Assembly (NCBI GenBank): GCA_963745035.1
Contig: CAVUVW010000010.1
Location: 128,001 to 192,000, forward strand
DNA: 64,000 bases
Direction of reading: 5' to 3'
Source of the DNA: an uncultured delta proteobacterium
GTDB taxonomy: Bacteria; Desulfobacterota; Binatia; UBA9968
Under the pieces are notes generated by a model. That model was not told where the DNA came from. It worked only from the letters and a program-made list of their open reading frames with translations, and did no database searches. Positions within the stretch are counted from its first letter, which is position 1, and every line of letters begins with the position of its first letter. Below, piece after piece: positions 1-64,000 of the stretch. Both the position numbers and the translations under genes were made by a program.

Positions 1-249
1 ACGCCGGAGGAGGTCTTCGAGCTGACCGCAAAGAATCTCACTGGGGTCGGCGCTGTGGACGCGATTTATTTCCAAGGCGCGGTGCTCGATCCGATCAAGT
101 GTCTTGATCGGATCGAGTCGGAGCTCCAAAAAACCGTGATCGCCAGCAATCCAGCGATGCTTTGGTATGTTCTCTCCAAGTTGAAACTTTCCTATCCCAT
201 AACTGGGTATGGCCGCCTGCTAAGAGAATGGCCGGCGCTTCCGAAATAG
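1..249 (+). CDS. Maleate cis-trans isomerase / Asp-Glu racemase family protein, C-terminal part (5' truncated by window edge)
   Basis: Frame open from base 1 (TPEEVFELTAKNL..DAIYFQGA..IESELQKTVIASNPAMLW..GYGRLL), matching the C-terminus typical of the maleate isomerase/arylmalonate decarboxylase family. Confidence 0.7.
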   Translation, partial: TPEEVFELTAKNLTGVGAVDAIYFQGAVLDPIKCLDRIESELQKTVIASNPAMLWYVLSKLKLSYPITGYGRLLREWPALPK

Positions 250-251
250 TT

Positions 252-290
252 GTTCAAGCCGTTCAAAACGTTTAAATCGTTCAAACCGTT
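252..290. repeat. 9-nt tandem microrepeat GTTCAAnnn x4
   Basis: GTTCAAGCC GTTCAAAAC GTTTAAATC GTTCAAACC directly after the stop codon; related arrays at 23378 and 58100. Confidence 0.85.
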
Positions 291-306
291 ACGGCGGGAA
301 CGCGAA

Positions 307-336
307 TGTCATCCTGAGGCGAAGCCGAAGGATCTG
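307..336. repeat. REP-like element (TGTCATCCTGAG..GAAGGATCT type)
   Basis: TGTCATCCTGAGGCGAAGCCGAAGGATCT between convergent genes; related degenerate copies at 6339-6408 and 63060-63113. Confidence 0.55.
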
Positions 337-354
337 CTTTTTTCAGGTCGATCG

Positions 355-1176
355 TTAGCTCAGTGTCCGCTTCAGCCAATCCGTTACAATCTCCGACACT
401 TTGTCTTCCGCGCCGACGTAGAAGTGATCGCAGTTGGAGATGATCGCGATCTCGCACGGGCCGGCGCAGTTTTCCTTGAATCGTTCCGCCGGATAGTTTT
501 CTCGCGGCTCCTGGTCGCCGCGAATGAATAGCACCGGACATTTGATTCGCTTGGCGTTTTCCACGAGGTCCGGCGCGTTGGTGAGGCGGTCGAGATAGGT
601 GCGCGCCGAGATCACCCACCACCAGGCGGGAATGAGCATGAGATCGCGCGGTTTGCCGGCGGCGACCAAAGACTCTGCCTGCTTTTTCAGCTCGTCCGGA
701 TTTCCGGCCAGGGAAAAATTTCGCGCCGAGCGCGGATTGCTCATACGATTGCCGCCGGCGTGTGCGGAGAGCAGGATCAAGGCGCGCGTCTCGGGATGAT
801 TCGCCACGTGCTCGCTGGCGAGCACGCCGCCGTTGCTGTGGCCGACGACGATCGGACCGGCGAAGCCTTTTCCGGCCAGATATTTCGCCGCCAGCTCGTT
901 GTCCTCGATTCCTTCGGCGACGGTTTGATAAGCGCCGCCGACGCACTCGCGGCTGTCGTAGGTGCTCACCGAGTCATGGCCGCGCCGGTTGAACGGCATG
1001 AAGACGTAGCCGAGCGAAGTAACATGCGGCGCAAGAAAACGCGCCGCGCACACATAAAAATTCATCTGATTGCCGTGACAATACATCGCCGCGCCCTTGA
1101 TCGGGCCTTCGGGAGTGTAGTACGCAGCATCGAGAGGATGGGTCGGTGTCGGAATACTGATAAGTTCGGTACGCAT
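355..1176 (-). CDS. Alpha/beta fold hydrolase
   Basis: 273 aa; HG oxyanion motif (YCHGN), nucleophile elbow GHSNGG, C-terminal CDHFY His. Confidence 0.85.
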   Translation of the reverse strand: MRTELISIPTPTHPLDAAYYTPEGPIKGAAMYCHGNQMNFYVCAARFLAPHVTSLGYVFMPFNRRGHDSVSTYDSRECVGGAYQTVAEGIEDNELAAKYLAGKGFAGPIVVGHSNGGVLASEHVANHPETRALILLSAHAGGNRMSNPRSARNFSLAGNPDELKKQAESLVAAGKPRDLMLIPAWWWVISARTYLDRLTNAPDLVENAKRIKCPVLFIRGDQEPRENYPAERFKENCAGPCEIAIISNCDHFYVGAEDKVSEIVTDWLKRTLS

Positions 1177-1255
1177 TTCGAGCTCCTGAAGTATTTTCTA
1201 GCCAAAGTATCGTCGAAGCGAGCTCGAATTCAAAGCATTGAAGAAAGGAATTTCT

Positions 1256-2381
1256 ATGCCGGGAGAAAAGATCGCACCGTTTCGCGCCAATCATGTCGGT
1301 AGCCTGTTGCGGCCACCCGAGCTGCACCAGGCGAGGGAACGGCGTCAAAGAGGGGAGATCGGCGCCGCAGAGCTGCGCGCCGTCGAAGACCGCGCAATTC
1401 GCGAAGTGGTAAAAATGCAGGAAGACGTCGGTATGCAAGGGATCACCGACGGCGAATTCCGGCGCACGCTCTGGAACGCCGACTTCTTGAGCCAAATTCA
1501 CGGTATCAAAGTCGTCGAAGGACTCGCGCCGGATGCGACGAAGAGTTTTCAGAACCCCGATTCCAGCGTGCAGCGCTCGCCGACACAATTCGTCGTGACC
1601 GGGAAGCTGGCGCACGACCACGGTATCGAGACTGAGAATTTCAAATTTCTCGCCTCCGTTACCAAGCAAACGCCCAAGCAGTGCATTCCGTCGCCGTCGC
1701 TGGTGCATTTTCGTACGGGACGCGGCGGTGTCGATAAGACTGCATATCCCGCAGATGGAGGAATTCTTCGCTGATTTGGCGCGAGTGTTCCGCGAAGAAA
1801 TCGCCGATCTAGCCGCCGCCGGCTGCCGCTATTTGCAGATCGACGACGTGAACTTCGCGTATCTCTGCGATCCCAAGATGCGCGAAGGTGCGAGGAAGAT
1901 CGGCGAGGATCCGGATAAGCTGCCGGCTTTGTACGCCAGGCTGATCAACGATTGCATTAAAGACCGGCCTGCCGATATGGCGGTGTGCACCCATCTCTGC
2001 CGCGGCAATTTCGCCAGCGCATGGGTTGCCGAAGGCGGCTACGATCCGGTGGCGGAAGTGTTGTTCAACGAGTTGGCGGTTGACGGCTACTTTCTCGAAT
2101 TCGATACAGCCCGCGCCGGCAATTTCGCGCCGCTGCGTTACATGCCCAAAGGAAAAAAACTGATTCTCGGACTGGTCACCTCGAAATCCGGCGAGCTCGA
2201 GAATCCCGACGACTTAAAGCGCCGCATCGACGACGCGAGCAAGCTCGTGCCGCTCGACCAGCTCGGCATCAGCCCGCAGTGCGGCTTTTCCAGCACGGTG
2301 CTGGGCAACAAATTGACGATCGATGACCAGATCGCCAAGCTCAAGTTGGTCGTTCAGGTGGCGAAGGAGGTGTGGGGATAG
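1256..2381 (+). CDS. Cobalamin-independent methionine synthase II-like (single-barrel MetE/YxjH-type) protein; one frameshift near 1750
   Basis: HVGSLLRP, ITDGEFRR, Zn ligands HLCRGN and SPQCGF; ORFs 1238-1774 and 1728-2381 join on removing one C in TATCCCGCAG. Confidence 0.85.
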
Positions 2382-2469
2382 ACACCTGGAACGCTGCCAA
2401 TGCGGCAAAAGAGTTTGTTGCTTCGCCGGGAGTTTTGTGAATAATTTAGTGTTCTAAGGAGGGCATGTC

Positions 2470-2781
2470 ATGAGACGGAAAATTTGTACGACGGCGGCTG
2501 CGATCGTATTGACGTCTGCGCTTTGGGGATGTCAGGCGATGACTGGAAGGACCGCGGGGGAGAATCTCGACGATACCAATGTCACCGCTGCGGTGAAGGC
2601 TCAGTTGGGGCAGGATAAGCTGTCGACGTTGACGCGCATCGAAGTCGATACCAACGACGGCGTGGTGGCGCTCAACGGCACGGTCGAATCTGCAGAGCAG
2701 CGTGCCCGCGCGGAACAATTGGCCCGAAAGGTCAACGGCGTCAAACGGGTGGTCAATAACCTGCAAGTGCAGCGTAAGTGA
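2470..2781 (+). CDS. BON domain lipoprotein (OsmY-like)
   Basis: RBS AGGAGG, lipobox LWGC, single BON domain (DDTNVTAAVKAQL..IEVDTNDGVVALNGTV..VNGVKRVVNNL). Confidence 0.9.
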   Translation: MRRKICTTAAAIVLTSALWGCQAMTGRTAGENLDDTNVTAAVKAQLGQDKLSTLTRIEVDTNDGVVALNGTVESAEQRARAEQLARKVNGVKRVVNNLQVQRK

Positions 2782-2811
2782 CTGCCGATTTTTGTTGGAT
2801 CCTGTCGCTGT

Positions 2812-2853
2812 GAGGACGGACGGAGGATGAAGATCGCGAGTCTTCGATCCTCC
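2812..2853. repeat. Degenerate GAGGATn 7-mer tandem/inverted element
   Basis: GAGGACGGACGGAGGATGAAGATCGCGAGTCTTCGATCCTCC between convergent genes; same family as 24827-24889. Confidence 0.55.
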
Positions 2854-2882
2854 AACGCCTTGGCGTAATCTCGGGCCCGCGC

Positions 2883-3869
2883 TTACTTGTTCACCGCATC
2901 GATAAAGCCGCTCTTTTCGAGCTGTTCGACGACCGAGAAGTCAACGAACTGTTCCGGTTTCGGCAGAGGTTTTTTCCCCGCGAAGTGGTTTTCGACCAGG
3001 AACTGCACCGCCTTCAATGACGGCCGCGGGGTTTTCTGCAAGGTCGGTGCGTAGTCCTGCCAAGTTCCTTCGAGTATCTCGTCATCGCTAATTTTGCCGT
3101 ATTTGGCGAGGACCTTCTTGCTGAATGCCTTATCAGTCCGGTACCGGTGCATTCCGCGGGTGAAGCCGCGTAGGAAACGAACGGCTGTGTCGCGGTTTTG
3201 GTTGATGAAGGCTCTGGTCGTGATTACAGTGCCGTTGATGTCTTCGACGCCGAGATCAGCGAAATTGATCAGCTCGCGCATACCGAGCTGCGCTGCCTTA
3301 GGGTACAGCGGAAAGCTCAAAGCGCCGGCTTGAATGGCGCCGCTCTGCAGCCCCGCGAAAACTTCAGGCTGCGCCCCGAAAGAAAGCAGGGCGACGTCTT
3401 TGTTCGGTTCCAGATTGAATTTCTTGAGAGCGATCCGAACCACTTGATCGGAAGTGGAGCCGAAAGTCGTGATGCCGGCTTTCTTCCCTTTCAAGTCCGC
3501 CGGCTGCCTTATTTCGGGGCGAACCATCAAACGAAAGGGGGACACAGTTCCGGTGGCGCCGATGATCACGACATCGCCGCCCGCGGCAGTGGCCGCGACC
3601 GCCGCGGCGGCGCCCGCTTGTATGATCGGCGCGCTGCCGCCGAGCATGGCCGCGACCATGCGCGTGCTGCCGCCGACGCGAATCAATTCGACGTCCAGAC
3701 CCTCATCCAGAAAATAACCGGCTTCTTTGGCAATCCAGGCGGTCGCCCACGAACCGGCGAAGCTGGGGTAGAGGAGCCGCATCGGCATCGGCGCCGAGGC
3801 TGCGAAAGCGGCCGCGGGTACCAAGACAGAAACCATAGATAGAATGATCGTTCGCAACGTTCTTGACAT
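2883..3869 (-). CDS. ABC transporter substrate-binding protein, NitT/TauT (SsuA/THI5-like) family
   Basis: Signal peptide, AKEAGYFLDEGLDVEL, DLKGKKAGITTFGS motifs, RBS GGAGG. Confidence 0.9.
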   Translation of the reverse strand: MSRTLRTIILSMVSVLVPAAAFAASAPMPMRLLYPSFAGSWATAWIAKEAGYFLDEGLDVELIRVGGSTRMVAAMLGGSAPIIQAGAAAAVAATAAGGDVVIIGATGTVSPFRLMVRPEIRQPADLKGKKAGITTFGSTSDQVVRIALKKFNLEPNKDVALLSFGAQPEVFAGLQSGAIQAGALSFPLYPKAAQLGMRELINFADLGVEDINGTVITTRAFINQNRDTAVRFLRGFTRGMHRYRTDKAFSKKVLAKYGKISDDEILEGTWQDYAPTLQKTPRPSLKAVQFLVENHFAGKKPLPKPEQFVDFSVVEQLEKSGFIDAVNK

Positions 3870-3902
3870 GCATACCTCCGTGCAAAGGTTCGAAAGGGTG
3901 AT

Positions 3903-4151
3903 TCAGTTCAGTTCCCGTTTCCAGCGACTTCGCGAAACAGTCGCATAAAATTTCCGCCGATGATTTTTTGAATTGGCGCCGTCGGTCGAGTCCGCGAGTA
4001 GCGCTTGGTCGCCAAGTAACGCGCGCAGCAGAGTCGAATCGATGAACACCCCGCCAAGTCCCGCGACGAGGAAGCGAAAAAATCCGCGCCGTGCAATCGA
4101 AGGATGGGCGGCGCGAGACGTTTGCCGTTGAGCTGGTTCGCGAGCAGTCAT
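3903..4151 (-). CDS. Small hypothetical protein with twin-arginine-like motif
   Basis: 82 aa from ATG 4151; IARRGFFRFLVAGLGG resembles a Tat signal; co-oriented upstream of the binding protein. Confidence 0.4.
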   Translation of the reverse strand: MTAREPAQRQTSRAAHPSIARRGFFRFLVAGLGGVFIDSTLLRALLGDQALLADSTDGANSKNHRRKFYATVSRSRWKRELN

Positions 4152-4246
4152 TGAAATTGTTTGTGACGGGGATGTCTTCCAAATTACACGGCCCTTGTTC
4201 GCATCCGGCACCTCGGCCATGTAAAAAGGAGCGCAGGCGATCCAGG

Positions 4247-5470
4247 ATGCAGCGTGAACATACATCAAAGCCGGCGCTTTTGAAAAGTTCGCAGGAGCGC
4301 CCGGCCGGCTCGGCTTTCAAAGCGCAACTCGGGCCGGTTTATTTTCTCGTCGTCATCTTTTTGCTCAACTTCGTTTCACGCATCATTCTCTCGCCGCTGC
4401 TGCCGACGATCGAAAAAGAATTGGCGATCACCCACAGCCAGGCTGGCTTTTTTTTCTTTTTGACTTCCGGCGGCTATCTGGCGGGGTTGTTGTCCTCCGG
4501 TTTGCTCGCGTCGCGCACGAGCCATCGAGTGACGATCGTCGTTGCCAGCGCGGGCGTCGGCGCCGCGATGTTAGCCGTCGCCTTTGCCGGCGGCTTGGGC
4601 GTGATGCGCTGCGCGCTTTTTAGCGTCGGATTCGCCGCCGGCCTTTACATGCCCTCGGCGATCGCCACCATCACGGCTCTGGTCGATCGCCCGCACTGGG
4701 GCAAGGCGATCGCAGTGCACGAGCTCGCGCCCAACCTGGCATTCTTTATAAGCCCGTTTATCGCCGAGTTGTTTCTCAAATGGGCGAGCTGGCGGTCGGC
4801 ATTGGCCGTTCTGGGCGCTTTGTCGATTCTTGCAAGCGCTGGGTTTGCGCGGTTCGGCAGGGGCGGCGAGTTTCCCGGAGAGTCGCCGCTATCGAGCGCA
4901 TTCGGCGCGCTCGCCCGCATACCGACATTCTGGCTGATGATCATTCTCTTTGGCTTCGGCGTGAGCTCGACGGTGGGCGTATACGCGATGCTGCCGCTTT
5001 ATCTGGTTACGGAACGCGCCTTCGATCCGAGCTGGGCGAACACGATTCTGGCATTTTCCCGTTCCCATGGTCCGATTCTCGGACTACTCGGCGGCTGGGC
5101 GTCCGATAAACTCGGCGCGGGACGCACGATGGTCATTAGCTTGGGATTCACCGGGATCACTACGTTGCTGTTGGGTTTGCTTTCGGACGCGGGCCTCGGC
5201 GCTGTGGTGCTGGTCCAGCCATTGGTTGCCGTGTGGTTTTTTCCCGCGGCCTTTGCGGCGATCGCCATGATCACCCCGCCCAACGCGCGCAATCTCGCGG
5301 TGTCGTTCTCGGTGCCGTTCGGATTTCTTATCGGCGGCGGTCTGATTCCCACCATGATCGGGGCGATGGGCGATGCCGGTTCCTTCGCGACCGGATTCGT
5401 GATCACCGGCTCGCTTATTTTTTCCGGCGGGTTGTTGGCGCTGACGCTGAAATTGCCGGAGAAAGCGTGA
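4247..5470 (+). CDS. MFS transporter
   Basis: About 12 hydrophobic segments, loop motif GWASDKLGAGR; start placed at MQREH. Confidence 0.9.
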   Translation: MQREHTSKPALLKSSQERPAGSAFKAQLGPVYFLVVIFLLNFVSRIILSPLLPTIEKELAITHSQAGFFFFLTSGGYLAGLLSSGLLASRTSHRVTIVVASAGVGAAMLAVAFAGGLGVMRCALFSVGFAAGLYMPSAIATITALVDRPHWGKAIAVHELAPNLAFFISPFIAELFLKWASWRSALAVLGALSILASAGFARFGRGGEFPGESPLSSAFGALARIPTFWLMIILFGFGVSSTVGVYAMLPLYLVTERAFDPSWANTILAFSRSHGPILGLLGGWASDKLGAGRTMVISLGFTGITTLLLGLLSDAGLGAVVLVQPLVAVWFFPAAFAAIAMITPPNARNLAVSFSVPFGFLIGGGLIPTMIGAMGDAGSFATGFVITGSLIFSGGLLALTLKLPEKA

Positions 5471-5511
5471 CGCGGTTGTCTTTGCCGCACCGGCTGTTCT
5501 ATAGATTCTTC

Positions 5512-6267
5512 ATGATGACCTTGAATGATTTTGCCGAGAAAATGCGCGCGAGCGAGGATATCGTGGTTTTTACCGGCGCCGGCATCAGCACGGAATCCGG
5601 CATTCCCGATTTTCGCAGCCCCGGCGGCATCTGGACGCGCTATCGGCCGATCACGTTTCAGGAATATATCAGCAGCGAAACAGCACGAATCGAGGCGTGG
5701 AGGCGGCGGCTCGAGGGTTGGGAGCAGTACAAGAACGCCAGACCGAACATCGGCCACTATTTCATCCAGTCGCTCGATGCCAAGGGCAAGCTGATCGGCT
5801 TGATTACGCAGAACGTAGACGGTCTCCACAGTGCAGCTGGTCTTACGGAGGAGAAAATCGTCGAGCTGCACGGCAGCAACCGGCAGGTGCTCTGTTTGAG
5901 TTGCGAACGGACTTACGATCCCGACGAAATCATCCAGCGGTTAGTCGGCGAATTCGAGTCGCCCAAGTGCAGCGCTTGCGGCGGCATCCTCAAGTCCGCG
6001 ACGGTGTCGTTCGGCCAAGCGATGCCGGAAAAAGCCATGCGCCAGGCGCAAGAGTGGACCGCGCAGGCCGAGGTGTTCGTCGTGATGGGATCGTCTTTGC
6101 AAGTGCAGCCGGCGGCGTCGTTTCCGATGACGGCGAAGCGCAATGACGCGCTGCTGGCGATTATTAACCGGGAGCCCGGCCCGCTCGACGACGTCGCGGA
6201 CTTCGTGCACCACGGCGCCATCGGCGAATTTTGCGCGCGCTTCGGCGAGATGATCGCCGACGGATAA
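5512..6267 (+). CDS. cobB: Sir2-family NAD-dependent protein deacylase
   Basis: GAGISTESGIPDFRS, TQNVDGLH, ELHGS, two CxxC Zn pairs, GSSLQVQPAA, IINRE. Confidence 0.92.
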   Translation: MMTLNDFAEKMRASEDIVVFTGAGISTESGIPDFRSPGGIWTRYRPITFQEYISSETARIEAWRRRLEGWEQYKNARPNIGHYFIQSLDAKGKLIGLITQNVDGLHSAAGLTEEKIVELHGSNRQVLCLSCERTYDPDEIIQRLVGEFESPKCSACGGILKSATVSFGQAMPEKAMRQAQEWTAQAEVFVVMGSSLQVQPAASFPMTAKRNDALLAIINREPGPLDDVADFVHHGAIGEFCARFGEMIADG

Positions 6268-6338
6268 ATCGAAGCAGATACACCACGAAGTGATTCATGA
6301 GCTCATGCTCGTCCGCAGATGCTGAAAATACGTGCGAA

Positions 6339-6408
6339 AGATTCCTCACATCCGTTCGGAATGACAACAACAGTAGACAAATGTCATTTCAAAGGAAGTG
6401 AAAAATCT
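6339..6408. repeat. Inverted pair of degenerate REP-like elements
   Basis: AGATTCCTCACATCCGTTCGGAATGACA followed by TGTCATTTCAAAGGAAGTGAAAAATCT. Confidence 0.45.
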
Positions 6409-6432
6409 TCTATCTGTTATTTCAAAGGGAGG

Positions 6433-6500
6433 CCGCGAAGCACACGAAGATCTCAAATAGACGTAATCCAAACTTCGTGATCTTCGTGAACTTCGTGGTG
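6433..6500. repeat. CACGAAG/CTTCGTG 9-nt tandem plus inverted microrepeat
   Basis: CGCGAAG CACACGAAG, spacer, then CTTCGTGAT CTTCGTGAA CTTCGTGGTG. Confidence 0.75.
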
Positions 6501-6542
6501 TGTAAGGAAACCGTGACGAGCGCGCGATAAAGAGGAAACGTT

Positions 6543-7547
6543 ATGACTGATTGGAAACTGATCGACGCCGACGGCCATATCCGCGAAGTGGAAAGCGACG
6601 TATTCGAGTATCTGCCCGATTATTACAAGAGCCGGCGCGAGGCGGTGCTCTATTTCCCGCTGTTGCCGCACCATGGCTGGCACCGGCAAGCCGGGCGCGC
6701 CGGCATCGGCGCTTCATTTATGATTCCCACGCTGGAAGATTGGCGCCGGGCCCTCGACCAAGGCAACATCGAAGCCGCCGTCGTCTATCCCACGCGCTTC
6801 ATGCATATCGGCCAAGTCGGCATGACCGAGTTCGCGGTCGATCTCAGCCGCGCGTACAACGATTATCTGCACGACCGCTTTCTCCGACCGGAGCCTCGCT
6901 TGAAGGGCATCGCCGTGTTGCCGCTGCAGGACGTGGCCGCGGCGGTCGCCGAGCTGCGCCGGTCGGTGAAAGACTACGGCATGGTCGGTGGCCTGCTGCC
7001 GGCCGACGGCTTGCCGCGCCCGCTCGGCCATCCGGAGTTCCATCCGCTCTACGAAGAGGCCAATCGGCTCGGTTGCATGCTGGCGGTGCACTCGCAGAAC
7101 TCTCTGCGCAACAACGATCTATTCATGTGGCGCGGCGAAGCCGCGACGCTCGCTCACGTCTGGCCGCAGATGCGCCAATTTACCAACCTGATGTTTTCCG
7201 GTCTGCTCGGGCGGCTGCCCGACTTAAAAATCGCCTTTCTCGAAGCGGGCTGCGGCTGGGTGCCCTATTTGATGAGCAAGATGGGCGCGCGCATGGGCGA
7301 GGCCTTGCCGCCCGCGAAGTTGATCGAGCGCGGGCAAGTCTATTTTCAGTGCGGCGAGGAGATGACTACGGCCCGCGATGTGGAGCTGCTCGGCGATGAA
7401 TGCTTGTTCTGGGCGTCGGACTTTCCGCACGAAGGCATCGTCGATATGAGCAAGGCGGTGGACGAATTCTTGCGCCGGGAAGATCTTGCCGAGGGCGCGA
7501 AACGCAAGATCGGCTACGACAATCCGAAAAGGCTTTACAGACTTTAA
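6543..7547 (+). CDS. Amidohydrolase_2 family protein (metal-dependent hydrolase/decarboxylase)
   Basis: IDADGH, AYNDYL, AVH, FLEAGCGWVP, WASDFPH, GYDNPKRLY. Confidence 0.9.
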   Translation: MTDWKLIDADGHIREVESDVFEYLPDYYKSRREAVLYFPLLPHHGWHRQAGRAGIGASFMIPTLEDWRRALDQGNIEAAVVYPTRFMHIGQVGMTEFAVDLSRAYNDYLHDRFLRPEPRLKGIAVLPLQDVAAAVAELRRSVKDYGMVGGLLPADGLPRPLGHPEFHPLYEEANRLGCMLAVHSQNSLRNNDLFMWRGEAATLAHVWPQMRQFTNLMFSGLLGRLPDLKIAFLEAGCGWVPYLMSKMGARMGEALPPAKLIERGQVYFQCGEEMTTARDVELLGDECLFWASDFPHEGIVDMSKAVDEFLRREDLAEGAKRKIGYDNPKRLYRL

Positions 7548-7611
7548 AAATTGGCTCCAAGGTTCCAATGATTCAGCTGTTCCAAATGGTCGAAATCCCG
7601 AGTATGTTGCG

Positions 7612-7635
7612 AAGGTGAATACAAAGGTGAATACA
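7612..7635. repeat. Perfect 12-nt tandem repeat AAGGTGAATACA x2
   Basis: Seen directly in the sequence; lies next to degenerate GTTCCAA units at 7555-7592. Confidence 0.7.
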
Positions 7636-7739
7636 AATGACGCGCGGTAGTCCATAGCCTCTGTGGTTTGCTACGTGCAACAACGTTCGGAACCTGCCTA
7701 TTTCGGTTCATTAAAAACATTATACAAGTTGAGTGTGCG

Positions 7740-8507
7740 ATGAGGGGAAGTCGGTTCGCATCTGCTTCGCTATTTTCGATCTGCTTCCTTGTTTCCACGG
7801 CAGGGGCTTTCGGAACTTCTATTGTCATTATTAGGACCCCTCGAGAGATAGTCGTAGGCGCTGACAGCATGACCACCATCGAGGGACGGGCACCAATCCA
7901 GTCCTGCAAAATTCATAGGCTCAAAAATGGCCTTTACTTTGTTTCAGCCGGTTATGCCAATGATCTTTTGGCCGGCGGGACCTATGACGTTGTGCACGAA
8001 GTCCATCAGGCAGCTGGCGAGGCTCAATCCTTAAACGCAGCTGTTGATGCTACCAGAGTCGCTTTCCGAGCGGCTTTCTTACAGCAACTCGAACAGCGCC
8101 GTTTACAAGAACCCGATCACTTCGAGCGCAATTTTTATCGATTACGGATAGTGCAGGTAGCCCTTTTTGGCATAGAGCAAGGTGATCCGATCGTAGAAAA
8201 ACTCACGTTCAGAGCATTTAACGAAGTACCCGATCTTCGAATAGAGAGTCACAGGGAGCGGTGCCCAGGTGATTGCCCTGGGGATGTGGCCCCTATCTTC
8301 ATTGGAGAAGAGCAAGCCATGCGCAACCATATCGGCGAAACCGAATTTCGCGAGCGCGACTCTCTGACGTCGATAGCAGAGAAGCTAATTCACGTGGCTA
8401 TATCAGCGAGTCCGAACACTGTCGGTCCGCCCGTTGTTGTCTTTCGCCTTCAAGAGCGAGGCGCTTCCTGGGTAAAAGGAGAAACTATCTGCCGCCACGC
8501 TCAATAG
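7740..8507 (+). CDS. Predicted exported proteasome-beta/HslV-like Ntn-hydrolase-fold protein
   Basis: Signal-like MRGSRFASASLFSICFLVSTAGAFG, then TSIVIIRTPREIVVGADS (T1, D17), SCKIH (K32), VSAG, C-terminal TVGPPVVVFRL; visibly lower GC than flanks. Confidence 0.65.
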   Translation: MRGSRFASASLFSICFLVSTAGAFGTSIVIIRTPREIVVGADSMTTIEGRAPIQSCKIHRLKNGLYFVSAGYANDLLAGGTYDVVHEVHQAAGEAQSLNAAVDATRVAFRAAFLQQLEQRRLQEPDHFERNFYRLRIVQVALFGIEQGDPIVEKLTFRAFNEVPDLRIESHRERCPGDCPGDVAPIFIGEEQAMRNHIGETEFRERDSLTSIAEKLIHVAISASPNTVGPPVVVFRLQERGASWVKGETICRHAQ

Positions 8508-8544
8508 AACCGATTCACAAAGTAAATAGTCGGAACGCCTGGAC

Positions 8545-8940
8545 CTAAGCCTGCTCGACGTTAGATTCCCTCTGCGCCTGTCGCAAGATATCTTTGCGCG
8601 TCACGTAGTCGATGATCTGGATTTTTTCCGCCGGTCCCGAGCGGTTACCCATCATGATCATCGGCCCGTCGCCGGTGTTCTCCAGCGTGTAGAAAGAACC
8701 CCCCGTGATCAGCGCGGCCTGGCCGGGCTTTAACGTCACTTTGCCGCCGTCCGGAAAGCTCATCGTGCATTCGCCGTCCAAGACGACGAAAGTCTGATCG
8801 GCGTTGTGGCAGTGCATGGAGTCTTTCTGTCCGGGCTTATAATAATGCATCCAGGCATGAAAGCGCGGCGTGTTGAAGACGTTTTTGCGCTTTTGTTCCG
8901 TGTGCGCCATTTCCATTAGATCGATCACTTCGATGCTCAT
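8545..8940 (-). CDS. Cupin domain protein
   Basis: MHCHNADQTFVVLDGEC and LKPGQAALITGG cupin motifs. Confidence 0.85.
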   Translation of the reverse strand: MSIEVIDLMEMAHTEQKRKNVFNTPRFHAWMHYYKPGQKDSMHCHNADQTFVVLDGECTMSFPDGGKVTLKPGQAALITGGSFYTLENTGDGPMIMMGNRSGPAEKIQIIDYVTRKDILRQAQRESNVEQA

Positions 8941-8958
8941 GACAAAATTCCTCCTTTG

Positions 8959-9339
8959 TTATAAGACTGCGATCACTTCGATTTGGAACAATACTTCACC
9001 GCGCAGCTCCGCCTTGAGCGCGTGCCGCGCCGGCCGGTCGTGCTCATCGGGAAACATCTTGAGCCATGCTTTGTTCACCGCATCGCGCAGCTTTTCCTCT
9101 TTCAAGTAAACTTTCATGTAAGCGATATCGCCGGGCGCACCGCCGGCCGCTTCCATGAAGAGATGCAAATTGCGAAACATGGCGGCGGCTTGCTCGTCCG
9201 GATCGGGCGAGAGCACGCCGGTCTTGGCGTCCTTGCCCGAGATCGCCGAAGAAAAAATCATGTTGCCGATGACCGCGCCGTTGGGTATCGGCGCGCCATG
9301 TTCCATGCCTTTGATGTGAAGGCTTTTGCGTTTTGCCAT
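8959..9339 (-). CDS. RidA/YjgF/YER057c/UK114 family protein
   Basis: GNMIFSSAISG, FPDEHDRPARHA (conserved Arg), FQIEVIAV. Confidence 0.88.
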   Translation of the reverse strand: MAKRKSLHIKGMEHGAPIPNGAVIGNMIFSSAISGKDAKTGVLSPDPDEQAAAMFRNLHLFMEAAGGAPGDIAYMKVYLKEEKLRDAVNKAWLKMFPDEHDRPARHALKAELRGEVLFQIEVIAVL

Positions 9340-9430
9340 TGTCGCCTCCCGCTCTCTCGCCAGATTGTTTGACTCATAGCATGAGCCGCGCGTGAACGTC
9401 CACAGCGCTGCTTAAGCGATCCCCTTGCAT

Positions 9431-10213
9431 CTACGAAGCAGTCAAGAACTGCGCGACCGCGGCACAAAATTCATCGGCTGCTTCGGCGTGGATCCAGTGG
9501 CCCGCCCGAGGAATCGTTTTCAATTCGGCGCGTGGAAAGACTTCACGAATGGCGGCGAAGTCGTTGTCTTCGATGAAGCTCGAATGTTCGCCGCGAATGA
9601 AACAAGTGGGCTTCGGAAACGGTTTTTCCACGACCACCGCCTCGGTGAGAGCGCTGTAATTGTCGATGATCTCGGCCAGGCCGATGCGCCAGCGAAACTC
9701 CCCGGCGGAATCGCGCGCGAGATTTTTCATGACGAATTGCCGGACCGCCGTGTCGGCGATCGCCGGAGCGAGGGCGGCGTCGATCTCGCCGAAGGATTTA
9801 TATCCGCGCAGATCGATGCCGCGCATGGCCAGAAGCAAAGGGCGGTGCGCCGGAGGATACGCCTTGGGCGCGATATCGACGACGAGCAGGTTTTCGAGTA
9901 GGTCGGGATATCGAGCAGCCAGCGCCATCGCGACTTTTCCACCCATGGAGTGGCCGAGCACGGCCAGCGCGTGAAGACCTTGCTCTTCGCAGCACTCGCG
10001 CACGTCTTGCGCCATAACGGCGTAGTTCATGACCGCGGAGTGCGGCGAATGGCCGTGGTTGCGCAAATCGAGGGAGTAAACTCGGCGAAGCGCGGCCAGT
10101 CGCTTGCTCATGGACTGCCAATTGTCGAGAGAACCGAGCAAGCCGTGGAGAATGACCAGCGGCTGGCCGTCGCCCCGGACTTGGAAATGAAGACGCATCG
10201 TTTTCACGGGCAA
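9431..10213 (-). CDS. Alpha/beta hydrolase, YbfF/ABHD11-like esterase
   Basis: LHGLLGSLDNW, DLRNHGHS, GHSMGGK, VVDIAP, AGHWIHAE; true start may be the ATG at 10198. Confidence 0.9.
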   Translation of the reverse strand: MPVKTMRLHFQVRGDGQPLVILHGLLGSLDNWQSMSKRLAALRRVYSLDLRNHGHSPHSAVMNYAVMAQDVRECCEEQGLHALAVLGHSMGGKVAMALAARYPDLLENLLVVDIAPKAYPPAHRPLLLAMRGIDLRGYKSFGEIDAALAPAIADTAVRQFVMKNLARDSAGEFRWRIGLAEIIDNYSALTEAVVVEKPFPKPTCFIRGEHSSFIEDNDFAAIREVFPRAELKTIPRAGHWIHAEAADEFCAAVAQFLTAS

Positions 10214-10504
10214 CGAATGCCTGACTGTTTCAGGATAGCGTGAAACGATCCGTGCTTCGAGCCGCTCGAGACTCGGGCCCGACGCATTACAAGCGCGAGT
10301 AGCAAAAGAAAGATTTACGTAGAAAAAATTCGAATGGGAAAATCGATATCAAAGAATGCGGCGGAAGCTTGCAAGCGGAAAATCAGTTCGCGCCGGGCAC
10401 CCTAACGACGACTTCGCGCCGAATGAATCCCGGTGGGCGGCGCTTGGAATGAATTTCCAACCAACGGCGAGCGCATCGCCTCTTAATATCCGCTTGTTTG
10501 CGGG

Positions 10505-11479
10505 CTAAACGGGTTCCGTACCCTTTGTCGGCTCGGCGAACGTCGAACCGGATGGCTGAAAGCCCTCGGCCGGCGCCGTGATCTGCCGAGCGAACGCGGT
10601 AAGCTCTTCCTGGAGCCGGCGCTGGCGATCGGCAAGCTCGGCATGTCTGGAGAGCAGCTCATTGCACGGCGCTTGCAGCGCGGCGAGCCGTTGGCCGCTC
10701 TCTTCGGCCGCAGCGATGCGCGCCTGCCATCGCGGTATCTCGTCTTCATGGCGGCTGATTTCGGCGCGCAGCGAGCGCTGAACGCCGTCCGCTTCAGCCA
10801 AACGGTCGCGCAGGGTTTGCATTTCCGAAAGATTTTGCTGCTCCATTGCGAGGCGCTTTTCCAGGTTGGAAATCTGCTCCTGGAAAGCCTGCCGCTCCCG
10901 AGCGCGCTCGGCCTCGATGGCGCTCAAGTCGGGAAGGTTTTGCCGGGCGGCTTCGAGCTCGCGTACCTTCGCATGGCTTGTGTCCAGCGTCCGCCTGAGC
11001 TCGTCGATTTCCGACTGCATTTGATTTGTCGTCGGCTGGCCGTTTGGGCGTTGCGCGGCGTGGAGATCGGCTTCGCCGGCGGCGAGCCGGCTGCGCAGCT
11101 CGTCGACTTCGCGAGCGAGTTGATCGTTGGCGCTCATCAGGCGCCGGGTTTCCTCCTGATCACCGGAGTGGTCGCGCTGCGCTGTTTCGAGCGCGTCGAT
11201 AGTTTGTCGGCTTTGCGCCAATTCACTCGAGAGAGAGCTGAGCTTTTTCTCGAGCTCGCGATTCTGCGCGTGCAGATCGGCCGCTGCCGTGGCGCCGCTT
11301 TCGAGCTGGTCCGATGATCCGTCCGACGCGCCGCGCGGAATATTTTCCAGCCGCGCGAGCAGTCCGTCAATTTCACGCCGTTTGGTTTTTAGCTCGCGCT
11401 CCGACGCGATCAAAAAAAGTCCCAGCAAGGCAACCGCCGCTCCAGCAAACATCAAAATCCAGACAAATGTGCTTTCCAT
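10505..11479 (-). CDS. Membrane-anchored coiled-coil protein
   Basis: RBS GGAGA before MESTF; N-terminal TM (FVWILMFAGAAVALLGLFLIA), then about 280 aa of E/Q/R/L/A-rich heptads. Confidence 0.75.
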   Translation of the reverse strand: MESTFVWILMFAGAAVALLGLFLIASERELKTKRREIDGLLARLENIPRGASDGSSDQLESGATAAADLHAQNRELEKKLSSLSSELAQSRQTIDALETAQRDHSGDQEETRRLMSANDQLAREVDELRSRLAAGEADLHAAQRPNGQPTTNQMQSEIDELRRTLDTSHAKVRELEAARQNLPDLSAIEAERARERQAFQEQISNLEKRLAMEQQNLSEMQTLRDRLAEADGVQRSLRAEISRHEDEIPRWQARIAAAEESGQRLAALQAPCNELLSRHAELADRQRRLQEELTAFARQITAPAEGFQPSGSTFAEPTKGTEPV

Positions 11480-11764
11480 GGTCGATTCTCCTATCGAGTC
11501 GCCGAGATTGGCCAATATCGCCAAATATATGCCAAATTGGAGAAGGTCGTCCATCGGTATCTAAGTGCCTCAATTGGCACTGGTTTTTTTGCCTGGGGAG
11601 CAGCCGGTTTCGCTTCGTCGCGGCACTCGTCAATGAACAAAATCGTGAATCCCGGAGAAAACTGTGTGGAACGCACCGTCGGCCTTTTTAGACATGCGGC
11701 TCACCGCCGCATGCTGGCTCTGGATTGGCGCGTGGGGTATTTCAAAGATGTGTTCGGTTACTTC

Positions 11765-13189
11765 ATGGCAGGTAAGCTCCCAGCCGGCGGCCGTTACCAA
11801 TCCACGGAAGAGCGCGCCATTCTCACGGTGACTTGCCTCGCGGCGTTTTTGTTTTTCAACAGCTTCGGTAGCATTGGCGTCGCCCTGCCGATGATCCAAA
11901 AGCAATTCGGCAACAGTCTGGCGGAAATTCAATGGATCGCATTGATGGGCGTCGTGACGGTCTCGAGCCTCTCATTCTGCTTCGGCCGCGCCGGCGGGAT
12001 ATTGGGTCAAAGAAGACTCTACAAGCTTGGCGTGTTCCTGTACGCCGCGGGCGCCGGCTTGGGCGCGATCTCAACTTCTTTCGTCCAGTTGCTGGCGGCG
12101 CGTGCGGTGATGGCCGTGGGACTGGCCATGGCGTTGCCCATGTCGACGGCGATTCTTGCCGCGAGTTTCCCCGCCGAGCGGCGCGGCCAGGTGCTCGGAT
12201 GGTTCGCGGCGGCGATTGCCACCGGCCGCATGGCCGGACCGACGATCGGCGGCGCGCTGCTGGAACTCGGGGGCTGGCGGTGGGTGTTCTGGATGAATTT
12301 TCTCGTCGGCGCGGCGGTGAGCGCCGCGGTGATCAAAATATTTCGCGGCGCGGGCGAGCGTCGCGCCGCGCCGTTCGACTTTTGGGGTTCCGCGGCTCTG
12401 CTGCTCGGTTATCCGGCTCTGCTCGTCGCGCTCACCTTCGGCGCCAAGCTCGGCTGGTCGTCGCCGGCGGTTGCCGGCTGCTTCGCCGTCGCGCTTGCCG
12501 CAATGGCGGCGTTTGTCGCGATCGAGTTTCGCGCGGCGAGGCCGTTGATCGATGTCCGCCTGTTCAAGCGCGGCGCGCTGACGGCCGCCTTGCTCGCGCT
12601 CGCTTTGAGCCACCTGATCCATCAACCGATCGCGCTTTTCGCGCCGCTGTACCTGCAAAATGTTTTGGGCGTTTCCGCGCTCGCGGCCGGGATCATTCTC
12701 GCGGTCCTGCCGCTGTCTACCGCGTTGGCGTCGCCGCTCAGCGGCCGCCTGGCCGATCGCTACGCGGCGCCCGCGGTCGGCGCCGCGGGATTGGCGATGA
12801 TCGTCGCGGGCATCGCCTTCTACGCTCTTTTGGCCACGGACAGCTCTCTGTGGATGGCGGCCGCCGCGCTGGCGCTGCTCGGCGCCGGCATTGGATTTTT
12901 CACGCCGGCAAATCAGAAAAGCGCGTTTGCCGCCATCGAGCGCGAGGACTACGGCATTCTCGCGGCGATGTTGAGCTCCTTCGCCACCGCCGCCGGCGCC
13001 ATCGGCACCACGCTCACCGTCGCGGTGATGGAAGCCGCCGCGGGAGGGCAGCTTTGGCTGCGCCCGGAGGTGTTCACCGGCGCGCAGCGCTTTGCGTTTG
13101 CTTGTCTGGCGCCCATCGGGGTGCTGGCTCTGGTAATCACCGTCAGGCGGCGGCCAGACGCTACGACCGACGCGGCGCGACGGAAGTAA
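11765..13189 (+). CDS. MFS transporter, DHA2 (EmrB/QacA-like, 14 TM)
   Basis: GVALPMIQKQF, ERRGQVLG, GPTIGGAL..GWRWVFWMN, PLIDVRLFKR. Confidence 0.9.
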   Translation: MAGKLPAGGRYQSTEERAILTVTCLAAFLFFNSFGSIGVALPMIQKQFGNSLAEIQWIALMGVVTVSSLSFCFGRAGGILGQRRLYKLGVFLYAAGAGLGAISTSFVQLLAARAVMAVGLAMALPMSTAILAASFPAERRGQVLGWFAAAIATGRMAGPTIGGALLELGGWRWVFWMNFLVGAAVSAAVIKIFRGAGERRAAPFDFWGSAALLLGYPALLVALTFGAKLGWSSPAVAGCFAVALAAMAAFVAIEFRAARPLIDVRLFKRGALTAALLALALSHLIHQPIALFAPLYLQNVLGVSALAAGIILAVLPLSTALASPLSGRLADRYAAPAVGAAGLAMIVAGIAFYALLATDSSLWMAAAALALLGAGIGFFTPANQKSAFAAIEREDYGILAAMLSSFATAAGAIGTTLTVAVMEAAAGGQLWLRPEVFTGAQRFAFACLAPIGVLALVITVRRRPDATTDAARRK

Positions 13190-13226
13190 TGTTCGGCGCG
13201 CGCTCGCGCGCGACGCGGGTGATACC

Positions 13227-13381
13227 ATGGTCATCGATTTTCAACATCATTACATGCCGGTGGAGTTGGCGAAAAAGCGCGGGCTTTACTCCGAGACTGG
13301 CAGGACCATGCTGCAAGAGAGGGCGGCTTGCCGGCCACGATGCACCAGCGTCTGTACGATCTCGACTTGCAGCTCCGCGAT
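13227..13381 (+). pseudogene. Truncated amidohydrolase N-terminal remnant
   Basis: MVIDFQHHYMPVELAKK..(frameshift)..LYDLDLQLRD resembles an amidohydrolase_2 N-terminus (DxHxH-like); similarity ends after about 50 aa and no remainder is present. Confidence 0.55.
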
Positions 13382-13511
13382 AGTGGAAGATTCTCGGGGG
13401 CACTGCCGCGGAGCTGCCGCGCATCTAGTTGGCTACTGAAAAAGATCCATATGCTTCATTGGGCTCAGAGCGGCAGTGGACGTTCATCCGGTCCGGCGGC
13501 GACCGCGCCGG

Positions 13512-14102
13512 CTACTGCTTGGCGGGTTTGGTGAGACTGGCCTCCACATAGCCGGGCTTGTTGCCGCGCTTGGATTGGACTTTGAGCCAGCCCTTGCTCT
13601 CTTCGACGACGTTGAGTTTTGTTCCCTTTGAGATATCCGCAATCACGGGATAGTGAAGTCCCGGGCCGCCTCTAACCTGGGTATCCGTCAACGCTTCGTA
13701 CCGGCCGGCTACATCGGTGGCTCTTTTGTCTTTTTCCGCTCGCTCGTCCTTGCCGGGCTCAGGGTCGCTCTCGGCCGCCTCGCCGGTCCAAGGGTTGACC
13801 GAAGCCATTTCGATGTAGCCCGGCGCGTTGCCCTTTTTGGATACGATCAGCACCCATTCGCCGTCCCTTCCGACGACATTTACTTTTGCGTCGGCGCCGA
13901 TTTCCGCGATGGCGCGAAATTGAGTCCCCGGTCCGCTCCGAACTTTCGTTTTTGAAGTGGTGACGTAGGCGCGAGTCTGTTCGTTGAGATCGGGGAGCTC
14001 CGCGGGGTCTGCCTTTTTTTCTGCGCGGTCGCAGGCGAAAACGCTCAGCGCGACCAAGAAGATCCCTATCCAACCTGCCGGCTTACCCTGGCATCGCTTC
14101 AT
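13512..14102 (-). CDS. Lipoprotein with two SH3b domains
   Basis: Lipobox VFAC; two repeats VRSGPGTQF..GEWVLIVSKKGNAPGYIE and VRGGPGLHY..GWLKVQSKRGNKPGYVE. Confidence 0.85.
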   Translation of the reverse strand: MKRCQGKPAGWIGIFLVALSVFACDRAEKKADPAELPDLNEQTRAYVTTSKTKVRSGPGTQFRAIAEIGADAKVNVVGRDGEWVLIVSKKGNAPGYIEMASVNPWTGEAAESDPEPGKDERAEKDKRATDVAGRYEALTDTQVRGGPGLHYPVIADISKGTKLNVVEESKGWLKVQSKRGNKPGYVEASLTKPAKQ

Positions 14103-14140
14103 TACGGCCTCCTATTCTTGTTCTTGACGATTGGGCAGGG

Positions 14141-14149
14141 ATTATATCA
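14141..14149 (-). promoter_or_regulatory. Extended -10 promoter (TGnTATAAT) for the SH3 lipoprotein gene
   Basis: Minus strand TGATATAAT about 40 nt upstream of the ATG. Confidence 0.5.
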
Positions 14150-14264
14150 CGCGTTGCGGATTCTTTGGACTTTTCGCCGGAGTTCCAGCGGAGGACTTCG
14201 CATGGCATTGCAGTGATTTTGCGACACAATCCCGGCGCGCGAAGGAGCGCCAGCGCAACTTCGC

Positions 14265-14684
14265 TCAATGGATCTCTTTCCACACTTTGGCAAGGCTGTC
14301 GCCGTAGACGCGCAGGTCCCACGCGCAAAAATAGCCGAAGGGCGTGGTCCACACCTGGTAGCCGCCTTCGCGCAGGCGGCCAGCGAGATCCTCGATGAAC
14401 GAAGCGGCAAAGGCCGGTTCGGCGCTCGCGCCGCCAAGATGGGCGAAGGAGTGCAGCACGATGTTCTTCAACGACCGCTTGTTGGCGAGCCACTTGATAT
14501 GCTTGACGGACTGGCGCAGGACCGCAGGCGAGCGCGCCGCGGCCGCGTCTCCAGCTTCGGCGTGGATAAAGGCGATCACCGCCTCCTCGACTTCCCGGTC
14601 GATCTCCTGATCGGCAACGTCGGGAAGAGTTTTGCTGTGGGCTTGCCAGCGAAAACGTTTGGCCTGGAAGCAGAGGAGCTTCAT
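14265..14684 (-). CDS. Stand-alone archaeal-type threonyl-tRNA synthetase editing domain protein
   Basis: MKLLCF..EEAVIAFIHAE..NIVLHSFAHL..GYQVWTTPFGYF, resembling the YPxAHL and PFGY/W motifs of the archaeal ThrRS N-terminal editing domain. Confidence 0.78.
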   Translation of the reverse strand: MKLLCFQAKRFRWQAHSKTLPDVADQEIDREVEEAVIAFIHAEAGDAAAARSPAVLRQSVKHIKWLANKRSLKNIVLHSFAHLGGASAEPAFAASFIEDLAGRLREGGYQVWTTPFGYFCAWDLRVYGDSLAKVWKEIH

Positions 14685-14694
14685 AGCCCGGGGA

Positions 14695-15261
14695 TCAATA
14701 ATGAGTGAGGAAGTTTTTGAGTATCTTTTTGCCTTCTTCGTTGAGGATCGATTCGGGATGGAACTGCACGCCTTCCACCGCGAAGGTCTTGTGGCGCACC
14801 GCCATCACCACTCCGTCAGCGGTTTGGGCGCTCACGATCAGGTCCGCCGGCAAGCTCTTGGGATCGATCACCAGGGAGTGATAGCGCATGGCGCCGAAGG
14901 GATTTTTCACTTCGCGGAAAATCGTCTGCGCATCGTGGGTTACGTTGGAGAGTTTGCCGTGCATGATCGACGGCGCGCGCACGATATTGGCGCCGAAGGC
15001 GGCGCCGATCGATTGGTGACCTAAACAGACGCCGAGGATGGGCAGGCGCGGCGCGAAGCGGCGGATGGCGTCGCACGAGATGCCGGCCTCTTTGGGCGTG
15101 CAGGGACCGGGCGAGATGACGATCCTTTCCGGCCCGAGCGCGTCAATCTCGTCCAAAGTGATCTTGTCGTTGCGATACACTTTCACTTCGGCGCCGAGCT
15201 CGCCGAGATAGTGAAAGAGGTTGTAGGTGAAAGAGTCGTAGTTGTCGATCAGCAGGATCAT
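14695..15261 (-). CDS. trpG: Anthranilate synthase component II (glutamine amidotransferase)
   Basis: MILLIDNYDSFTYNL, ISPGPCTP, GVCLGHQ, RYHSL, GVQFHPES; ATGA overlap with trpE. Confidence 0.95.
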   Translation of the reverse strand: MILLIDNYDSFTYNLFHYLGELGAEVKVYRNDKITLDEIDALGPERIVISPGPCTPKEAGISCDAIRRFAPRLPILGVCLGHQSIGAAFGANIVRAPSIMHGKLSNVTHDAQTIFREVKNPFGAMRYHSLVIDPKSLPADLIVSAQTADGVVMAVRHKTFAVEGVQFHPESILNEEGKKILKNFLTHY

Positions 15262-16745
15262 CGTTTCCTCCACTGCTCGGCCAACTCGACCGCCTTCAGC
15301 ATGGCGCGCGCCTTGTTCAGGGTCTCCTGGTACTCCATCTTCGGGTCGGAATCGGCGACGATGCCAGCGCCGGCGGTGATGTAGACTTTCCTGCCTTTCA
15401 TGATGATGGTGCGAATGACGATGCAGGTGTCGAGATTGCCGTTGTACCCGAAGTAGCCGATGGCCCCGGCGTAGAGCCCACGCTTGTGCGGTTCGAGCTC
15501 GGCGACGATCTGCATGGCGCGGATCTTCGGCGCGCCGGACACGGTGCCGGCGGGGAAGGCCGAGACGAAAAGATCCAAAGGCGACTTGTCCGGCGCGAGC
15601 TTGCCGCGGACGTTGGAGACGATGTGAATCACGTGCGAGTAGCGCTCGATCGCCATCAATTCGTTGACCTCGACGGTGCCGATCTGCGCCACGCGGCCGA
15701 CGTCGTTGCGCCCGAGATCCACGAGCATGATGTGCTCGGCCCGCTCCTTGGGATCGGCGAGCAGGTCCGCTTCGAGCTCGCGCTCCTCTTCAGGCGTCGC
15801 GCCGCGCCGCCGCGTTCCCGCGATCGGCCGGAGCTCGATGGTATCGCCGGTGAGCCGCACCATGGTCTCGGGCGAAGAGCCGATGAGCCGTAGGTCTTCC
15901 AGTTCCAGGTAGAACATGTAGGGAGACGGGTTGATAAAGCGCAGGGCGCGGTAGATCTCGAAAGCATCGGTCGGTGTTTCGGTTTCGAGCCGCTGGGCGA
16001 GCACCACCTGAATAATATCGCCGGCCTCGATGTATGCCTTGGCCCGATGGACGATCTTTTCGAAGCCCGCCTGGGTCAAATTCGAACGATATTTTCGCCG
16101 CCCTACGGCTTGGGCGAGATCGCGCGGCTCGATCCCGCGCGGCTTTTTTTGCAGGGTCGAAATCACCGCGCGGATGCGCTTGACGGCCGCGTCGTAGGCG
16201 CGGCGCAAGTCGGTCCGGTCATCGAGGTGGACGTTGTCGATCACTTTGATCGTGTGCTTGAAATTGTCGAAGGCGACCAGAGTCTGCACGAAAAGGAAGA
16301 ATATTTCCGGCAAGCCGAGGGGGTCCGGCTGGCTGCCGGCGATATCGTGAAACTGCTCGACGGCGTTGTACGAAACGTAGCCGAGCGCGCCGCCGAAAAA
16401 CGGCGGCACCCCCGGCACCGCCACCGGCCGATATCCTTGGAGCAAGTTCTCCAGGATCTTGAGCGGCGCATCCGCGGTGAGCTTTTCTGACTTGCCGCGC
16501 TCGATGATCTCCACCTGCTTGCCGCGCGCCTTGAAAATCCGCTGTGGGCGCGTTCCGAGAAAGGAATAGCGCGCCCAGCGCTCGCTGCCTTCGACGCTTT
16601 CGAGCAGAAACGAATAGCGATCGCGCTCGAGACGCTTGAAAAAAGACAACGGGGTTTCCAGATCCATCAGCAATTCCTGATACACCGGGATCAGATTTCC
16701 CTGCTTGGCCAAGCCGCGGAATTCTTCGTAGCTAGGTTGAATCAT
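15258..16745 (-). CDS. trpE: Anthranilate synthase component I
   Basis: LLES and NPSPYM Trp feedback motifs, GSSPE, PIAGT, AEHIMLVDLGRND, FPAGTVSGAPK; preceded by a Trp attenuator. Confidence 0.96.
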   Translation of the reverse strand: MIQPSYEEFRGLAKQGNLIPVYQELLMDLETPLSFFKRLERDRYSFLLESVEGSERWARYSFLGTRPQRIFKARGKQVEIIERGKSEKLTADAPLKILENLLQGYRPVAVPGVPPFFGGALGYVSYNAVEQFHDIAGSQPDPLGLPEIFFLFVQTLVAFDNFKHTIKVIDNVHLDDRTDLRRAYDAAVKRIRAVISTLQKKPRGIEPRDLAQAVGRRKYRSNLTQAGFEKIVHRAKAYIEAGDIIQVVLAQRLETETPTDAFEIYRALRFINPSPYMFYLELEDLRLIGSSPETMVRLTGDTIELRPIAGTRRRGATPEEERELEADLLADPKERAEHIMLVDLGRNDVGRVAQIGTVEVNELMAIERYSHVIHIVSNVRGKLAPDKSPLDLFVSAFPAGTVSGAPKIRAMQIVAELEPHKRGLYAGAIGYFGYNGNLDTCIVIRTIIMKGRKVYITAGAGIVADSDPKMEYQETLNKARAMLKAVELAEQWRKR

Positions 16746-16749
16746 CTTG

Positions 16750-16788
16750 AAAAAATAAAAAAGGCCATAAGTTTATCACCTATGGCCT
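16750..16788 (-). terminator. trp attenuator terminator (3:4 hairpin)
   Basis: Minus strand AGGCCATA-ggtgataaact-TATGGCCT followed by TTTTTATTTTTT just before the trpE ATG. Confidence 0.88.
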
Positions 16789-16814
16789 CGATCTTGTTGA
16801 AATTATGTGGATAA

Positions 16815-16895
16815 TTAGCCACGGTGAAGACGCTGTTTGATGCGCCGCCACCGCCAGGCAAAGGAAAGAGGTGAAACCGTCACTCGTTCGGGCAT
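16815..16895 (-). CDS. trpL: trp operon leader peptide
   Basis: MPERVTVSPLSFAWRWRRIKQRLHRG (WRW) upstream of the terminator; its 3' end TCACCGTGGCT can pair with GGCCATAGGTGA (antiterminator). Confidence 0.8.
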   Translation of the reverse strand: MPERVTVSPLSFAWRWRRIKQRLHRG

Positions 16896-16901
16896 GGCGG
16901 C

Positions 16902-16930
16902 ATATTGCCGTATTGCGGTTTGGTGGTCAA
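16902..16930 (-). promoter_or_regulatory. Sigma70-like promoter for trpL-trpEG (leaderless geometry)
   Basis: TTGACC-17 nt-CAATAT-6 nt-ATG. Confidence 0.6.
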
Positions 16931-17098
16931 GCGCGGTGCACGCTTCGCGGCCCGGGAAACGGCGCTTTGCTCGGCAAAGCGGGTTTTGATTTCGTTTTTC
17001 TTCATGGTTTTCGCCCATACAGTGCTGCGCTCTCGGCTGTCGAGAGTATTCCGCGCAAGCCTAAAGGCGGCGATTTCTCTTGATCTCGGCGCCTGCAT

Positions 17099-17127
17099 TT
17101 GACATGTAAATACCGCTGGGTTAGCTT
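17099..17127 (+). promoter_or_regulatory. Sigma70-like promoter for the IclR gene
   Basis: TTGACA-17 nt-TAGCTT. Confidence 0.65.
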
Positions 17128-17201
17128 AAAACGCTTTTTTGGAATTGTCCTCTACGATCCGGAAAGCGCGTTGATGCTTGTCCGACTACAGGGAGGAAAA
17201 C

Positions 17202-17981
17202 ATGGTTCGGCGCGAGAAGTCCAACTACGTCATTCAGTCCGTTTCACATGCACTCGATGTGCTGGAACAGTTCTACGGCAACGTCGATGAGATCGGCGTG
17301 ACCGAGTTGAGCAAGCGGCTGAAACTGCACAAGAACAACGTTTTTCGTTTGCTCGCGACGCTCGAAGCGCGGGGTTACATCGAGCAGAACAAAGTTACCG
17401 AAAACTATCGTTTGGGCCTGCGCTGCTTGCAGCTCGGGCAGACGTTTATTCATCAGATGGGCTTGTTGCTGCAGTCGCGCGCGGTGCTCGAGGAGCTGTC
17501 GAAGATGACCAACGAAAGCGCCTACGTCGCGATTCGCAAAGGCAGCGCGATCATTCCCCTCGACTTCGTCGAGCCGGCGCGGGCGGTGCGCGTGGTTTCC
17601 TTTCTCGGCACCGTGCTGCCGCCGCACTGCACGGCGGCGGGCAAAGCGCATCTGGTTTTCGAGGCCGAGGGAACTCCCGGCCAGAGCCTGCCGGAGCGCT
17701 TGGAACGGTTTACCGACCAGACGATCGTCGAGCGCAGCGCGCTGCGAGAGCAGATGAAGATGATCGGCGAAGCCGGCTATGCCGTCGAGCGCGGCGAGTT
17801 CGCCGAAGACGTCAACGCGGTAGCGGTGCCGGTGCGCGATTACACGCGAGCGCTCGTCGGCACTCTGGCCGTGGTCGGCCCGGCGCACCGGTTTAACGAC
17901 GATGCGGTCAACAACGAGATCGCACCGGTGCTGCTGAAAGCAGGGACGGAGCTTTCCAAAAGGTTGGGCTTTCCGGGATAG
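17202..17981 (+). CDS. IclR family transcriptional regulator
   Basis: RBS GGAGG; IQSVSHALDVLE, HTH GVTELSKRLKLHKNNVFRLLATL, HCTAAGKA, AVAVPVRD. Confidence 0.93.
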   Translation: MVRREKSNYVIQSVSHALDVLEQFYGNVDEIGVTELSKRLKLHKNNVFRLLATLEARGYIEQNKVTENYRLGLRCLQLGQTFIHQMGLLLQSRAVLEELSKMTNESAYVAIRKGSAIIPLDFVEPARAVRVVSFLGTVLPPHCTAAGKAHLVFEAEGTPGQSLPERLERFTDQTIVERSALREQMKMIGEAGYAVERGEFAEDVNAVAVPVRDYTRALVGTLAVVGPAHRFNDDAVNNEIAPVLLKAGTELSKRLGFPG

Positions 17982-18186
17982 AACGTTAAGAACCTCGTTG
18001 CCGCGCAAGCTCCTTGCGAACCCCGCGGCGCGCCGTCGAGAATCGCTCACGACGGGCGATCAGGAACACGCAAACAGTCTTGAAAAGAGCGGGGGCGCTG
18101 ACCTCGGCACCGGCCGGCGGCACGCCGCCGGTTTTTGATAAGCGCTTTCTTTGCGCAGATAAGAAGGGAACGATGGGCGAGCCGCT

Positions 18187-20184
18187 ATGCTGACATTGGT
18201 CGAAAAGATCGCCTTTATCTTGCTTGCGTTCGGCTCTTTTTACTACGGCGGAACGAGATTCTACGCCGTCTATCGCGCGATTGCGCGCGGCAAACCCGAC
18301 GCGCGTTTCGGCAATCTGGCCGAGCGGATTCGGCGGGCGATCTGGATCGTCCTCACGCACCAGTCGGTTTTTAAGGCCCGACCGATCGTCTCGTTCCTGC
18401 ACGCGCTGATTTTCTACGGCTTCGTATTTTATTTTCTCGTCAATCTGGTCGATGTTCTCGAAGGCTTTTTCGGCATTCACGCGCGCGGCGGAGCGTGGAA
18501 TCTCTTCAACGTGCTCGCCGACCTTCTGACCGCCGGCGTGCTGATTGGCATCGTCGGCATGGTCATCCGCCGATTGATCGTCCGGCCCAAGGATTTCGAA
18601 TTTCCCGCCAACGTGCCGGTCGAGCCCGAGGTGCGCGCCGGTATTTTTCGCGACTCCAGCGTCGTTGCCGGATTCATCATCTTTCACGTCGGCTGCAGGC
18701 TGCTGTTCAAGGCGACGCAGCTGGCCCAGGAAGGCGCCGATGCGTTCCAGCCGATGAGCTCGCTGTTCGCGCTGCTGTTCGCCGGGCTCGACGCCGATGG
18801 GCTGACGTTGCTGAACCATTTTTTCTGGTGGGGTGCGCTTGGCTCGATTCTCCTGTTCCTGCCGTATTTTCCGCGCTCCAAGCACATTCATCTGTTTCTC
18901 GCCCCGCTCAATTTGGCTCTAAAAAAGGACAATCCGGGCGCGCTCCAGCCGATGGATTTCGAGAAGGAAGAAGTTTTCGGTGCCGCGAAGCTGGAAGATT
19001 TCACTTGGCCGCGCCTGCTCGATTCGTATAGCTGCATCATGTGCAACCGCTGCCAAGACGTCTGCCCCGCGACGGCCACCGGCAAGGCGCTCAGCCCGGC
19101 GGCGATCTTGATCAACGAGCGCTTCGAGCTGAACAAGATCTTTCCTTCCTTTGCCGGCGGCGCGGAGAGTCCGCGGCCGCTGCTCGACTTCGCGCTCAAT
19201 GAAGAAGCGGCCTGGGCGTGCACTACGTGCAACGCCTGCATCGAAGTCTGCCCCGTCGGCAACGAGCAGATGCTGCACATTATCGACGTGCGCCGCGAGC
19301 GCGTGCTCACGGCGGCGGAGTTTCCCAAAGGATTGCAAAACACTTTCAATCACATGGAGCGCGCGGGCAATCCCTGGGGGATGGCGGCGGACGAGCGCAT
19401 GGCTTGGGCAAAAGACCTGCCGTTTTCGGTCCCCACCTTGGCGCAAAAGCCCGACCCCGAGGTGCTCTATTGGGTCGGCTGCGCGGTGGCGTTCGATCCG
19501 CGGGCGCAAAAGATCGCCCGCAGCCTGGCCGCGATCTTCAATTCCGCCGGGGTTGATTGGGCCGTGCTCGGCAAGGACGAGAAATGCACCGGGGACACGG
19601 CACGCCGGGCCGGCAACGAATATTTGTTCGCGCAAATGGCCGAGGAAAACGTCGCCGCCTTGAACGAGGTCAAAGCCAAGACCATCGTGACCACCTGCCC
19701 GCACTGTTTTCATACGATCGCCAACGAGTATCCGCAGTTCGGCGGCAACTACACAGTCAAGCACCACACCGACTATATCGACGAGCTGATGCGAAGCGGC
19801 AGGCTCAAGCTCGCCGCCCACGGCGCCGGCTCGGTGACCTATCACGATCCGTGCTACCTGGGGCGGCACAACGGTCTCTTCGAGCAGCCCCGTGCCTTGA
19901 TTCGAAACAGCGGCGCGAAGCTGACCGAGCCCCGGCGCACTCAAAAGAACAGTTTTTGCTGCGGCGCGGGCGGCGGCCAGTTTTGGAAGGAGGAAGAGAA
20001 AGGCACCGAGCGGGTCAGCACCAATCGCTATCGTGAGCTCAAGCAAACCGGCGCCAAGACGGTCGCCACCGGCTGTCCATTTTGCATGCGCATGATTACC
20101 GAAGAGGCTGCCAAAGAGGAGCCGGACGCCGCCATGGAAGTCCTGGATATCGCGGAAATCGTCGCCAAGCAGCTCGCCAAGTGA
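18187..20184 (+). CDS. Membrane Fe-S oxidoreductase, FadF/HdrD-like (TM region + 2x4Fe-4S + two CCG domains)
   Basis: About 5 TMs, CIMCNRCQDVCP, CTTCNACIEVCP, CPHC, YHDPC, CCGAGGG, CPFC. Confidence 0.9.
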   Translation: MLTLVEKIAFILLAFGSFYYGGTRFYAVYRAIARGKPDARFGNLAERIRRAIWIVLTHQSVFKARPIVSFLHALIFYGFVFYFLVNLVDVLEGFFGIHARGGAWNLFNVLADLLTAGVLIGIVGMVIRRLIVRPKDFEFPANVPVEPEVRAGIFRDSSVVAGFIIFHVGCRLLFKATQLAQEGADAFQPMSSLFALLFAGLDADGLTLLNHFFWWGALGSILLFLPYFPRSKHIHLFLAPLNLALKKDNPGALQPMDFEKEEVFGAAKLEDFTWPRLLDSYSCIMCNRCQDVCPATATGKALSPAAILINERFELNKIFPSFAGGAESPRPLLDFALNEEAAWACTTCNACIEVCPVGNEQMLHIIDVRRERVLTAAEFPKGLQNTFNHMERAGNPWGMAADERMAWAKDLPFSVPTLAQKPDPEVLYWVGCAVAFDPRAQKIARSLAAIFNSAGVDWAVLGKDEKCTGDTARRAGNEYLFAQMAEENVAALNEVKAKTIVTTCPHCFHTIANEYPQFGGNYTVKHHTDYIDELMRSGRLKLAAHGAGSVTYHDPCYLGRHNGLFEQPRALIRNSGAKLTEPRRTQKNSFCCGAGGGQFWKEEEKGTERVSTNRYRELKQTGAKTVATGCPFCMRMITEEAAKEEPDAAMEVLDIAEIVAKQLAK

Positions 20185-20186
20185 TT

Positions 20187-20651
20187 ATGTCGCGCCGTCC
20201 AGGTTTCATCTCGCTGGTGGCGGTCGCGGCCTTGGCCGCCGTTGCTTCCTGCGAAGCGCAGCCCAAGGTCACGATTGTTACTCAGGCGGGACGGTCGGTG
20301 GTTTTTCAGGTAGAGGTCGCCGATACACCGGCGAAAAGAACCCTGGGCCTGCAATACCGCAAAGAGCTGGCCGACGGTCGCGGCATGATTTTTCTGTTTC
20401 CCGCCGAAACGCAGCAGTCCTTTTGGATGAAGAACACGCCGCTTCCCCTGGACATGATTTTCATCAATGCGGAGCGAAAAATCGTCGGCATCGTCGAGCA
20501 GACGACGCCGTTCTCGTTGGATTCGCGTTCGGTTGCGGCGCCGAGCCAGTTTGTGCTCGAGATCAACGGCGGCCTGGCGAAGCGGCACGGCATTCGCCCC
20601 GGCGACAGCGTGCGCTTTGAAAACATTTCGACGAACGGCGTCAGAGAATAA
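20187..20651 (+). CDS. DUF192 family lipoprotein
   Basis: Lipobox VASC; VEVADTP..GLQYR..GMIFLF..FWMKNTPLPLDMIFI..VLEINGG. Confidence 0.9.
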   Translation: MSRRPGFISLVAVAALAAVASCEAQPKVTIVTQAGRSVVFQVEVADTPAKRTLGLQYRKELADGRGMIFLFPAETQQSFWMKNTPLPLDMIFINAERKIVGIVEQTTPFSLDSRSVAAPSQFVLEINGGLAKRHGIRPGDSVRFENISTNGVRE

Positions 20652-20684
20652 AAAAGGGACCGGAGCGCTGGCCCCGATCCCTTT
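20650..20684 (-). terminator. Rho-independent terminator between convergent genes
   Basis: Imperfect hairpin AAAGGGACCGGAGC..GCCCCGATCCCTTT with a T-tract on the minus strand. Confidence 0.65.
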
Positions 20685-20704
20685 GCATGACGCGCCTCGG
20701 CGCT

Positions 20705-21772
20705 TCAGATCTCGTGGAAGAAGTACGGCCTCACCGGCGCGAGCTTCTCCTCGTAGGAGTCCGGGTACATGAACCACAGCGACGCGGCGATGCTGCTCAG
20801 CAGCGAGTTGCCGTCCTGGGGCGTGAAGCAGGTGCCGACGATTTCTTTATCGCCGCGCATCGCCAGGCTCTGGGTCACGATCACGGTCTGATTCAAGATT
20901 CTCCCGAACATGCCGTGGTCGCGGCCGAACGAAAACACCGAAGCGGAGGATTTTTTGTGCGTGAGCGCTACCCGGGCGTTGCTCTGCAGACGGCGCATGA
21001 GCTCTTCTTTGGCGATGCCGCGGCGCAGCTTCAGGTTGAAGTGGATCGTGTGCATGTACTGCGTGTTCAGCTTCAGCGCCGAAGAATAGATGTCGAGATC
21101 CAAGCCTAGAGTCTTGAACAGGTAATGGGCGTCGCGTCCCTGGTGGGTGCCGAACTGCGGGTCGTCGTGCTTGCCCGCTTCGGGCGCCGGAATAAAATCG
21201 CCTTCCTGGCTCAGATCGTTGGCGCGGCGCATGCACACGAAGCGGCTTTCGGCCAGATTGTCTTCTTTCTCCGGACCCAGGGCGATGGTGTCGATCAGCA
21301 CCGCCAGGTTGTGCGTGTTGCAGCTCACGACTTGGATGAATTGATCCTCGCCCTTTTGCAGCGCTCTGTCGTTGATGCCGCGCGCGTATTTTTTGCCGAA
21401 ACCGTCTTCGCTGCCCTGGGCGATGAAGCCGCGGCCGTTGCCGGTGTATTTGTTGTAGAGCTTTTCCTTGTTTTCGTTGCCTACGGGAGTGCAGTCGATG
21501 ATCACGCTGGCGCGTTCGATGGCTTCTTCGGCCTCGAAGCTCGGCTGCATGCCCATGTCGACGAATTTTTGCCAGCGCTCTTTGTCGACCGCGAGCCTCG
21601 CGCCTTTGCTGCACGAGGCGATGACCTTGGAGCGGTCGGCGAGCAGAGGCGTGCGTTTGTGGAAGGTCACCTCATCGATGCCGAAGGAGTCTTTGAACGT
21701 CGACAAGATGCCGACCAGCGGCTCGCCGATGGTTCCGGTGCCGACAATGTGAACGACTTTTTTTTGCGCCAT
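20705..21772 (-). CDS. Archaeal-type (class II) glyceraldehyde-3-phosphate dehydrogenase-like protein
   Basis: VHIVGTGTIG Rossmann motif, IIDCTP, FIAQGSE, catalytic-Cys motif VVSCNTH, CMRRAND, YMHTIH, all paralleling class II GAPDH motifs. Confidence 0.7.
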   Translation of the reverse strand: MAQKKVVHIVGTGTIGEPLVGILSTFKDSFGIDEVTFHKRTPLLADRSKVIASCSKGARLAVDKERWQKFVDMGMQPSFEAEEAIERASVIIDCTPVGNENKEKLYNKYTGNGRGFIAQGSEDGFGKKYARGINDRALQKGEDQFIQVVSCNTHNLAVLIDTIALGPEKEDNLAESRFVCMRRANDLSQEGDFIPAPEAGKHDDPQFGTHQGRDAHYLFKTLGLDLDIYSSALKLNTQYMHTIHFNLKLRRGIAKEELMRRLQSNARVALTHKKSSASVFSFGRDHGMFGRILNQTVIVTQSLAMRGDKEIVGTCFTPQDGNSLLSSIAASLWFMYPDSYEEKLAPVRPYFFHEI

Positions 21773-21921
21773 GGCTACCCGCCTCAGGTTTAATAGGCGA
21801 ATACTAGCCCAACAACATGCAGCGATCAACCGACTTTGCTTCGCGCAGTCGCCGCGATCCAAGGGCAAAACGCGATTACATTGACGATGGTTTAATGGTA
21901 AAAATGCACTACGGAGGCAAA

Positions 21922-23368
21922 ATGGCTGCGACAAATCTGCCAGCGACTTTTTTCGATCAAAACTTTGCCATTCGCTCCGGAGACCTAGAAAAGGTGCTCG
22001 ATCAAGCGTTGGGCAAAAAGGCGGACTACGCCGATCTCTACTTCGAATATCGGCGCAACGAAGGGGTGGGTCTGGAAGAAGGTCTGGTCAAAAACTGCTC
22101 GCAATCCACCGCCAACGGTGTCGGCGTGCGCGTGCTGGCCGAGACCAAAACCGGCTACGCCTATACCGACGATATCACCATCGAGAATCTCGAGATCGCC
22201 GCGCGCACGGCGCGCTACATCGCGCAGAATCGCGCCACCGACACTCCGGCGCCCGTCGGCGCTTCCGGGGGATCGCCGCGCGATCTCTATCCGGTCGCAA
22301 CGCCGGTCAACGACGTCGCTTTGGAAAAGAAAGTGGAGCTGCTCTACGAGATCGACAAATTCGCGCGCGGTCTCGATGCGCGCGTGAAAAATGTCTTCGT
22401 TTCTCTCGGCAGCGAGTACAAGGTGATCTACGTCGCAAGCTCGCAGGGAGTGAGAGTCGGCGATATTCAGCCGCTCACCCGGCTCAACGTGAGCTGCATC
22501 GTCGAAGAGAACGGCAACCGGCAGATCGGCAGCTTCGGCGGCGGCGGCCGGGTGGAGTACGGCTTTTTCGTCGATCATCAGGACTGGCAGCGCTATGCGC
22601 GCGAGGCGGTCCGCCAGGCGATTCTCAACCTCGACGCCATCGATGCTCCGGCGGGCACCATGGACGTGGTGCTGGGCCCGGGCTGGCCGGGAATCTTGCT
22701 CCACGAGGCGATCGGCCACGGGCTCGAGGGTGATTTTAATCGCAAGAAGACTTCGGCGTTCAGCGGTCGTATCGGCCAGAAAGTGGCGTCGGAGCTGTGC
22801 ACGGTGGTCGACGACGGGACGATTCCTTCGCGCCGCGGTTCGATCAACATCGACGACGAAGGCACGCCGACCAACCGGACGGTGCTGATCGAGAAGGGCA
22901 TTCTGAAAGGTTACTTGCAGGACAAACTCAATGCCGGCTTGATGAAGATGCCGCTCACCGGCAACGGCCGGCGCGAAAGCTACGCGCATATTCCCATGCC
23001 GCGCATGACCAACACCTTCATGCTCGCCGGCGAGTCGGCGCCGGAGGATATCATCCGTTCGGTGGATAAGGGGCTCTACGCTGTGTCGTTCGGCGGCGGC
23101 CAGGTGGATATCACCAGCGGCAAGTTCGTTTTCTCGGCGAGCGAAGCCTATCTGATCGAAGGCGGCAAGGTGACTCGGCCGGTCAAGGGCGCCACGCTCG
23201 ATTGGCAACGGGCCTGACGTGCTCACCCGGGTTTCGATGGTGGGTTCGGATCTAAAACTGGATGAAGGCGTCGGCACCTGCGGCAAGGACGGCCAATCGG
23301 TGCCGGTCGGCGTCGGGCTGCCGACCATCAAAATCGACGGCCTCACCGTCGGCGGGACGAGGGCCTGA
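21922..23368 (+). CDS. tldD: Metalloprotease TldD; one frameshift near 23200
   Basis: [33 protein letters not shown]; C-terminal [18 protein letters not shown] lies in the shifted frame. Confidence 0.93.
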
Positions 23369-23377
23369 AAAGCTATC

Positions 23378-23447
23378 GTTCAAGCCGTTCAAATAGTTCA
23401 AAACGTTCAAGCAGTTTTCGGACGGACCTCCGAAAAACGTTTTGAAC
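23378..23447. repeat. GTTCAAnnn 9-mer array with partial inverted arm
   Basis: GTTCAAGCC GTTCAAATA GTTCAAAAC GTTCAAGCA, then AACGTTTTGAAC; lies between tldD and pmbA. Confidence 0.85.
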
Positions 23448-23462
23448 GAGCCGGGGAGTTGT

Positions 23463-24818
23463 ATGGAACGATTGGAATTGAGCCAGGAGCTGGGCCGGGA
23501 AATCCTGGCCATGGCCAAGGCCAGAGGTGCTTCGGAAGGCGACGTCGTGATGGCGGAGAGCGACTCGTTCTTCGTCACCGTGCGCATGGGTGAAGTGGAA
23601 AAAATCAGTCAGGCGGGCGAGAAGCGCCTGGGCCTGCGGCTCTTTTTCGGCAACAGCTCGGCAAGCGCATCGACGTCGGACATTTCCAAAAAGTCGATTG
23701 AAAAATTGGTCGACGACACGGCGCGGATGGCCAAGGTGACGGCGCAGGATCCGCACGGCGGCTTGCCGGCGCCCCGCGAGCTTGCGCGCGACTTGCCGCA
23801 GTTGGACCTGAGCGACGAAGCGGCGCGCGACGTTTCCGTCGATGAAAAAATTCGGCTGGCTCTGGCGACCGAAAAGAGCGCGTTGGCGTACGACGAGCGC
23901 ATCACTAACTCGGAAGGCGCGGAGTTTTCCAACCAGTTCGGCCGCGTGATCTACGCCAGCAGCGGCGGCTTTGCCGGTGAATATTGCGGTTCTACTTTCG
24001 GCCACTCGGTCGCGCCGGTGGCGTCGCACAACGGCGCCATGCAGCGCGATTACTGGTACTCGTCCAATCGCAAATTCGCCAGGCTCGATTCGCCGGCGCA
24101 GGTCGGCGAGCGCGCCGCGCAGCGGGTGCTGCGCCGGCTCGGCGCCCGCAAGGTGAAAACCTGCCAGGCGCCGGTCGTTTTCGATCCCGAGATGGCGGCC
24201 TCGCTGCTGCGCAATCTGGCCTCGGCCTTGTCCGGCTACTCGCTTTACAAAGGCGCATCGTTCTTGGCGGGCCGGTTGGAAACGGAGATCGGCTCCGAAT
24301 TATTGACGGTGATCGACGACGGCACGATCCCCGGCGCGCTCGGCTCGCGGCCGTTCGACGGCGAGGGGCTGCCGGTCCGGAAAAAAACCGTGGTCGAAAA
24401 GGGGCGGCTGCAAAGTTATCTGCTCGATACCTACAGCGGCAAAAAATTGGGCATGCCGTCCACCGGCAACGCATCGCGCTCGGTCGGCGAGGCGCCCGGG
24501 GTGGCGCCGGCGAACTTTTATCTCGCGCCGGGCAACGAGTCTCCGGAGCAGATCATCGGCACGGTGCAAAACGGCTTCTACGTGACGGAAATGATCGGCT
24601 TTGGCGTCAACATGGTGACGGGAGATTACTCCCGCGGCGCCGCGGGCATCTGGATCGAGAACGGCGAGCTCGCGTATCCGGTGGAAGAGATCACGATTGC
24701 CGGCAATCTGAAAGAAATGTTGCGCAACATCGAAATGGTCGGCAGCGACCTTGAAATGCGCGGCCGCATCGCCGCGCCGACGATCAAAATCTCTCAAATG
24801 ACGATTGCCGGTGACTAG
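23463..24818 (+). CDS. pmbA: TldD partner PmbA/TldE
   Basis: MQRDYWYS, SRPFDGEG, STGNA, GVNMVTGDYSRGAAG, PVEEITIAGNL; lacks HExxH as expected. Confidence 0.93.
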   Translation: MERLELSQELGREILAMAKARGASEGDVVMAESDSFFVTVRMGEVEKISQAGEKRLGLRLFFGNSSASASTSDISKKSIEKLVDDTARMAKVTAQDPHGGLPAPRELARDLPQLDLSDEAARDVSVDEKIRLALATEKSALAYDERITNSEGAEFSNQFGRVIYASSGGFAGEYCGSTFGHSVAPVASHNGAMQRDYWYSSNRKFARLDSPAQVGERAAQRVLRRLGARKVKTCQAPVVFDPEMAASLLRNLASALSGYSLYKGASFLAGRLETEIGSELLTVIDDGTIPGALGSRPFDGEGLPVRKKTVVEKGRLQSYLLDTYSGKKLGMPSTGNASRSVGEAPGVAPANFYLAPGNESPEQIIGTVQNGFYVTEMIGFGVNMVTGDYSRGAAGIWIENGELAYPVEEITIAGNLKEMLRNIEMVGSDLEMRGRIAAPTIKISQMTIAGD

Positions 24819-24826
24819 CAATTCAC

Positions 24827-24889
24827 GAGGATCGAAGATGGAGGATCGAGGATCGCTTTTCCATCTTCCATCATCGATCCTCTATCCTC
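24827..24889. repeat. GAGGATC 7-mer tandem plus inverted array (long hairpin)
   Basis: GAGGATC GAAGATG GAGGATC GAGGATC, spacer, CATCTTC CATCATC GATCCTC TATCCTC between convergent genes. Confidence 0.85.
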
Positions 24890-24899
24890 GGCTTGTTCC

Positions 24900-25109
24900 C
24901 TACAAGACCTGAAAGCCCGCCTTGAGCGCCGCGCGCAGGAAGTCGTCGATATGCGATTGGCTCGGGTCAAAGTCGAGCACGGCGACGCTGCGCTCCAAGC
25001 TGAAATCGATCTTTTCGATGCCCGGAAGCGCTTGAAAGGCCGTCCGCAGCGCCGGTAGATCTTCCGCTTTGAGCTTAGCGATCGAGAGGATAGCTGTCTT
25101 AGTGCCCAT
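24900..25109 (-). CDS. HMA-like small domain protein without CxxC
   Basis: 69 aa; LQALPGI-like ALPGIEKIDFSLE..AVLDFDP..LKAGF pattern of heavy-metal-associated domains; RBS GAGGG. Confidence 0.65.
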   Translation of the reverse strand: MGTKTAILSIAKLKAEDLPALRTAFQALPGIEKIDFSLERSVAVLDFDPSQSHIDDFLRAALKAGFQVL

Positions 25110-25335
25110 CGCGCCCTCCTTGTTTTGAATTTGCCAAAACTTCCTTCGATTCGCAATTCAGCATCTCGTTTCCCGCAACCCGTTTACGTTTGTACGTGCG
25201 CTCTCGCTTTGCGAAATTTTCTTGACGCGCACGGACGACTTATGTGACAGTACTTTCGCCGATCGGCGCTGGTGTATCTTTCATGGGCGCTCTACTCAAC
25301 GCATTCAAATCCACCAACATGATCAGGAGGGGAGC

Positions 25336-25767
25336 ATGGCTTACGATGTAGAAAAGCTCTTAACCCTATCCCAGGCGGATCTCGATGCTCTCTTTACCAA
25401 GAGCCCGGTAGGGGAAATTCCGGACGGAGAAGCCGATGGTACGGCGATCGTTGCGCCCGGGACAAAATTCAGCTCGACCATTGCTCATTTTGTCAGCCAC
25501 TTCGCCTGGCAAGGAAAGGTGTTCGACGCCAAAAAGGGCCAGCTCAAAAACAAGATTCTTCCTTTCGGACTCAATGCAATTATCGCCAAGGTGTATAAGG
25601 CCCCGAGCTGGCTTGACGGTAAAGAATGTATCGTATTGGATTACTCCGATACTTCGCTTGTCGCTCAATGGATTCGCGATGAGATTCGCCAGATCGAACC
25701 GAAGCTGTATTTAGGAAAAGTGTATTGGGATAAAACGCGCCTGATCGATTTTGCGTTAAAATTCTAA
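25336..25767 (+). CDS. Hypothetical protein, first gene of the diheme/GMC cluster
   Basis: RBS GGAGG; 143 aa with WQGKVFD, APSWLDGKECIVLDYS, IRDEIRQI..LYLGKVY. Confidence 0.75.
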   Translation: MAYDVEKLLTLSQADLDALFTKSPVGEIPDGEADGTAIVAPGTKFSSTIAHFVSHFAWQGKVFDAKKGQLKNKILPFGLNAIIAKVYKAPSWLDGKECIVLDYSDTSLVAQWIRDEIRQIEPKLYLGKVYWDKTRLIDFALKF

Positions 25768-25986
25768 GCGTCTGAGAGCGTTCGGGATTTTTCCCGAGCG
25801 TCATTTTCCGGAAATCTGTTCATTGTGCTCGGAAAAGCTCTCTTCCCACCTCGCTCTCTGAGGGCGCGACGGTTTATCGCCGCTACGCGCGTGAATGGGT
25901 CCCCGCAAATTTCTTTGGCGCCGGGATTGGACGATTGTCGGTCGACGATTTGCGCATGGGATTTGGCGCACAATGGATAAACGCGT

Positions 25987-27489
25987 ATGACGCGGATGCA
26001 ACGTTTCTTTACCGGCTTGGGTTATTGTGCAGCGGCCCTCTTGCTCGTTGCCGTCATCGCGGGGGCGTGGTTAGTGGGACGCTTCGGCGCCGATATCCCC
26101 GTACCGTACAAGGACGATCTCGAACATTTCAAATACGGCTCCCTCGGCAGCGAGCACGAGTTCGGCGTGCCGTATTGGATCTGGCGAGCGCTGCCGGAGT
26201 TGTTTCAAGACAAGCTGCCACCGGGCGGCAAAGGCTGGCAGTCGGTCGGTTTTGTTTTCGAAAAGGGCAAAGATCTGCCGGTCGGGATGTCGCAGCGCCG
26301 CTATCTTGGCTTCGACGTTGTCTGGCTCAACTGTGCCTTCTGCCACGCCGGCACCGTGCGCGAGACTCCCAAAAGTGAGCCCAAAGTTTATAGCGCCATG
26401 CCGGCCAACACCTTCGACTTCCGCGCGTTCATGCGCTTTCTCTTCGCCACGGGCGAGGATCGGAGATTTACGCCGCAGGACATTTTGCGCCAGATCAAAA
26501 TCATCCGCCAACGCGAGGGCCTCGACGATTTGCCGCTCATCGATCGTCTGGTGCTGCGTTTCTACGGCATCTACTACATGCGCGAGCGCATCCTTGCGCT
26601 GCGTGACCGCTTACAGTTCATCGCCGAGCAGCCCGAGTGGGGACCGGGGCGCGTCGACACCTTCAATCCGCTGAAAGCGTATTTCAACTTCCCGCCCGAG
26701 CAGCTTGCCAAAGAAGAGCGCATCGGCACCACCGATTTTCCCTCGATCTGGAATCAGGGCCAGCGCGAAACGCTGAAAATGAATCTCCATTGGGACGGCA
26801 ACAACGTTTCGCTGGAAGAGCGCAACCGCAGCGCAGCCATGGGCACCGGGATCACGCCGCCGACCGGTGATCGAAAAAGCTTAAAGCGCGTTGCCGATTG
26901 GCTACGCAATCTGCCGGCGCCGCCGTATCCGTTCGCCATCGACAAGAATCTCGCCGGCCAGGGCGCGCCGATCTACAAACAATATTGTTCCTCGTGCCAC
27001 GGCGCCGACGGCAAAGATTTTCGCGGCGAGCAAGTCGGCAAAGTCGTGCCGATCGCCGATATTGCCACCGACCGTTGGCGTCTCGACTCGTACACGTACG
27101 ACGTCACAGTGAATCAAAATCTCATTTTCGCCGGCTACGAGGGGGAGCGGTTCAGCCACTTCCGCAAAACCTTCGGCTACGCCAATAGCCCGCTCGACGG
27201 CGTCTGGTTGCGCGCGCCGTACCTTCACAATGGCTCGGTGCCGACGTTACGCGACTTGCTCGAGCCAAGCGCACAGCGGCCTAAAACTTTTTACCGCGGC
27301 TACGACGTTTACGATCAAAAGAAGGCGGGCTTTATTTCGGACGTGAGCGAGGAAGGCGGGCGCAAATATTTTCTCTACGACACGGGACAGGACGGGAATT
27401 CCAACAGGGGCCATGAGGGAAAGCGCTACGGCACGGAGCTCACCATGGCGGAGAAGGATGCGCTGGTCGAATACCTCAAGACTTTCTGA
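25987..27489 (+). CDS. Diheme cytochrome c, RoxA/MauG-like (copy A)
   Basis: N-terminal TM/signal, CAFCH, CSSCH, GVWLRAPYLHNGSVPTL (MauG-type motif), SNRGHE, EYLKTF. Confidence 0.85.
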   Translation: MTRMQRFFTGLGYCAAALLLVAVIAGAWLVGRFGADIPVPYKDDLEHFKYGSLGSEHEFGVPYWIWRALPELFQDKLPPGGKGWQSVGFVFEKGKDLPVGMSQRRYLGFDVVWLNCAFCHAGTVRETPKSEPKVYSAMPANTFDFRAFMRFLFATGEDRRFTPQDILRQIKIIRQREGLDDLPLIDRLVLRFYGIYYMRERILALRDRLQFIAEQPEWGPGRVDTFNPLKAYFNFPPEQLAKEERIGTTDFPSIWNQGQRETLKMNLHWDGNNVSLEERNRSAAMGTGITPPTGDRKSLKRVADWLRNLPAPPYPFAIDKNLAGQGAPIYKQYCSSCHGADGKDFRGEQVGKVVPIADIATDRWRLDSYTYDVTVNQNLIFAGYEGERFSHFRKTFGYANSPLDGVWLRAPYLHNGSVPTLRDLLEPSAQRPKTFYRGYDVYDQKKAGFISDVSEEGGRKYFLYDTGQDGNSNRGHEGKRYGTELTMAEKDALVEYLKTF

Positions 27490-27525
27490 TTGATCCGATT
27501 GGCCTGGGGCGGCTGCGGAGGAACG

Positions 27526-28990
27526 ATGGCGGAACCGCAAAGGAAAAAATCCTGGTGGAAGATCGTGTTGCTGCTTGTCGTCGTTTTCGCGGCGGTGGGC
27601 GGCGCGATCGGTTGGTATAAGTTCTTTCGCGAAGAGCCGCAGCCGGATTGGATGACGGCCACGCCGGACATGCGCTTCAAGTATGGATCCATTGGCGCGG
27701 AGCATGACGCCGGCATTCCCTACTGGATCTTTTTCGTGCTGCCGCGCATGTTTCCGGAAAAACTGCCGGGCCCGGGCGGTTTGGCGTCCTTGGGCGTCGC
27801 CTGGGAACAGGGCCAGGAACTGCCGATCGGCTTCACGAAAAAAGTCATCGGTTTTGCGCGGGTGGCCAATAATTGCGCGTCGTGCCACACCGCGAGTTAT
27901 CGAAAAAGTCCCGACGAGAATCCGACCTTTGTTCCCACCGGACCGAACCATACACTCAATCTGCAGGCGTTTTTCCGGTTCGTGGTCGATTGCGCCAAGG
28001 ATCCCGCGCTTCAACGCTGACGAGATCATGCGCGAGATCGCGTTGGTCTACGATCTGCCGCTGCTCGATCGCATGATCTACCGCTATTTGCTGATCCCGA
28101 TCACCAAGAAACGCCTGCTCGAGCGAGAAGCGCAATTCAAGTGGGTCTATCACAAGGAATTTCCGTTGTGGGGCCGGGGGCGCGACGACGCCATGAACCT
28201 CACCAAGTATTTTCTCCTCAATTGGCCGATGGACGATACGCTTGGCCCGACCGACATGCCGTCGGTATGGAATCTCAAGAAGTACCGGCCCGAGAAGGGC
28301 ATGCTCATGAATCTCGCCGGCGACAGCCACGACGCGCGCTCGGTGATCATCGATTCGGCCCTCGGCCTGCTCGCCGCCGCGCCCAATGACCGTGACGAGT
28401 TCATGGGAGAGATCGATTGGCTGGTGCAATATCTCAGCGAGAAACAGGCGCCGCGATTCCCGTTTCCGATCAAAGAGGAGCAGGCGAAAGCCGGCAAGGC
28501 AGTCTTCGACGCTAACTGCGCGACGTGCCATGCGAGCGAACGGACGGGCACGCGCGTGCCGGTGGAAGAAGTCGGCACCGACCGCGAGCGGCTCAAGTCC
28601 TGGAGCAAACAGGCCGCAATCGAATCGAACAAGGTGGTGCGCAATTTCGGCATTGAGCGGAAGGGTCTGGTCGAAAACGAGCCGAGCGGTTACATCGCGG
28701 CGTTTCTCGACGGCATCTGGCTGCGCGCGCCGTATCTGCATAACGGCTCGGTGCCGACGTTGCGCGATTTGCTCAATCCCGCCGCTGAGCGGCCGAAGAT
28801 CTTTTACCGCGGCTATGACGTCTACGACCCGATCAAAGTCGGTTTCGTGACCGAAGGCCCGGAAGCGCAGCGGATCGGCACGAAGTACGATGTGAGTGAA
28901 CGGTCCAGCAGTAATCAAGGACATGAATTTGGCGTGCAGTTACCGGCGGCGGAAAAAGAAGCGCTGCTCGAATATCTCAAGACGCTGTGA
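27526..28990 (+). CDS. Diheme cytochrome c, RoxA/MauG-like (copy B); frameshift near 28003
   Basis: TM anchor, FKYGSIG..GIPYWI, CASCH in 27490-28020; CATCH, GIWLRAPYLHNGSVPTL, SNQGHEF, EYLKTL in 27683-28990. Confidence 0.83.
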
Positions 28991-29069
28991 GGGTTTGTGT
29001 GCGATTGTGACGCGATGGCAGGGAAAGTCGCAGCCGACGCCGCGCCGTGCTGATGTCTGAGGGGAAAAA

Positions 29070-31467
29070 ATGAGAACACGAGGATGGACGAATTTCGCGA
29101 TTGTTTTGTTTGCGGTGCTCGCTGCTGCAAGCTGCGGCAAAAAATCGCCTGAGCCCGGCACCGTCAAAGACGAGGCGCTCACCGTGGGGCGCACGGCGGA
29201 AAGCTTTCCGGCGGCCGATGAAGATTATTTCAAAGACATGGACGGCGCGGTGACTCTTACGGCCAACGAAGTCAAAGGCCGCAACAATTGGATCGTTTGG
29301 ACCGGCGGTAATGACCGGTTTCTGGGATCACCTCGTCAGCAAGAGCTTCGGTGCCGTGGATCTGCTCAAGATTCTTTCTTCCCATCCGAGCATCAAGCAT
29401 CTGAGCCGGGACACGCGCTGGCAACAACTCGGTTTGGTCAATGAACCGTGCTTCGAAAAGGCCAAGGAGCCTCGCAAAGACCGCTTCGGGTTGTGGCTGG
29501 ATACGCGCCGCGCCGATTGTCCCGGCGATCCTTTCGAGAACGAGCAGAAATATCCCGGCGTCAAGATCGGCGCGCGCGGGAAAAACATGCCCGTGGGCTC
29601 TTACTACGGATACGCTTCCGGAATCGTCGGCCTGCGGCTGTTTCCCAATCCGGACTTCGACGAACAAGCGGCCAAAAAATGGGACGCCGAGAAATTTTAT
29701 ACCGATCCGAAATACTACAACGACCGCAATCTGGTGCGGCCCTATCGGGTCGGCATGTCATGCGGATTTTGCCACATCGGGCCGAGTCCGGTGAAGCCGC
29801 CGGAAAACCCGGAAAATCCCAAATGGGAAAATCTCAACTCCAATCCCGGCGCGCAGTATTTCTGGGTGGACCGAATTCTTTTCTGGGAGCGCGATCCGAG
29901 CAACTTCGTGTTTCAGTTGATCCACACGTCGCTTCCCGGAACTCTCGACACGTCCTTTATCTCCAGCGATTACATCAACAATCCGCGCACGATGAACGCG
30001 GTCTACAACGTCGGCGCGCGCTTGAAGATCGCCGAGCGCTGGGGTGAGGAAAAACTGGCCGGCGGCGGGCTCAAGAACAAGCAGTTTCAGAATTATCCCC
30101 AGACGGCAGTGCTGCCGCAATATTTCAAAGCGCCGGATACGGTGTTCACGCCGCGGGTATTGAAAGACGGCGCCGACTCGGTCGGCGTTCTCGGGGCGTT
30201 GAACCGGGTGTTTATCAACATCGGTCTTTTCAGCGAGGAGTGGCTGCTCCATTTCAATGCGCTCGTCGGCGGCCAAAAAGTTACGCCGATCAAAATCGAA
30301 GACGCCGAGAAAAATTCGAGCTACTGGAATGCCACGGCCGCGCAAACGGCCGACGTCGCGTTATTCTTTCTAAAAACCGCGAAGCCCGACCTGCTCAAGG
30401 ACGCGCCCGGCGGGGAAAAGTATCTGAGCACCGACAAGGCCAAGCTCAACCGCGGCAAAGTGGTATTCGCGGAGAATTGCGCGCGCTGTCATTCGAGCAA
30501 GATCCCCGAAGCGCCGCAGGGAGTCGATGACAAGAATTGGGATCAATACTGGGCGTGGACGAAGACGGACGATTTCAAAAAGAAAATGACTGAAATGGTT
30601 TTGGCCGATGATTTTCTCAACGAGAACTATCTCTCCACCGAGCGCCGCATTCCCGTGACTCTGCTGCAGACCAACGCGTGCAGCCCGCTGGCGACCAACG
30701 CGATCGCGGGCAACATCTGGGATAATTTCTCCTCGCAAAGCTACAAGGATCTGCCTTCGGTCGGCAGCATCACCGTGCACAATCCGATCGACGGCAGCAC
30801 GTCCACGTATCCAATGCCCGCCGGCGGGCGCGGCTATACGCGCGTGCCGTCCCTGATCAGCCTGTGGTCGACGGCGCCGTTCCTGTTGAACAACTCGGTG
30901 GGCAAGTTCAACTCGAGCCCATCGGTGGAAGCGCGCATGGATTCGTTCAACGACTCCATCGAAAAAATGCTTTGGCCAGAAAAGCGCGACAAGGATACGA
31001 TTCTCGGCGATAAGGTTCCCGGATTCATCTATCGAACCACCGAGACCAGCTACATCAAGCTCGCCCCGGGTTTTCTGCCGGATTCGCTGCGCAAGGTGCT
31101 CAGTTGGAACGATTGGCTGGCGAGCTGGTTCCCCTGGCTGTTGAGCGAAGAGGGAATCAGAATCGGACCAATCCCCAAAGGGACGCCGGTGAATCTGCTC
31201 ACCAATATCGATCTGGATAGCAGCAAGCTCGACCTCGCCAGGTTGGTGCTCAAAATGAAATCCGACTTGAAGGAGGTGGAAGGCAAGAGCGAAAAGGAGG
31301 CGGCCGAAGTTTTCAAGGGTCTGGTGCCGGACCTCCTGGCAGTAAGCAAGTGTCCTGACTTCGTCGTCAACAAGGGCCACTACTTCGGCACAGGATTATC
31401 GAAGGAATCGACGCCGTTGAGCGACGACGATAAGCGGGCGCTGATCGAATATCTGAAGACGTTCTGA
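29070..31467 (+). CDS. Large diheme cytochrome c lipoprotein, divergent RoxA-like (copy C); frameshift near 29320
   Basis: Lipobox AASC, CGFCH, CARCH, SLWSTAPFLLNNSVG, NKGHYFG, EYLKTF. Confidence 0.8.
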
Positions 31468-31483
31468 GCGCTTGGCAAGCAGA

Positions 31484-33340
31484 ATGAGCGAGCCAAGCGA
31501 GCCGCGCGCGGCGCATGACTATATTGTCGTCGGTTCGGGCGCAGGCGGCGGCACCTTGGCGGCGCGCCTTGCCGAAGCCGGCCGTTCGGTGCTGCTCCTC
31601 GAGGCCGGCGGCGACCCGCTTCATCTGACCGGCGACCGGCTCCCCGAAGACTATCAGGTTCCCGCCTTTCATGCGTTCGCGTCGGAGAATCCCGCCATGC
31701 GCTGGGATTTCTTCGTGCATCACTACCGCGACGAAGTTCGGCGCGGCAAGGATTCCAAGTATACGGCGGACCGGCGCGGCGTCCTCTATCCGCGCGCCGG
31801 CACGCTCGGCGGTTGCACCGCGCACAATGCGATGATTCTGATTTATCCGCACAATTCCGACTGGGACTACATTGCCGAGCTTACGGGCGATTCGTCGTGG
31901 CGCGCCGCCAACATGCGCAAATACTTCCAGCAGCTCGAAGAATGCCGGCACCGACCGCTGGCGCGCTGGTTTAAAAAAACGACCGGTCTCAATCCATCTC
32001 GCCACGGGTTTGACGGTTGGCTGACGACGGAGGTGGCGATTCCGATGGAGGCGCTGGAAAACCGCGGCCTGCGAAAAATGCTGGAGGAACTCGCGGTCGA
32101 TGCCTCCGCCAAGCTTGGCAGCCGGCTCAAGCGGCTGCGCTGGTTTTTCAAAACGCGCGGCGATCCCAACGACTGGCTCTGCGTGAAAGCGAATTCGTAC
32201 GGATTGCGCGTTCTGCCGCTGACCACGCGCGATCATGTTCGGATCGGCGCCGCGGAACGGGTTCGTGAGGTCGCTGAAAAATATCCCGACAAGTTGACCG
32301 TCGAGTGCGATGCGCTGGCGGCGCGGGTAATTTTCAATGATGACAATCGCGCCGTCGGCGTCGAGTACCTCAAGGGCGAACGGCTCTATCGCGCACATGC
32401 TCGTCCCAGCAGCGCCGAAGGAGAGAAGCGTCGCGCATTCGCTTCGAAGGAGGTTCTGCTGTGCGGCGGCGCGTTCAATACGCCGCAGCTCTTGATGCTT
32501 TCCGGAGTCGGACCGAAAGAAGAATTGGCACGCCATGGTATCGAAACGAGGGTGGACCTGTCGGGCGTCGGCAAGAATCTGCAAGACCGCTACGAAGTCG
32601 GCGTCGTCAATCGTATGAAAGAGGATTGGCCGATGATGGCCGGGGCGCGCTTCGATAAGACTGACCCTCACTATCGAGATTGGCAGGCGAACAAACGCGG
32701 TATCTACGCGACCAACGGCGGCGTGCTCGCGATCATCAAGGCATCCCGACAGGGCGATATTCCTGATCTGTTCTGCGCCGGTCTCGTGGGAAAATTTCAG
32801 GGGTACTTCCCGGGCTATTCGAAGCTGATCGCCGAGCACCGGAATTATTTGAGCTGGATTGTATTGAAAGCTCATACGTTGAACCATGCCGGCACGGTGA
32901 CACTGGCATCGTCCGATCCGCGCGAGCCGCCCAAGATCGAGTTTCGCTACTTCGACGAAGGCAGCGATCACGAAGGAAAAGATCTGGACGCGGTCGTCGA
33001 AGGCGTCAAGTTTGTGCGGGCAATGACAAAAGATCTGAGAGAACGCGGCGTGATTGCCGAGGAGGAGCTGCCGGGCGATCGCTGTCGCACGGACGACGAG
33101 CTGAAGGAATTCGTCCGCGACAACGCCTGGGGCCATCATGCCTCTTGCACCTGTCCGATCGGCTCAAGAGAGCAAGGCGGCGTTCTGAGCGGTGACTTTC
33201 GCGTGCACGCCACGAAAGGATTACGGGTGGTCGATGCATCGGTATTTCCCCGCATCCCGGGATTTTTCATCGTCAGCGCGGTTTACATGATCGCCGAAAA
33301 GGCAGCGGAAGTGATTCTCGCCGACAAAAAAGATCCGTAG
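31484..33340 (+). CDS. GMC family oxidoreductase (choline dehydrogenase-like)
   Basis: DYIVVGSGAGG FAD motif, YPRAGTLGGCTAHNA, GVGKNLQD, WGHHASCTC, GLRVVDASVFP, MIAEKAA. Confidence 0.92.
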   Translation: MSEPSEPRAAHDYIVVGSGAGGGTLAARLAEAGRSVLLLEAGGDPLHLTGDRLPEDYQVPAFHAFASENPAMRWDFFVHHYRDEVRRGKDSKYTADRRGVLYPRAGTLGGCTAHNAMILIYPHNSDWDYIAELTGDSSWRAANMRKYFQQLEECRHRPLARWFKKTTGLNPSRHGFDGWLTTEVAIPMEALENRGLRKMLEELAVDASAKLGSRLKRLRWFFKTRGDPNDWLCVKANSYGLRVLPLTTRDHVRIGAAERVREVAEKYPDKLTVECDALAARVIFNDDNRAVGVEYLKGERLYRAHARPSSAEGEKRRAFASKEVLLCGGAFNTPQLLMLSGVGPKEELARHGIETRVDLSGVGKNLQDRYEVGVVNRMKEDWPMMAGARFDKTDPHYRDWQANKRGIYATNGGVLAIIKASRQGDIPDLFCAGLVGKFQGYFPGYSKLIAEHRNYLSWIVLKAHTLNHAGTVTLASSDPREPPKIEFRYFDEGSDHEGKDLDAVVEGVKFVRAMTKDLRERGVIAEEELPGDRCRTDDELKEFVRDNAWGHHASCTCPIGSREQGGVLSGDFRVHATKGLRVVDASVFPRIPGFFIVSAVYMIAEKAAEVILADKKDP

Positions 33341-33427
33341 TTTAAGAATTCAGCCGAGTCCCGCTGCGCAGTTCGTTGCCGTTTCGCGCTAAAGCCGATA
33401 TAGCTCGGGTTGCATCCAACCTCGAGC

Positions 33428-34306
33428 ATGACTTCGATCCCGGCTGAACTCTATGCCTTGGTCAACGCGTTTCTCTTCGCGTTGCACAACCTGTTCACGA
33501 AAAAGGCGCTGCGCTACTCCAATCCCGCCACCGGCGTGATCAGCAGCCTGCTGATCAACATCATTTTCCTCTGGACTTTGTCGATCTTGTTCGTGCCGCT
33601 GGAGTCGTTGACCGCCGCGGCGATTTGGATTTTCGTCGGCGTCGGTTTTTTTCAGCCGGGACTGACTCGTTTGCTTGCATACAAGGGAATCGACGCTTTG
33701 GGCGTGGCGATCACAGATCCGATCCGCGCCACGACGCCGCTCTTCAGCGCGATGATGGCGATCATCTTTCTCGGCGAGCAAGTGACTGCGGGAATCGTCG
33801 TCGCGACTTTGATGATCATCGCCGGAATTACTCTACTCTCGTGGCGCAGCGGCTCCATGAAGCTGACCGGCTCGGCGGTCTATCTCTGGTATCCGATCGC
33901 CGCCTCGGCGCTCGCCGGCGCCACGCAAGTCGTGCGCAAGTTCGGCATGGCCGCGGTGCCGCACCCGTTTCTCGCCGCGGCGGTGACCGCGTCATCGTCC
34001 TTTGTGATTTCGCTCGTGACGCTTTGGTACGTCGAGAAAAGCCAGGAAACCTGGAAGATGAACCGACAATGTTTCTGGTGGTTCCTGGCCGCCGGCGTGA
34101 CCATCAGCGTCGGCATGGTCTGCATCTACTATGCTCTCGACCTCGGCAAGGTCTCCGTGGTGATTCCGATCAGCAGTACCGGGCCGTTCTTCTCGCTGAT
34201 CTTAACGGCGATTTTCCTCCGCGACGTGGAAAAAGTAACCCTCAGAATCGTCGTCAGCGCGGCGCTGATCGTCGGCGGTGTGGTGCTCCTGACACTGTGG
34301 AAGTAG
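33428..34306 (+). CDS. DMT/EamA family transporter
   Basis: About 10 TMs in two repeats; IFLGEQVT, GKVSVVIPISSTGPFF. Confidence 0.9.
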   Translation: MTSIPAELYALVNAFLFALHNLFTKKALRYSNPATGVISSLLINIIFLWTLSILFVPLESLTAAAIWIFVGVGFFQPGLTRLLAYKGIDALGVAITDPIRATTPLFSAMMAIIFLGEQVTAGIVVATLMIIAGITLLSWRSGSMKLTGSAVYLWYPIAASALAGATQVVRKFGMAAVPHPFLAAAVTASSSFVISLVTLWYVEKSQETWKMNRQCFWWFLAAGVTISVGMVCIYYALDLGKVSVVIPISSTGPFFSLILTAIFLRDVEKVTLRIVVSAALIVGGVVLLTLWK

Positions 34307-34399
34307 AGGGTTGCCGCTGGAACGAGGCTCGCTCCGAGAATTCTTTCCAAACGGACCGAAACAGGCTATGAGAAATCAAGAAAAGCTGCGAGGTCGTTG

Positions 34400-36836
34400 A
34401 TGGCTAATTTTTCCGTGGTCGGCCAGTCGGTCCATCGGACCGACGCGAATCCGAAAGTGACCGGGCGGGCGCTGCACGTCGGCAATATCGAGATGCCGGG
34501 CATGCTGCACGTCGCGGTGCTGCGAAGCCCGTACGCGCATGCGCGGATTGTCCGCATCGATAAAACGAAGGCGGAAAAGCTGGACGGCGTCGCGGTCGTG
34601 CTGACCGGCGCCGAAATCGCCAAGATGCCGGGCATCGATCCGCACTTCGGTCCGGCGTTTCGCGATCAGCCGATCCTCGCCGTCGAGCGGGCCTGTTACA
34701 TCGGCGACCCGGTGGTCGCAGTGGCGGCGGTCGACAAACGCGCGGCGGAAGACGCCTTGCAGCTCGTCGAAGTCGATTACGAAGCGCTGCCGGCGGTGCA
34801 CGACGTGCTCGAAGCGGCCGCGCCGGGTTCGCCGCTCGTCCACGAGCAGCACCGGCCGGCCAAGGCGTTTGCCGACCTCGCGCATGTGAAAGCCGGGCAG
34901 CAGTCCAACGTCTGTTACCACTTCAAGCTGCGCACCGGCGACGTCGACAAAGCGTTTGCCGAGGCGGACAGGATCTTCGAAGACAGCTTCAGCTCGCCGC
35001 CGGCGCAGCATGTGCCGATGGAGCCGCATGTGACCCTGGCGTATTTCGACGAGCACGAGCGCTTGAATATCTGGACCGCGAGTCAATCGCCGTCCTACGT
35101 GCGGACCGAAATATCCGCGACCTTCGGCATCCCGATGAACCGCATCCGGGTGCGCGTGCCATATCTCGGCGGCGGCTACGGCGCCAAGCTTTACGCCAAG
35201 CTCGAGCCGCTGTGCACGGTGCTCGCGCTGATCACCAAAAAGCCGGTGCGCTACGCGCTCACGCGCGAAGAAGAATTCTTGACGATCACCAAGCACAAGG
35301 TCGTCACCAAAATCAAAACCGCGATCAAAGATGGCGCGATCAGCGCGCGCAAGTGCGAAGTCTATTGGGACACCGGCGCCTACGCGGAAATCGGCCCGCG
35401 CATCGGCCACAAGTCAGGCTACACGTCGGCGGGCCCGTATCGGATTCCCAACGTGTGGATCGATTCCTACTGCGTGTACACGAACAAAGTGCCCGCAGGC
35501 GCGTTTCGCGGCTTCGGCGTGCCGCAGGTGATTTGGGCCTACGACTCGCAGACGGACATGATCGCGCGCGCCCTCGGCGCCGATCCGGTCGAGTTTCGGC
35601 TGCAGCCGGCGTTGGACGAAGGCGAGCGCTTCGCCACTGGCACGCCGGTGAAATCGTTCGGCGTCAAAGAAGCCATCCGCCAGGCGGCGCAGGCTATCGA
35701 ATGGTCAAACCCGAAAGCTTCACAGCACGGAACCAAGCGCCGCGGCAAAGGGATCGCGGCCGGCGTCAAGGCCGTGCTCACACCGTCGATCTCCGGCGCT
35801 ATCGTCATCCTCAACGCCGACGGCAGCGCCAACGTGCTGAGCAGCACGGTGGAAATGGGCCAGGGCTCGGAAACGACGATGGGGCAGATCGTCGCCGAAG
35901 AGTTGGGCATCTCGCCCGAACGCGTTCACATCGTCCAGCCCGACACCGACGTTACGCCCTACGACACGATCACCGCCGGCAGCCGCTCGACGTATCACAT
36001 GGGCAATGCCGTGCGCATGGCCGCCGGTAAAATCAAAAAGGAGCTGTGCGACGTCGTCGCCTCGAAGCTGGAGGTCGATCCCGACGACCTGCTGGTGCGC
36101 AACGGCCGGGTCGTCGTGCGCGGCTTGGAAGAACGCGGCATGGCGATCGGTGAGATCTTTCTCGCCAAGTTCGGGAGCCTGGGTACGACACTCGCGGCCG
36201 AAGCGGTCTGCCAGCCGAGCGCAGCACACATGGATCCGGAAACCGGCCAGTCGGAAAAGTGCACGGAGTACTGGTTCCCTTCGGCCACGTCCGCCGAAGT
36301 CGAAGTCGATACGGAAACAGGGCGGGTCAAGATACTGCAGCTTTTCAGCGTCGGCGACACCGGCACGGCGATCAATCCGCGCCACTGCGAGCAGCAGCTC
36401 CAAGGCGCCGCGATCATGCACTTGGGACTCACGATGTTCGAGGAAATGATTTTCGAGGAAGGCCAGCTCGTCAACGGCTCGCTGCTCGATTATCAGGTCG
36501 CCTCGTTCAAGGATATGCCGGAGTCGGTCAAGCCGATCGTCGTGCAGGTGCCGCACGAAGACGGCCCGTTCGGCGCCAAAGGCGCCGGCGAGACCGGCGC
36601 GTTGACGGTCGCGCCGGCGATCGCCAACGCGATTCACGACGCTGTGCGGCGTGCGCATCCGCGACTTGCCGATCACGCCGGAAAAAGTTCTGCGGGCGCT
36701 GGAGGAAGCCGAAGGACAGCGTTCGCGATTGATCCCATTCGCCTTGCAGCGAGCCGCGAGCGCCGCGCGGCTTGCAAAGACAGAATGGCCTGCGGCTACT
36801 TCGTCGGCGGCTTTTTCATCATCTCGTCCATGTTGA
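34400..36836 (+). CDS. Xanthine dehydrogenase family molybdopterin-binding subunit; frameshift near 36648, exact stop uncertain
   Basis: LRSPYAHARI, HVPMEPH, LGGGYGAK, AFRGFG, EMGQG, GPFGAKGAGE; terminal IRDLPITPEKV in the shifted frame. Confidence 0.9.
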
Positions 36837-37323
36837 TGTTCGGCATATTCGGCATGCCGGGCATCGAAATGTCGCCGGGCTTTTGCCCGGCTTGGCACGG
36901 TCCCAGCCACTTTGCTTCGATCACTGAGGACGATTCTTTCATGCCGCGAAGCGGCGGCTCATAGGTGGTTTTGATGTCGGCCTTGTAGGCGGAGTCGAAG
37001 CGGCCCGTGAATACGGCGCGCGTCGTCGCGGTGCTATTTTCCATTTTGCACACCGATTCGGCGACGATCTTTTCGCCTTCCTTGCGCATCTCGCTTTTGC
37101 TGCACTGCGTTTTCTGAGTTGCGCCCATCTCCTTGGTCATCAGATCGTCGGTCTTTTCGTCGATGCACTGTTGCAGCGCGGGCATGCCCTTGCTTTGCGC
37201 GCCCGACATTTTTATCTCCCAGAGGCCGGACTTCCGTTTGGGCGCATCGAACGAAGCGGCTGCCACCGGACCGGCGACAAGCAGGGCGACGAACAAGGCA
37301 AGAACCTGCATAGAGACCTCCAT
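36796..37323 (-). CDS. DUF3617 family exported protein
   Basis: Signal peptide, PKRKSGLWEI, QQCID, AKWLGPC..GQKPGD. Confidence 0.8.
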   Translation of the reverse strand: MEVSMQVLALFVALLVAGPVAAASFDAPKRKSGLWEIKMSGAQSKGMPALQQCIDEKTDDLMTKEMGATQKTQCSKSEMRKEGEKIVAESVCKMENSTATTRAVFTGRFDSAYKADIKTTYEPPLRGMKESSSVIEAKWLGPCQAGQKPGDISMPGMPNMPNINMDEMMKKPPTK

Positions 37324-37362
37324 GAATCGAAAATTAAGGGAGTTTCGCTTCGGGCGGTGAAC

Positions 37363-38343
37363 TCAGATCGGCGCCGGCGAGTCGAGCTCGAAGCCGAGAT
37401 CCGAGATCATCCGGTGAGCATCGGAGGCTTCCTGTCCGGGCGTGGTCAGGTAGCCGTTGACGAAGATCGAGTTCGCAGGATAGAGGCTTAGCGGCTGGAG
37501 CGAGCGCAGGTTCACTTCCCGGCCGCCGGCCACGCGAATTTCCTTGTCAGGGTTGACGAAGCGAAAAAGACAAAGCGTTTTTAAGCAGCGCTGCGGAGTG
37601 AGCTCGCGTTTGCCTTCGAAGGGAGTGGCCGGAATCGAATTGAGAAAATTCACGGGAATCGAGTCGATGTCCATCGCGCGCAGGGTCAGCGCCAGGTCGA
37701 TGATGTCTTCGTCGCTTTCGCCCATGCCGATGATGCCGCCCGAGCAGGTGCCGATCCCGGCGTGCTTGACGTTTTCGATCGTGGCCACGCGGTCGTCGTA
37801 GGTGTGGGTGGTGACGATCTCCGGATGGTGCGCGCGGCTGGTGTTCAGATTATGATTCACGCGGCCAACGCCCGCATCCTTGAGCTTTTCGGTCTTGTCC
37901 TGATTCATGAGGCCGAGGGAGCAGCACACGTTCATACCGGTTTCTTTGCGGATCTCGCGCACGGCGTCGGCGATGTCGTCGATCTCTTTGTTGGTCGGGC
38001 CCCGGCCGCTGTTGACGATGCAAAAGCGCACCGCGCCGGCGGCTTTCGCCTGCCTGGCGCTTTCGACCAGCTTTTCTTTGGCCATGAACGGGTAGCGGTC
38101 GATGGGCGCTTCGGACACCGAGGATTGCGAGCAATAGTGGCAATCTTCGGGGCAGAGGCCGCTCTTGGCATTTTGCAAAACGTGGATCTGCACGCGCTTG
38201 CCGTAATAGCGATGGCGCACTTTGAAGGCCGCGCTCAAAAGCTCCGGCAGCTCCTCGTCGCCCGCGTCGAGGACGGCTTGCAACTCCTCGCGTTCGGGGA
38301 TGATGCCTTGAAGCGCTTTGTCGGCCAACTGCTGAAAATCCAT
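37363..38343 (-). CDS. bioB: Biotin synthase
   Basis: Radical SAM CPEDCHYCSQS, RFC, CCSLG, NHNLNTS, CSGGIIGMGE, SIPVNFL, IRVAGGRE, ANSIF..YLTT. Confidence 0.96.
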   Translation of the reverse strand: MDFQQLADKALQGIIPEREELQAVLDAGDEELPELLSAAFKVRHRYYGKRVQIHVLQNAKSGLCPEDCHYCSQSSVSEAPIDRYPFMAKEKLVESARQAKAAGAVRFCIVNSGRGPTNKEIDDIADAVREIRKETGMNVCCSLGLMNQDKTEKLKDAGVGRVNHNLNTSRAHHPEIVTTHTYDDRVATIENVKHAGIGTCSGGIIGMGESDEDIIDLALTLRAMDIDSIPVNFLNSIPATPFEGKRELTPQRCLKTLCLFRFVNPDKEIRVAGGREVNLRSLQPLSLYPANSIFVNGYLTTPGQEASDAHRMISDLGFELDSPAPI

Positions 38344-38374
38344 TTCGATCCTCCAAAAAATCAGACGATTTTTA

Positions 38375-38839
38375 TCACGCGTGGTCGGGCCTTTGCAAAT
38401 ATGCGTCACGAGCGACGAATCTGCCCCAGAGGTACAAGAAAGCCGCCAAGACGAAGTGGAAAAAGATCGGTATAGCGCCGCCGAGCCAGCGCATCTCAGG
38501 AAGGAAGATCATCGTCAGCGCGTAGCGCAGCGCCATGCTGCCCGCGTAAGCAGCGCTGAAGCCGATAAGAAAACGCGACCAAGATGGTCGCGTAGCGGCG
38601 AAGAAGCCTGTGCCGCGCCAAATGTCCGACGCAATTTTGATCATCACCACGATCATAACGATCTGAATCGTTAGAAGGGCGGGATAGGGGATGAGACCGG
38701 AAGCCCATTCCTTGCTCGACGGCAGCCAATCGACTGAAAAGAATACGACGAGAGCTTGGCCCAACACTCGAAAGAGGAAAAGCAATGTCAGGAGCGCGAG
38801 AACATAGCCATACATCCCTGGCTTCAATGTGGGTTTCAC
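38375..38839 (-). CDS. Hypothetical 4-TM membrane protein
   Basis: GTGA overlap with the GH3 stop (alternative ATG at 38815); LFLFRVLGQALV, WASGLIPYPALL, IPIFFHFVLA. Confidence 0.75.
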   Translation of the reverse strand: MKPTLKPGMYGYVLALLTLLFLFRVLGQALVVFFSVDWLPSSKEWASGLIPYPALLTIQIVMIVVMIKIASDIWRGTGFFAATRPSWSRFLIGFSAAYAGSMALRYALTMIFLPEMRWLGGAIPIFFHFVLAAFLYLWGRFVARDAYLQRPDHA

Positions 38840-40519
38840 GGCTGGGATTCGTCGGCGCACTGCACGATCAGTTGAATCTCGCTTGGATCTTCCGGCACGG
38901 CGGTCAAGAGCGCAGCTTTGAACTGGACGTCGCGCGCGCCGCTCTGGACGTTCGCGTCGGTTTTGCGCTCGAACCAGCCCGAGCTCATGACCCAAAGGAC
39001 CGGCGCGGCTAGCCGGCGCGACTCGCGCTTTTGGGCATATTCGATATTGAGTTTGCGAAGGCACGCGTCGAACTCGCGCAGCAGCCGCGATAGTTGCTCT
39101 TGATCAGGCGAGGCACCGTGCAATTCCACGGCGAAGGCGTAGAGCGATCTTTCCACGTCGGCACAGGCGCGAAAGTGTCGCAAGGCGACGCCCGCGGCGC
39201 TCTGCGCCTGCGCCATGGCCTCAATGACTTGATTGACGTGAAGCTTCTCGCCGGTGATGTTGGTTACATCGCGGCCTTTGCGCACGAACTCGATCAAGCG
39301 GGGTGCGGTTGTAAAAGCCGGCGACGCGAACCACGTCGTTGATATCGTAGCGATAGAGCCCGCCGGGCGTCGTCAGGATCAAATAGTAGCTCGCGCCCTC
39401 CTCGAGCTCCGCGCAGGTGAGAACCGTCGGCATGGGCTGCCGATTTCTGACTTCGGGAATGAACTCGTAGAAGTTTTCGTCGACGGCGAGAATGCCGGCG
39501 GAACCCGTATCGGAGATCGGCAGGGTTATTTGCGCTTCGCTCGCCATGTATCCGAGGTCGCGCACCGGGGTCTTGTCTGCCGAACCAGCGGGCGAATTCC
39601 TTCAAGCGCGTGCCCACCGTGCCGCCTTTCCAGCAGCCGATGAGCTGCAGTCGCGGCCAATATTCTCTCGGGCGGAGCGTGCCGTCGTACTTGATCAAAG
39701 ACTCCAGTCGGCGCGCGCGCGCGGGGTTTTTGCCGAGACGGCTCGCCAGCGCTTTGCGCAATTCCGCCGGCAGGCTGCAACCGGGACGGATGGTGCCGTC
39801 GCGAATGTCTTTGAATGATGTCGTGCTTTAGTCTCGATTCGCGCGTCTCCACCAGCTTGAGAATCGTGCTCGGATTGGGCGTGCCGAAAAACGTAATGTC
39901 GCTGTTCCAACGCGAGGCGCATGGTGAGGTAGTATTTCGCTTCGAAGTCTTTGATCTCGGCGATTTCATAGGGAGCCGCGTAGGCATTCTGGATCCAGCT
40001 CGGACTGCTTTGGTAGATGAACCCCGAAGCGGCGCCGAAGGGGATGCCGCCCGGCGGTTCTTGCCTTCGACCGCGGGACTCACGACGCCGAGCAGCTTGC
40101 CGCTGAAAAGATCGGGATGGTCGAGCAGCGCGCGATGATACCAGAAGCGGGTGAGCTGGCGATGGTTGCGGCGCGACGCTTCGGTGACCGGGATCAGCTT
40201 GGGTTGGCCGGTGCTGCCGCTGGTCATCGCGAACATCAGCGCCGGCTCCGCGGTCAGCACGTTCGTTCTCGCCGTTCTGGGCGCGCTCGACGTAGGGACG
40301 CAGGCGCTCGTAGTCGCCGATGGCGACCTGCGCGCGATATTCGCGGAGAGAAGCGATGGCGTCGAAATGATGATCGCGGCCAAAGCTCGTGGCGCGATTG
40401 CGCGAGATCATTTTAAGCAGGAGCTTGTTCTGAACTTCTTCCGGTTTGGCGGTGAGGCTCTGCCAGCGTGCCCACTGGCGTTCGGTCAGGAATGCGGCGG
40501 CTTTCAGCAGAAGGGCCAT
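38836..40519 (-). CDS. GH3 family acyl-acid amido synthetase (ANL superfamily); multiple 1-nt frameshifts
   Basis: Colinear GH3 motifs across frames: YERLRPYV, FAMTSGSTGQPKLIPVT, GYMASEA, GLYRYDINDVV, FVRKG..TGEKL. Confidence 0.85.
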
Positions 40520-40525
40520 GACATC

Positions 40526-42399
40526 CTAGCGGTGTATTTCGTGCTTTGCGCCGGCGAGGCGTTCCAGGGCGTCGTCTCTGACGGTGACGCTGAGGCCGCG
40601 CGTTTTGAGCAAGCGGCGCGCGCCCGCCGAGTCCGAACGCGACGTTTTCGAAGGTGACGTCTTCGGCTAGCAGCCAGGTGCCGAAAGAACCTTCGGCGCA
40701 TTGCGAGCTCGGGTAAATGCGCCGCGAACGTGCGTCCGGCGGCGGACAAGATTCCGGTTTCGCCCACCTGCGCGCCGACTTGGATCTTGATGCCGGCTTG
40801 CTGCGCCAATTGGGCGATCGCCAGACTGCCGCTGATGCCGCCGCATTTAGAAAGCCGGATATTGAACGAGTCGCAAGCGCCGAGCTCGATCAGTTGGCGC
40901 GCCTGCGCGACGGTGACGAGCGATTCGTCGGCCATGACCGGAATGCCGCAACGATCGCGCACCTGCTTCATGCCGGTGATATCGCCGGCGGCTACAGGCT
41001 GCTCGATGCATTGGAGCTGGAACCTGGCGAGGCGGTGGAGATGCTCCACCGCTTGTTCGGCAGTCCACGCGCCATTGGCGTCGGCACGCAGCTCGACCTC
41101 GGCGCCGACCGCTTTGCGCACGGCTTCCATGCGCGCAAAGTCATCGGCGCCGCCGACCTTGACTTTGATTTGCCGCAGTCCCAGGCGCGCCATCCGTCTT
41201 GCGAGAGCGGCCGCTTCCGCCGGTGCGTCGGCCGAGATCACGCCGCTGTAAACGACTTCGAGGCGGCTGGGGGGAAGTAAATCCGCCAGGGCGCAATGGT
41301 CGGCGCGCAGCGCCCAATCCAGAAGCGCCAGCTCGACGGCGCAAAAAGCGGCGTTCCACGCAACCACGCCGGAGCCGTTTTCCTGCTCCGTCCACTGCGG
41401 CATGACGCTCTCAAGATATTCCAGAGTTTCCCAGCCGGGCGTGAAAGACTCGGCGAAAATCTTCGGCGCCATTCGGTCTTGAATGTGCGCCACCATGGAT
41501 GCCGTCGTCTCGCCGGTTACGTAGGAGCGGGGCAAGCTCTCGCCGTAGCCGCTCCGGCCGTCGGCTGCCGGTGACTTTGACGATCACCGAGTCGCTTTCT
41601 TCGCGGCTTTGCAGCGCATGGCGAAAGGCCTGATGAAACGGGATGCGGAGCTGATAGATCGTGATCGATTCGATGCGCCGCGCTTTTGCCGGCGCGGCTT
41701 TGCTGTGCGTTCGCCGCCGCGACGCCGCGGGAAAATAGTGGCGCACGAACAGGTCGTCGCCAAGAGTGAACGCGGCGATGTGGTCGAAGAGATCATCCGA
41801 GATTTCGATGAAAAGCCAGATAATCCCGCACCACGCTCACGCCTTCCTCGGCATGGCGGATATCGACCTCGGAATGCAGCTCGAACCAGCGCAGCGCCGG
41901 CTTGGCGAAGCCGTACAGATTCATGAGGGCCGCGGCGATCTCGCTCGAACAGCGCGACAGCATGAATTCGAAGCTCATGGTTTCGAGCAACACCGACAAG
42001 CAAAGCTCGCGCAGGGTGGCGACCGGCACGCGCGTCGCGCAAAAAGTCGCGACCCGCCGGCGGGCGTCGACAATCAGCTCGTCGATCTCGCGTTCGGTCG
42101 AAGCCCAGCCCACGCGCCATTTCCAGGAGCAGGGCGGAATGAGGCTTCTCGTCGCTCCGAACCCATCTCTTCCAGGAGATTTTCTTTCAAAAGCGCGGCG
42201 GCGTCGGCAGGAAGCGCGGCGAAGCACAGCGCGACGATGTGCGACGACAGGTAATGGGTGCGAAAAACGTTGCCGATGAATTCGCGCGCGGCTTGCGGCG
42301 ACGGCGTCGCCCGCGACGAGCCCGCGATACTCGGCGGAGCCGCGAAAATCGCGCGTGGCGTTGTCGAAAGCAAGATGTGATATGCTCGACCGAGATCAT
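40526..42399 (-). CDS. Fusion of heme-oxygenase-like diiron (PqqC/CADD-like) domain and enolase-superfamily (MLE/dipeptide epimerase-like) domain; multiple 1-nt frameshifts
   Basis: RBS GGAGG; N-half ENLLEE..H, ETMSFE, HSEVDIRH; C-half YGESLPRSYVTGET, KVKVG, DANGAW, EQP, ADES, NIRLSKCGG, EGSF; linker RHYFPAAS..RIESITIY is open with no stop. Confidence 0.72.
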
Positions 42400-42442
42400 T
42401 GCCCTTCCTCCGGCGCCGCCGATGCGGCCCCGTCTTCCATGC

Positions 42443-45400
42443 TTAGCGATTGGGTGTCTGCGATCGCTCCTGGGCCATGGCCTTGATTCGTCGCAAATCG
42501 ACTTTTCCCGAGCCGAGGAGCGGCAGGGCTTCGACGACGTGGAGATTCTCGCGCTTGGGAATCCAGAGCTTGGGCAGATCGGAGCGATTCAGTTTGTCCC
42601 AAAGCTCGTCCCGGCTCATGCCGTTCTGCGCATAGAATGCCACGAGTTTCTCGCCGCGCTGTTCGTCGGGCAGCGCGGTGACCGCGGCGGCGGGACTGCC
42701 GAGAACTTCGTTCATGGTTTCTTCGACCTTCATGTGCGGCACCATCTCGCCGCCGATCTTGCTGAAACGCGAAATCCGATCGACGATGCGGATGAAGCCG
42801 TCGTCATCGACGGCGGCGATATCGCCGGTCACGTACCAGCCGTGGCGCAGCGCCTGCTCGGTGAGCTGAGGCTGGCCGAGGTAGCCGAGCATCAGATTAG
42901 GCCCCTTCACGAGCAGCAGGCCTTCCTCGCCGGGCGGCAGCGGTCGCTCGCTGTCGCGGTCGACGACTTTGACCGCGACGCCGGGAATCGGATGGCCGAC
43001 GGTTCCCGGCTTGTGGCCGATCTGTTTTTCCGCGCCGTCGAGCACGTCTTCGACGTTGACCGACACGACCGGCGCGAGCTCGGTGCAGCCGTAGCCTTCG
43101 AAGATGGTGATGCCGTATTTCTCTTGATAGCCCTTGGCCACCGGCTCGCGGAGCTTTTCGGCGCCGGCGATCACGTAACGCAGCGAGGCGAACTCTTCCT
43201 TGGTGCAGCGCCTGAGATAGCCGGCGAAGAAGGTCGAGGTGCTGATCAGCAAGGTGGCTTTGTATTTCTGCACGGTCTCGCCGATGGTCTTGGCGTCGGT
43301 GGGATTGGGATGATAGACGACGCCGAACTCCGCCAGGAGCGGCAGCCACAACGTGCCGGTGAACCCGAAGGAGTGAAACAGCGGCAGTACGCCCATGATA
43401 CGATCGCTGGTTTTTAGCGCAATCGCTTGGTGGATGCCTTCGATATTGGCGACGATATTGTGGTGCGACAGCATCACGCCCTTGGGCGCGCCGGTGCTGC
43501 CGCTGGAAAAAATCACGGTCGCCAGGTCGCTCGCTTTTTGGCTTCTCCGGTGGCGGCGGCACAGCCAGGACGCGGGCAGTAAAAACGCTTTGAGAGCGGC
43601 GACTGCTTTTTGCGGCGACGAGAAGTCCTTGCGGAGCTCTTCGAGAAAAACCATGCCGGGGATATTTTCCAGACCGGCTTTGGACAAAAAGACGCGAGAT
43701 GTGAGGATCGTCTCGATGCGGCACTGCTCGATGGCCGAGGCCATCGCTTCGCGGCCGGCGGTAAAATTCAAATTCACCGGCACTTTGCCGGCGAGAAGGA
43801 CGGCGATGTTTGCGAGCGCGCCGCCCACCGAGGCAGGCAGCAACACTCCCACCATCTGCTGTTGTCCGCAGCGCTTTTGGATCCAGCCGGACAACAAGAG
43901 GCTGCCGATCAGAGTCTTTCCGTAGCTCAGCTCGGTGCCGGTGGTGTCGGCCATACAAAAGGAAAACCAGCGCCGCTTCGCGCTTTCGATGAATCTCGTG
44001 TGCAGCAGATCGGCGGCGCTCGGACGATGGTCAAAGGCGTTGCTCTCGAGCACGGCAACGGCCCCCCGCACGTCCGCTGCGGTCGCATCGGAAGGAAGCG
44101 GCGATCCGAAGGAAACCGTGACGGGATCAAACCAGCGCTTGGGCCATTTCCAAAAAAATTTCCCGTCCTTGAAGCTGAAGATGCTGCCCCACAATTGATC
44201 GAGGTGCACGGGGATGATCGGCACCGAGGTGCCTTCGACGATTTTTTCGAAGCCGCGTTTGAACGAGCGCAAACGGCCGTTTCGGCTGATCGCGCCTTCG
44301 GCGAAAATGCACACGACGTGGCCCTTGTCGAGCTCGTTGCGCGCGTGCTTGAGCGATTGCACGATATCGCGCCGATTGCTTGCCGACACCGGAATCGCGT
44401 GCATCAGGCGAAAAAGCCAGTTCAAGAATTTGATGTCGTAATAGTCGCGGTGCAGCATGAAGCGCACCAGCCGCGGCAGCGATCCACCGATCATGAACGC
44501 GTCGACGAAAGAAACGTGATTCGAAACCAGTAGCGCGGGGCCCTGGAGCGGCAGATTTTCCGCGCCGACGACCTTGATACGATACACCGTGTGCGTGAAC
44601 AGCCAGAGGATCAGCCGGACGAAATAATCGGGGAGAAAATAGAGAATCGCCAGGGTGCCGGCCAAGGTCACCAAACCGGTCAGCAAAATGATCGTTTCCG
44701 GCGTGAAATCCAGCGGCGTCTTGAACAGCCAGTGGACCGCGGCGGCGAGCACGATGCCGAGGGTGTTCATGAAATTGTTGGTGGCGATCAATTGGCCTTT
44801 TTCCTCGCGTCCGGCTTTTTGCTGGAGAAAGGCGTTGAGCGGCACGGCGAATAGTCCCGCCGAGAAGCCGAGGCCGACGAGCGCGGCGGCGGTGTGCGCA
44901 TAGGACGGCGCCGAGAGCGCCACCAAGCCGAGACAGATGCCCATGGCCACGGAGCCCAGCGGCACCAATCCCATTTCGATATGATCGCCGGACAGCCGTC
45001 CGGCGGCGAGGCTGCCCAAGCCGATGCCGACCGCCAGGAACGTGCCGAGCAAGCCGATGTGAAACTCATCGAGTCCGAGCAGTTCCTTGCCGAAGAACAG
45101 CATATTGATCTGTACCAGCGCGCCGAGAAACCAGAAATAAGAAATGCCGATCACGGTCAGCCAGAGAGGGCGATCGCGGCGCAGGCGGCGCAGGCCGTCG
45201 ACGATTTCGCCGAACGGATTCAGCCGGAAGAGCTTCGCCGCGCCCGACGGCGCCACCCGGGCGATGCCCTGGCTGGTGAATACTCCTAGAATCGCAATGA
45301 CCAGCATCAACAAACCGATCAACGGCAGGTTGTGCTTCCAAAGCGCAAAGATCGCGCTGCCCATGGACGTGCCGAGGATGATCGCCATGAACGTGCTCAT

Positions 45401-45844
45401 CTCCAGGAGGCCGTTGCCGCGTGAGAGGTCCTTGTCGGGAAGCATCTCCGGTAAAATCCCGTACTTGGCGGGACTGAAAAACGCCGCGTGGAGGCCCATG
45501 AGAAACACCAGCACGAGCATGGACTCGAGATGGCCGATATAAAATGCAGCGATCGCCAAAACCATGATCACGACTTCGAAAAATTTGACCGCGACCAGAA
45601 TCGTCCGCTTGCTGTACACGTCGGCCAGATGGCCGGCGTAGCCGGAAACCAGCGCTGAGGGCAGAATGAACAAGAAAGCGATGATCTCGACGTAGCCGGG
45701 ACCGCCGTGCACCGCGAGATTCAACGCGACGAAGGAAACGACGATCTTTAGGAAATTGTCGTTGAAAGCGCCGAGAAACTGCGTCCAGAAAAACGAGAAA
45801 AAACCAGGTTGTCTCAGGGTGTCGCTATATTTGCCGTTGCTCAT
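42443..45844 (-). CDS. aas: Aas-type trifunctional MFS / lysophospholipid acyltransferase / acyl-ACP synthetase
   Basis: TQFLGAFNDN MFS start, SNHVSFVD and FAEG PlsC motifs, FSSGSTGAPKG, EGYGCTE, YVTGD, SRFSKIGGEMV. Confidence 0.93.
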   Translation of the reverse strand: MSNGKYSDTLRQPGFFSFFWTQFLGAFNDNFLKIVVSFVALNLAVHGGPGYVEIIAFLFILPSALVSGYAGHLADVYSKRTILVAVKFFEVVIMVLAIAAFYIGHLESMLVLVFLMGLHAAFFSPAKYGILPEMLPDKDLSRGNGLLEMSTFMAIILGTSMGSAIFALWKHNLPLIGLLMLVIAILGVFTSQGIARVAPSGAAKLFRLNPFGEIVDGLRRLRRDRPLWLTVIGISYFWFLGALVQINMLFFGKELLGLDEFHIGLLGTFLAVGIGLGSLAAGRLSGDHIEMGLVPLGSVAMGICLGLVALSAPSYAHTAAALVGLGFSAGLFAVPLNAFLQQKAGREEKGQLIATNNFMNTLGIVLAAAVHWLFKTPLDFTPETIILLTGLVTLAGTLAILYFLPDYFVRLILWLFTHTVYRIKVVGAENLPLQGPALLVSNHVSFVDAFMIGGSLPRLVRFMLHRDYYDIKFLNWLFRLMHAIPVSASNRRDIVQSLKHARNELDKGHVVCIFAEGAISRNGRLRSFKRGFEKIVEGTSVPIIPVHLDQLWGSIFSFKDGKFFWKWPKRWFDPVTVSFGSPLPSDATAADVRGAVAVLESNAFDHRPSAADLLHTRFIESAKRRWFSFCMADTTGTELSYGKTLIGSLLLSGWIQKRCGQQQMVGVLLPASVGGALANIAVLLAGKVPVNLNFTAGREAMASAIEQCRIETILTSRVFLSKAGLENIPGMVFLEELRKDFSSPQKAVAALKAFLLPASWLCRRHRRSQKASDLATVIFSSGSTGAPKGVMLSHHNIVANIEGIHQAIALKTSDRIMGVLPLFHSFGFTGTLWLPLLAEFGVVYHPNPTDAKTIGETVQKYKATLLISTSTFFAGYLRRCTKEEFASLRYVIAGAEKLREPVAKGYQEKYGITIFEGYGCTELAPVVSVNVEDVLDGAEKQIGHKPGTVGHPIPGVAVKVVDRDSERPLPPGEEGLLLVKGPNLMLGYLGQPQLTEQALRHGWYVTGDIAAVDDDGFIRIVDRISRFSKIGGEMVPHMKVEETMNEVLGSPAAAVTALPDEQRGEKLVAFYAQNGMSRDELWDKLNRSDLPKLWIPKRENLHVVEALPLLGSGKVDLRRIKAMAQERSQTPNR

Positions 45845-45943
45845 AAAAATTCGCCGTAGAAGTCCCCTATTTGTTTCATTAAAAGGGGATTTAATTCAAG
45901 ACTTTTTCCCGTCCGGCCGGTTGAGCGTGTATCCGTGATTCTC

Positions 45944-45972
45944 TTGCAACCCGCAACGGACATCCACATAAT
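45944..45972 (+). promoter_or_regulatory. Sigma70-like promoter for pgeF (leaderless geometry)
   Basis: TTGCAA-17 nt-CATAAT-6 nt-ATG; no Shine-Dalgarno. Confidence 0.6.
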
Positions 45973-45978
45973 CGGCGC

Positions 45979-46761
45979 ATGGAAATCACATGGTATCAGG
46001 TTCCCCGGTGGCAAGGATATCACGGTTTGCTGCACGGCTTTGCCGGCCGCGGGGGCGGAAAAAGCGCCGGGCCTTATGCCGGATTGAACACTTCGTATCG
46101 CGTCGGGGACGACCCGAAGATCGTCAGCCAGAACGTCTGCGATTTGAAGCTCGCCGCCGGCATTCACGACGGCAGGATCGTCACCATGCGCCAGGTCCAC
46201 GGCGACGATATCGTCGAAGTCAAGGACAAAAAGCTCAAAGAAGCCGGCGAGGCCGACGGGATGATCACCGCCGAGCAGGATATTTTTCTTGCCGTGCTCA
46301 CCGCCGATTGCGTGCCCATGCTGTTCGTTGCGCCGAAGCAGAGACTCGCCGCCGCCGTGCACGCCGGCTGGCGCGGCACCTTGGCGGGGATCGCGGAGAA
46401 GACCGTGCGGCTATTTCAAACGGAGCGCGGCATCGAGCCGGCGGATTTGGAAGTCGCGCTCGGCCCCTCCATCGGTTCGTGCTGCTACGAAGTCAAAGAC
46501 GATGTTGCCGGCCCGCTGATGAAAAGATGGGGCAAGCTGACGACGCCGAGCGTCTTTGTCCGGGAAGGCAAGTCCTATATCGATTTGCGACGCCTCAATC
46601 GGGACATTCTCCGCGCCGCCGGCGTGCCCGGAAGCCAGCTCTTTCAAGTGGGGCCGTGCACCCGCTGCGCCGCGGAAGAATTCTTCTCTTACCGCCGCGC
46701 GGGCGGCGAAACCGGCAGGCAGATGAGCCTGGTCGGTTGGCTGCCTGCCGCGTCGACTTAA
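45979..46761 (+). CDS. pgeF: Peptidoglycan editing factor PgeF / YfiH family
   Basis: QVHG, TADCVP, AAVHAGWRG, GPSIGSCCYEV, FFSYRR. Confidence 0.92.
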   Translation: MEITWYQVPRWQGYHGLLHGFAGRGGGKSAGPYAGLNTSYRVGDDPKIVSQNVCDLKLAAGIHDGRIVTMRQVHGDDIVEVKDKKLKEAGEADGMITAEQDIFLAVLTADCVPMLFVAPKQRLAAAVHAGWRGTLAGIAEKTVRLFQTERGIEPADLEVALGPSIGSCCYEVKDDVAGPLMKRWGKLTTPSVFVREGKSYIDLRRLNRDILRAAGVPGSQLFQVGPCTRCAAEEFFSYRRAGGETGRQMSLVGWLPAAST

Positions 46762-46942
46762 GGTCGCGGGCGCCGCTCCGGATGCCAAATGTATTGCGAG
46801 CCGGTGAAAGCAAACCGGGACATTTCGGCCGAGCGTCTTTTCTTCTCGCGACAGTTGTATTAAGTAGGGTGCGCAAAGTCAGGATCTGCTTCGACGCTGA
46901 AGCAGAGCCGGTTGCATGAAGATTCGTTGCGGAGGCGAGGCA

Positions 46943-47906
46943 ATGAGAATCCATCGGGGGAGTTTTTTTATCTGGTTTGTCGTCGGCGTGGCGGTGCTGC
47001 CGCTGGCGCGCGAGGTGAGTTGGGCGCAGGCGAAAAGCAAGCTCGGCTACATGAAGATCGTCGACAACGCGGCGCTGTTTGTGGCGATGGAAAAGGGCTT
47101 CTTCAAGGCCGAAGGGTTGGAGATCGAAACCCTGCCGCTGGCGGGTGGCGCGCCGATCATCAACGGCGTGGTCTCGGGCGATCTGCAGTTCGGCTGGACC
47201 AACGTGATCTCGCTGTATCAGGCGCGCACGGAAGGGTTCGATTTCAAGCTCGTCGCCGGCGGCGCCACCAATGTGAAGGCGAAGAACGAGAGCCATGCCA
47301 TCCAGGTCGCAAAGGCCTCGCCGATCAAGACCGCCAAAGATCTGGAAGGCAAGACGGTGGCGGTAAATACGCTCAACAACATCGTCCATCTGATGGCGAT
47401 GGCCTGGATCGATAAGAATGGCGGCAGCTCGACCAAGGTGAAGTTCGTCGAGGTGCCGTTCCCGCAGATGGAAGCGACGTTGAGCGCCGGCAAAGTCGAC
47501 GCGATCAGCGTTCACGAGCCCTTTGCCACCGCGGCGCTGGAGAAGGGCGGCGCCCGCGTGCTGGCGCAGCCGTGGGGCGAGGTGTTGCCCAAGTTTCTGA
47601 TCGCGAGTTGGTTTGCTTCGGAAAAGTGGCTGGCGAAGAACAAGGAAACCGGCCAGGCGTTCGTGCGCGCCATCGGCCGCGGCATCGACGCGATCCAAGC
47701 CGATCCCGGAGGGGAGCCGCGCGGCGATGATCAAGTGGGCGGGGTTGAATCCCGAGCTCGCCGGCAAGATCGGCTTGCCGGTGTTCGAGAAAGGCGTTTC
47801 GGAAAAGGATCTTCAAGCGACTATCGATCTCACCCTCAAGTACAAGCTGATCCCGAAAGCGTTCAAGGCGCGGGAAGTGATCAGCGACCTCGCGCCGAAA
47901 AGTTAG
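46943..47906 (+). CDS. NitT/TauT family ABC substrate-binding protein; frameshift near 47710
   Basis: Signal peptide, AMEKGFFKAEGLEIE, DLEGKTVAVN, EVPFPQM, VHEPF. Confidence 0.88.
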
Positions 47907-47910
47907 GATT

Positions 47911-47987
47911 GGAGTAACGGAGTATTGGAATGGTGGAGTAATGATCTCTTGATCCAGCACCCCAATACTCCATCACTCCATCACCCC
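47911..47987. repeat. GGAGTAAT 8-mer tandem plus inverted array
   Basis: GGAGTAAC GGAGTATT GGAATGGT GGAGTAAT, spacer, AGCACCCC AATACTCC ATCACTCC ATCACCCC. Confidence 0.9.
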
Positions 47988-47999
47988 GTTCTCTCTTCC

Positions 48000-48779
48000 G
48001 TGGCCATTCTTGAAGTTCAAGAATCTCGCGAAGAGCTACCGGCAAGCGGGCGGCGAAACTACCGCGGCGATAGGCAATATTTCCTGCCGCGTGGAACGGG
48101 GTGAATTCGTTTCCTTCGTTGGACCCTCCGGCTGCGGCAAAACCACACTGCTCATGACGATCGCGGGCCTGTTGGCGCCGAGCGACGGCCGAGTGGTGGT
48201 CAACGGCAAAGTGGTCAACGGTCCTCCCGCCGATCTGGTCCTGTTATTTCAGGAGTACAACAAATCTTTATTTGCCTGGCGCACCGTGCTCGGCAATGTC
48301 CGCTTCGGTCTGGAAGCGCGCGGCGATCATTCGCCTGATACCGCGAGCCGGGCGCGCGCGCTGATCGAGCTGGTCGGGCTCGCGCGGTTTTGAAGCTCAT
48401 TATCCGTGGGAGCTTTCCGGCGGCATGCAGCAGCGGGTGGCGATCGCCCGCGCGCTCGCCTACGCGCCGGAAGTCTTGCTGATGGATGAACCTTTCGGCT
48501 CGCTCGATGCGCTGACGCGGCTGGAGCTGGAAGACACCTTGTTGCGGCTTTGGGCCGAGCTCAAGACCACCATCGTGTTCATCACCCACGATATCGAGGA
48601 AGCGATTTATCTCTCGGACCGGATCTGGGTGTTGAGCCGAAGGCCGTCCGCAGATTATCGAAGAATTGCCGGTCGCGCTTTCCCGGCCGCGCGATCAGGT
48701 GGCCACCCGCGCCGAAGCGCGCTTCATGGAACTGAGAAATCACATTTACCGCAGGATCAGTAATCCGGCTACGGCGTGA
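48000..48779 (+). CDS. NitT/TauT family ABC ATP-binding protein; several frameshifts
   Basis: GPSGCGKT Walker [26 protein letters not shown] across ORFs 48010-48393 and 48425-48763. Confidence 0.85.
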
Positions 48780-49557
48780 ACCGGCTGAAAAACGTCAACA
48801 TGACCCGGCTGGTCGAGCTTCGCGCTCGTGCTGCTCCTCGTGGGAGCTCGGCGCGCGCGTCGCGCCGGCTTACCGGCTCTACCTGCCGCCGATCAGCGAG
48901 GTGCTGGCCGCGCTGGGTCGCGTGCTGTTCGACGGCCCGGTGGCCGGCCATCTGCTGGTTACCTTGGAAAGATTTGCCGCCGGCTATTTGATTGCCGCGG
49001 CGCTCGGCGTGTCGCTCGGCGTTGCGCTCGGCTATTTTCCGTCCTGGCACCGGCTGTTCGGCACCGTGATCGAGTTTTTGCGCCCCATGCCGTCGGTGGC
49101 GATCATTCCGGTGGCGATTTTGCTGCTCGGCATCGGCGACGCCATGATCGTCGCGGTGACGGCGTACGCGAGCGTCTGGTCGATTCTCGTCAACACCATC
49201 GACGGCGTCCGAAATATCGAAACCACGCTCGTCGCCACCGGCCGAACCTTCGGGCTCAGCCTGCGCGCGATCTTGTGGCGCATTATTCTCCCCGCCGCTT
49301 CGCCCTACATCGTCACCGGCTTGCGCATCGCGCTGTCGATCGCGCTGATTCTGGTGACGACCGCCGAAATGGTCGCCGGGAGCAAGGGCCTCGGCTTTTT
49401 TATTCTCGACGAGGAGCGCTCGATGAACAGCCGCAACATGTACGCCGGCATTATCCTCGTGGCGGCGTTCGGGTACGCGCTCAATCGGCTGTTTCTGGCC
49501 CTGGAAGGGCGTGTGATGAGATGGCGCCACGGCATGATGGCGCGGGAGATCGCGTAA
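48776..49557 (+). CDS. NitT/TauT family ABC permease; N-terminal frameshift(s)
   Basis: EFLRPMPSVAIIP, NTIDGVR, ILPAASPYIVTGLR, AEMVAGSKGLG. Confidence 0.87.
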
Positions 49558-49560
49558 GAA

Positions 49561-50334
49561 ATGTCACGCGCGGAAGCTCAGTGGCCCGTTATTTCTCCTC
49601 TGTCTCCTGATCCTCTGGGAAGCCGCGGCGCGCGCCGAGCTGACCAATCCGCTGCTTGTGCCGCCGGTGAGCCGGATTCTGACGATTTTCTGGGAGGCGG
49701 TTTCTTCAGGTCAGATTCCCATGCAAATTCTTCTCAGCATGAAGCGCGCGGCGGCGGGCTACCTGCTTGCCGCCGCGGTGTTCATTCCCTTGGGCATTTT
49801 CATGGGGTTGTCGCGGCGTGCCCACCGCGCCCTGGAAGTGATCGTCGAAATGCTGCGGCCGGTGCCGCCGCCGGCGATGATTCCCGTGGCGCTGCTGTTC
49901 TTCGGATTGGAAGACGAAATGAAGATCTTTGTGATCTTTTTTTCCTGCGCTTGGCCGATTCTGCTCAACACCATCGACGGCGTGCGCAGCATCGACTGCG
50001 GTGCTTTGGAATACGGCAAAAACATTCTCGTTTGTCGCGCGGTCAGACGATCTGGCGCGTCATCCTGCCCGCCGCATCGCCGCAGATCATGACCGGTTTG
50101 CGCGTGAGCCTGCCGATCATGTTGATTCTCGTCGTGATCTCGGAAATGGTCGGCAGCACCGATGGCATCGGCTACTTCATTCTCGACTCGCAGCGCAGAT
50201 TCCGGGTCGCGCAGATGTACGCGGGCATGCTGGCGCTCGCGCTATTGGGTTATGCGCTCAATCAGCTTTTCAATCTACTGCACCGCCGGTTGCTGTGGTG
50301 GCACTGGGGGATGATGCGAAGAGAGCTGGAGTAA
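49561..50334 (+). CDS. NitT/TauT family ABC permease 2; frameshifts
   Basis: EMLRPVPPPAMIP, NTIDGVR, ILPAASPQIMTGLR, SEMVGSTDGIG. Confidence 0.85.
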   Translation: MSRAEAQWPVISPLSPDPLGSRGARRADQSAACAAGEPDSDDFLGGGFFRSDSHANSSQHEARGGGLPACRRGVHSLGHFHGVVAACPPRPGSDRRNAAAGAAAGDDSRGAAVLRIGRRNEDLCDLFFLRLADSAQHHRRRAQHRLRCFGIRQKHSRLSRGQTIWRVILPAASPQIMTGLRVSLPIMLILVVISEMVGSTDGIGYFILDSQRRFRVAQMYAGMLALALLGYALNQLFNLLHRRLLWWHWGMMRRELE

Positions 50335-50390
50335 TGGAGTGTTGGAGTATTGGGGTTTGAATCCCATCACTCCATTACTCCAGACACTCC
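50328..50390. repeat. GGAGTAAT 8-mer tandem plus inverted array
   Basis: GGAGTAAT GGAGTGTT GGAGTATT, spacer, ATCACTCC ATTACTCC AGACACTCC; the first unit contains the permease stop TAA. Confidence 0.9.
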
Positions 50391-50396
50391 AGTCTT

Positions 50397-51310
50397 CTAG
50401 ACGATATGCATGCCGCCGCCGGGCGGGGGAGTCGGTTGGTTTTTGCCGGGGAGCCACTCGACCTCTTTGCGCGGGCTGTTGCCTTTTACGGCAAATTTGG
50501 CGCGGCCCATGTTCGCGAACTCGATCTCGATCGTATCGCCTGAATTCACCGGCTTGAGGCCTTCGTGAAAGGTGCCGGTGGCGACGATGTCGCCGGGATT
50601 GAGCCGGACGAAGCGCGAGTCAGCCAGGCAATCTGATTGGGAATCTTGTGCGCCATGGCGCCGGTGTTGTAGTTCTGTCTGGGCTCGCCGTTGGTCCATG
50701 ATTTTACGTTGACGTTGTGCGGATCGGGGATCTCATCCTTGGTGATGATCCACGGCCCGCAGCAGCCGTGGGAATCCTGGCCCTTGGGGACAAACTGCGT
50801 GCGCCGCACCATGCCGCGCGTGGAGATATCGAAGAACGGCACGTAGCCGAACACATAATCCAGCGCCTTATTCTCCGGCACATCTTTGGTGGCTTTGCCC
50901 ATGACGAAGGCGAATTCCGCCTCGGGTTGATAGACCACGCTGGCGGGGATGTCGCGCAATTCGACCGCGCCGTCCGGTCCGACCAGATCGGTGGATTTGT
51001 AGAAATACTCGTTGGGAAAATTGTCCGCGGTCCGTTCCGGGCGATCGATATAGTTACTGAAGGCGGCGATGCACTTGCTCGGACGCGGCAGCGGGCAGCG
51101 CAGTTGGACGCCGTCCAGCGGCACGCCGCTTTGTTCCGCCACGATTTTCTCAAACCGGCGGCGATATTTGCGCCAGCCTTCGATGATTTCTTCGATGACC
51201 CGCTGCGGCCCTTTGGCTTTGCGCGCGCTGACGCTGTCGCTCACGTCGACGACCATGTTGCCGTCTTTGATCACGCCGATTCGGTCATCGTTGAATCGAA
51301 GAATCTTCAA
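50397..51310 (-). CDS. Fumarylacetoacetate hydrolase family protein; frameshift near 50615
   Basis: TTG start with RBS GGAGG; PRPSKC, YQPEAE, DYVFGY..DIS, GPWIITKDEI, PGDIVATGT. Confidence 0.88.
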
Positions 51311-51340
51311 AGTGAACTCCTCCCTCGCGAAAATTGCGCT

Positions 51341-51370
51341 ATCATTCCTACAAGCCGCCGGTAATGTCAA
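51341..51370 (-). promoter_or_regulatory. Possible sigma70 promoter for the FAH gene
   Basis: TTGACA-18 nt-AATGAT. Confidence 0.4.
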
Positions 51371-51455
51371 ATCAGATCCGGCGCGCGTGGCGAGCTGATC
51401 GCCGCGCGCTTTGCAAACAATCCGGTTTGATGTAAGCCAATGCCAGGAGGAGCGC

Positions 51456-52545
51456 ATGCTGCTGATCAATAACCTCGAAGTGGAAAAGTTGTTGTCCATG
51501 AAAGCCTGTCTGGAAGCGCTTGAAGAGGCCTACGCCGATCTGCTGAAAGGCGACGCCGTGTATCGGCCGCGGCTGGATCTTTGGATGCCCTGCGATCGGC
51601 CGGACGGCTACTGGCGCTGGGGCACCATGGAAGGCGCGAGCCGCAAGATCGGCGTCTTCGCCATCCGCATGAAGTCCGACGTGGTATATTGGCCCAACGG
51701 CGATACCGAAGAAAAATACTGCATGCAGCCGGGCACGTGGTGCGGCCTGGTGATGGTCTTCAGCGTGCGCAACGGCGAGCCGTTGGCGATCATCAACGAC
51801 GGTTTGATCCAGCACATGCGCGTCGGTGCTTGCGCCGGATTGGGCGCCAAGTATCTTGCACGCGACGATTCGTGCGATGTCGGCATTTTCGGCTCCGGCG
51901 GCATGGCGCGCAGTTATCTCGAGGCGTTTTACGAAGTGCGCAAGCTCCGGCGCGCGCGGGTCTACAGTCCAACCAAGGCCAACCGCGAGCGCTTCGCCCG
52001 GGAGATGACCGGCAAATTGGACATCGAGGTGTTGGCGGTGGACGCAGCCGGAGAAAGTCGTGCGCGAAGCCGATATCGTCGCGACCTGCACGGATTCGAC
52101 GCGGACGGTGTTCGACGAGCCGGAGTGGCTCAAGGAAGGCGCGCATATCACCTGCGTGCGCGCCTGCGAAGTCGGACCCAAAGTCGTCAAGCAATGCGAT
52201 CTTTCCGTCAAGCTCGGCAAGAACACCATCGAGGCGATGGACGAAGGCATGATCCGCCTGCATGGCAATGTCGGCTACATCGCCGGCCAGCCGGAGGAGC
52301 GCGCACGCATTCCCAACCCCACGGTGGACAACTACCGGGGCGACTACTTCAAATACTTCATGGATGTGAGAAGCGGCAAAGTTCCGGGACGCACCAGTGA
52401 CAAGCAAGTCACATTTTTTATCAACGCCGGCACCCAGGGACTGCAATTCGCCGCCTGTGCCGGCAAAGTCGTGCAGCTGGCGAAACAGCAAAAGGTCGGA
52501 CGCGAGCTGCCGACCGAGTGGTTTTTGCAGGATATAAGGGATTAG
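51456..52545 (+). CDS. Ornithine cyclodeaminase / mu-crystallin family protein; frameshift near 52048
   Basis: GEPLAIIND..HMRVGA, AKYLAR, GIFGSGGMA, VYSPT, ADIVATCT, GTQGLQFAA. Confidence 0.88.
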
Positions 52546-52599
52546 TTTCTAGTTGAGTCTCGTTGGCCGTCCGGCCGCTGGCCTGTAAACCAGAAACTC

Positions 52600-52968
52600 T
52601 TAGTAGCCGAGATCTTCGACCTCTTCCTCGTCCATGCCGAAGTAGTGAGCGATTTCGTGCAACACGGTGATGCGGATCTCCTCGCGCAACTCCTCGGGCT
52701 CGGGAAAATCTTCCAGCAGCGGCGCGGCGAAGATCGTGATCTTGTCGGGCAACAGCGGCGGATCGAGGCTCGAGCGATCGGGCAGCGGAATGCCCTGGTA
52801 AATGCCGTAGAGGGTGTCGCTGCGCGGATCGAGGCCTTCGGCGCGCAGCAGCTCCGCGGACGGCCGCTCCTCGACGACGAACTCCACGTTGCGCAATTGG
52901 GCGCGGAAGCGGCGCGGCAGCCGGTCGAGCACCGCGGCCACTTCCTTTCTGATCTGATCGTGATTCAA
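52600..52968 (-). CDS. Zincin-like metallopeptidase family protein
   Basis: LYGIYQGIPL, PDKITIF, TVLHEIAHYFG (HExxH). Confidence 0.88.
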   Translation of the reverse strand: MNHDQIRKEVAAVLDRLPRRFRAQLRNVEFVVEERPSAELLRAEGLDPRSDTLYGIYQGIPLPDRSSLDPPLLPDKITIFAAPLLEDFPEPEELREEIRITVLHEIAHYFGMDEEEVEDLGY

Positions 52969-52988
52969 CGCTGACGAGTCTCGCGCAA

Positions 52989-54218
52989 ATGTCGTTTCGC
53001 TTCAAGCTTGGCGCGGGCGGTTGGTGCATGCTCGCGCTGCTGTTGATCGTCGGCTGTAGCTCGCTGCCGCGCTCGGTCCCGAAGAAATCCGATGGCGTAC
53101 TCGCCGACGATCTCGACGCGCAGTCGTTGCGCCGAGCGCTTCATCACAGCCTTGCATATCTGCAAAAGCTCCCGGCAGATCGAGTCGTCGGTGTGGAGCC
53201 GCGCCGATTTACCGCCGGCGAGGTGCGCGACTCGCTTTTGGCGTTCGACAAGCTGCTCGACCTTTGGAGCTGCCGGGAGTGCTTTGCGCGCGCGGTGAAG
53301 GCGCGATTCGAATTCTTGCCGTCGAGCGCCGATCCGGAGCTCTCGCGGGTGTTGTTCACCGGCTACTATCAGCCGATCATGGACGGCAGCCTGACGCGCT
53401 CGGAAAAATTTCGCTACCCGATCTACGGCAAGCCCGCCGATCTCATCAGCGCCGAACTGGTCACCTTGCAGCCTGAATTGACCGTGCAGCGGATCGTCGG
53501 GCGCGCCCAGGGCGAGCAATTCCTCCCTTACTATTCCCGGCGCGAAATCGACGAGGGCGGTGCGCTCGAAGGACGCGGTCTGGAGATCGCCTGGGTGGCG
53601 GATCCGATCGATCTGTTTTTTCTCCATATCCAAGGCTCGGGGATTGTCCGCCTGCCGGACCGCCGGGAAGTAAGCGTCGGCTACGCGGCGCAAAACGGCT
53701 GGCCCTATCGCAGCATCGGCCGGCTGCTCATCGACCGCGGCAAAATTCCCAGAGAAGAAATGTCGATGCAGCGCCTGCGCCGCTACCTTGGCGAGAATCC
53801 GCGGGAGCAAGACGAAATCCTTGCTTACAACGAGAGCTACGTGTTTTTTCGTGTGCTGGAAAACGAGCCGCTCGGCAGTCTCGAAGTGCCGGTCACCGCC
53901 GGGCGCTCCATCGCCACGGATGCGCGGCTCTTTCCCAAGGGCGCGCTCGCCTGGATCGAAACGGAAATTCCGGTGATCGACCGCGCGGGCGGATTGGCCG
54001 GGTGGCGCCCGCTCGCGCGCTTCGCGCTCAATCAAGACACCGGCGGCGCGATCCGCGGCTTGCAGCGCGCCGATCTTTACTTCGGCACCGGCGAAGAGCC
54101 GGGCGCCTTGGCCGGCTACATGAACCGTCCGGGGAAAATTTATTTTCTGATGCTCAAGCAAGGTCCGTCCGGCGATCGTTTGCCCGACGGATCGCAAGGC
54201 GAGAGCTTGGAGCGATGA
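52989..54218 (+). CDS. mltA: Membrane-bound lytic murein transglycosylase A
   Basis: Lipobox IVGC, FTGYYQP, FFLHIQGSG, NESYVFF, SIATD, QDTGGAIRG..RADLYFG; start may be the ATG at 53028. Confidence 0.93.
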   Translation: MSFRFKLGAGGWCMLALLLIVGCSSLPRSVPKKSDGVLADDLDAQSLRRALHHSLAYLQKLPADRVVGVEPRRFTAGEVRDSLLAFDKLLDLWSCRECFARAVKARFEFLPSSADPELSRVLFTGYYQPIMDGSLTRSEKFRYPIYGKPADLISAELVTLQPELTVQRIVGRAQGEQFLPYYSRREIDEGGALEGRGLEIAWVADPIDLFFLHIQGSGIVRLPDRREVSVGYAAQNGWPYRSIGRLLIDRGKIPREEMSMQRLRRYLGENPREQDEILAYNESYVFFRVLENEPLGSLEVPVTAGRSIATDARLFPKGALAWIETEIPVIDRAGGLAGWRPLARFALNQDTGGAIRGLQRADLYFGTGEEPGALAGYMNRPGKIYFLMLKQGPSGDRLPDGSQGESLER

Positions 54219-54297
54219 GCTTCGCCGGCGCGTTTTTCTTTCCTCACTTGAGCGAGGCTTGGCGGATAAGGTACGCTTGTCGTAATTCGCAGCGGCG

Positions 54298-55173
54298 ATG
54301 ATGGAACGGCATACCGAAACACGGCGACTCAAATGGGCTCTTGCAATCAGCTCGTTGTATTTCTTCGCCGAGCTGATCGCGGGTTTTCTCACCAACAGCC
54401 TGGCGCTGCTGTCCGACGCCGGCCACATGCTGTCGGACGTCGGCGCGATGACGCTCAGCCTGTTCGCGTTTCGCATGGCGCGGCGGCCGGCGACGCACCA
54501 AAGCACCTACGGCTTTCACCGGGTGGAAATTCTCGCCGCGCTGTTCAACGGCCTCACGCTGTGGTTGATCGTCGGCATGATTTTCGCCGCCGCGTACGGC
54601 CGGTTTTTTCATCCGCCGGCGGTCGAGAGCTTCGGCATGATGATCGTGGCGATCGTCGGGCTGCTGGTGAATCTTACGGCCGCGGCCATTCTCCACGGCG
54701 GGCATCGCCACAATCTCAATCTGCGCGGCGCCTTCCTGCACGTGGTGAGCGACGCCATCGGTTCGGTGGGCGCGATCGTGGCGGGCGTCGTCATGGTGAC
54801 CACCGGCTGGTATCTGGCCGACCCGCTGATCGGCATTTTCATCGGCGTCTTGATCCTCTTTTCGTCCTGGAGTCTGGTGAAAGAATCGCTCAGCGTGCTC
54901 ATGCAGGCGGTGCCCAAGGGCATCCGGCTCGAAGAAGTGCGACAGACCATCGAGGCGGTGCATGGCGTGAGCAAAGTGCACGATCTGCACATCTGGGCGG
55001 TGACCTCGGACATTTTCACCTTGAGCGCCCACGCGGTGGTGGAGAACGGCGGCGATTTTCACGAAGTGCTGAACGGCATCGAAGACACTCTCAGGGAGCG
55101 CTACAAGATCGAGCACACCACGATCCAGCTCGAAACCGAGAGCCGCGAGGAAAAAGAGTTCAAAGCATTTTGA
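54298..55173 (+). CDS. Cation diffusion facilitator (CzcD/ZitB-like Zn/Co/Cd efflux)
   Basis: SLALLSDAGHMLSD, TYGFHRVEILAA, NLRGAFLHVVSD, VHDLHIW, HTTIQLE. Confidence 0.93.
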   Translation: MMERHTETRRLKWALAISSLYFFAELIAGFLTNSLALLSDAGHMLSDVGAMTLSLFAFRMARRPATHQSTYGFHRVEILAALFNGLTLWLIVGMIFAAAYGRFFHPPAVESFGMMIVAIVGLLVNLTAAAILHGGHRHNLNLRGAFLHVVSDAIGSVGAIVAGVVMVTTGWYLADPLIGIFIGVLILFSSWSLVKESLSVLMQAVPKGIRLEEVRQTIEAVHGVSKVHDLHIWAVTSDIFTLSAHAVVENGGDFHEVLNGIEDTLRERYKIEHTTIQLETESREEKEFKAF

Positions 55174-55251
55174 TTTCTGCAGCGGCAACGCATTTCGCGT
55201 TATTGCCCAAATGATAGTCGAATTACGTTGCGAGTTTTGAGTCACTCGCGC

Positions 55252-56472
55252 CTAGGAAGCGCTTGTAGGCGACAGCGCCGGCCGGGAGCGAGGCAGCAGG
55301 CAGGCCATCAGAGCGACGCTTGCGAACGAAAGAATCCCGAGCATCCAGAAGATCGTCGGCAGCTCGGCGGTGACGAGGAGCAGTCCGACGATCGACGTCG
55401 AGGTAGTTTTGGAGACCTGCTGGATCAAGCGGTCGAAAGAGACGATGCCTCCGCGCAGCTCCGCTGGGGCATTTTGCGTGAGCAGGCTTTTCTGCATGGG
55501 CGAAATTACGCCGTTGGCCAATCCATAAAAGAACAGCGCACCGCCGACCAGCCATACGCCCGGGACGAACGGCACGGCGACCACCGCGGCGCCGCTGACG
55601 ACAAAAGCGACAAAGAGAATATTCGCCTTATCCCGGCCGGCGGCGATGCGGCCCGCCTGGCTCGAAGTCACCATCGCGCCGATCGAAAAAAAGACGTAGA
55701 GCAGTCCCGCGGCGGCGGTGGAGATGCCGTGGGTGCGCACCAGGAACAAGGGAAAATAAGTGAGAAAGCCGTAGTCGAGAAAAAACCGCAGAAAGCCGGC
55801 GGAGAACGCGATCATCAGGCGCGGATGGCGGGTGAGGCGCAAGATGTCGCCGAGGTACGCGGCGGCGCGGCCGTTATTTTTGCCTTTGGTCTCGGGCATC
55901 CAAAGCCAGGCCGCCAAACCCACCGGAATGGTCAGCAAATAAAAAACAAAAGGCCAGTACCAGGCAATCATCGCGAGCAGGCCGCCGAGCGGCGGAAAGA
56001 CGAGATAGCCGATGCGGTCGAGGAAGACTTTGAGTCCCTGGCCGCTGATCTCGTTGTCGCCTTCGAGCAGATCGCCGATCAAAACGATCGTCAGGGGAAT
56101 CACCGCGGCGAAGGCGACGCCTTGAAGAGTTCGAAAGAAAAGCAGCCAGCCGAAGCTCGGCGCAAACGCCATCGCGGCGCCGAAAATGCCGAACGCGATC
56201 ATGCCGAGCGCCAGCAGCAAGCGGCGGCCGTGAAGATCAGCGATGACTCCGAAGATCGGCGAGAGCACGATCGCCGGCGCGGTGAACACCGTCATGATCC
56301 ACGAGAGCTGAGCGTCGCTCACTTGAAAGGGCTCGGTGAGCGCCGGCAACGCCGGCTGAAGGAAATTGACGCCCATCATGAGCGCGATGCTCGCGGCGTA
56401 CACGATGCTCAAGGCGCGCGCTTTGGCCGGCGCGAGTTTTTCCATGCCGAACAGAGCCGTGATCGACGCCAT
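55252..56472 (-). CDS. MFS transporter
   Basis: About 12 TMs, motif A GVIADLHGRR, RTLQGVAFA. Confidence 0.9.
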   Translation of the reverse strand: MASITALFGMEKLAPAKARALSIVYAASIALMMGVNFLQPALPALTEPFQVSDAQLSWIMTVFTAPAIVLSPIFGVIADLHGRRLLLALGMIAFGIFGAAMAFAPSFGWLLFFRTLQGVAFAAVIPLTIVLIGDLLEGDNEISGQGLKVFLDRIGYLVFPPLGGLLAMIAWYWPFVFYLLTIPVGLAAWLWMPETKGKNNGRAAAYLGDILRLTRHPRLMIAFSAGFLRFFLDYGFLTYFPLFLVRTHGISTAAAGLLYVFFSIGAMVTSSQAGRIAAGRDKANILFVAFVVSGAAVVAVPFVPGVWLVGGALFFYGLANGVISPMQKSLLTQNAPAELRGGIVSFDRLIQQVSKTTSTSIVGLLLVTAELPTIFWMLGILSFASVALMACLLPRSRPALSPTSAS

Positions 56473-56478
56473 CGCCGC

Positions 56479-56507
56479 ACCGTAGGAGAAGCGGCTCCGG
56501 CAGTCAA
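56479..56507 (-). promoter_or_regulatory. Sigma70-like promoter for the MFS gene (leaderless geometry)
   Basis: TTGACT-17 nt-TACGGT-6 nt-ATG; no Shine-Dalgarno. Confidence 0.55.
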
Positions 56508-56509
56508 GC

Positions 56510-56583
56510 GGAGCAACGCATTGGAGTGATGGAGCAATGGAGTAATGGGTTCCGATAGCAACACTCCATCACTCCAGTACTCC
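56510..56583. repeat. GGAGTAAT 8-mer tandem plus inverted array
   Basis: GGAGTGAT GGAGCAAT GGAGTAAT, spacer, AACACTCC ATCACTCC AGTACTCC between divergent genes. Confidence 0.9.
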
Positions 56584-56659
56584 AACTCTCGGATTGGTGG
56601 CCGCGTTGCCCCATGATATGGATTAGCGCGATATCTTTTCTTAACGCGGAGGAATTTCC

Positions 56660-58180
56660 ATGCCTCAGGATATGCGAACGTGGATCGATCAGTTGGAAAG
56701 AGCCGGACTGCTCGCCCGGATCGCCAAACCGGTGGACCCGCGCACCCAGATGGGCGCTTTGCTCTGGCAGGCGCGCGATCGCGGGCTCCTGTTTGAAAAT
56801 CTACCGGGATATCCGGGCTGGCGCTGCCTCGGACAGGCGCCCGGAGACGTCGCGCTCGCGCCCGCGGCGTTCGGCGTGGCGCGCGATGAGATGATTCCCG
56901 AATTCGTGCGCCGGACTGAAAAGCTCGGAGCGACCCGCCTCGTCGAAGCCGGTCCGGTGCAGCAAAGAGTTCTACTCGGCGACGAGGTCGATATCACCAA
57001 AATGCCGATCCATCAGGCGGGCATCCGCGACGGTGGTCCGTTCATCGGCTCGGGCTTGATGATCACCAAAAATCCGGAAACCGGCCGGCGCAACTTGAGC
57101 TTTCATCGCCTGCAGATGAAAGGCCCGAGGAAAACCGGCATCCTGCTCTACCCGCGCCACGCCTGGACCAACTATCAAATGCACGAGGCGCAGGATCAGC
57201 CGATGCCGGTGGCGATCATGATCGGACATCATCCGATGTATTATTTCGCCGCCGCAACGACGACGCAGTATGGCGTAGACGAGTTCGAGATCGCCGCGGC
57301 GCTGCTCCAGGAAGACGTCGAGCTGGTCAAGTGCCGCACCGTCGATCTCGAAGTTCCGGCATGGGCGGAAATCATTCTCGAAGGCGAAATCCCTCCGAAG
57401 GTCAGGGAGCCCGAAGGACCGTTCAGCGAATTTCAGGATTACTATCTCACCGGCTCGGGCATGAATCCCATCGTCAACATCAAGGCCGTAACGATGCGCG
57501 ACGACGCGATCTTCAAGAACGTCCAGAACGGCACCGAAGTCGAAGGCTGCGTGTACCACAAAGTTCCCATGTCGGCGCAGATCCTGCGCCGCGCGCGCAC
57601 CGTTGGCGGTTTGGCGGATGTGAAAAACGTCTTGGTGATGCCCGGCATCTTCGGCGTCGTCGTGCAGATGCGGCCGCGCTACTACGGCGAGGCGCGCAAC
57701 GTGCTGATGTCGGTGTTGTCGAGCGAATACCAACACCCGAAAGTCGCCATCGCGGTGGACGAGGACGTGGACATTTTCAACTACGCGGAGATTCTCTGGG
57801 CGATCAACACGCGGGTCAATCCGGCCGAAGACATCGTCGTCATCAACGGCGCCAAGATTCACGCCATGGACCCGTCATGCCCGGAATTCGGCCACCCGGG
57901 CGCGCCGGGATGGCACCGCATCGGCGGCAAAATAATCATCGACGCGACCAAGCCGCCGGAATGCGACCCCAAGCGTAGAGACGAATTCGAGCGACTGCGT
58001 CCGGTGGGTTGGGAAACGGTGAAGTTGGAGGATTATTTACCCGGCGGGCTCGCCGCCGTTGCGCATCAAGCCGAAGATTCCGGGAAGCTGAAAAGATTCG
58101 TTCAAGGTTCAATCGTTCAAAGGTTCACGTGTAGGAGCGCTTACCCAAGCAGTCGAGGTATTCCGACCTTGAACTTTTGA
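56660..58180 (+). CDS. UbiD family prFMN-dependent decarboxylase (3' end uncertain, runs into a repeat)
   Basis: LLFEN, DGGPFI, NLSFHRLQ, AEIILEG, EGPFSEF, VDEDVDI, WAINTR, KIIIDATKP. Confidence 0.92.
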   Translation: MPQDMRTWIDQLERAGLLARIAKPVDPRTQMGALLWQARDRGLLFENLPGYPGWRCLGQAPGDVALAPAAFGVARDEMIPEFVRRTEKLGATRLVEAGPVQQRVLLGDEVDITKMPIHQAGIRDGGPFIGSGLMITKNPETGRRNLSFHRLQMKGPRKTGILLYPRHAWTNYQMHEAQDQPMPVAIMIGHHPMYYFAAATTTQYGVDEFEIAAALLQEDVELVKCRTVDLEVPAWAEIILEGEIPPKVREPEGPFSEFQDYYLTGSGMNPIVNIKAVTMRDDAIFKNVQNGTEVEGCVYHKVPMSAQILRRARTVGGLADVKNVLVMPGIFGVVVQMRPRYYGEARNVLMSVLSSEYQHPKVAIAVDEDVDIFNYAEILWAINTRVNPAEDIVVINGAKIHAMDPSCPEFGHPGAPGWHRIGGKIIIDATKPPECDPKRRDEFERLRPVGWETVKLEDYLPGGLAAVAHQAEDSGKLKRFVQGSIVQRFTCRSAYPSSRGIPTLNF

Positions 58181-58200
58181 ACGGTTGAACGTTTGAATGG
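58100..58200. repeat. GTTCAA tandem plus inverted TTGAAC array
   Basis: GTTCAAG GTTCAATC GTTCAAAG GTTCAC, spacer, TTGAACTT TTGAACGG TTGAACGT TTGAATGG. Confidence 0.85.
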
Positions 58201-58219
58201 CTTCGCTGGCGCAAAGCCA

Positions 58220-58466
58220 TTACTCGTCCGATTCGCCGAAATAATCTCTGACGATTCTTTCCTTGATATATTCGAGCGCGCCCAAGTCTTGGATGATATC
58301 GCCGCCGGTATCGTAGAAAGAAAATATCGCCCTTGTGGTTGCGCCCGATGGCCACGAGCCATTCTAGTTCGTCTCGGTCTTCGAGCAGATAATTGATCGC
58401 TTGATTGGCGCCTTTGCTGGCGATGATGGTGACTTTGGGTTTGGCGGATTTCTTTGCCTGGGACAT
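58220..58466 (-). CDS. Small hypothetical protein (about 81 aa); one frameshift near 58320
   Basis: RBS GGAGG; MSQAKKSAKPKVTII..GDIFF joins YDTGGDIIQDLGALEYIKERIVRDYFGESDE on removing one T from a homopolymer. Confidence 0.6.
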
Positions 58467-58598
58467 GCTTCGGCCTCCTCAATCGAGATCGAGTTTATAA
58501 CAGAAGGAACCGCGGCACAACTTGCCGGACCGGAGTGAAAAGCGCGAATCAGTGCGAAGGGCACGGCGCAGCCACAAGGGAAGCGGCAAAGCGGGATC

Positions 58599-58683
58599 CA
58601 CCGCAGAGGCGCAGAGCTCGCAGAGTCCGGAGTATTTCTCAAGAACAAACTCCTATCTCGGCGTACTCCGCGCCTCTGCGGTG
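58599..58683. repeat. CGCAGAG tandem plus inverted element (CACCGCAGAG..CTCTGCGGTG)
   Basis: CACCGCAGAGGCGCAGAGCTCGCAGAG, spacer, CTCGGCGTACTCCGCGCCTCTGCGGTG. Confidence 0.8.
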
Positions 58684-58728
58684 AATGCTCCTCGGACGAC
58701 GAAAGCTGGACAGTTTGTCGGAGTGCCC

Positions 58729-61700
58729 CTACTTCATGGAAAAATCGACGCGGTTGGGGCGCCCCTTGAGCTTGGCGCGCTCTTCGGCGCTGAATGGTTT
58801 GGCCGCGACGACGGAAAGCCGCTCACCGGTCACCTGGTTGGTCGCCAGGAGCGCATCGCGCACGACTTGCGCGCGCTGGCTGGCGAGCTGGCGCATGTCG
58901 TCGTCGCTCGCTTTGGCGTGCTGCATCATGAATTTTTCCATTTCGGGCGCTGGAAGGTCCTGAGCCAGGCCGATCACGTTTCTCGGTTTGGGAAAGCTTT
59001 CTTCACCATAGGCGGCTTTCAAATATTGCGGATACTCGTTTGGCGCGATTTGAACGTCGTCCACCGAGCGCGGCGCTTCTCCTTTGCGCGCCAGTTCCTT
59101 GAGTTTTTGCGCTTTGACCTTACGTTCGATGCTCGACTCGTTTCAGACCGTCCAGATCGGTCAGCGGATCGACGCGGCCGATGACTTCCAGATTGAGCGC
59201 GGGCCGGTTGTTCAGCGCTTTCGCGAGGGTGGCGATCTTTGCCTGCGCTGCTTGATTCAGGTTGGCCTTACCGGTTTCGAACTCGATATAACTCAATTCA
59301 TCGCCACCGCCGCCCCCGCCGCCGAAGGCCGACGCCAACAACGAAAATGGCGCGGTGACCGCGCGCGTGATGAGGTTGATGACGATGCGCAGCACGATGC
59401 CGCCGACGCTGAATTGCGGATCGTCAAGCGAGCCGCTGATCGGCAGATCGACGTCGATGACGCCGTTGCTGTCTTTCATCAGAGCGACCGCGAGCAGCAC
59501 CGGCAGCTTGGTGGCGGTCGGGCTCTCGATCTTCTCGCCAAAGGTGAGCTGGTTCAAAATGATCTTGTTCTGTGCGCTCAGCTTGCGATTTTCCACTCTG
59601 TATTTAACGTTGAACGAAAGCTTGCCGCGCTCGATGCCGTAGCCGACGTATTTGGCGGAGTAGGGCGTCATCGGGCTCAATTCGATGTCTTTGGCGTCGG
59701 CGACGATGTCGAGAAAAAGGTCCTTGGAAAGCGGATTGATCTTGCCTTTGATGTCGACCGGCGCGGCGTTGTCGAGCCGCGCTTGCAGATCGAGATCGCC
59801 CGGCGTCTCCGGCTTGAGCTCGGAAATGGCGCCCTGCACGCCTGTCAGATTCGCCGAATAATTCGGCTTGACGAAAAAATCGCTGAAATGGATATTCCCT
59901 TCCTTAAGATTGATTTTGCCGATGCTGATGGCTCTGGGCGGGTCTGCATCTGCCGGAACAGGAGGCGATTGTTCGACCGACTTCTGCTCGCCTGCCCTCG
60001 TCTCGACCGGTTTTGCTTCTGACGCGGCCGCGCCTTGTTTGTCGTCTTGCGCCGTCAAATTTTGCAGGTTCAGTTTGCCGTCGGCGCCGAGAACCAGCCG
60101 CGAATAGAACTCCGCGAGCGTGATCTCGCCGATGCGCAACTGGAAGGGCTGCAAATCAAATTGCAATGCATCGAGCGCCAGTGTCTTCCAGCGGAGAAGA
60201 TCCTGCTGACCGTTCTTCTCCACGGCGCCGAAGTCGGCGACCTGGACACCGCCGTGATAGTTGACTTTCGCGGGACCGCCGCCGCTTGCATTGAACGCAA
60301 GCTCGCCTTTGGTGCCGATGCGGCCGCCGGTCAGCATGAAATTGACCTGGTCGAGATAGGGCTGAAACGACACCAGGTCCACGTCGCGGGCGTCGACGAC
60401 GAACTTGCCGTTGACGGGATTGGCCGTGGCCGTGCCGGCAAGTCGCAAGACGCCTTTGTCGTTGATACGCGCGCGCACGGTCGCCCTGCCGCGCTGGTTC
60501 GTCGCCGTCGAGAAGTTTTCGCCGCGCACGGCGAGGTCGGAAATGCTGAGCTTTGCCGGCGTGGCGTTGCTGCGGTCCTCGACGATGACCCGAAAGCGGT
60601 CCAGCATGATCTGCTTCGCGTCGACGCGCCATTCTCCTTCGCCCGGTTTTGCCGGCGAGGTGGGCGCCGGAGACAGGGGCGAAGGTTTGGCAATGCGCGC
60701 TAAATTCAACGTGCCGTCGGCGTCGCGCTGGATGTAGCCGTGGCCGTCCTTTCCCTCGAGCGCACCGATGACGATGGTCTTTTTTGCCAGATCGATCGCG
60801 CCGTCTTTGATCGCCAAGGAGCCGACGCGCCACAGCGGTTCGGGCTGGCCGGCGAGCTCGAGACGGAGGCTCCGTAAATTGGCGGACAGCTCGCTCAGCT
60901 TGATGTCGGGCTGGCCTTCCTTGTCTTCGAAAACGTACTGGGTCGAGAGATCGAAAAAGCCGTCTTTGATCTCGCCGGCGATTGCGTCTTCATAATAAGG
61001 ACGAAGCGCGCCGGGCTTGAGACCTTCGACGTCGAGCTTGCCTTCGGCGAGGAGCGGCGTGAGCCGCAGCGTTCCCGTGTGGGCGAATTTTTCTTTGGCT
61101 TCGGACTCGAATGAGATCTCGACGTTGGCCTTTTTGCCGGCCTCGTTGGTCAGGCCGGTAATTTTTAGAGTGACGTCGTCCAGGCGCGTCTTGTACGGCC
61201 GTTGCGCCTGCTCGTCGGTAAAATGAATGGTCGCGGAGCCGAGCGCGACCTCCTCGACGGCGTAGACGAACGGTTTGCCGGCGGGCTTTGTTTGCGGTTT
61301 GGTTTCCGGCTCCTTGGCAGTCGCCGCTACCAGGTTCTGCAGGTTGATTTTGCCGTCGCGACCGCGATGCACGTGCAGTTCGAGTCCTTCGGACTTGATC
61401 GATTTGAGCGATGTCTTGTTGGCGAAGACCTCCACCGCATCGATCAGCACGTCGAAAGACGGCAGCTTCATCAATTCCCCGCCGTCCGATTGCAGCAGCG
61501 CCAAATCTTTGAGGCCGAGATTGCCGGTAATCACGAGAGTCGGCGGATTGTCCTTTGGAAGTTTTGAAAGCGGCGTTGAGCTTGCCCGCCAAGTAGTCCC
61601 GACGGCATGGTGAAATTCAGCGCGACCGGCGAGTATTCGAGATACTTGGCGATCTCGAGCTTTTCGATGTTGATGTCCGATCGCGCTGTCGCGCGAGTCC

Positions 61701-62370
61701 TTGAACGGATGGTATCGCCGGCGAGCTGAAACGGCGCGCCGTTGATCACCGCGAAAAATTCCGGCTTGACCTTGATATCGACGTGGGTCGGCAGGCTCGA
61801 AATGAACGGCACGCCGATTCTGAGCTGGGTCACGTTGTGTTTGGTCTTTTCCGGCCGATCGTCGAAGTCGATCTTGCCGTCGACGATCTCAATATTATTG
61901 AGCGAGAATCGCGGCGTCGGACCGGGAGGGCCGCCGGTGAATTCTTCGATGAGATCCTGAAAATTGTATTTGCGATCTTCATTGCGAATCACGCTCACGT
62001 AGGGCTTGATCAGCCGCAGTTCCTTGACCACCGGCCCCAAGCGAAAGAGCGAGCGCATTTCCAGATTGACGAACAATTCATCGAAGGAAAGCGCGGGAGT
62101 GTCTCCCTGCCGCTCTTTCATCAGAAAACCGCGGATCGCCGCGCTCATGGCGAAAGGATTGATTGCGATCTGCTCGATCGAAACCGGACGGTGGAACTTA
62201 TCGGACAGCGCGCTGGCGACTTTGCCCCGGATCAGTGGCGGTGCGACCAGTCCGAGCAAAACTCCGATAGTGAACAGGATCGAAGCCAACCAGAGGACGA
62301 TCTTTCGAGTGCGTGGATGCCAAGCGACGCCGAGGGTTTGCTGGCGGATTTGATGAACGTCTAACGCCAT
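58729..62370 (-). CDS. DUF748 (AsmA-like) domain protein with OmpA-like C-terminal region; several frameshifts
   Basis: N-terminal TM, repeated beta-rich units (RNEDRKYNFQDL, RGRDGKINLQNL, RDADGTLNLA, GADGKLNLQNL), DLPISGSLDDPQFS, RPALNLEVIG, LASQRAQVVRD, RVDF. Confidence 0.85.
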
Positions 62371-62399
62371 GGCCGATGCGCGTAAGATTTCTTAGGCAA

Positions 62400-62428
62400 A
62401 TAGTATCGAACCAGATGTCCCTTGTCCA
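62400..62428 (-). promoter_or_regulatory. Sigma70-like promoter for the DUF748 gene
   Basis: TGGACA-17 nt-TACTAT. Confidence 0.5.
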
Positions 62429-62471
62429 CAATGATTGAGGCAATTCGTGATCCCGAAATGCGCGGCGCTGA

Positions 62472-62924
62472 TCAGAGTGTTTTCTCCGCTTCGACTTGGA
62501 TGGCTTCGAGGAGGGCGAGATACGCCGCCGGCAGTTTCCAGTGTTTGGCGCCTTCGACGATCAACCGGCGGTATTCGACATTGGGACGCGGGACGTTTTC
62601 TTCGACGGCGGCGACGTAGACGAGCGCGTCGAGCGGAAGCTTGTCTTGCTCAAATGGATAAACCGAGAGAATCTCGCGGCGATAGCCGTCCTCGAAGCCG
62701 TCGAGAATCAAAAGATCCTCCTCGGTAATGTCGTAAACGATGCCCCAGACTTCCTTGCCGGGAACGGGGTACACGTTGGCTGTGCCGCAATCGCGCAGGC
62801 GCGAGTGGCGGGTGATGCCGAAGTGGTAGCCGGCGAGGCGGCCGACGCACACAAACCGGGACGATGGACAACGGCGCTGCATTTGCGGCCAGTTCATGTT
62901 CGAGCCATAGGCGAAATAATGCAC
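62472..62924 (-). CDS. Gamma-glutamylcyclotransferase family protein
   Basis: GTG start with RBS GGAGG; YFAYGSNM, RRCP, VWGIVY, LDGFED. Confidence 0.9.
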   Translation of the reverse strand: MHYFAYGSNMNWPQMQRRCPSSRFVCVGRLAGYHFGITRHSRLRDCGTANVYPVPGKEVWGIVYDITEEDLLILDGFEDGYRREILSVYPFEQDKLPLDALVYVAAVEENVPRPNVEYRRLIVEGAKHWKLPAAYLALLEAIQVEAEKTL

Positions 62925-63059
62925 GGCGATGAAACCTCCAATGCGGTTTGGCGATTCATAGTAGCAAAGAGCCGGCGAGGAACAAGCGCAGTGGCTCCGT
63001 TTCGGACCATAAGGAGGAGAAGATTCCACGCATTCGCTCTGAATGAAAACAAAATAAGC

Positions 63060-63113
63060 GGATCTCTCACTCGAACCCTATGACGGTGCTCAGGATAAAC
63101 TCCGTGAGAGACC
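63060..63113. repeat. Degenerate REP-like element (GCTCAGGATAAACTCC type)
   Basis: GGATCTCTCAC..GACGGTGCTCAGGATAAACTCCGTGAGAGACC; CTCAGGAT is the reverse complement of ATCCTGAG at 311. Confidence 0.45.
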
Positions 63114-63141
63114 TTGTCACCCGGTGCATCGCCGTTTGCCG

Positions 63142-64000
63142 TCACTGCCTTTTCGGCGGCTTTGCCAAAAGGATCAAGAAAGCCGAGGTGAACAAGGCGC
63201 AGGAGAAGATCGTGAACGAGAGATTGTAACTGCCCGTGCGATCGTGCAGGAAGCCGAAGAACGGCGCGCCGCTGGCGGCGAACAGATGAGAAAAGAAGAG
63301 CGACAAGCCGCGCACCGTGCCCAACGAGGTCCTGCCGAAGAAATTCGCCCAAATTACCTCGCGCAGCACGAAGCTCCCCGCCAAGCCGGTGCCGTAGAGA
63401 AAAAAGCCGCCGTAGACAAGGCGGATATCGGCGCTGGATACCATGAGCACGAGTCCCGCTCCTTGGATCGCAAACTGTATGAAAGAAACCTTCCGGATGT
63501 CGAATTTGTCGGCGAAGGCGCCCCACACGAGAGTCGAGGCAAGCTGGGTGAGAGCGATCGTGCTCATGAACGATGCGGCGATCAGCGGCGAGTAGCCGAT
63601 GTCGGTGACGAAGGAGAAGATGTGTAGATTCAGACCGGCGATGCCGACGCTGGCGATGCCGAAGGTCATCACGAGCAGCCAGAATGTCGGATCGCGCAAC
63701 ACTTCCGCGCGGGTCCATGATACGTCGGGACTATTTCCTCTTGTCGTGGCAGTCGCGACAGCGGACCGGGCCGTCTCGGCATGAGACGGGCTTTCGCCGT
63801 CGGGCAGAAGACCCATATCTTCGGGCCGTCTGCGGATAAAGATCAGCGCCGGCAGCACTACAATTGCCGGCGCTATCAGGCCGAATACCGCCCACGTACC
63901 CCGCCAGCCGATGAGCACAAACAGATACGCGGCGACAAGTGGTATGCTCAGTTTCGCAACGCCGGTGCCCAGGTTGGCAATAGCCATGGCGCGACCGCGT
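63142..64000 (-). CDS. MFS transporter (5' truncated by window edge)
   Basis: IGWRGTW, RRPEDMGLLPDG, DPTFWLL, WANFFGRTSLG, HDRTGSY. Confidence 0.88.
   Translation of the reverse strand, partial: RGRAMAIANLGTGVAKLSIPLVAAYLFVLIGWRGTWAVFGLIAPAIVVLPALIFIRRRPEDMGLLPDGESPSHAETARSAVATATTRGNSPDVSWTRAEVLRDPTFWLLVMTFGIASVGIAGLNLHIFSFVTDIGYSPLIAASFMSTIALTQLASTLVWGAFADKFDIRKVSFIQFAIQGAGLVLMVSSADIRLVYGGFFLYGTGLAGSFVLREVIWANFFGRTSLGTVRGLSLFFSHLFAASGAPFFGFLHDRTGSYNLSFTIFSCALFTSAFLILLAKPPKRQ

Follow-up and report, generated by a model that had tools for sequence, protein, structure and literature searches.

A conserved uncharacterised cassette of HDO, enolase-superfamily and GH3 enzymes located between aas and bioB in an uncultured delta proteobacterium

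Gene order and reading frames of the locus

Do five closely spaced genes of an uncultured delta proteobacterium form a single pathway, or does only a part of the row constitute a unit, and what could this unit make? In the window (the whole stretch of 64,000 nucleotides analysed here), gene calls and domain searches place five co-oriented minus-strand genes between positions 37363 and 45844, in the order aas, fusion of a heme-oxygenase-like diiron oxidase (HDO) domain with an enolase domain, GH3, small membrane protein and bioB. The initial annotation had considered them together as a candidate pathway leading to an acyl-amino acid or lipid. The co-orientation was confirmed, with successive gaps of 43, 6, -4 (GTGA overlap) and 31 nt (the first had been given as 44), and Pfam matches agree with the domain identities assigned earlier (Aas, HDO, enolase, GH3 and bioB). 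The features are as follows.

42443-45844, minus strand: aas, 1133 aa, intact; Pfam MFS_1, Acyltransferase and AMP-binding
40526-42399, minus strand: HDO::enolase fusion, 623 aa in relatives; Pfam Haem_oxygenas_2 and MR_MLE_C on pieces
about 41690-42399, minus strand: HDO domain, N-terminal part of the fusion
about 40526-41680, minus strand: enolase domain of the fusion
38836-40519, minus strand: GH3 acyl-acid amido synthetase, 558 aa in relatives; Pfam GH3, GH3_M and GH3_C on pieces
38375-38839, minus strand: small membrane protein, 154 aa, GTG start; start and GH3 stop overlap by 4 nt
37363-38343, minus strand: bioB, biotin synthase, intact; Radical_SAM and BATS domains
36799-37362, minus strand: DUF3617 gene, directly after bioB; the co-oriented run extends beyond the five genes

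The same order, with intact genes, was found in six of the eight same-genus loci that were fetched; one of the other two has no bioB past the membrane gene and the contig of the other stops within the fusion. In the intact same-genus locus L017, the five products measure, from aas to bioB, 1131, 623, 558, 155 and 343 aa, and this full-length orthologue shows that the fusion of the diiron and enolase domains is real.

In the window, the fusion is broken by eight one-base insertions (near 42377, 42303, 42152, 42095, 41808, 41566, 40704 and 40614), so that its reading walks through frames -3, -1, -2, -3 and -1. GH3 is split into five frame pieces (-1, -2, -3, -1 and -2), with at least four net frameshifts and further indels. 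These breaks had raised the concern that both genes might be dead. For comparison, we used contigs that are ~98% identical to the window and come from other strains. All eight fusion insertions are missing from short-read contigs (two runs, two studies), single GH3 bases are skipped at 40265, 39810 and 39578, among others, and contigs from four studies in all lack the fusion and GH3 insertions; contigs across aas and bioB show 0 gaps. Because all eight fusion insertions are absent from these ~98% identical short-read contigs, the frameshifts are probably consensus errors of the long-read assembly, and the genes are unlikely to be dead. Some could nevertheless be real and private to this metagenome-assembled genome, since the contigs belong to other strains.

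That the copy would instead be a true pseudogene in decay, its breaks being no assembly artefact, appears unlikely to us. Such decay would be consistent with the concentration of at least 12 frame-disturbing indels in 3.6 kb, against none in the 3.4 kb of aas and the 1 kb of bioB, and with the dispensability of the cassette in this genus: a fusion orthologue exists in only 9 of the 18 same-genus genomes, one (G006) lacks the cassette, with aas directly adjoining bioB, and in another (G015) the cassette is truly decayed to fragments between intact aas and bioB. However, the fusion indels are all one-base insertions, with no deletion, large ones included, and the domains remain recognisable, whereas we would expect natural decay to give a mixture of indel types. 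Dropping the extra base brings back the reading of the relatives at every junction inspected and, as described above, the insertions are missing from the contigs of four studies. Further genes of the window are likewise interrupted (ABC_tran, DUF748 and a RoxA-like gene), and similar single breaks occur in other few-contig assemblies of the genus.

Conservation of the cassette and its neighbours

Searching 185,579 species genomes with an HDO profile yielded 78 cassette loci. The enolase gene is fused to the HDO or comes next after it in 77 of them (36 fused and 41 separate forms), the last contig stopping within the HDO. GH3 comes after them in 73 of the 78 loci; in four of the five exceptions the contig ends less than 400 nt past the enolase gene, and in the fifth (L096) no GH3 match was found in the 2.2 kb flank past this gene. 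The succession of HDO, enolase-superfamily enzyme and GH3 is therefore present in 73 of the 74 testable loci, carried by Binatia, Chloroflexota, Cyanobacteria, Nitrospira, Acidobacteriota, Omnitrophota, Rokubacteria and others, and a membrane protein homologue occurs in 36 of the 78. Thus, the conserved unit is HDO, enolase-superfamily enzyme and GH3 in this order, often followed by the four-helix membrane protein. The HDO family is itself rare (103 cluster representatives at E <= 1e-3 among 1.84 billion).

The two outer genes behave differently. Both are single copy in the genome, bioB being its only biotin synthase. The L017 aas orthologue, 82% identical to the window protein, scores 1383 bits with the NF006386 model (cutoff 1221), and the L017 bioB orthologue 402 bits with TIGR00433 (cutoff 225); the window bioB is ~90% identical to the latter and 84-87% identical to the orthologues of the eight same-genus loci. 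The three domains of aas (LplT-like MFS, PlsC acyltransferase and acyl-ACP synthetase) are those of the fused form of the LplT-Aas system for lysophospholipid transport and re-acylation. This likeness concerns the neighbour gene alone, which is linked to the cassette in no loci other than those of Binatia type and one of Omnitrophota.

We therefore weighed whether all five genes could encode an aminolipid pathway, in which GH3 would N-acylate an amino acid with a fatty acid, HDO or enolase would modify the chain or the head group, the PlsC domain of Aas would add a second acyl chain (cf. OlsA/OlsI) or Aas would flip the lipid, and bioB would be co-regulated. The tight spacing of the five genes argues for it, as do the 16 of 20 testable Binatia-type loci in which aas immediately precedes the fusion and, in the Omnitrophota locus L050, an Aas-like MFS-PlsC-AMP-binding gene two genes downstream of GH3. 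Moreover, the pathway of the GH3 enzyme OlsH requires an O-acyltransferase (PMC12493201), a step of which its authors expected lysophosphatidic-acid-type acyltransferases to be capable. Nevertheless, we judge this pathway rather improbable. Outside the Binatia-type loci, none of the 56 cassettes has bioB with it and one, that of L050, has an Aas-like three-domain gene; the Binatia loci are kin, so that their shared order is not independent evidence. In addition, aas adjoins bioB with the cassette 4.3 kb away in L019, no aas was found in the 10 kb upstream flank of L022 and L027, and aas and bioB are adjacent or intact without a working cassette in G006 and G015. Finally, the Aas orthologue passes, with the score given above, the equivalog model of an ordinary lysophospholipid-repair enzyme. 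Hence the proposal of co-occurrence in other genomes holds for HDO, enolase and GH3, but for bioB only in Binatia-type loci and for aas only there and, as an Aas-like gene, in L050, and the five genes do not stand as one set. We conclude that aas and bioB are probably housekeeping neighbours outside the conserved cassette; a functional link between Aas and the cassette may nonetheless exist, given the 16 Binatia-type loci with aas directly upstream and the Aas-like gene of L050.

Active sites and closest known relatives

The HDO domain of L017 belongs to Pfam PF14518 (Haem_oxygenas_2, 56.6 bits for a cutoff of 28.9). H48, E76, E77, H87, E144, H175, E177, D179 and H182 are invariant in 77/77 HDO homologues, and the putative metal ligands among them (H87, H175, H182; E76/E77, E144, D179) align with those of CADD, which suggests a CADD-like two-metal site. 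CADD/CT610, the 4-aminobenzoate synthase of Chlamydia trachomatis, which we compared together with the heme-oxygenase-like diiron oxidases (PDB 1rcw, 8va9), is the nearest solved structure (E 9e-9) and has the same H-x3-D-x2-H pattern and matching His/carboxylate positions. Could the HDO then work like CADD, as a p-aminobenzoate synthase that sacrifices itself, or be some other cofactor enzyme, in a vitamin locus with bioB? This structural match, a weak one to the CADD family model TIGR04305 and the adjoining bioB speak for such a role, which we find hardly credible. The TIGR04305 score is 25 bits, far under the cutoff of 200, and the residue aligned with CADD Tyr27, a position which we take to have a role in CADD, is not conserved (nine family members have Y, V, M or F there). 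Overall similarity to CADD is low, bioB is linked to none of the 56 non-Binatia loci, and the obligatory partners are an enolase-type enzyme and GH3 instead of folate genes, no folate context being found around the cassette.

The best solved match of the enolase domain is to YkfB-type dipeptide epimerases (E 9e-41). The domain falls below every NCBIfam equivalog cutoff, the best score being for muconate cycloisomerase (153 bits against 335). In alignment with 1jpm, the KxK motif and the D, E, D metal ligands are present in 71/71 homologues, which places the domain in the MLE subgroup. The KxK motif and the three ligands are common to the YkfB L-Ala-D/L-Glu epimerase, other dipeptide epimerases and N-succinylamino acid racemases (PDB 1jpm, 1tkk, 3jva), whose substrates are amino acids in N-acylated or peptidyl form with the C-terminal carboxylate free, the kind of molecule that would be expected from a GH3 enzyme. 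In contrast to these enzymes, the cassette form is fused to or paired with an HDO and has Arg in place of the second catalytic Lys (YkfB K268, end of strand 6) in all 71 homologues, with an invariant Lys three residues further on, as in YkfB. The assignment as a KxK enzyme stands, but because of this replacement the enolase part is unlikely to be a simple KxK racemase.

The L017 GH3 protein matches Pfam PF03321, PF23571 and PF23572 with 237.7, 81.9 and 58.4 bits (cutoff 23.6), and the window pieces match the same three models in order. In plant GH3s, the ATP/AMP motifs are a P-loop-like T-S-G-x-T-G-x-P-K, S-E and Y-R-x-D; correspondingly, T99 S100 G101 P106 K107, S324 E325 and Y386 R387 Y388 D392 are each kept in at least 97% of 67 GH3 sequences. 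The nearest solved relatives are plant auxin/jasmonate conjugating enzymes (E 1e-38 to 1e-35). The only NCBIfam model matched is that of OlsH (NF052613), with 128.4 bits for L017, 96.3 for the cyanobacterial and 92.1 for the Dehalococcoidia cassette GH3; these values lie far under the cutoff of 620, so that the cassette GH3 belongs to a separate clade.

The closest known system is thus the OlsH GH3 ornithine-lipid ligase, of which the cassette GH3 is no equivalog. OlsH of Singulisphaera acidiphila (PMC12493201) converts free fatty acid and ATP into N-acyl ornithine and, as a fatty-acid user, is the sole characterised bacterial GH3. In the OlsH/OlsI pathway, as may be the case here, a GH3 forms an amide from an ATP-activated acid and an amino acid within a small operon including tailoring and acyl-transfer genes. 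However, that pathway has neither the HDO nor the enolase-type enzyme which are the obligatory partners of the cassette GH3, and the orders that a review (PMC12971839) lists for OlsH homologues include none of the cassette's lineages found here. The window has no recognisable OlsI-like or OlsG-like partner. Its row has no alpha/beta-hydrolase gene; CocE/NonD hydrolases follow the cassette in 16 other loci. The earlier statement that no characterised pathway has this gene set agrees with the literature searched, in which no description of the HDO, enolase and GH3 set was found, but the idea of a GH3 leading to an aminolipid has a characterised precedent since OlsH, a bacterial GH3, makes N-acyl ornithine.

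The membrane protein is 67% identical to its L017 counterpart and has four predicted transmembrane helices, in agreement with a model of four long helices (pLDDT 84.6). It has no Pfam or NCBIfam match, and structure and sequence searches found no fold match or named relative.

Proposed chemistry and meaning of the cassette

On balance, we think it somewhat probable that the window carries a conserved uncharacterised cassette (HDO::enolase, GH3 and four-helix membrane protein) between housekeeping aas and bioB, and that this cassette both synthesises an N-acyl amino acid and modifies it oxidatively; the first proposal of an amide or acyl-amino-acid pathway based on GH3 is a reasonable reading. 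All the chemical steps are drawn from family resemblance. GH3 would activate a carboxylic acid by adenylation and link it as an amide to an amino acid through the latter's amino group (cf. OlsH and plant GH3), leaving the carboxylate of the amino acid free. The enolase part could then hold this carboxylate via Mg2+ while the KxK lysine takes the alpha-proton, and, because the opposite-face lysine is missing, the enolate would serve for elimination or oxidation and not for a two-base racemisation. With O2, the HDO attached to the enolase part would carry out hydroxylation, desaturation or decarboxylation of this substrate. The membrane protein may, as a guess, export or anchor the product. Ligation could come first, or tailoring of the amino acid could precede it.

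The accessory genes seen in other phyla are in keeping with a product that bears a free carboxylate and either an amide or an ester linkage: a CocE/NonD hydrolase after the cassette in 16 loci, carboxyl-type SAM methyltransferases in 5 + 2 loci and an FMO-like oxidase in 4 loci. As these, like a RidA/FkbO-like protein, are soluble tailoring enzymes, they could also suit a cassette acting on a small non-lipid acid (aromatic, hormone-like or amino-acid-derived) in signalling, detoxification or salvage, whose product would be no membrane lipid. The plant auxin/jasmonate enzymes nearest to GH3 point in the same direction, and no ACP or fatty-acid synthesis genes were found among 45 neighbour ORFs scanned in nine non-Binatia loci, where only the Aas-like gene of L050 and one weak match in L049 were related to fatty acids. 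Yet the use of fatty acids reported for OlsH (PMC12493201) and the dedicated membrane protein in 36 of the 78 loci both argue against a small acid, which we regard as a doubtful substrate. The nature of the acid is the sole difference between this possibility and the N-acyl amino acid explanation that we prefer. Although yet unstudied, the cassette is spread over many bacterial phyla.

The five-gene row and its reading frames

The source genome (7.4 Mb in 28 contigs, G+C about 58%) belongs to the 'Candidatus Binatia' MAGs, judging by the names attached to near-identical proteins. In the 37363-45844 region of the window, five genes follow one another on the minus strand, with measured gaps of 43, 6, -4 and 31 nt that agree closely with the spacing reported in the initial annotation:

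42443-45844, minus strand, aas, intact; its 1133-aa product combines an MFS, a PlsC-type acyltransferase and an AMP-binding domain
40526-42399, minus strand, HDO::enolase fusion gene, a Haem_oxygenas_2 domain (heme-oxygenase-like two-metal domain, HDO) joined to an MR_MLE domain
38836-40519, minus strand, GH3 gene
38375-38839, minus strand, membrane protein of 154 aa
37363-38343, minus strand, bioB

The next gene on this strand after bioB encodes a DUF3617 protein, and aas, bioB and the cassette (HDO, enolase, GH3 and membrane protein) are each present in one copy in this genome. Promoter and terminator counts (2 vs 1.8 and 16 vs 12.4 in shuffles) were not above those of shuffled sequences, and the scan is therefore uninformative on operon structure. 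Elsewhere in the window, three consecutive plus-strand genes with cytochrome c motifs (25981-31464), the first two also with RoxA-like domains, are followed by a GMC oxidoreductase (31457-33337), an EamA transporter and a molybdopterin xanthine-dehydrogenase-type large subunit (34307-36961), the last of which also adjoins bioB in relatives.

The fusion gene passes through frames -3, -1, -2, -3 and -1 and the GH3 gene through frames -1, -2, -3, -1 and -2, with all changes in one direction (+1). At the junctions inspected, the shift is accounted for by one extra base, often a doubled base and sometimes outside a homopolymer. Short-read contigs from four runs of four studies, about 98-99% identical to the window and not of the identical strain, lack single bases at 41808, 41566, 40265, 39810, 39578 and other cassette sites, and in this wider comparison those covering aas and bioB show zero gaps. 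A narrower contig comparison of the fusion gene gave eight length differences (40614, 40704, 41566, 41808, 42095, 42152, 42303 and 42377), each of them one base that the window has and the contigs lack, and none in the opposite direction. The insertions at 42303, 42152 and 42095 lie inside the HDO part, where they cancel one another, and because of them this part seems to be only 55% identical to its relatives. One short-read contig (run X6) differs from the window by 7 gaps within 45455-46000, a stretch that takes in the beginning of aas and the intergenic sequence upstream of it, although the reading frame of aas is open.

Splits also affect further genes in the window, namely an ABC ATPase (47953-48760), a DUF748/AsmA-like gene (59123-62391) and a RoxA-like cytochrome c (27490-28987), which points to a generally indel-prone assembly. 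An ABC permease and an ornithine cyclodeaminase-like gene (49538-50089 and 52009-52542) also look split or truncated. Few-contig assemblies of the genus carry single breaks in the same fusion gene. The breaks could instead mark a pseudogene private to this MAG, in favour of which it may be said that the contigs compared come from strains not identical to that of the window; with the uniform direction of the shifts and the single surplus bases in view, we hold this to be quite improbable. The cassette breaks are probably consensus errors of the long-read assembly. A homopolymer count gave no explanation for the clustering of these errors in the cassette, which might reflect a lower read depth if cassette-free strains are present alongside. 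For this long-read MAG, broken genes call for polishing and should not be labelled as pseudogenes.

Conservation of the cassette across genomes

Strong orthologues of the fusion gene were found in 9 of 18 other genomes of the same genus and in none of 12 genomes from other families of the order. The full order aas-fusion-GH3-membrane protein-bioB is present in 6 of the 8 same-genus loci fetched (of the other two, one is without bioB downstream of the membrane gene and the other is cut off early by a contig end), and in one of these loci (L017), used here as reference, all five genes are intact. The HDO domain family is rare: a search of 1.84 billion proteins gave 103 cluster representatives at E <= 1e-3, among them both fused (~620 aa) and stand-alone (~230 aa) forms. 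A search with the HDO profile in a collection holding one genome per species gave 78 loci, whose ORFs were then searched with the L017 proteins. An enolase gene is fused to HDO or directly follows it at 77 loci (36 fused, 41 separate), and GH3 comes next at 73; four of the five exceptions end within 400 nt, and no GH3 match was found in the 2.2 kb of flank searched at L096. A homologue of the membrane protein occurs at 36 of the 78 loci, mostly immediately after GH3 and, at three Dehalococcoidia loci, nearby on the opposite strand.

The carriers comprise Binatia-type and Myxococcota-labelled MAGs, Chloroflexota/Dehalococcoidia, Nitrospira, Cyanobacteria, Omnitrophota, Pyrinomonadaceae and Rokubacteria, together with one Actinomycetota and one Sericytochromatia MAG. 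Cultured cyanobacteria are among them (Calothrix PCC 7103 and PCC 7716, Dulcicalothrix PCC 7102, Nodosilinea, Leptolyngbya and Phormidium tenue). According to an enolase tree built by a quick search, the fused Binatia and Chloroflexota forms group with the separate Nitrospira form in one clade (SH-aLRT 100), so that two changes of state are needed.

Several loci carry additional genes:

Accessory genes located directly after the GH3 or membrane gene in other loci
CocE/NonD-family hydrolase: 16 loci (cyanobacteria, Pyrinomonadaceae, one Dehalococcoidia)
TIGR00027/LCM-type SAM methyltransferase: 5 loci (Nitrospira, Pyrinomonadaceae)
ICMT-type membrane methyltransferase: 2 loci
FMO-like flavoprotein: 4 Dehalococcoidia loci

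In an Omnitrophota MAG (L050, 13470-18095), GH3 is followed on the same strand by a 436-aa protein without assigned family, a RidA/FkbO-like protein of 391 aa and an Aas-like MFS-PlsC-AMP-binding gene. Such accessory genes would suit a product with an amide or ester bond whose carboxylate stays free.

Aas and BioB as neighbours of the cassette

The initial annotation had counted aas and bioB among the members of the pathway, a view that the wider comparison does not bear out. Aas lies directly upstream of the cassette at 16 of the 22 Binatia-type loci, two of which are too short to judge. At another locus (L019), Aas and BioB are adjacent and the cassette lies 4.3 kb beyond; no Aas was found in 10 kb of upstream flank at L022 and L027 or in 4.4 kb at L039. 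Among the 56 loci that are not of Binatia type, BioB occurs at none and an Aas-like three-domain gene at one, the Omnitrophota locus, two genes past GH3; L049 has a weak Aas-like match on the opposite strand.

Genomes of the same genus that lack a fusion orthologue point the same way. In G006, which is 99% complete, bioB directly adjoins aas (L105) with nothing between them. In G015 (L102, contig C2, ~8744-10040), a decayed cassette is left as membrane, GH3 and HDO fragments within 1.2 kb between intact bioB and aas. In G007 (L103, contig C127, 548-2255), the membrane gene and bioB stand at the contig start, and no GH3 match was found in the preceding 547 nt; here, too, part of the cassette may have been lost. 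Furthermore, orthologues of BioB and Aas score above the equivalog cutoffs of the biotin synthase and fused LplT-Aas models, respectively. In this lineage the cassette is thus an accessory unit with a housekeeping gene on either side. The five-gene order shared among kin is not independent evidence for a five-gene pathway, and aas and bioB should not be annotated as pathway members.

Domain features and proposed chemistry

Nine HDO residues (H48, E76, E77, H87, E144, H175, E177, D179 and H182) are kept in all 77 HDO homologues. The top solved match is CADD/CT610, a 4-aminobenzoate synthase (E 9e-9), and the ligand positions align. The residue aligned with CADD Tyr27, which we take to be the site of its self-sacrificing role, is variable in the family, and this argues against such a role for HDO. 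A database protein of 572 aa (P0199) joins a crotonase-like N-terminal part, another enolate-stabilising fold, to an HDO domain, which hints that HDO may pair with enolate-forming folds in general. Another protein, P0194 (510 aa, HDO with a C-terminal part of GH3), could be taken for a Rosetta-stone fusion; since deletion has produced an identical arrangement in the G015 remnant, P0194 may be a deletion chimera and was not used as evidence.

The best solved matches of the enolase part are the L-Ala-D/L-Glu epimerase YkfB (1jpm, E 9e-41) and other dipeptide epimerases, followed by N-acylamino acid racemases and muconate cycloisomerases; no NCBIfam equivalog cutoff was reached. The enolase homologues show no variation in the KxK motif or the D, E, D ligands, and where strand 6 of YkfB ends in a lysine (K268, by alignment), 71 of 71 have arginine. 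The fusion of this enolase part to a heme-oxygenase-like metal domain would bring two well-studied superfamilies together in a new pairing.

All three Pfam domains are present in the GH3 protein, at least 97% of 67 homologues share its ATP motifs, and its nearest solved relatives are the plant enzymes GH3-1, GH3.8 and JAR1. Its sole NCBIfam match is OlsH, with a score far under the OlsH cutoff.

Four helices are predicted in the membrane protein, and polar residues are conserved at R24, Q28, Y52, Q59, R105 and H128. It matches no Pfam or NCBIfam family and falls only into unnamed clusters of the ESM Atlas. Its AlphaFold model (pLDDT 84.6) gave no Foldseek match in the PDB at E <= 0.001 and only generic helical hairpins by VIA-align (Z <= 8.0), so that the fold is uninformative on function. 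An ICMT gene in the same place at one locus (L048) suggested a divergent ICMT-type methyltransferase, an idea that has no support.

From these features we infer a mechanism, described here from GH3 through enolase and HDO to the membrane protein, which allows for a fatty or a small acid and does not fix the sequence of its steps. GH3 would adenylate the acid and couple it to an amino acid. The enolase part would hold the free carboxylate of the N-acyl amino acid while the KxK lysine takes the alpha-proton, and with arginine in place of the second base the resulting enolate would be destined for elimination or oxidation, without racemisation. HDO would oxidise the same molecule with O2, and the membrane protein would export or anchor the product. 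In its boldest form, a tentative proposal that we consider rather unlikely, the HDO-enolase pair would be a two-part catalyst of a new type. Its enolase-fold domain, the second base lost by the change from lysine to arginine, would turn the N-acyl amino acid from GH3 into an enolate stabilised by Mg2+ and pass this to the O2-activating two-metal HDO, yielding an alpha-hydroxylated, dehydro or decarboxylated acyl-amino acid. Bacteria of at least nine phyla would thereby make amide metabolites or lipids of a hitherto unknown class, with fatty acids supplied by the neighbouring Aas in Binatia.

A product, ornithine lipid, was first assigned to a bacterial GH3 (OlsH) in 2025; the authors of that study state that many other bacterial GH3 clades are unexplained and may use other amino acids (PMC12493201). 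OlsH/OlsI is the characterised system closest to the cassette, and the orders with OlsH homologues named in the available part of a review include no cassette-carrying lineage (PMC12971839). In keeping with the initial annotation, which knew of no characterised bacterial pathway with this gene set, no description of the cassette was found in a literature search conducted mostly outside subscription journals. GH3-based synthesis of acyl-amino acids is itself already known, and what is new are the fixed tailoring partners. The cassette marks one bacterial GH3 clade by three fixed partners and is present in the cultured cyanobacteria Calothrix, Nodosilinea and Leptolyngbya, in which its product can therefore be sought directly.

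Follow-up and report, generated by a model that had tools for sequence, protein, structure and literature searches.

A heme-oxygenase-like diiron domain fused to an enolase-superfamily domain within a conserved HDO-enolase-GH3 gene cassette

Closest described systems

Heme-oxygenase (HO)-like diiron oxidases (HDOs) with a characterised reaction number about a dozen. According to PMC13108848, their substrates in natural-product pathways are mostly free amino acids or fatty acids rather than conjugates, and their ligand set consists of three His and three carboxylates on core helices 1-3. The nearest solved relative of the HDO domain described here, both by profile and by fold, is CADD, the pABA synthase of Chlamydia trachomatis (PDB 1rcw and 8va9). 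The six ligands of the two proteins align, but CADD is unfused and has neither an enolase nor a GH3 partner. HO-like domains are also found in other multidomain proteins, such as SznF, where the partner is a cupin, and the natural PqqCD fusion, where the partner is PqqD and not an enolase. We found no report of an HDO-enolase fusion in the HDO literature, and the available text of PMC13108848 and PMC13185094 contains none of the terms fused, fusion, enolase and racemase.

For the enolase half, the top sequence and fold matches are N-succinyl amino acid racemase (NSAR)/o-succinylbenzoate synthase and L-Ala-D/L-Glu epimerase (2p88, 1sja and 1jpm), with which it has the KxK and D/E/D motifs in common. 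The substrates of NSAR and L-Ala-D/L-Glu epimerase are N-acyl amino acids or dipeptides, and GH3 would make such products. In contrast to these enzymes, the beta6 Lys is replaced by Arg in every member of the cassette. The closest described pathway is that of OlsH, a bacterial GH3 that uses ATP and free fatty acid to produce N-acyl ornithine (PMC12493201); in the OlsH-OlsG-OlsI system of Singulisphaera acidiphila, too, GH3 is the amide-forming step (PMC12493201; PMC12971839). OlsG is said in the latter source to be related to phospholipid N-methyltransferases (PMC12971839), and Ols-like neighbours (alpha/beta-hydrolase, ICMT/PEMT-family methyltransferase) are found in some versions of the cassette. 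The Ols operon, unlike the cassette, has neither an HDO nor an enolase, and the phyla given for OlsH homologues in the available part of the review PMC12971839 do not include the cassette phyla. No paper on the HDO-enolase-GH3 cassette was found in the literature on GH3, redox enzymes and mandelate racemase.

The fused gene and its frame breaks

From the letters of the window (the whole 64,000-nucleotide stretch of DNA analysed here), the initial annotation had described an HO-like diiron domain joined in frame to an enolase-superfamily domain, in a gene shattered in the ORF track by single-base indels. This description is borne out by the motifs of both halves, the open linker, the intact orthologues of the same genus and the eight changes of frame within the fused gene (Table 1). 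The HDO motifs are spread over the three minus-strand frames of the gene: one has ENLLEEMG, another DEKPHSALL, and the remaining one both LLETMSFE and HSEVDIRH. The enolase-half motifs IKVKVG, RADANG, IEQPV, MADES, NIRLSK and AEGSFG are found after the linker. The gene is 1874 nt long in the window, and without the eight extra bases it is 1866 nt, i.e., 621 codons plus the stop. The junction DDLFVRHYFP-AASRRRTHSKAAPAKAR-RIESITIYQL is stop-free in a single minus-strand frame, as had been claimed, and is also open in a spanning public contig (record 24 of run X6, which covers 40400-41899 with only four gaps and zero linker indels). Applying six contig substitutions to the linker creates neither a stop nor a start. 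The linker is modelled as a helix (pLDDT 67-69).

Table 1. Positions of the fused gene, its functional residues and its neighbours in the window (codons of ligands and catalytic residues were read by hand, with an accuracy of about plus or minus one codon).
Feature	Position	Strand	Remarks and basis
Fused HDO-enolase gene	42399..40526	minus	ATG at 42399, stop codon 40528..40526
HO-like diiron (HDO) domain	41729..42399	minus	Ends in ...FVRHYFP; Pfam, CADD alignment, conservation, fold
HDO ligand codons	Glu 42169..42167, His 42141..42139, Glu 41969..41967, His 41876..41874, Asp 41864..41862, His 41855..41853	minus	
Linker AASRRRTHSKAAPAKAR	41678..41728	minus	17 residues, basic, single open frame
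Enolase-superfamily domain (capping domain and barrel)	40526..41677	minus	Pfam, PDB alignments, Foldseek, conservation
KxK Lys codons	41166..41164, 41160..41158	minus	
Enolase metal ligands	Asp 41082..41080, Glu 41004..41002, Asp 40929..40927	minus	
Arg at the beta6 Lys place	40857..40855	minus	
Glu of EGSFG	40694..40692	minus	
Span of the eight extra single bases	40614..42378		Alignment to relatives, public-run contigs
GH3 acyl-acid amido synthetase	38836..40519	minus	7 nt downstream of the fusion; Pfam GH3 on fragments
146-aa membrane protein	38375..38815	minus	Accessory fourth cassette gene; three strongly hydrophobic 19-residue stretches
MFS + PlsC acyltransferase + AMP-binding protein (LplT/Aas-like)	42443..45844	minus	Intact, 1133 aa, directly upstream; Pfam

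Alignment against five intact relatives places seven one-base insertions, one 2-base deletion and one in-frame 3-base deletion in the window copy. We also compared the window with contigs from four public runs of four studies, which come from other or unknown samples and are 90-99% identical to it. Relative to these contigs the window carries an extra base at 40614, 40704, 41566/7, 41808, 42095, 42152, 42303 and 42377/8; the extra bases are absent at all eight places in runs X4 and X6, at six places in X1 and at one in X2, the other places lying outside the X1 and X2 contigs. The contigs show that the population's gene is intact, which is not strictly the window genome's own copy. In nine genomes from the same genus a single open frame of 628-996 codons encodes both halves, and six orthologous ORFs that we inspected encode about 620 aa (620-622 aa when intact), all with an open linker. 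The best 120 database matches are without exception 619-640 aa long and carry both PF14518 and PF13378. Because the contigs lack the extra bases and nine genomes of the same genus have the open frame, the fusion of the HDO and enolase domains in one gene is real, and the eight frame breaks are very probably errors of the assembly. The gene product is one soluble 621-aa protein. The neighbouring GH3 gene is broken likewise, by about ten small insertions between 40267 and 39295 (indel map against five relatives), which points to a local patch of assembly error.

Alternatively, the locus could be a true pseudogene, with the eight frameshifts here and about ten in GH3 being real mutations of the organism. 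The breaks are indeed present in the assembly, and they cluster in two adjoining genes (about 39.3-42.4 kb) between intact flanking genes, a pattern odd for evenly distributed sequencing error. But by alignment seven of the eight frame-shifts in the fused gene are one-base insertions (against the contigs, all eight are one extra base), and in GH3 nine of the ten are one- or two-base insertions and one is a one-base deletion. Once the frame is followed there are zero in-frame stops, every catalytic residue is retained, and the aligned pieces are 57-85% identical to relatives at the amino-acid level. The 90-99% identical contigs of the four runs are without each extra base at the places they cover, and frame breaks in this same gene are found in other few-contig assemblies of the genus (G003, G004, G014 and G019). 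A pseudogene is therefore improbable. It is scarcely credible that two separate genes are present, with a linker stop and start masked by sequencing errors: although the assembly is indel-rich at the locus and the parts are separate genes in 57 of 73 cassettes, the linker is open in the window, in the spanning contig and with the contig variants applied, as well as in the six orthologous ORFs and the best 120 database proteins. The case illustrates how a local indel patch in a few-contig assembly can conceal a gene from ORF callers.

The two domains

The six diiron ligands (E...H, E and HxxxDxxH), read earlier as ENLLEE..H, ETMSFE and HSEVDIRH, are all present in the window frames; they align with the CADD motif, and across 43 family members each is either invariant or conserved to at least 90%. 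PF14518 scores 59 bits on the intact relative P0001 (cutoff 28.9) and 28.0 on the window's 144-aa fragment, just below the cutoff. The HDO family profile matches CADD/pABA synthase (1.2e-7), and the match aligns E/H, E and HxxxDxxH. The N-terminal half does model as an HO-like helical bundle (pLDDT 94.1, pTM 0.90), and Foldseek matches the model to CADD (TM 0.66-0.74), HrmI, UndA, RohS, FlcD, PqqC, TenA, BesC and HmuO, as well as to PqqCD (5vrd), with CADD, HrmI and UndA being the closest. Judged from its sequence and model, the N-terminal half is a seven-helix HO-like domain with a predicted 3-His/3-carboxylate dimetal site. Identity as a CADD-type self-sacrificing pABA synthase (TIGR04305) was considered and rejected, as the NCBIfam score is 23.3 against a cutoff of 200 and the family has mostly Phe, and Ile, at the positions that we count as Tyr27 and Lys152 of CADD. 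In CADD these two residues are the sacrificial Tyr and the amine-donor Lys, respectively. The other partners of this HDO clade, i.e., a crotonase in a crotonase-HDO fusion (P0185) and P450 plus an MMPL transporter in some loci, point to acyl or lipid substrates, and the fusion studied here is a built-in partner clue for the clade, with an oxidase and an enolase-type enzyme acting together.

Pfam MR_MLE_C matches the window ORF at 4.4e-48, the intact relative P0001 has both MR_MLE_N and MR_MLE_C, and Foldseek matches the enolase half to NSAR 2p88 (TM 0.92 on target) and YkfB. The KxK (IKVKVG, at the end of beta2) and D/E/D motifs, which had been recognised in the window, are invariant in all 76 rows of the cassette enolase alignment. 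The earlier reading of an Arg (NIRLSK) in place of Lys holds across the family: the window Arg aligns at Lys268 of B. subtilis YkfB (1jpm; position counted by hand along the alignment), and Arg is found in 75 of the 75 cassette enolases that cover the site. Likewise, EGSFG occupies the beta8 place, as had been noted for EGSF instead of DxD. Cassette enolases have EGS(F/Y)G there, whereas a canonical Lys-type homologue (L135) has DxD, the motif of L-Ala-D/L-Glu (dipeptide) epimerases. On these alignments the C-terminal half is an enolase-superfamily domain of the MLE type, with KxK and D/E/D kept and the second (beta6) catalytic Lys changed to Arg. The initial annotation had proposed a bifunctional oxidase-isomerase; with one of the two Lys bases, one-base elimination or hydration is at least as likely as isomerisation, and, since we found no characterised precedent for the beta6 Arg, the enolase half could bind without catalysing. 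With Arg for one Lys in all members, it is a clean natural experiment on the two-base rule of the superfamily. Every NCBIfam equivalog score of the C-terminal half is far under its cutoff; a dipeptide epimerase label was rejected on scores of 107.8 against 500 and 96.6 against 343, and on EGSFG in place of DxD.

The cassette and its proposed pathway

The order HDO, Arg-type enolase and GH3 is found in 73 of 80 loci and in at least 12 phyla, with HDO and enolase split in 57 of these full cassettes and fused in 16; the window gene is the fused form of this conserved cassette, a context of first importance that the initial annotation had missed. Same-genus synteny was given no weight as a sign of functional linkage, the genomes being closely related. 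Among 301 genomes of Acidobacteriota, ten have a strong enolase match, with Arg in eight and Lys in two. GH3 is within reach of the retrieved DNA for six of the eight Arg-type enolases, and it was not found within 1.5 kb of the two Lys-type ones. In two of the six extended Acidobacteriota loci (L136 and L139), a membrane FA_hydroxylase fills the HDO slot, with identical gene order, an Arg-type enolase (FNLRVSKCGG) and GH3. The oxygenase in these two loci is a membrane His-box diiron enzyme and unfused, whereas that of the window is soluble, HO-like and fused to the enolase. Variable lipid-type neighbours include Peptidase_S15 (13 loci), ICMT/PEMT (9 loci) and PlsC (mainly Binatia-type loci), and a small membrane protein adjoins GH3 in 28 of the 73 full cassettes. 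At gathering thresholds, eight cassette loci contained no riboswitch or other Rfam element, the sole match being one tRNA. For the split enolase and HDO of locus L039, the predicted complex scores 0.55, against 0.00 for the best of three controls. Of 157 solved complexes 116 reach the mark, as do 2 of 215 mismatched pairs; scores of 0.60 or below account for 18 of the 157 solved complexes and for both passing mismatches. The runs agree in at least 72% of contacts with partner pLDDT of at least 85, and together these values give weak support to the predicted binding.

The gene neighbourhood suggests a pathway without identifying which. GH3 of the intact cassette homologue L039 has N, M and C domains, and the cassette has, as in OlsH-type aminolipid synthesis, a GH3 encoded beside putative tailoring enzymes. 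We infer that HDO-enolase is a two-step oxidise-and-enolise tailoring module in a GH3 pathway related to OlsH ornithine-lipid synthesis. GH3 would use ATP to form the amide between an amino acid and a fatty or other acyl acid, much like OlsH in N-acyl ornithine synthesis. At its diiron site the HDO would use O2 for hydroxylation or desaturation of either the acyl chain or the head group, the role that a membrane fatty-acid hydroxylase would fill in other cassette versions. The single Lys of the enolase would take the proton alpha to the carboxylate, with Mg2+ and Arg holding the enediolate, and the enzyme would then eliminate or add water, epimerisation being less likely; the fusion would pass the intermediate between the two sites. 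That the product is a modified N-acyl amino acid or aminolipid is a tentative proposal, which we place a little below an even chance. The explanation as a whole, i.e., a fused HDO-enolase gene, broken here by assembly, in a GH3-dependent N-acyl amino acid cassette, stands for us about midway between right and wrong.

The same genes could instead serve a small-molecule route, in which a free amino acid is oxidised by the HDO (in the manner of BesC, HrmI and PolF), epimerised or dehydrated by the enolase and then coupled to an acid by GH3. The product would be a soluble amide, such as a signal, a siderophore-like compound or an antibiotic, in place of a membrane lipid. Such a route would fit the dozen or so characterised HDOs, whose substrates in natural-product pathways are mostly free amino acids or fatty acids (PMC13108848), the presence of HrmI, a lysine N-oxygenase, among the closest folds, the solubility of all three core proteins and the absence of a membrane partner from 45 of 73 cassettes. 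It is nevertheless unlikely, though to be taken seriously, because a membrane fatty-acid hydroxylase occupies the HDO slot elsewhere, the recurrent neighbours are an acyltransferase, alpha/beta-hydrolase, PEMT-like and small membrane proteins with no NRPS, PKS or similar genes among them, and the sole characterised bacterial GH3 makes a lipid (PMC12493201). Aromatic-compound catabolism by an oxygenase and a lactonising enzyme, as implied by the public label 'muconate cycloisomerase', is very improbable. The top NCBIfam match is the muconate/chloromuconate cycloisomerase subfamily at full length, muconate cycloisomerases have a conserved Glu in alignment with that of EGSFG, and JGI labels many members in this way. 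But muconate cycloisomerase identity was rejected on the TIGR02534 score (154.3, below the cutoff of 334.95), the beta6 Lys is absent, the constant partner is GH3, and ring-cleavage and ketoadipate genes are not recurrent among the cassette neighbours. This and similar public labels mislead for the family.

On the preferred reading of an acyl amino acid pathway, the cassette would be an extension of the recently discovered GH3-based synthesis of bacterial amino lipids. A wider reading, possible yet rather doubtful, is that soluble HO-like diiron oxidases were recruited into a widespread GH3 pathway, replacing membrane His-box hydroxylases and paired with a new one-Lys/one-Arg branch of the enolase superfamily. 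If so, the repeated joining of this HDO clade with folds that form enolates (the enolase here and the crotonase of P0185) would point to coupled oxidation-enolisation on acyl carboxylates, a chemistry performed by no characterised HDO or enolase, and the products would be modified acyl amino acid lipids of a class not yet described, made in soil bacteria and cyanobacteria. Cultured cyanobacteria, among them Leptolyngbya sp. PCC 6406, Nodosilinea and Nostoc, carry the cassette, which makes a direct search for its product feasible.

The 146-aa membrane protein of the window matches no Pfam family, and its protein-atlas clusters are all labelled 'hypothetical protein'. The MFS-PlsC-AMP-binding protein adjoins the cassette in the Binatia-type loci (L105-L113), and a protein partly similar to it lies 2.5 kb from GH3 in an Omnitrophota locus (L048).

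The fused gene and its broken reading frame

The initial annotation had proposed that a heme-oxygenase-like (HO-like) diiron oxidase (HDO) domain is joined in frame to an enolase-superfamily domain, and our analysis confirmed this observation. The quoted motifs are all present in the three minus-strand frames, those of the HO-like ligands (ENLLEEMG / DEKPH, LLETMSFE and HSEVDIRH) as well as those of the enolase half (IKVKVG, RADANG, IEQPV, MADES, NIRLSK and AEGSFG), and so is the open stretch claimed across the domain junction (...DDLFVRHYFPAASRRRTHSKAAPAKARRIESITIYQL...). The ORF track does shatter the gene, which appears in the mechanical ORF list as six overlapping pieces; a 343-aa piece matches Pfam MR_MLE_C at 4.4e-48, and a 144-aa piece matches Haem_oxygenas_2 at 28.0 bits, just below the cutoff of 28.9.

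Features of the fused gene and its cassette in the window
Feature	Position	Strand	Remark
Fused HDO-enolase gene	ATG 42399, stop 40528..40526	minus	three-frame reading
Small membrane protein of cassette	38815..38375	minus	window copy
Radical SAM + BATS gene (biotin-synthase-like)	37363-38409	minus	after cassette

Compared with five intact orthologues, the window gene has gained a single base at seven places and has lost 2 bases at one place and 3 bases, in frame, at another; no event falls at an obvious homopolymer. Logan contigs from four public runs of four studies, aligned to 40400-42500, omit one base at each of 40614, 40704, 41566/7, 41808, 42095, 42152, 42303 and 42377/8, and the gene minus these 8 bases is 1866 nt long (621 codons plus a stop). 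All 8 places are covered and corrected in runs X4 and X6, 6 in X1 and 1 in X2, the remaining places lying outside the coverage of the latter two; at 42303, part of the X1 and X6 depth stems from other contigs. In none of the four runs does a covering contig matching this strain keep the extra base at any of the 8 places. About 10 further small insertions fall between 40267 and 39295 in the GH3 (acyl-acid amido synthetase) gene directly downstream, while the 1133-aa gene upstream and the genes beyond GH3 are intact. The frame breaks are thus very probably a local error patch of the assembly. Decay of the gene is unlikely because nearly all events are small insertions, the followed frame holds no nonsense codon, and all catalytic residues are kept. 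The Logan contigs are 90-99% identical and possibly come from other samples, so that the intact gene is proven for the population and not strictly for this genome. Counted over the fused gene and GH3, the indels number roughly 18 and are concentrated within about 39.3-42.4 kb, between intact flanking genes. The source genome consists of 28 contigs, and the fused gene is likewise split or runs into GH3 in the few-contig assemblies G003, G004, G014 and G019 of the same genus.

The fusion itself is almost certainly real. A single contig that covers 40400-41899 shows just 4 gaps and therefore adds no indel to the linker; the six contig substitutions there alter at most single residues and create neither a stop nor a start, in agreement with the linker as first described. 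HO and enolase pieces share an open frame of 628-996 codons in 9 same-genus genomes (G005 (unpublished), G008, G012, G013, G018, G019, G020, G021 and G024), and the six ORFs of about 620 aa that were read have a conserved linker. The HO piece was found in 14 of 24 genomes of the genus and in 0 of the 16 searched from two other families. The intact 622-aa homologue P0001 (G013) carries Haem_oxygenas_2 at 38-194 (59 bits), MR_MLE_N at 244-374 and MR_MLE_C at 395-609, and the best 120 of 1807 database matches are all 619-640 aa long with both domains. In locus L009 (G019:C48, 394-3381), a single frame of 996 codons takes in the HDO, the enolase and part of GH3, an arrangement also noted in L111; it probably reflects an indel near the enolase end rather than a triple fusion.

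Public databases already contain the architecture, but with names that are generic or misleading: among the matches listed, NCBI names the fused proteins 'enolase C-terminal domain-like protein [Candidatus Binatia bacterium]', and JGI muconate cycloisomerase, L-Ala-D/L-Glu epimerase or epimerase/PqqC. Our literature searches on HDOs and GH3 enzymes found no paper on an HDO-enolase fusion, and a 2026 review (PMC13108848) puts the characterised HDOs at about a dozen and names an enolase partner for none.

Two domains outside the characterised families

The solved proteins closest to the HDO domain by sequence are CADD / 4-aminobenzoate synthase (5e-4 with a single sequence, 1.2e-7 with a 15-row profile), with much weaker matches to FlcD-type and BesC entries. 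E77/H87, E144 and H175/D179/H182 (P0001 numbering) align with the CADD ligands, and across 43 members each of the six is either invariant or conserved at 90% or more. The domain is modelled from a 43-row alignment as all-helical (pLDDT 94.1, pTM 0.90), which bears out the predicted HO-like helical bundle; in a Foldseek search of the PDB, CADD came first (E 1e-5, TM 0.66-0.74), followed by HrmI, UndA, RohS, FlcD, PqqC, TenA, BesC, the heme oxygenase HmuO and AetD. A CADD-type enzyme was nevertheless rejected, the CADD family model scoring 23.3 against a cutoff of 200. Where CADD has its sacrificial Tyr, this HDO family carries mostly Phe, and Ile aligns with the donor Lys of CADD.

The HDO clade is small, with 106 cluster representatives among 1.84 billion at E <= 1e-3, and most members are stand-alone proteins of 224-243 aa. 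P0135 is a second, distant fused form, 37% identical in the HDO domain. P0185 (572 aa) is a fusion in which a crotonase (enoyl-CoA hydratase/isomerase) domain precedes an HDO relative, the crotonase being a second enolate-forming fold linked to this clade. In P0204 (510 aa), the HDO N-part leads directly into the middle and C-terminal parts of GH3; this is either a genuine fusion of HDO and GH3 or the outcome of a deletion or a chimeric assembly.

For the enolase half, the best solved relatives comprise the L-Ala-D/L-Glu epimerase YkfB (3e-41), dipeptide epimerases, N-succinyl Arg/Lys racemase and muconate cycloisomerases. The full-length fusion model (pLDDT 89.9, pTM 0.73) matches 2p88 in this half with a TM of 0.92 on the target. 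This half retains the KxK pair and the Asp/Glu/Asp ligands, and both peculiarities noted in the initial annotation were upheld: the Arg aligns with YkfB Lys268, and the Glu of EGSFG aligns with a Glu of muconate cycloisomerases. The beta6 Lys, one of the features that define the MLE subgroup, is missing from the protein. NCBIfam models on the enolase half all scored far below their cutoffs. The fused protein is a member of the HDO and enolase superfamilies and is outside every characterised family within them.

A conserved cassette with an exchangeable oxygenase

Using stand-alone HDO relatives, we fetched 80 loci from species-representative genomes, and 73 of them encode HDO, enolase and GH3 in this order on one strand (57 split, 16 fused). 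Five of the 7 others are at or near contig ends. The marine 'Deltaproteobacteria' loci L093 and L096 (around 3400-10000) have neither enolase nor GH3 with the HDO; there an MMPL transporter and a cytochrome P450 precede the HDO, which in L096 is followed by an APH-type kinase. The 73 cassettes come from Cyanobacteriota (24), Rokubacteria (9), Chloroflexota/Dehalococcoidia (9), Acidobacteriota (7) and Myxococcota (5), with further carriers in Binatota, Omnitrophota, Sericytochromatia, Fibrobacterota, Actinomycetota, Pseudomonadota, Methylomirabilota, Thermodesulfobacteriota and unnamed bins. In an alignment of cassette enolases from many phyla plus the reference, all 75 that cover the site show N-x-R-x-x-K-C-G-G with Arg, and there is no variation in KxK, D, E, D or EGS(F/Y)G; Arg occurs at the beta6 place in 0 of 7 other enolase-superfamily paralogues of this genome, which have Lys, Tyr, His or others.

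A membrane protein of roughly 155 aa without a Pfam family directly follows GH3 in 28/73 cassettes. The other neighbours vary: 13 loci, in cyanobacteria, have Peptidase_S15-type alpha/beta-hydrolases, 9 have ICMT/PEMT methyltransferases, and MFS-PlsC-AMP-binding proteins occur in Binatia-type loci and in one Omnitrophota locus. After the cassette, both the window and the Binatia-type loci have the radical SAM + BATS gene, which is absent there in other phyla. In a quick maximum-likelihood tree of 76 enolase domains, unrooted and with several long branches flagged, the 18 fused rows (nine Binatia-type, nine Dehalococcoidia) form one side of a branch with an SH-aLRT of 99, a topology consistent with a single fusion event. 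L057, on a contig labelled Candidatus Binatia, has a split cassette whose enolase groups with Rokubacteria and not with the fused Binatia-type clade.

When the cassette enolase profile was searched against 301 Acidobacteriota genomes, 10 had a match at E <= 1e-60, 8 of them with Arg at the beta6 place. GH3 lies within the fetched DNA for 6 of these 8; of the other two, one runs off its contig and the second is the already known HDO cassette. Neither of the 2 Lys-type matches, one with a DxD-like ADLDG, has GH3 within 1.5 kb. In 2 of the 6 extended loci (L136 and L139), an FA_hydroxylase (Pfam) directly upstream of the Arg-type enolase and GH3 occupies exactly the slot of the HDO in the window cassette. 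The constant part of the cassette is therefore the Arg-type enolase with GH3, and two unrelated diiron folds can take the place of the oxygenase. Others of the loci carry Hydrolase_4 or Peptidase_S15; in L140 (7412-9427), a 671-aa protein with Hydrolase_4 (alpha/beta-hydrolase), DUF362 and 4Fe-4S ferredoxin domains lies beside the Arg-type enolase and GH3.

Proposed chemistry

Domain make-up, ligand sets, Arg substitution, fusion and cassette are directly established, and a pathway can be sketched from them. From general knowledge of the enolase superfamily, the enolase half with one Lys and Arg would be suited to a one-base reaction, putatively one in which a proton is abstracted and water is then lost or added, with the Arg perhaps holding charge. 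The MLE-subgroup enzymes nearest to it act, by their names, on N-acyl amino acids and dipeptides. OlsH, the bacterial GH3 of ornithine-lipid synthesis, has been shown to make N-acyl ornithine from free fatty acids (PMC12493201; PMC12971839), and by analogy the cassette GH3 would use ATP to couple an acyl acid to an amino acid through an amide bond. The HDO, like the fatty-acid hydroxylase that it replaces, would act on the conjugate or on the fatty acid that precedes it, by hydroxylation or desaturation. We tentatively suggest a modified N-acyl amino acid or aminolipid as the pathway product, at slightly less than even chances, the main alternative being a soluble small molecule.

For the split cyanobacterial pair L039, predicted HDO-enolase binding had a median score of 0.55 (runs 0.55, 0.65 and 0.38) against 0.00 for the best of 3 controls, with contacts agreeing in at least 72% and a partner pLDDT of at least 85. 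The mark applied is reached by 116/157 solved complexes and 2/215 mismatches, and scores of 0.60 or under comprise only 18 of those 157 complexes and both passing mismatches; the prediction hints weakly that the two proteins bind. The crotonase-HDO protein P0185 and the joining of HDO to the GH3 C-part, seen once in P0204, are compatible with coupled oxidation and enolisation on acyl carboxylates.
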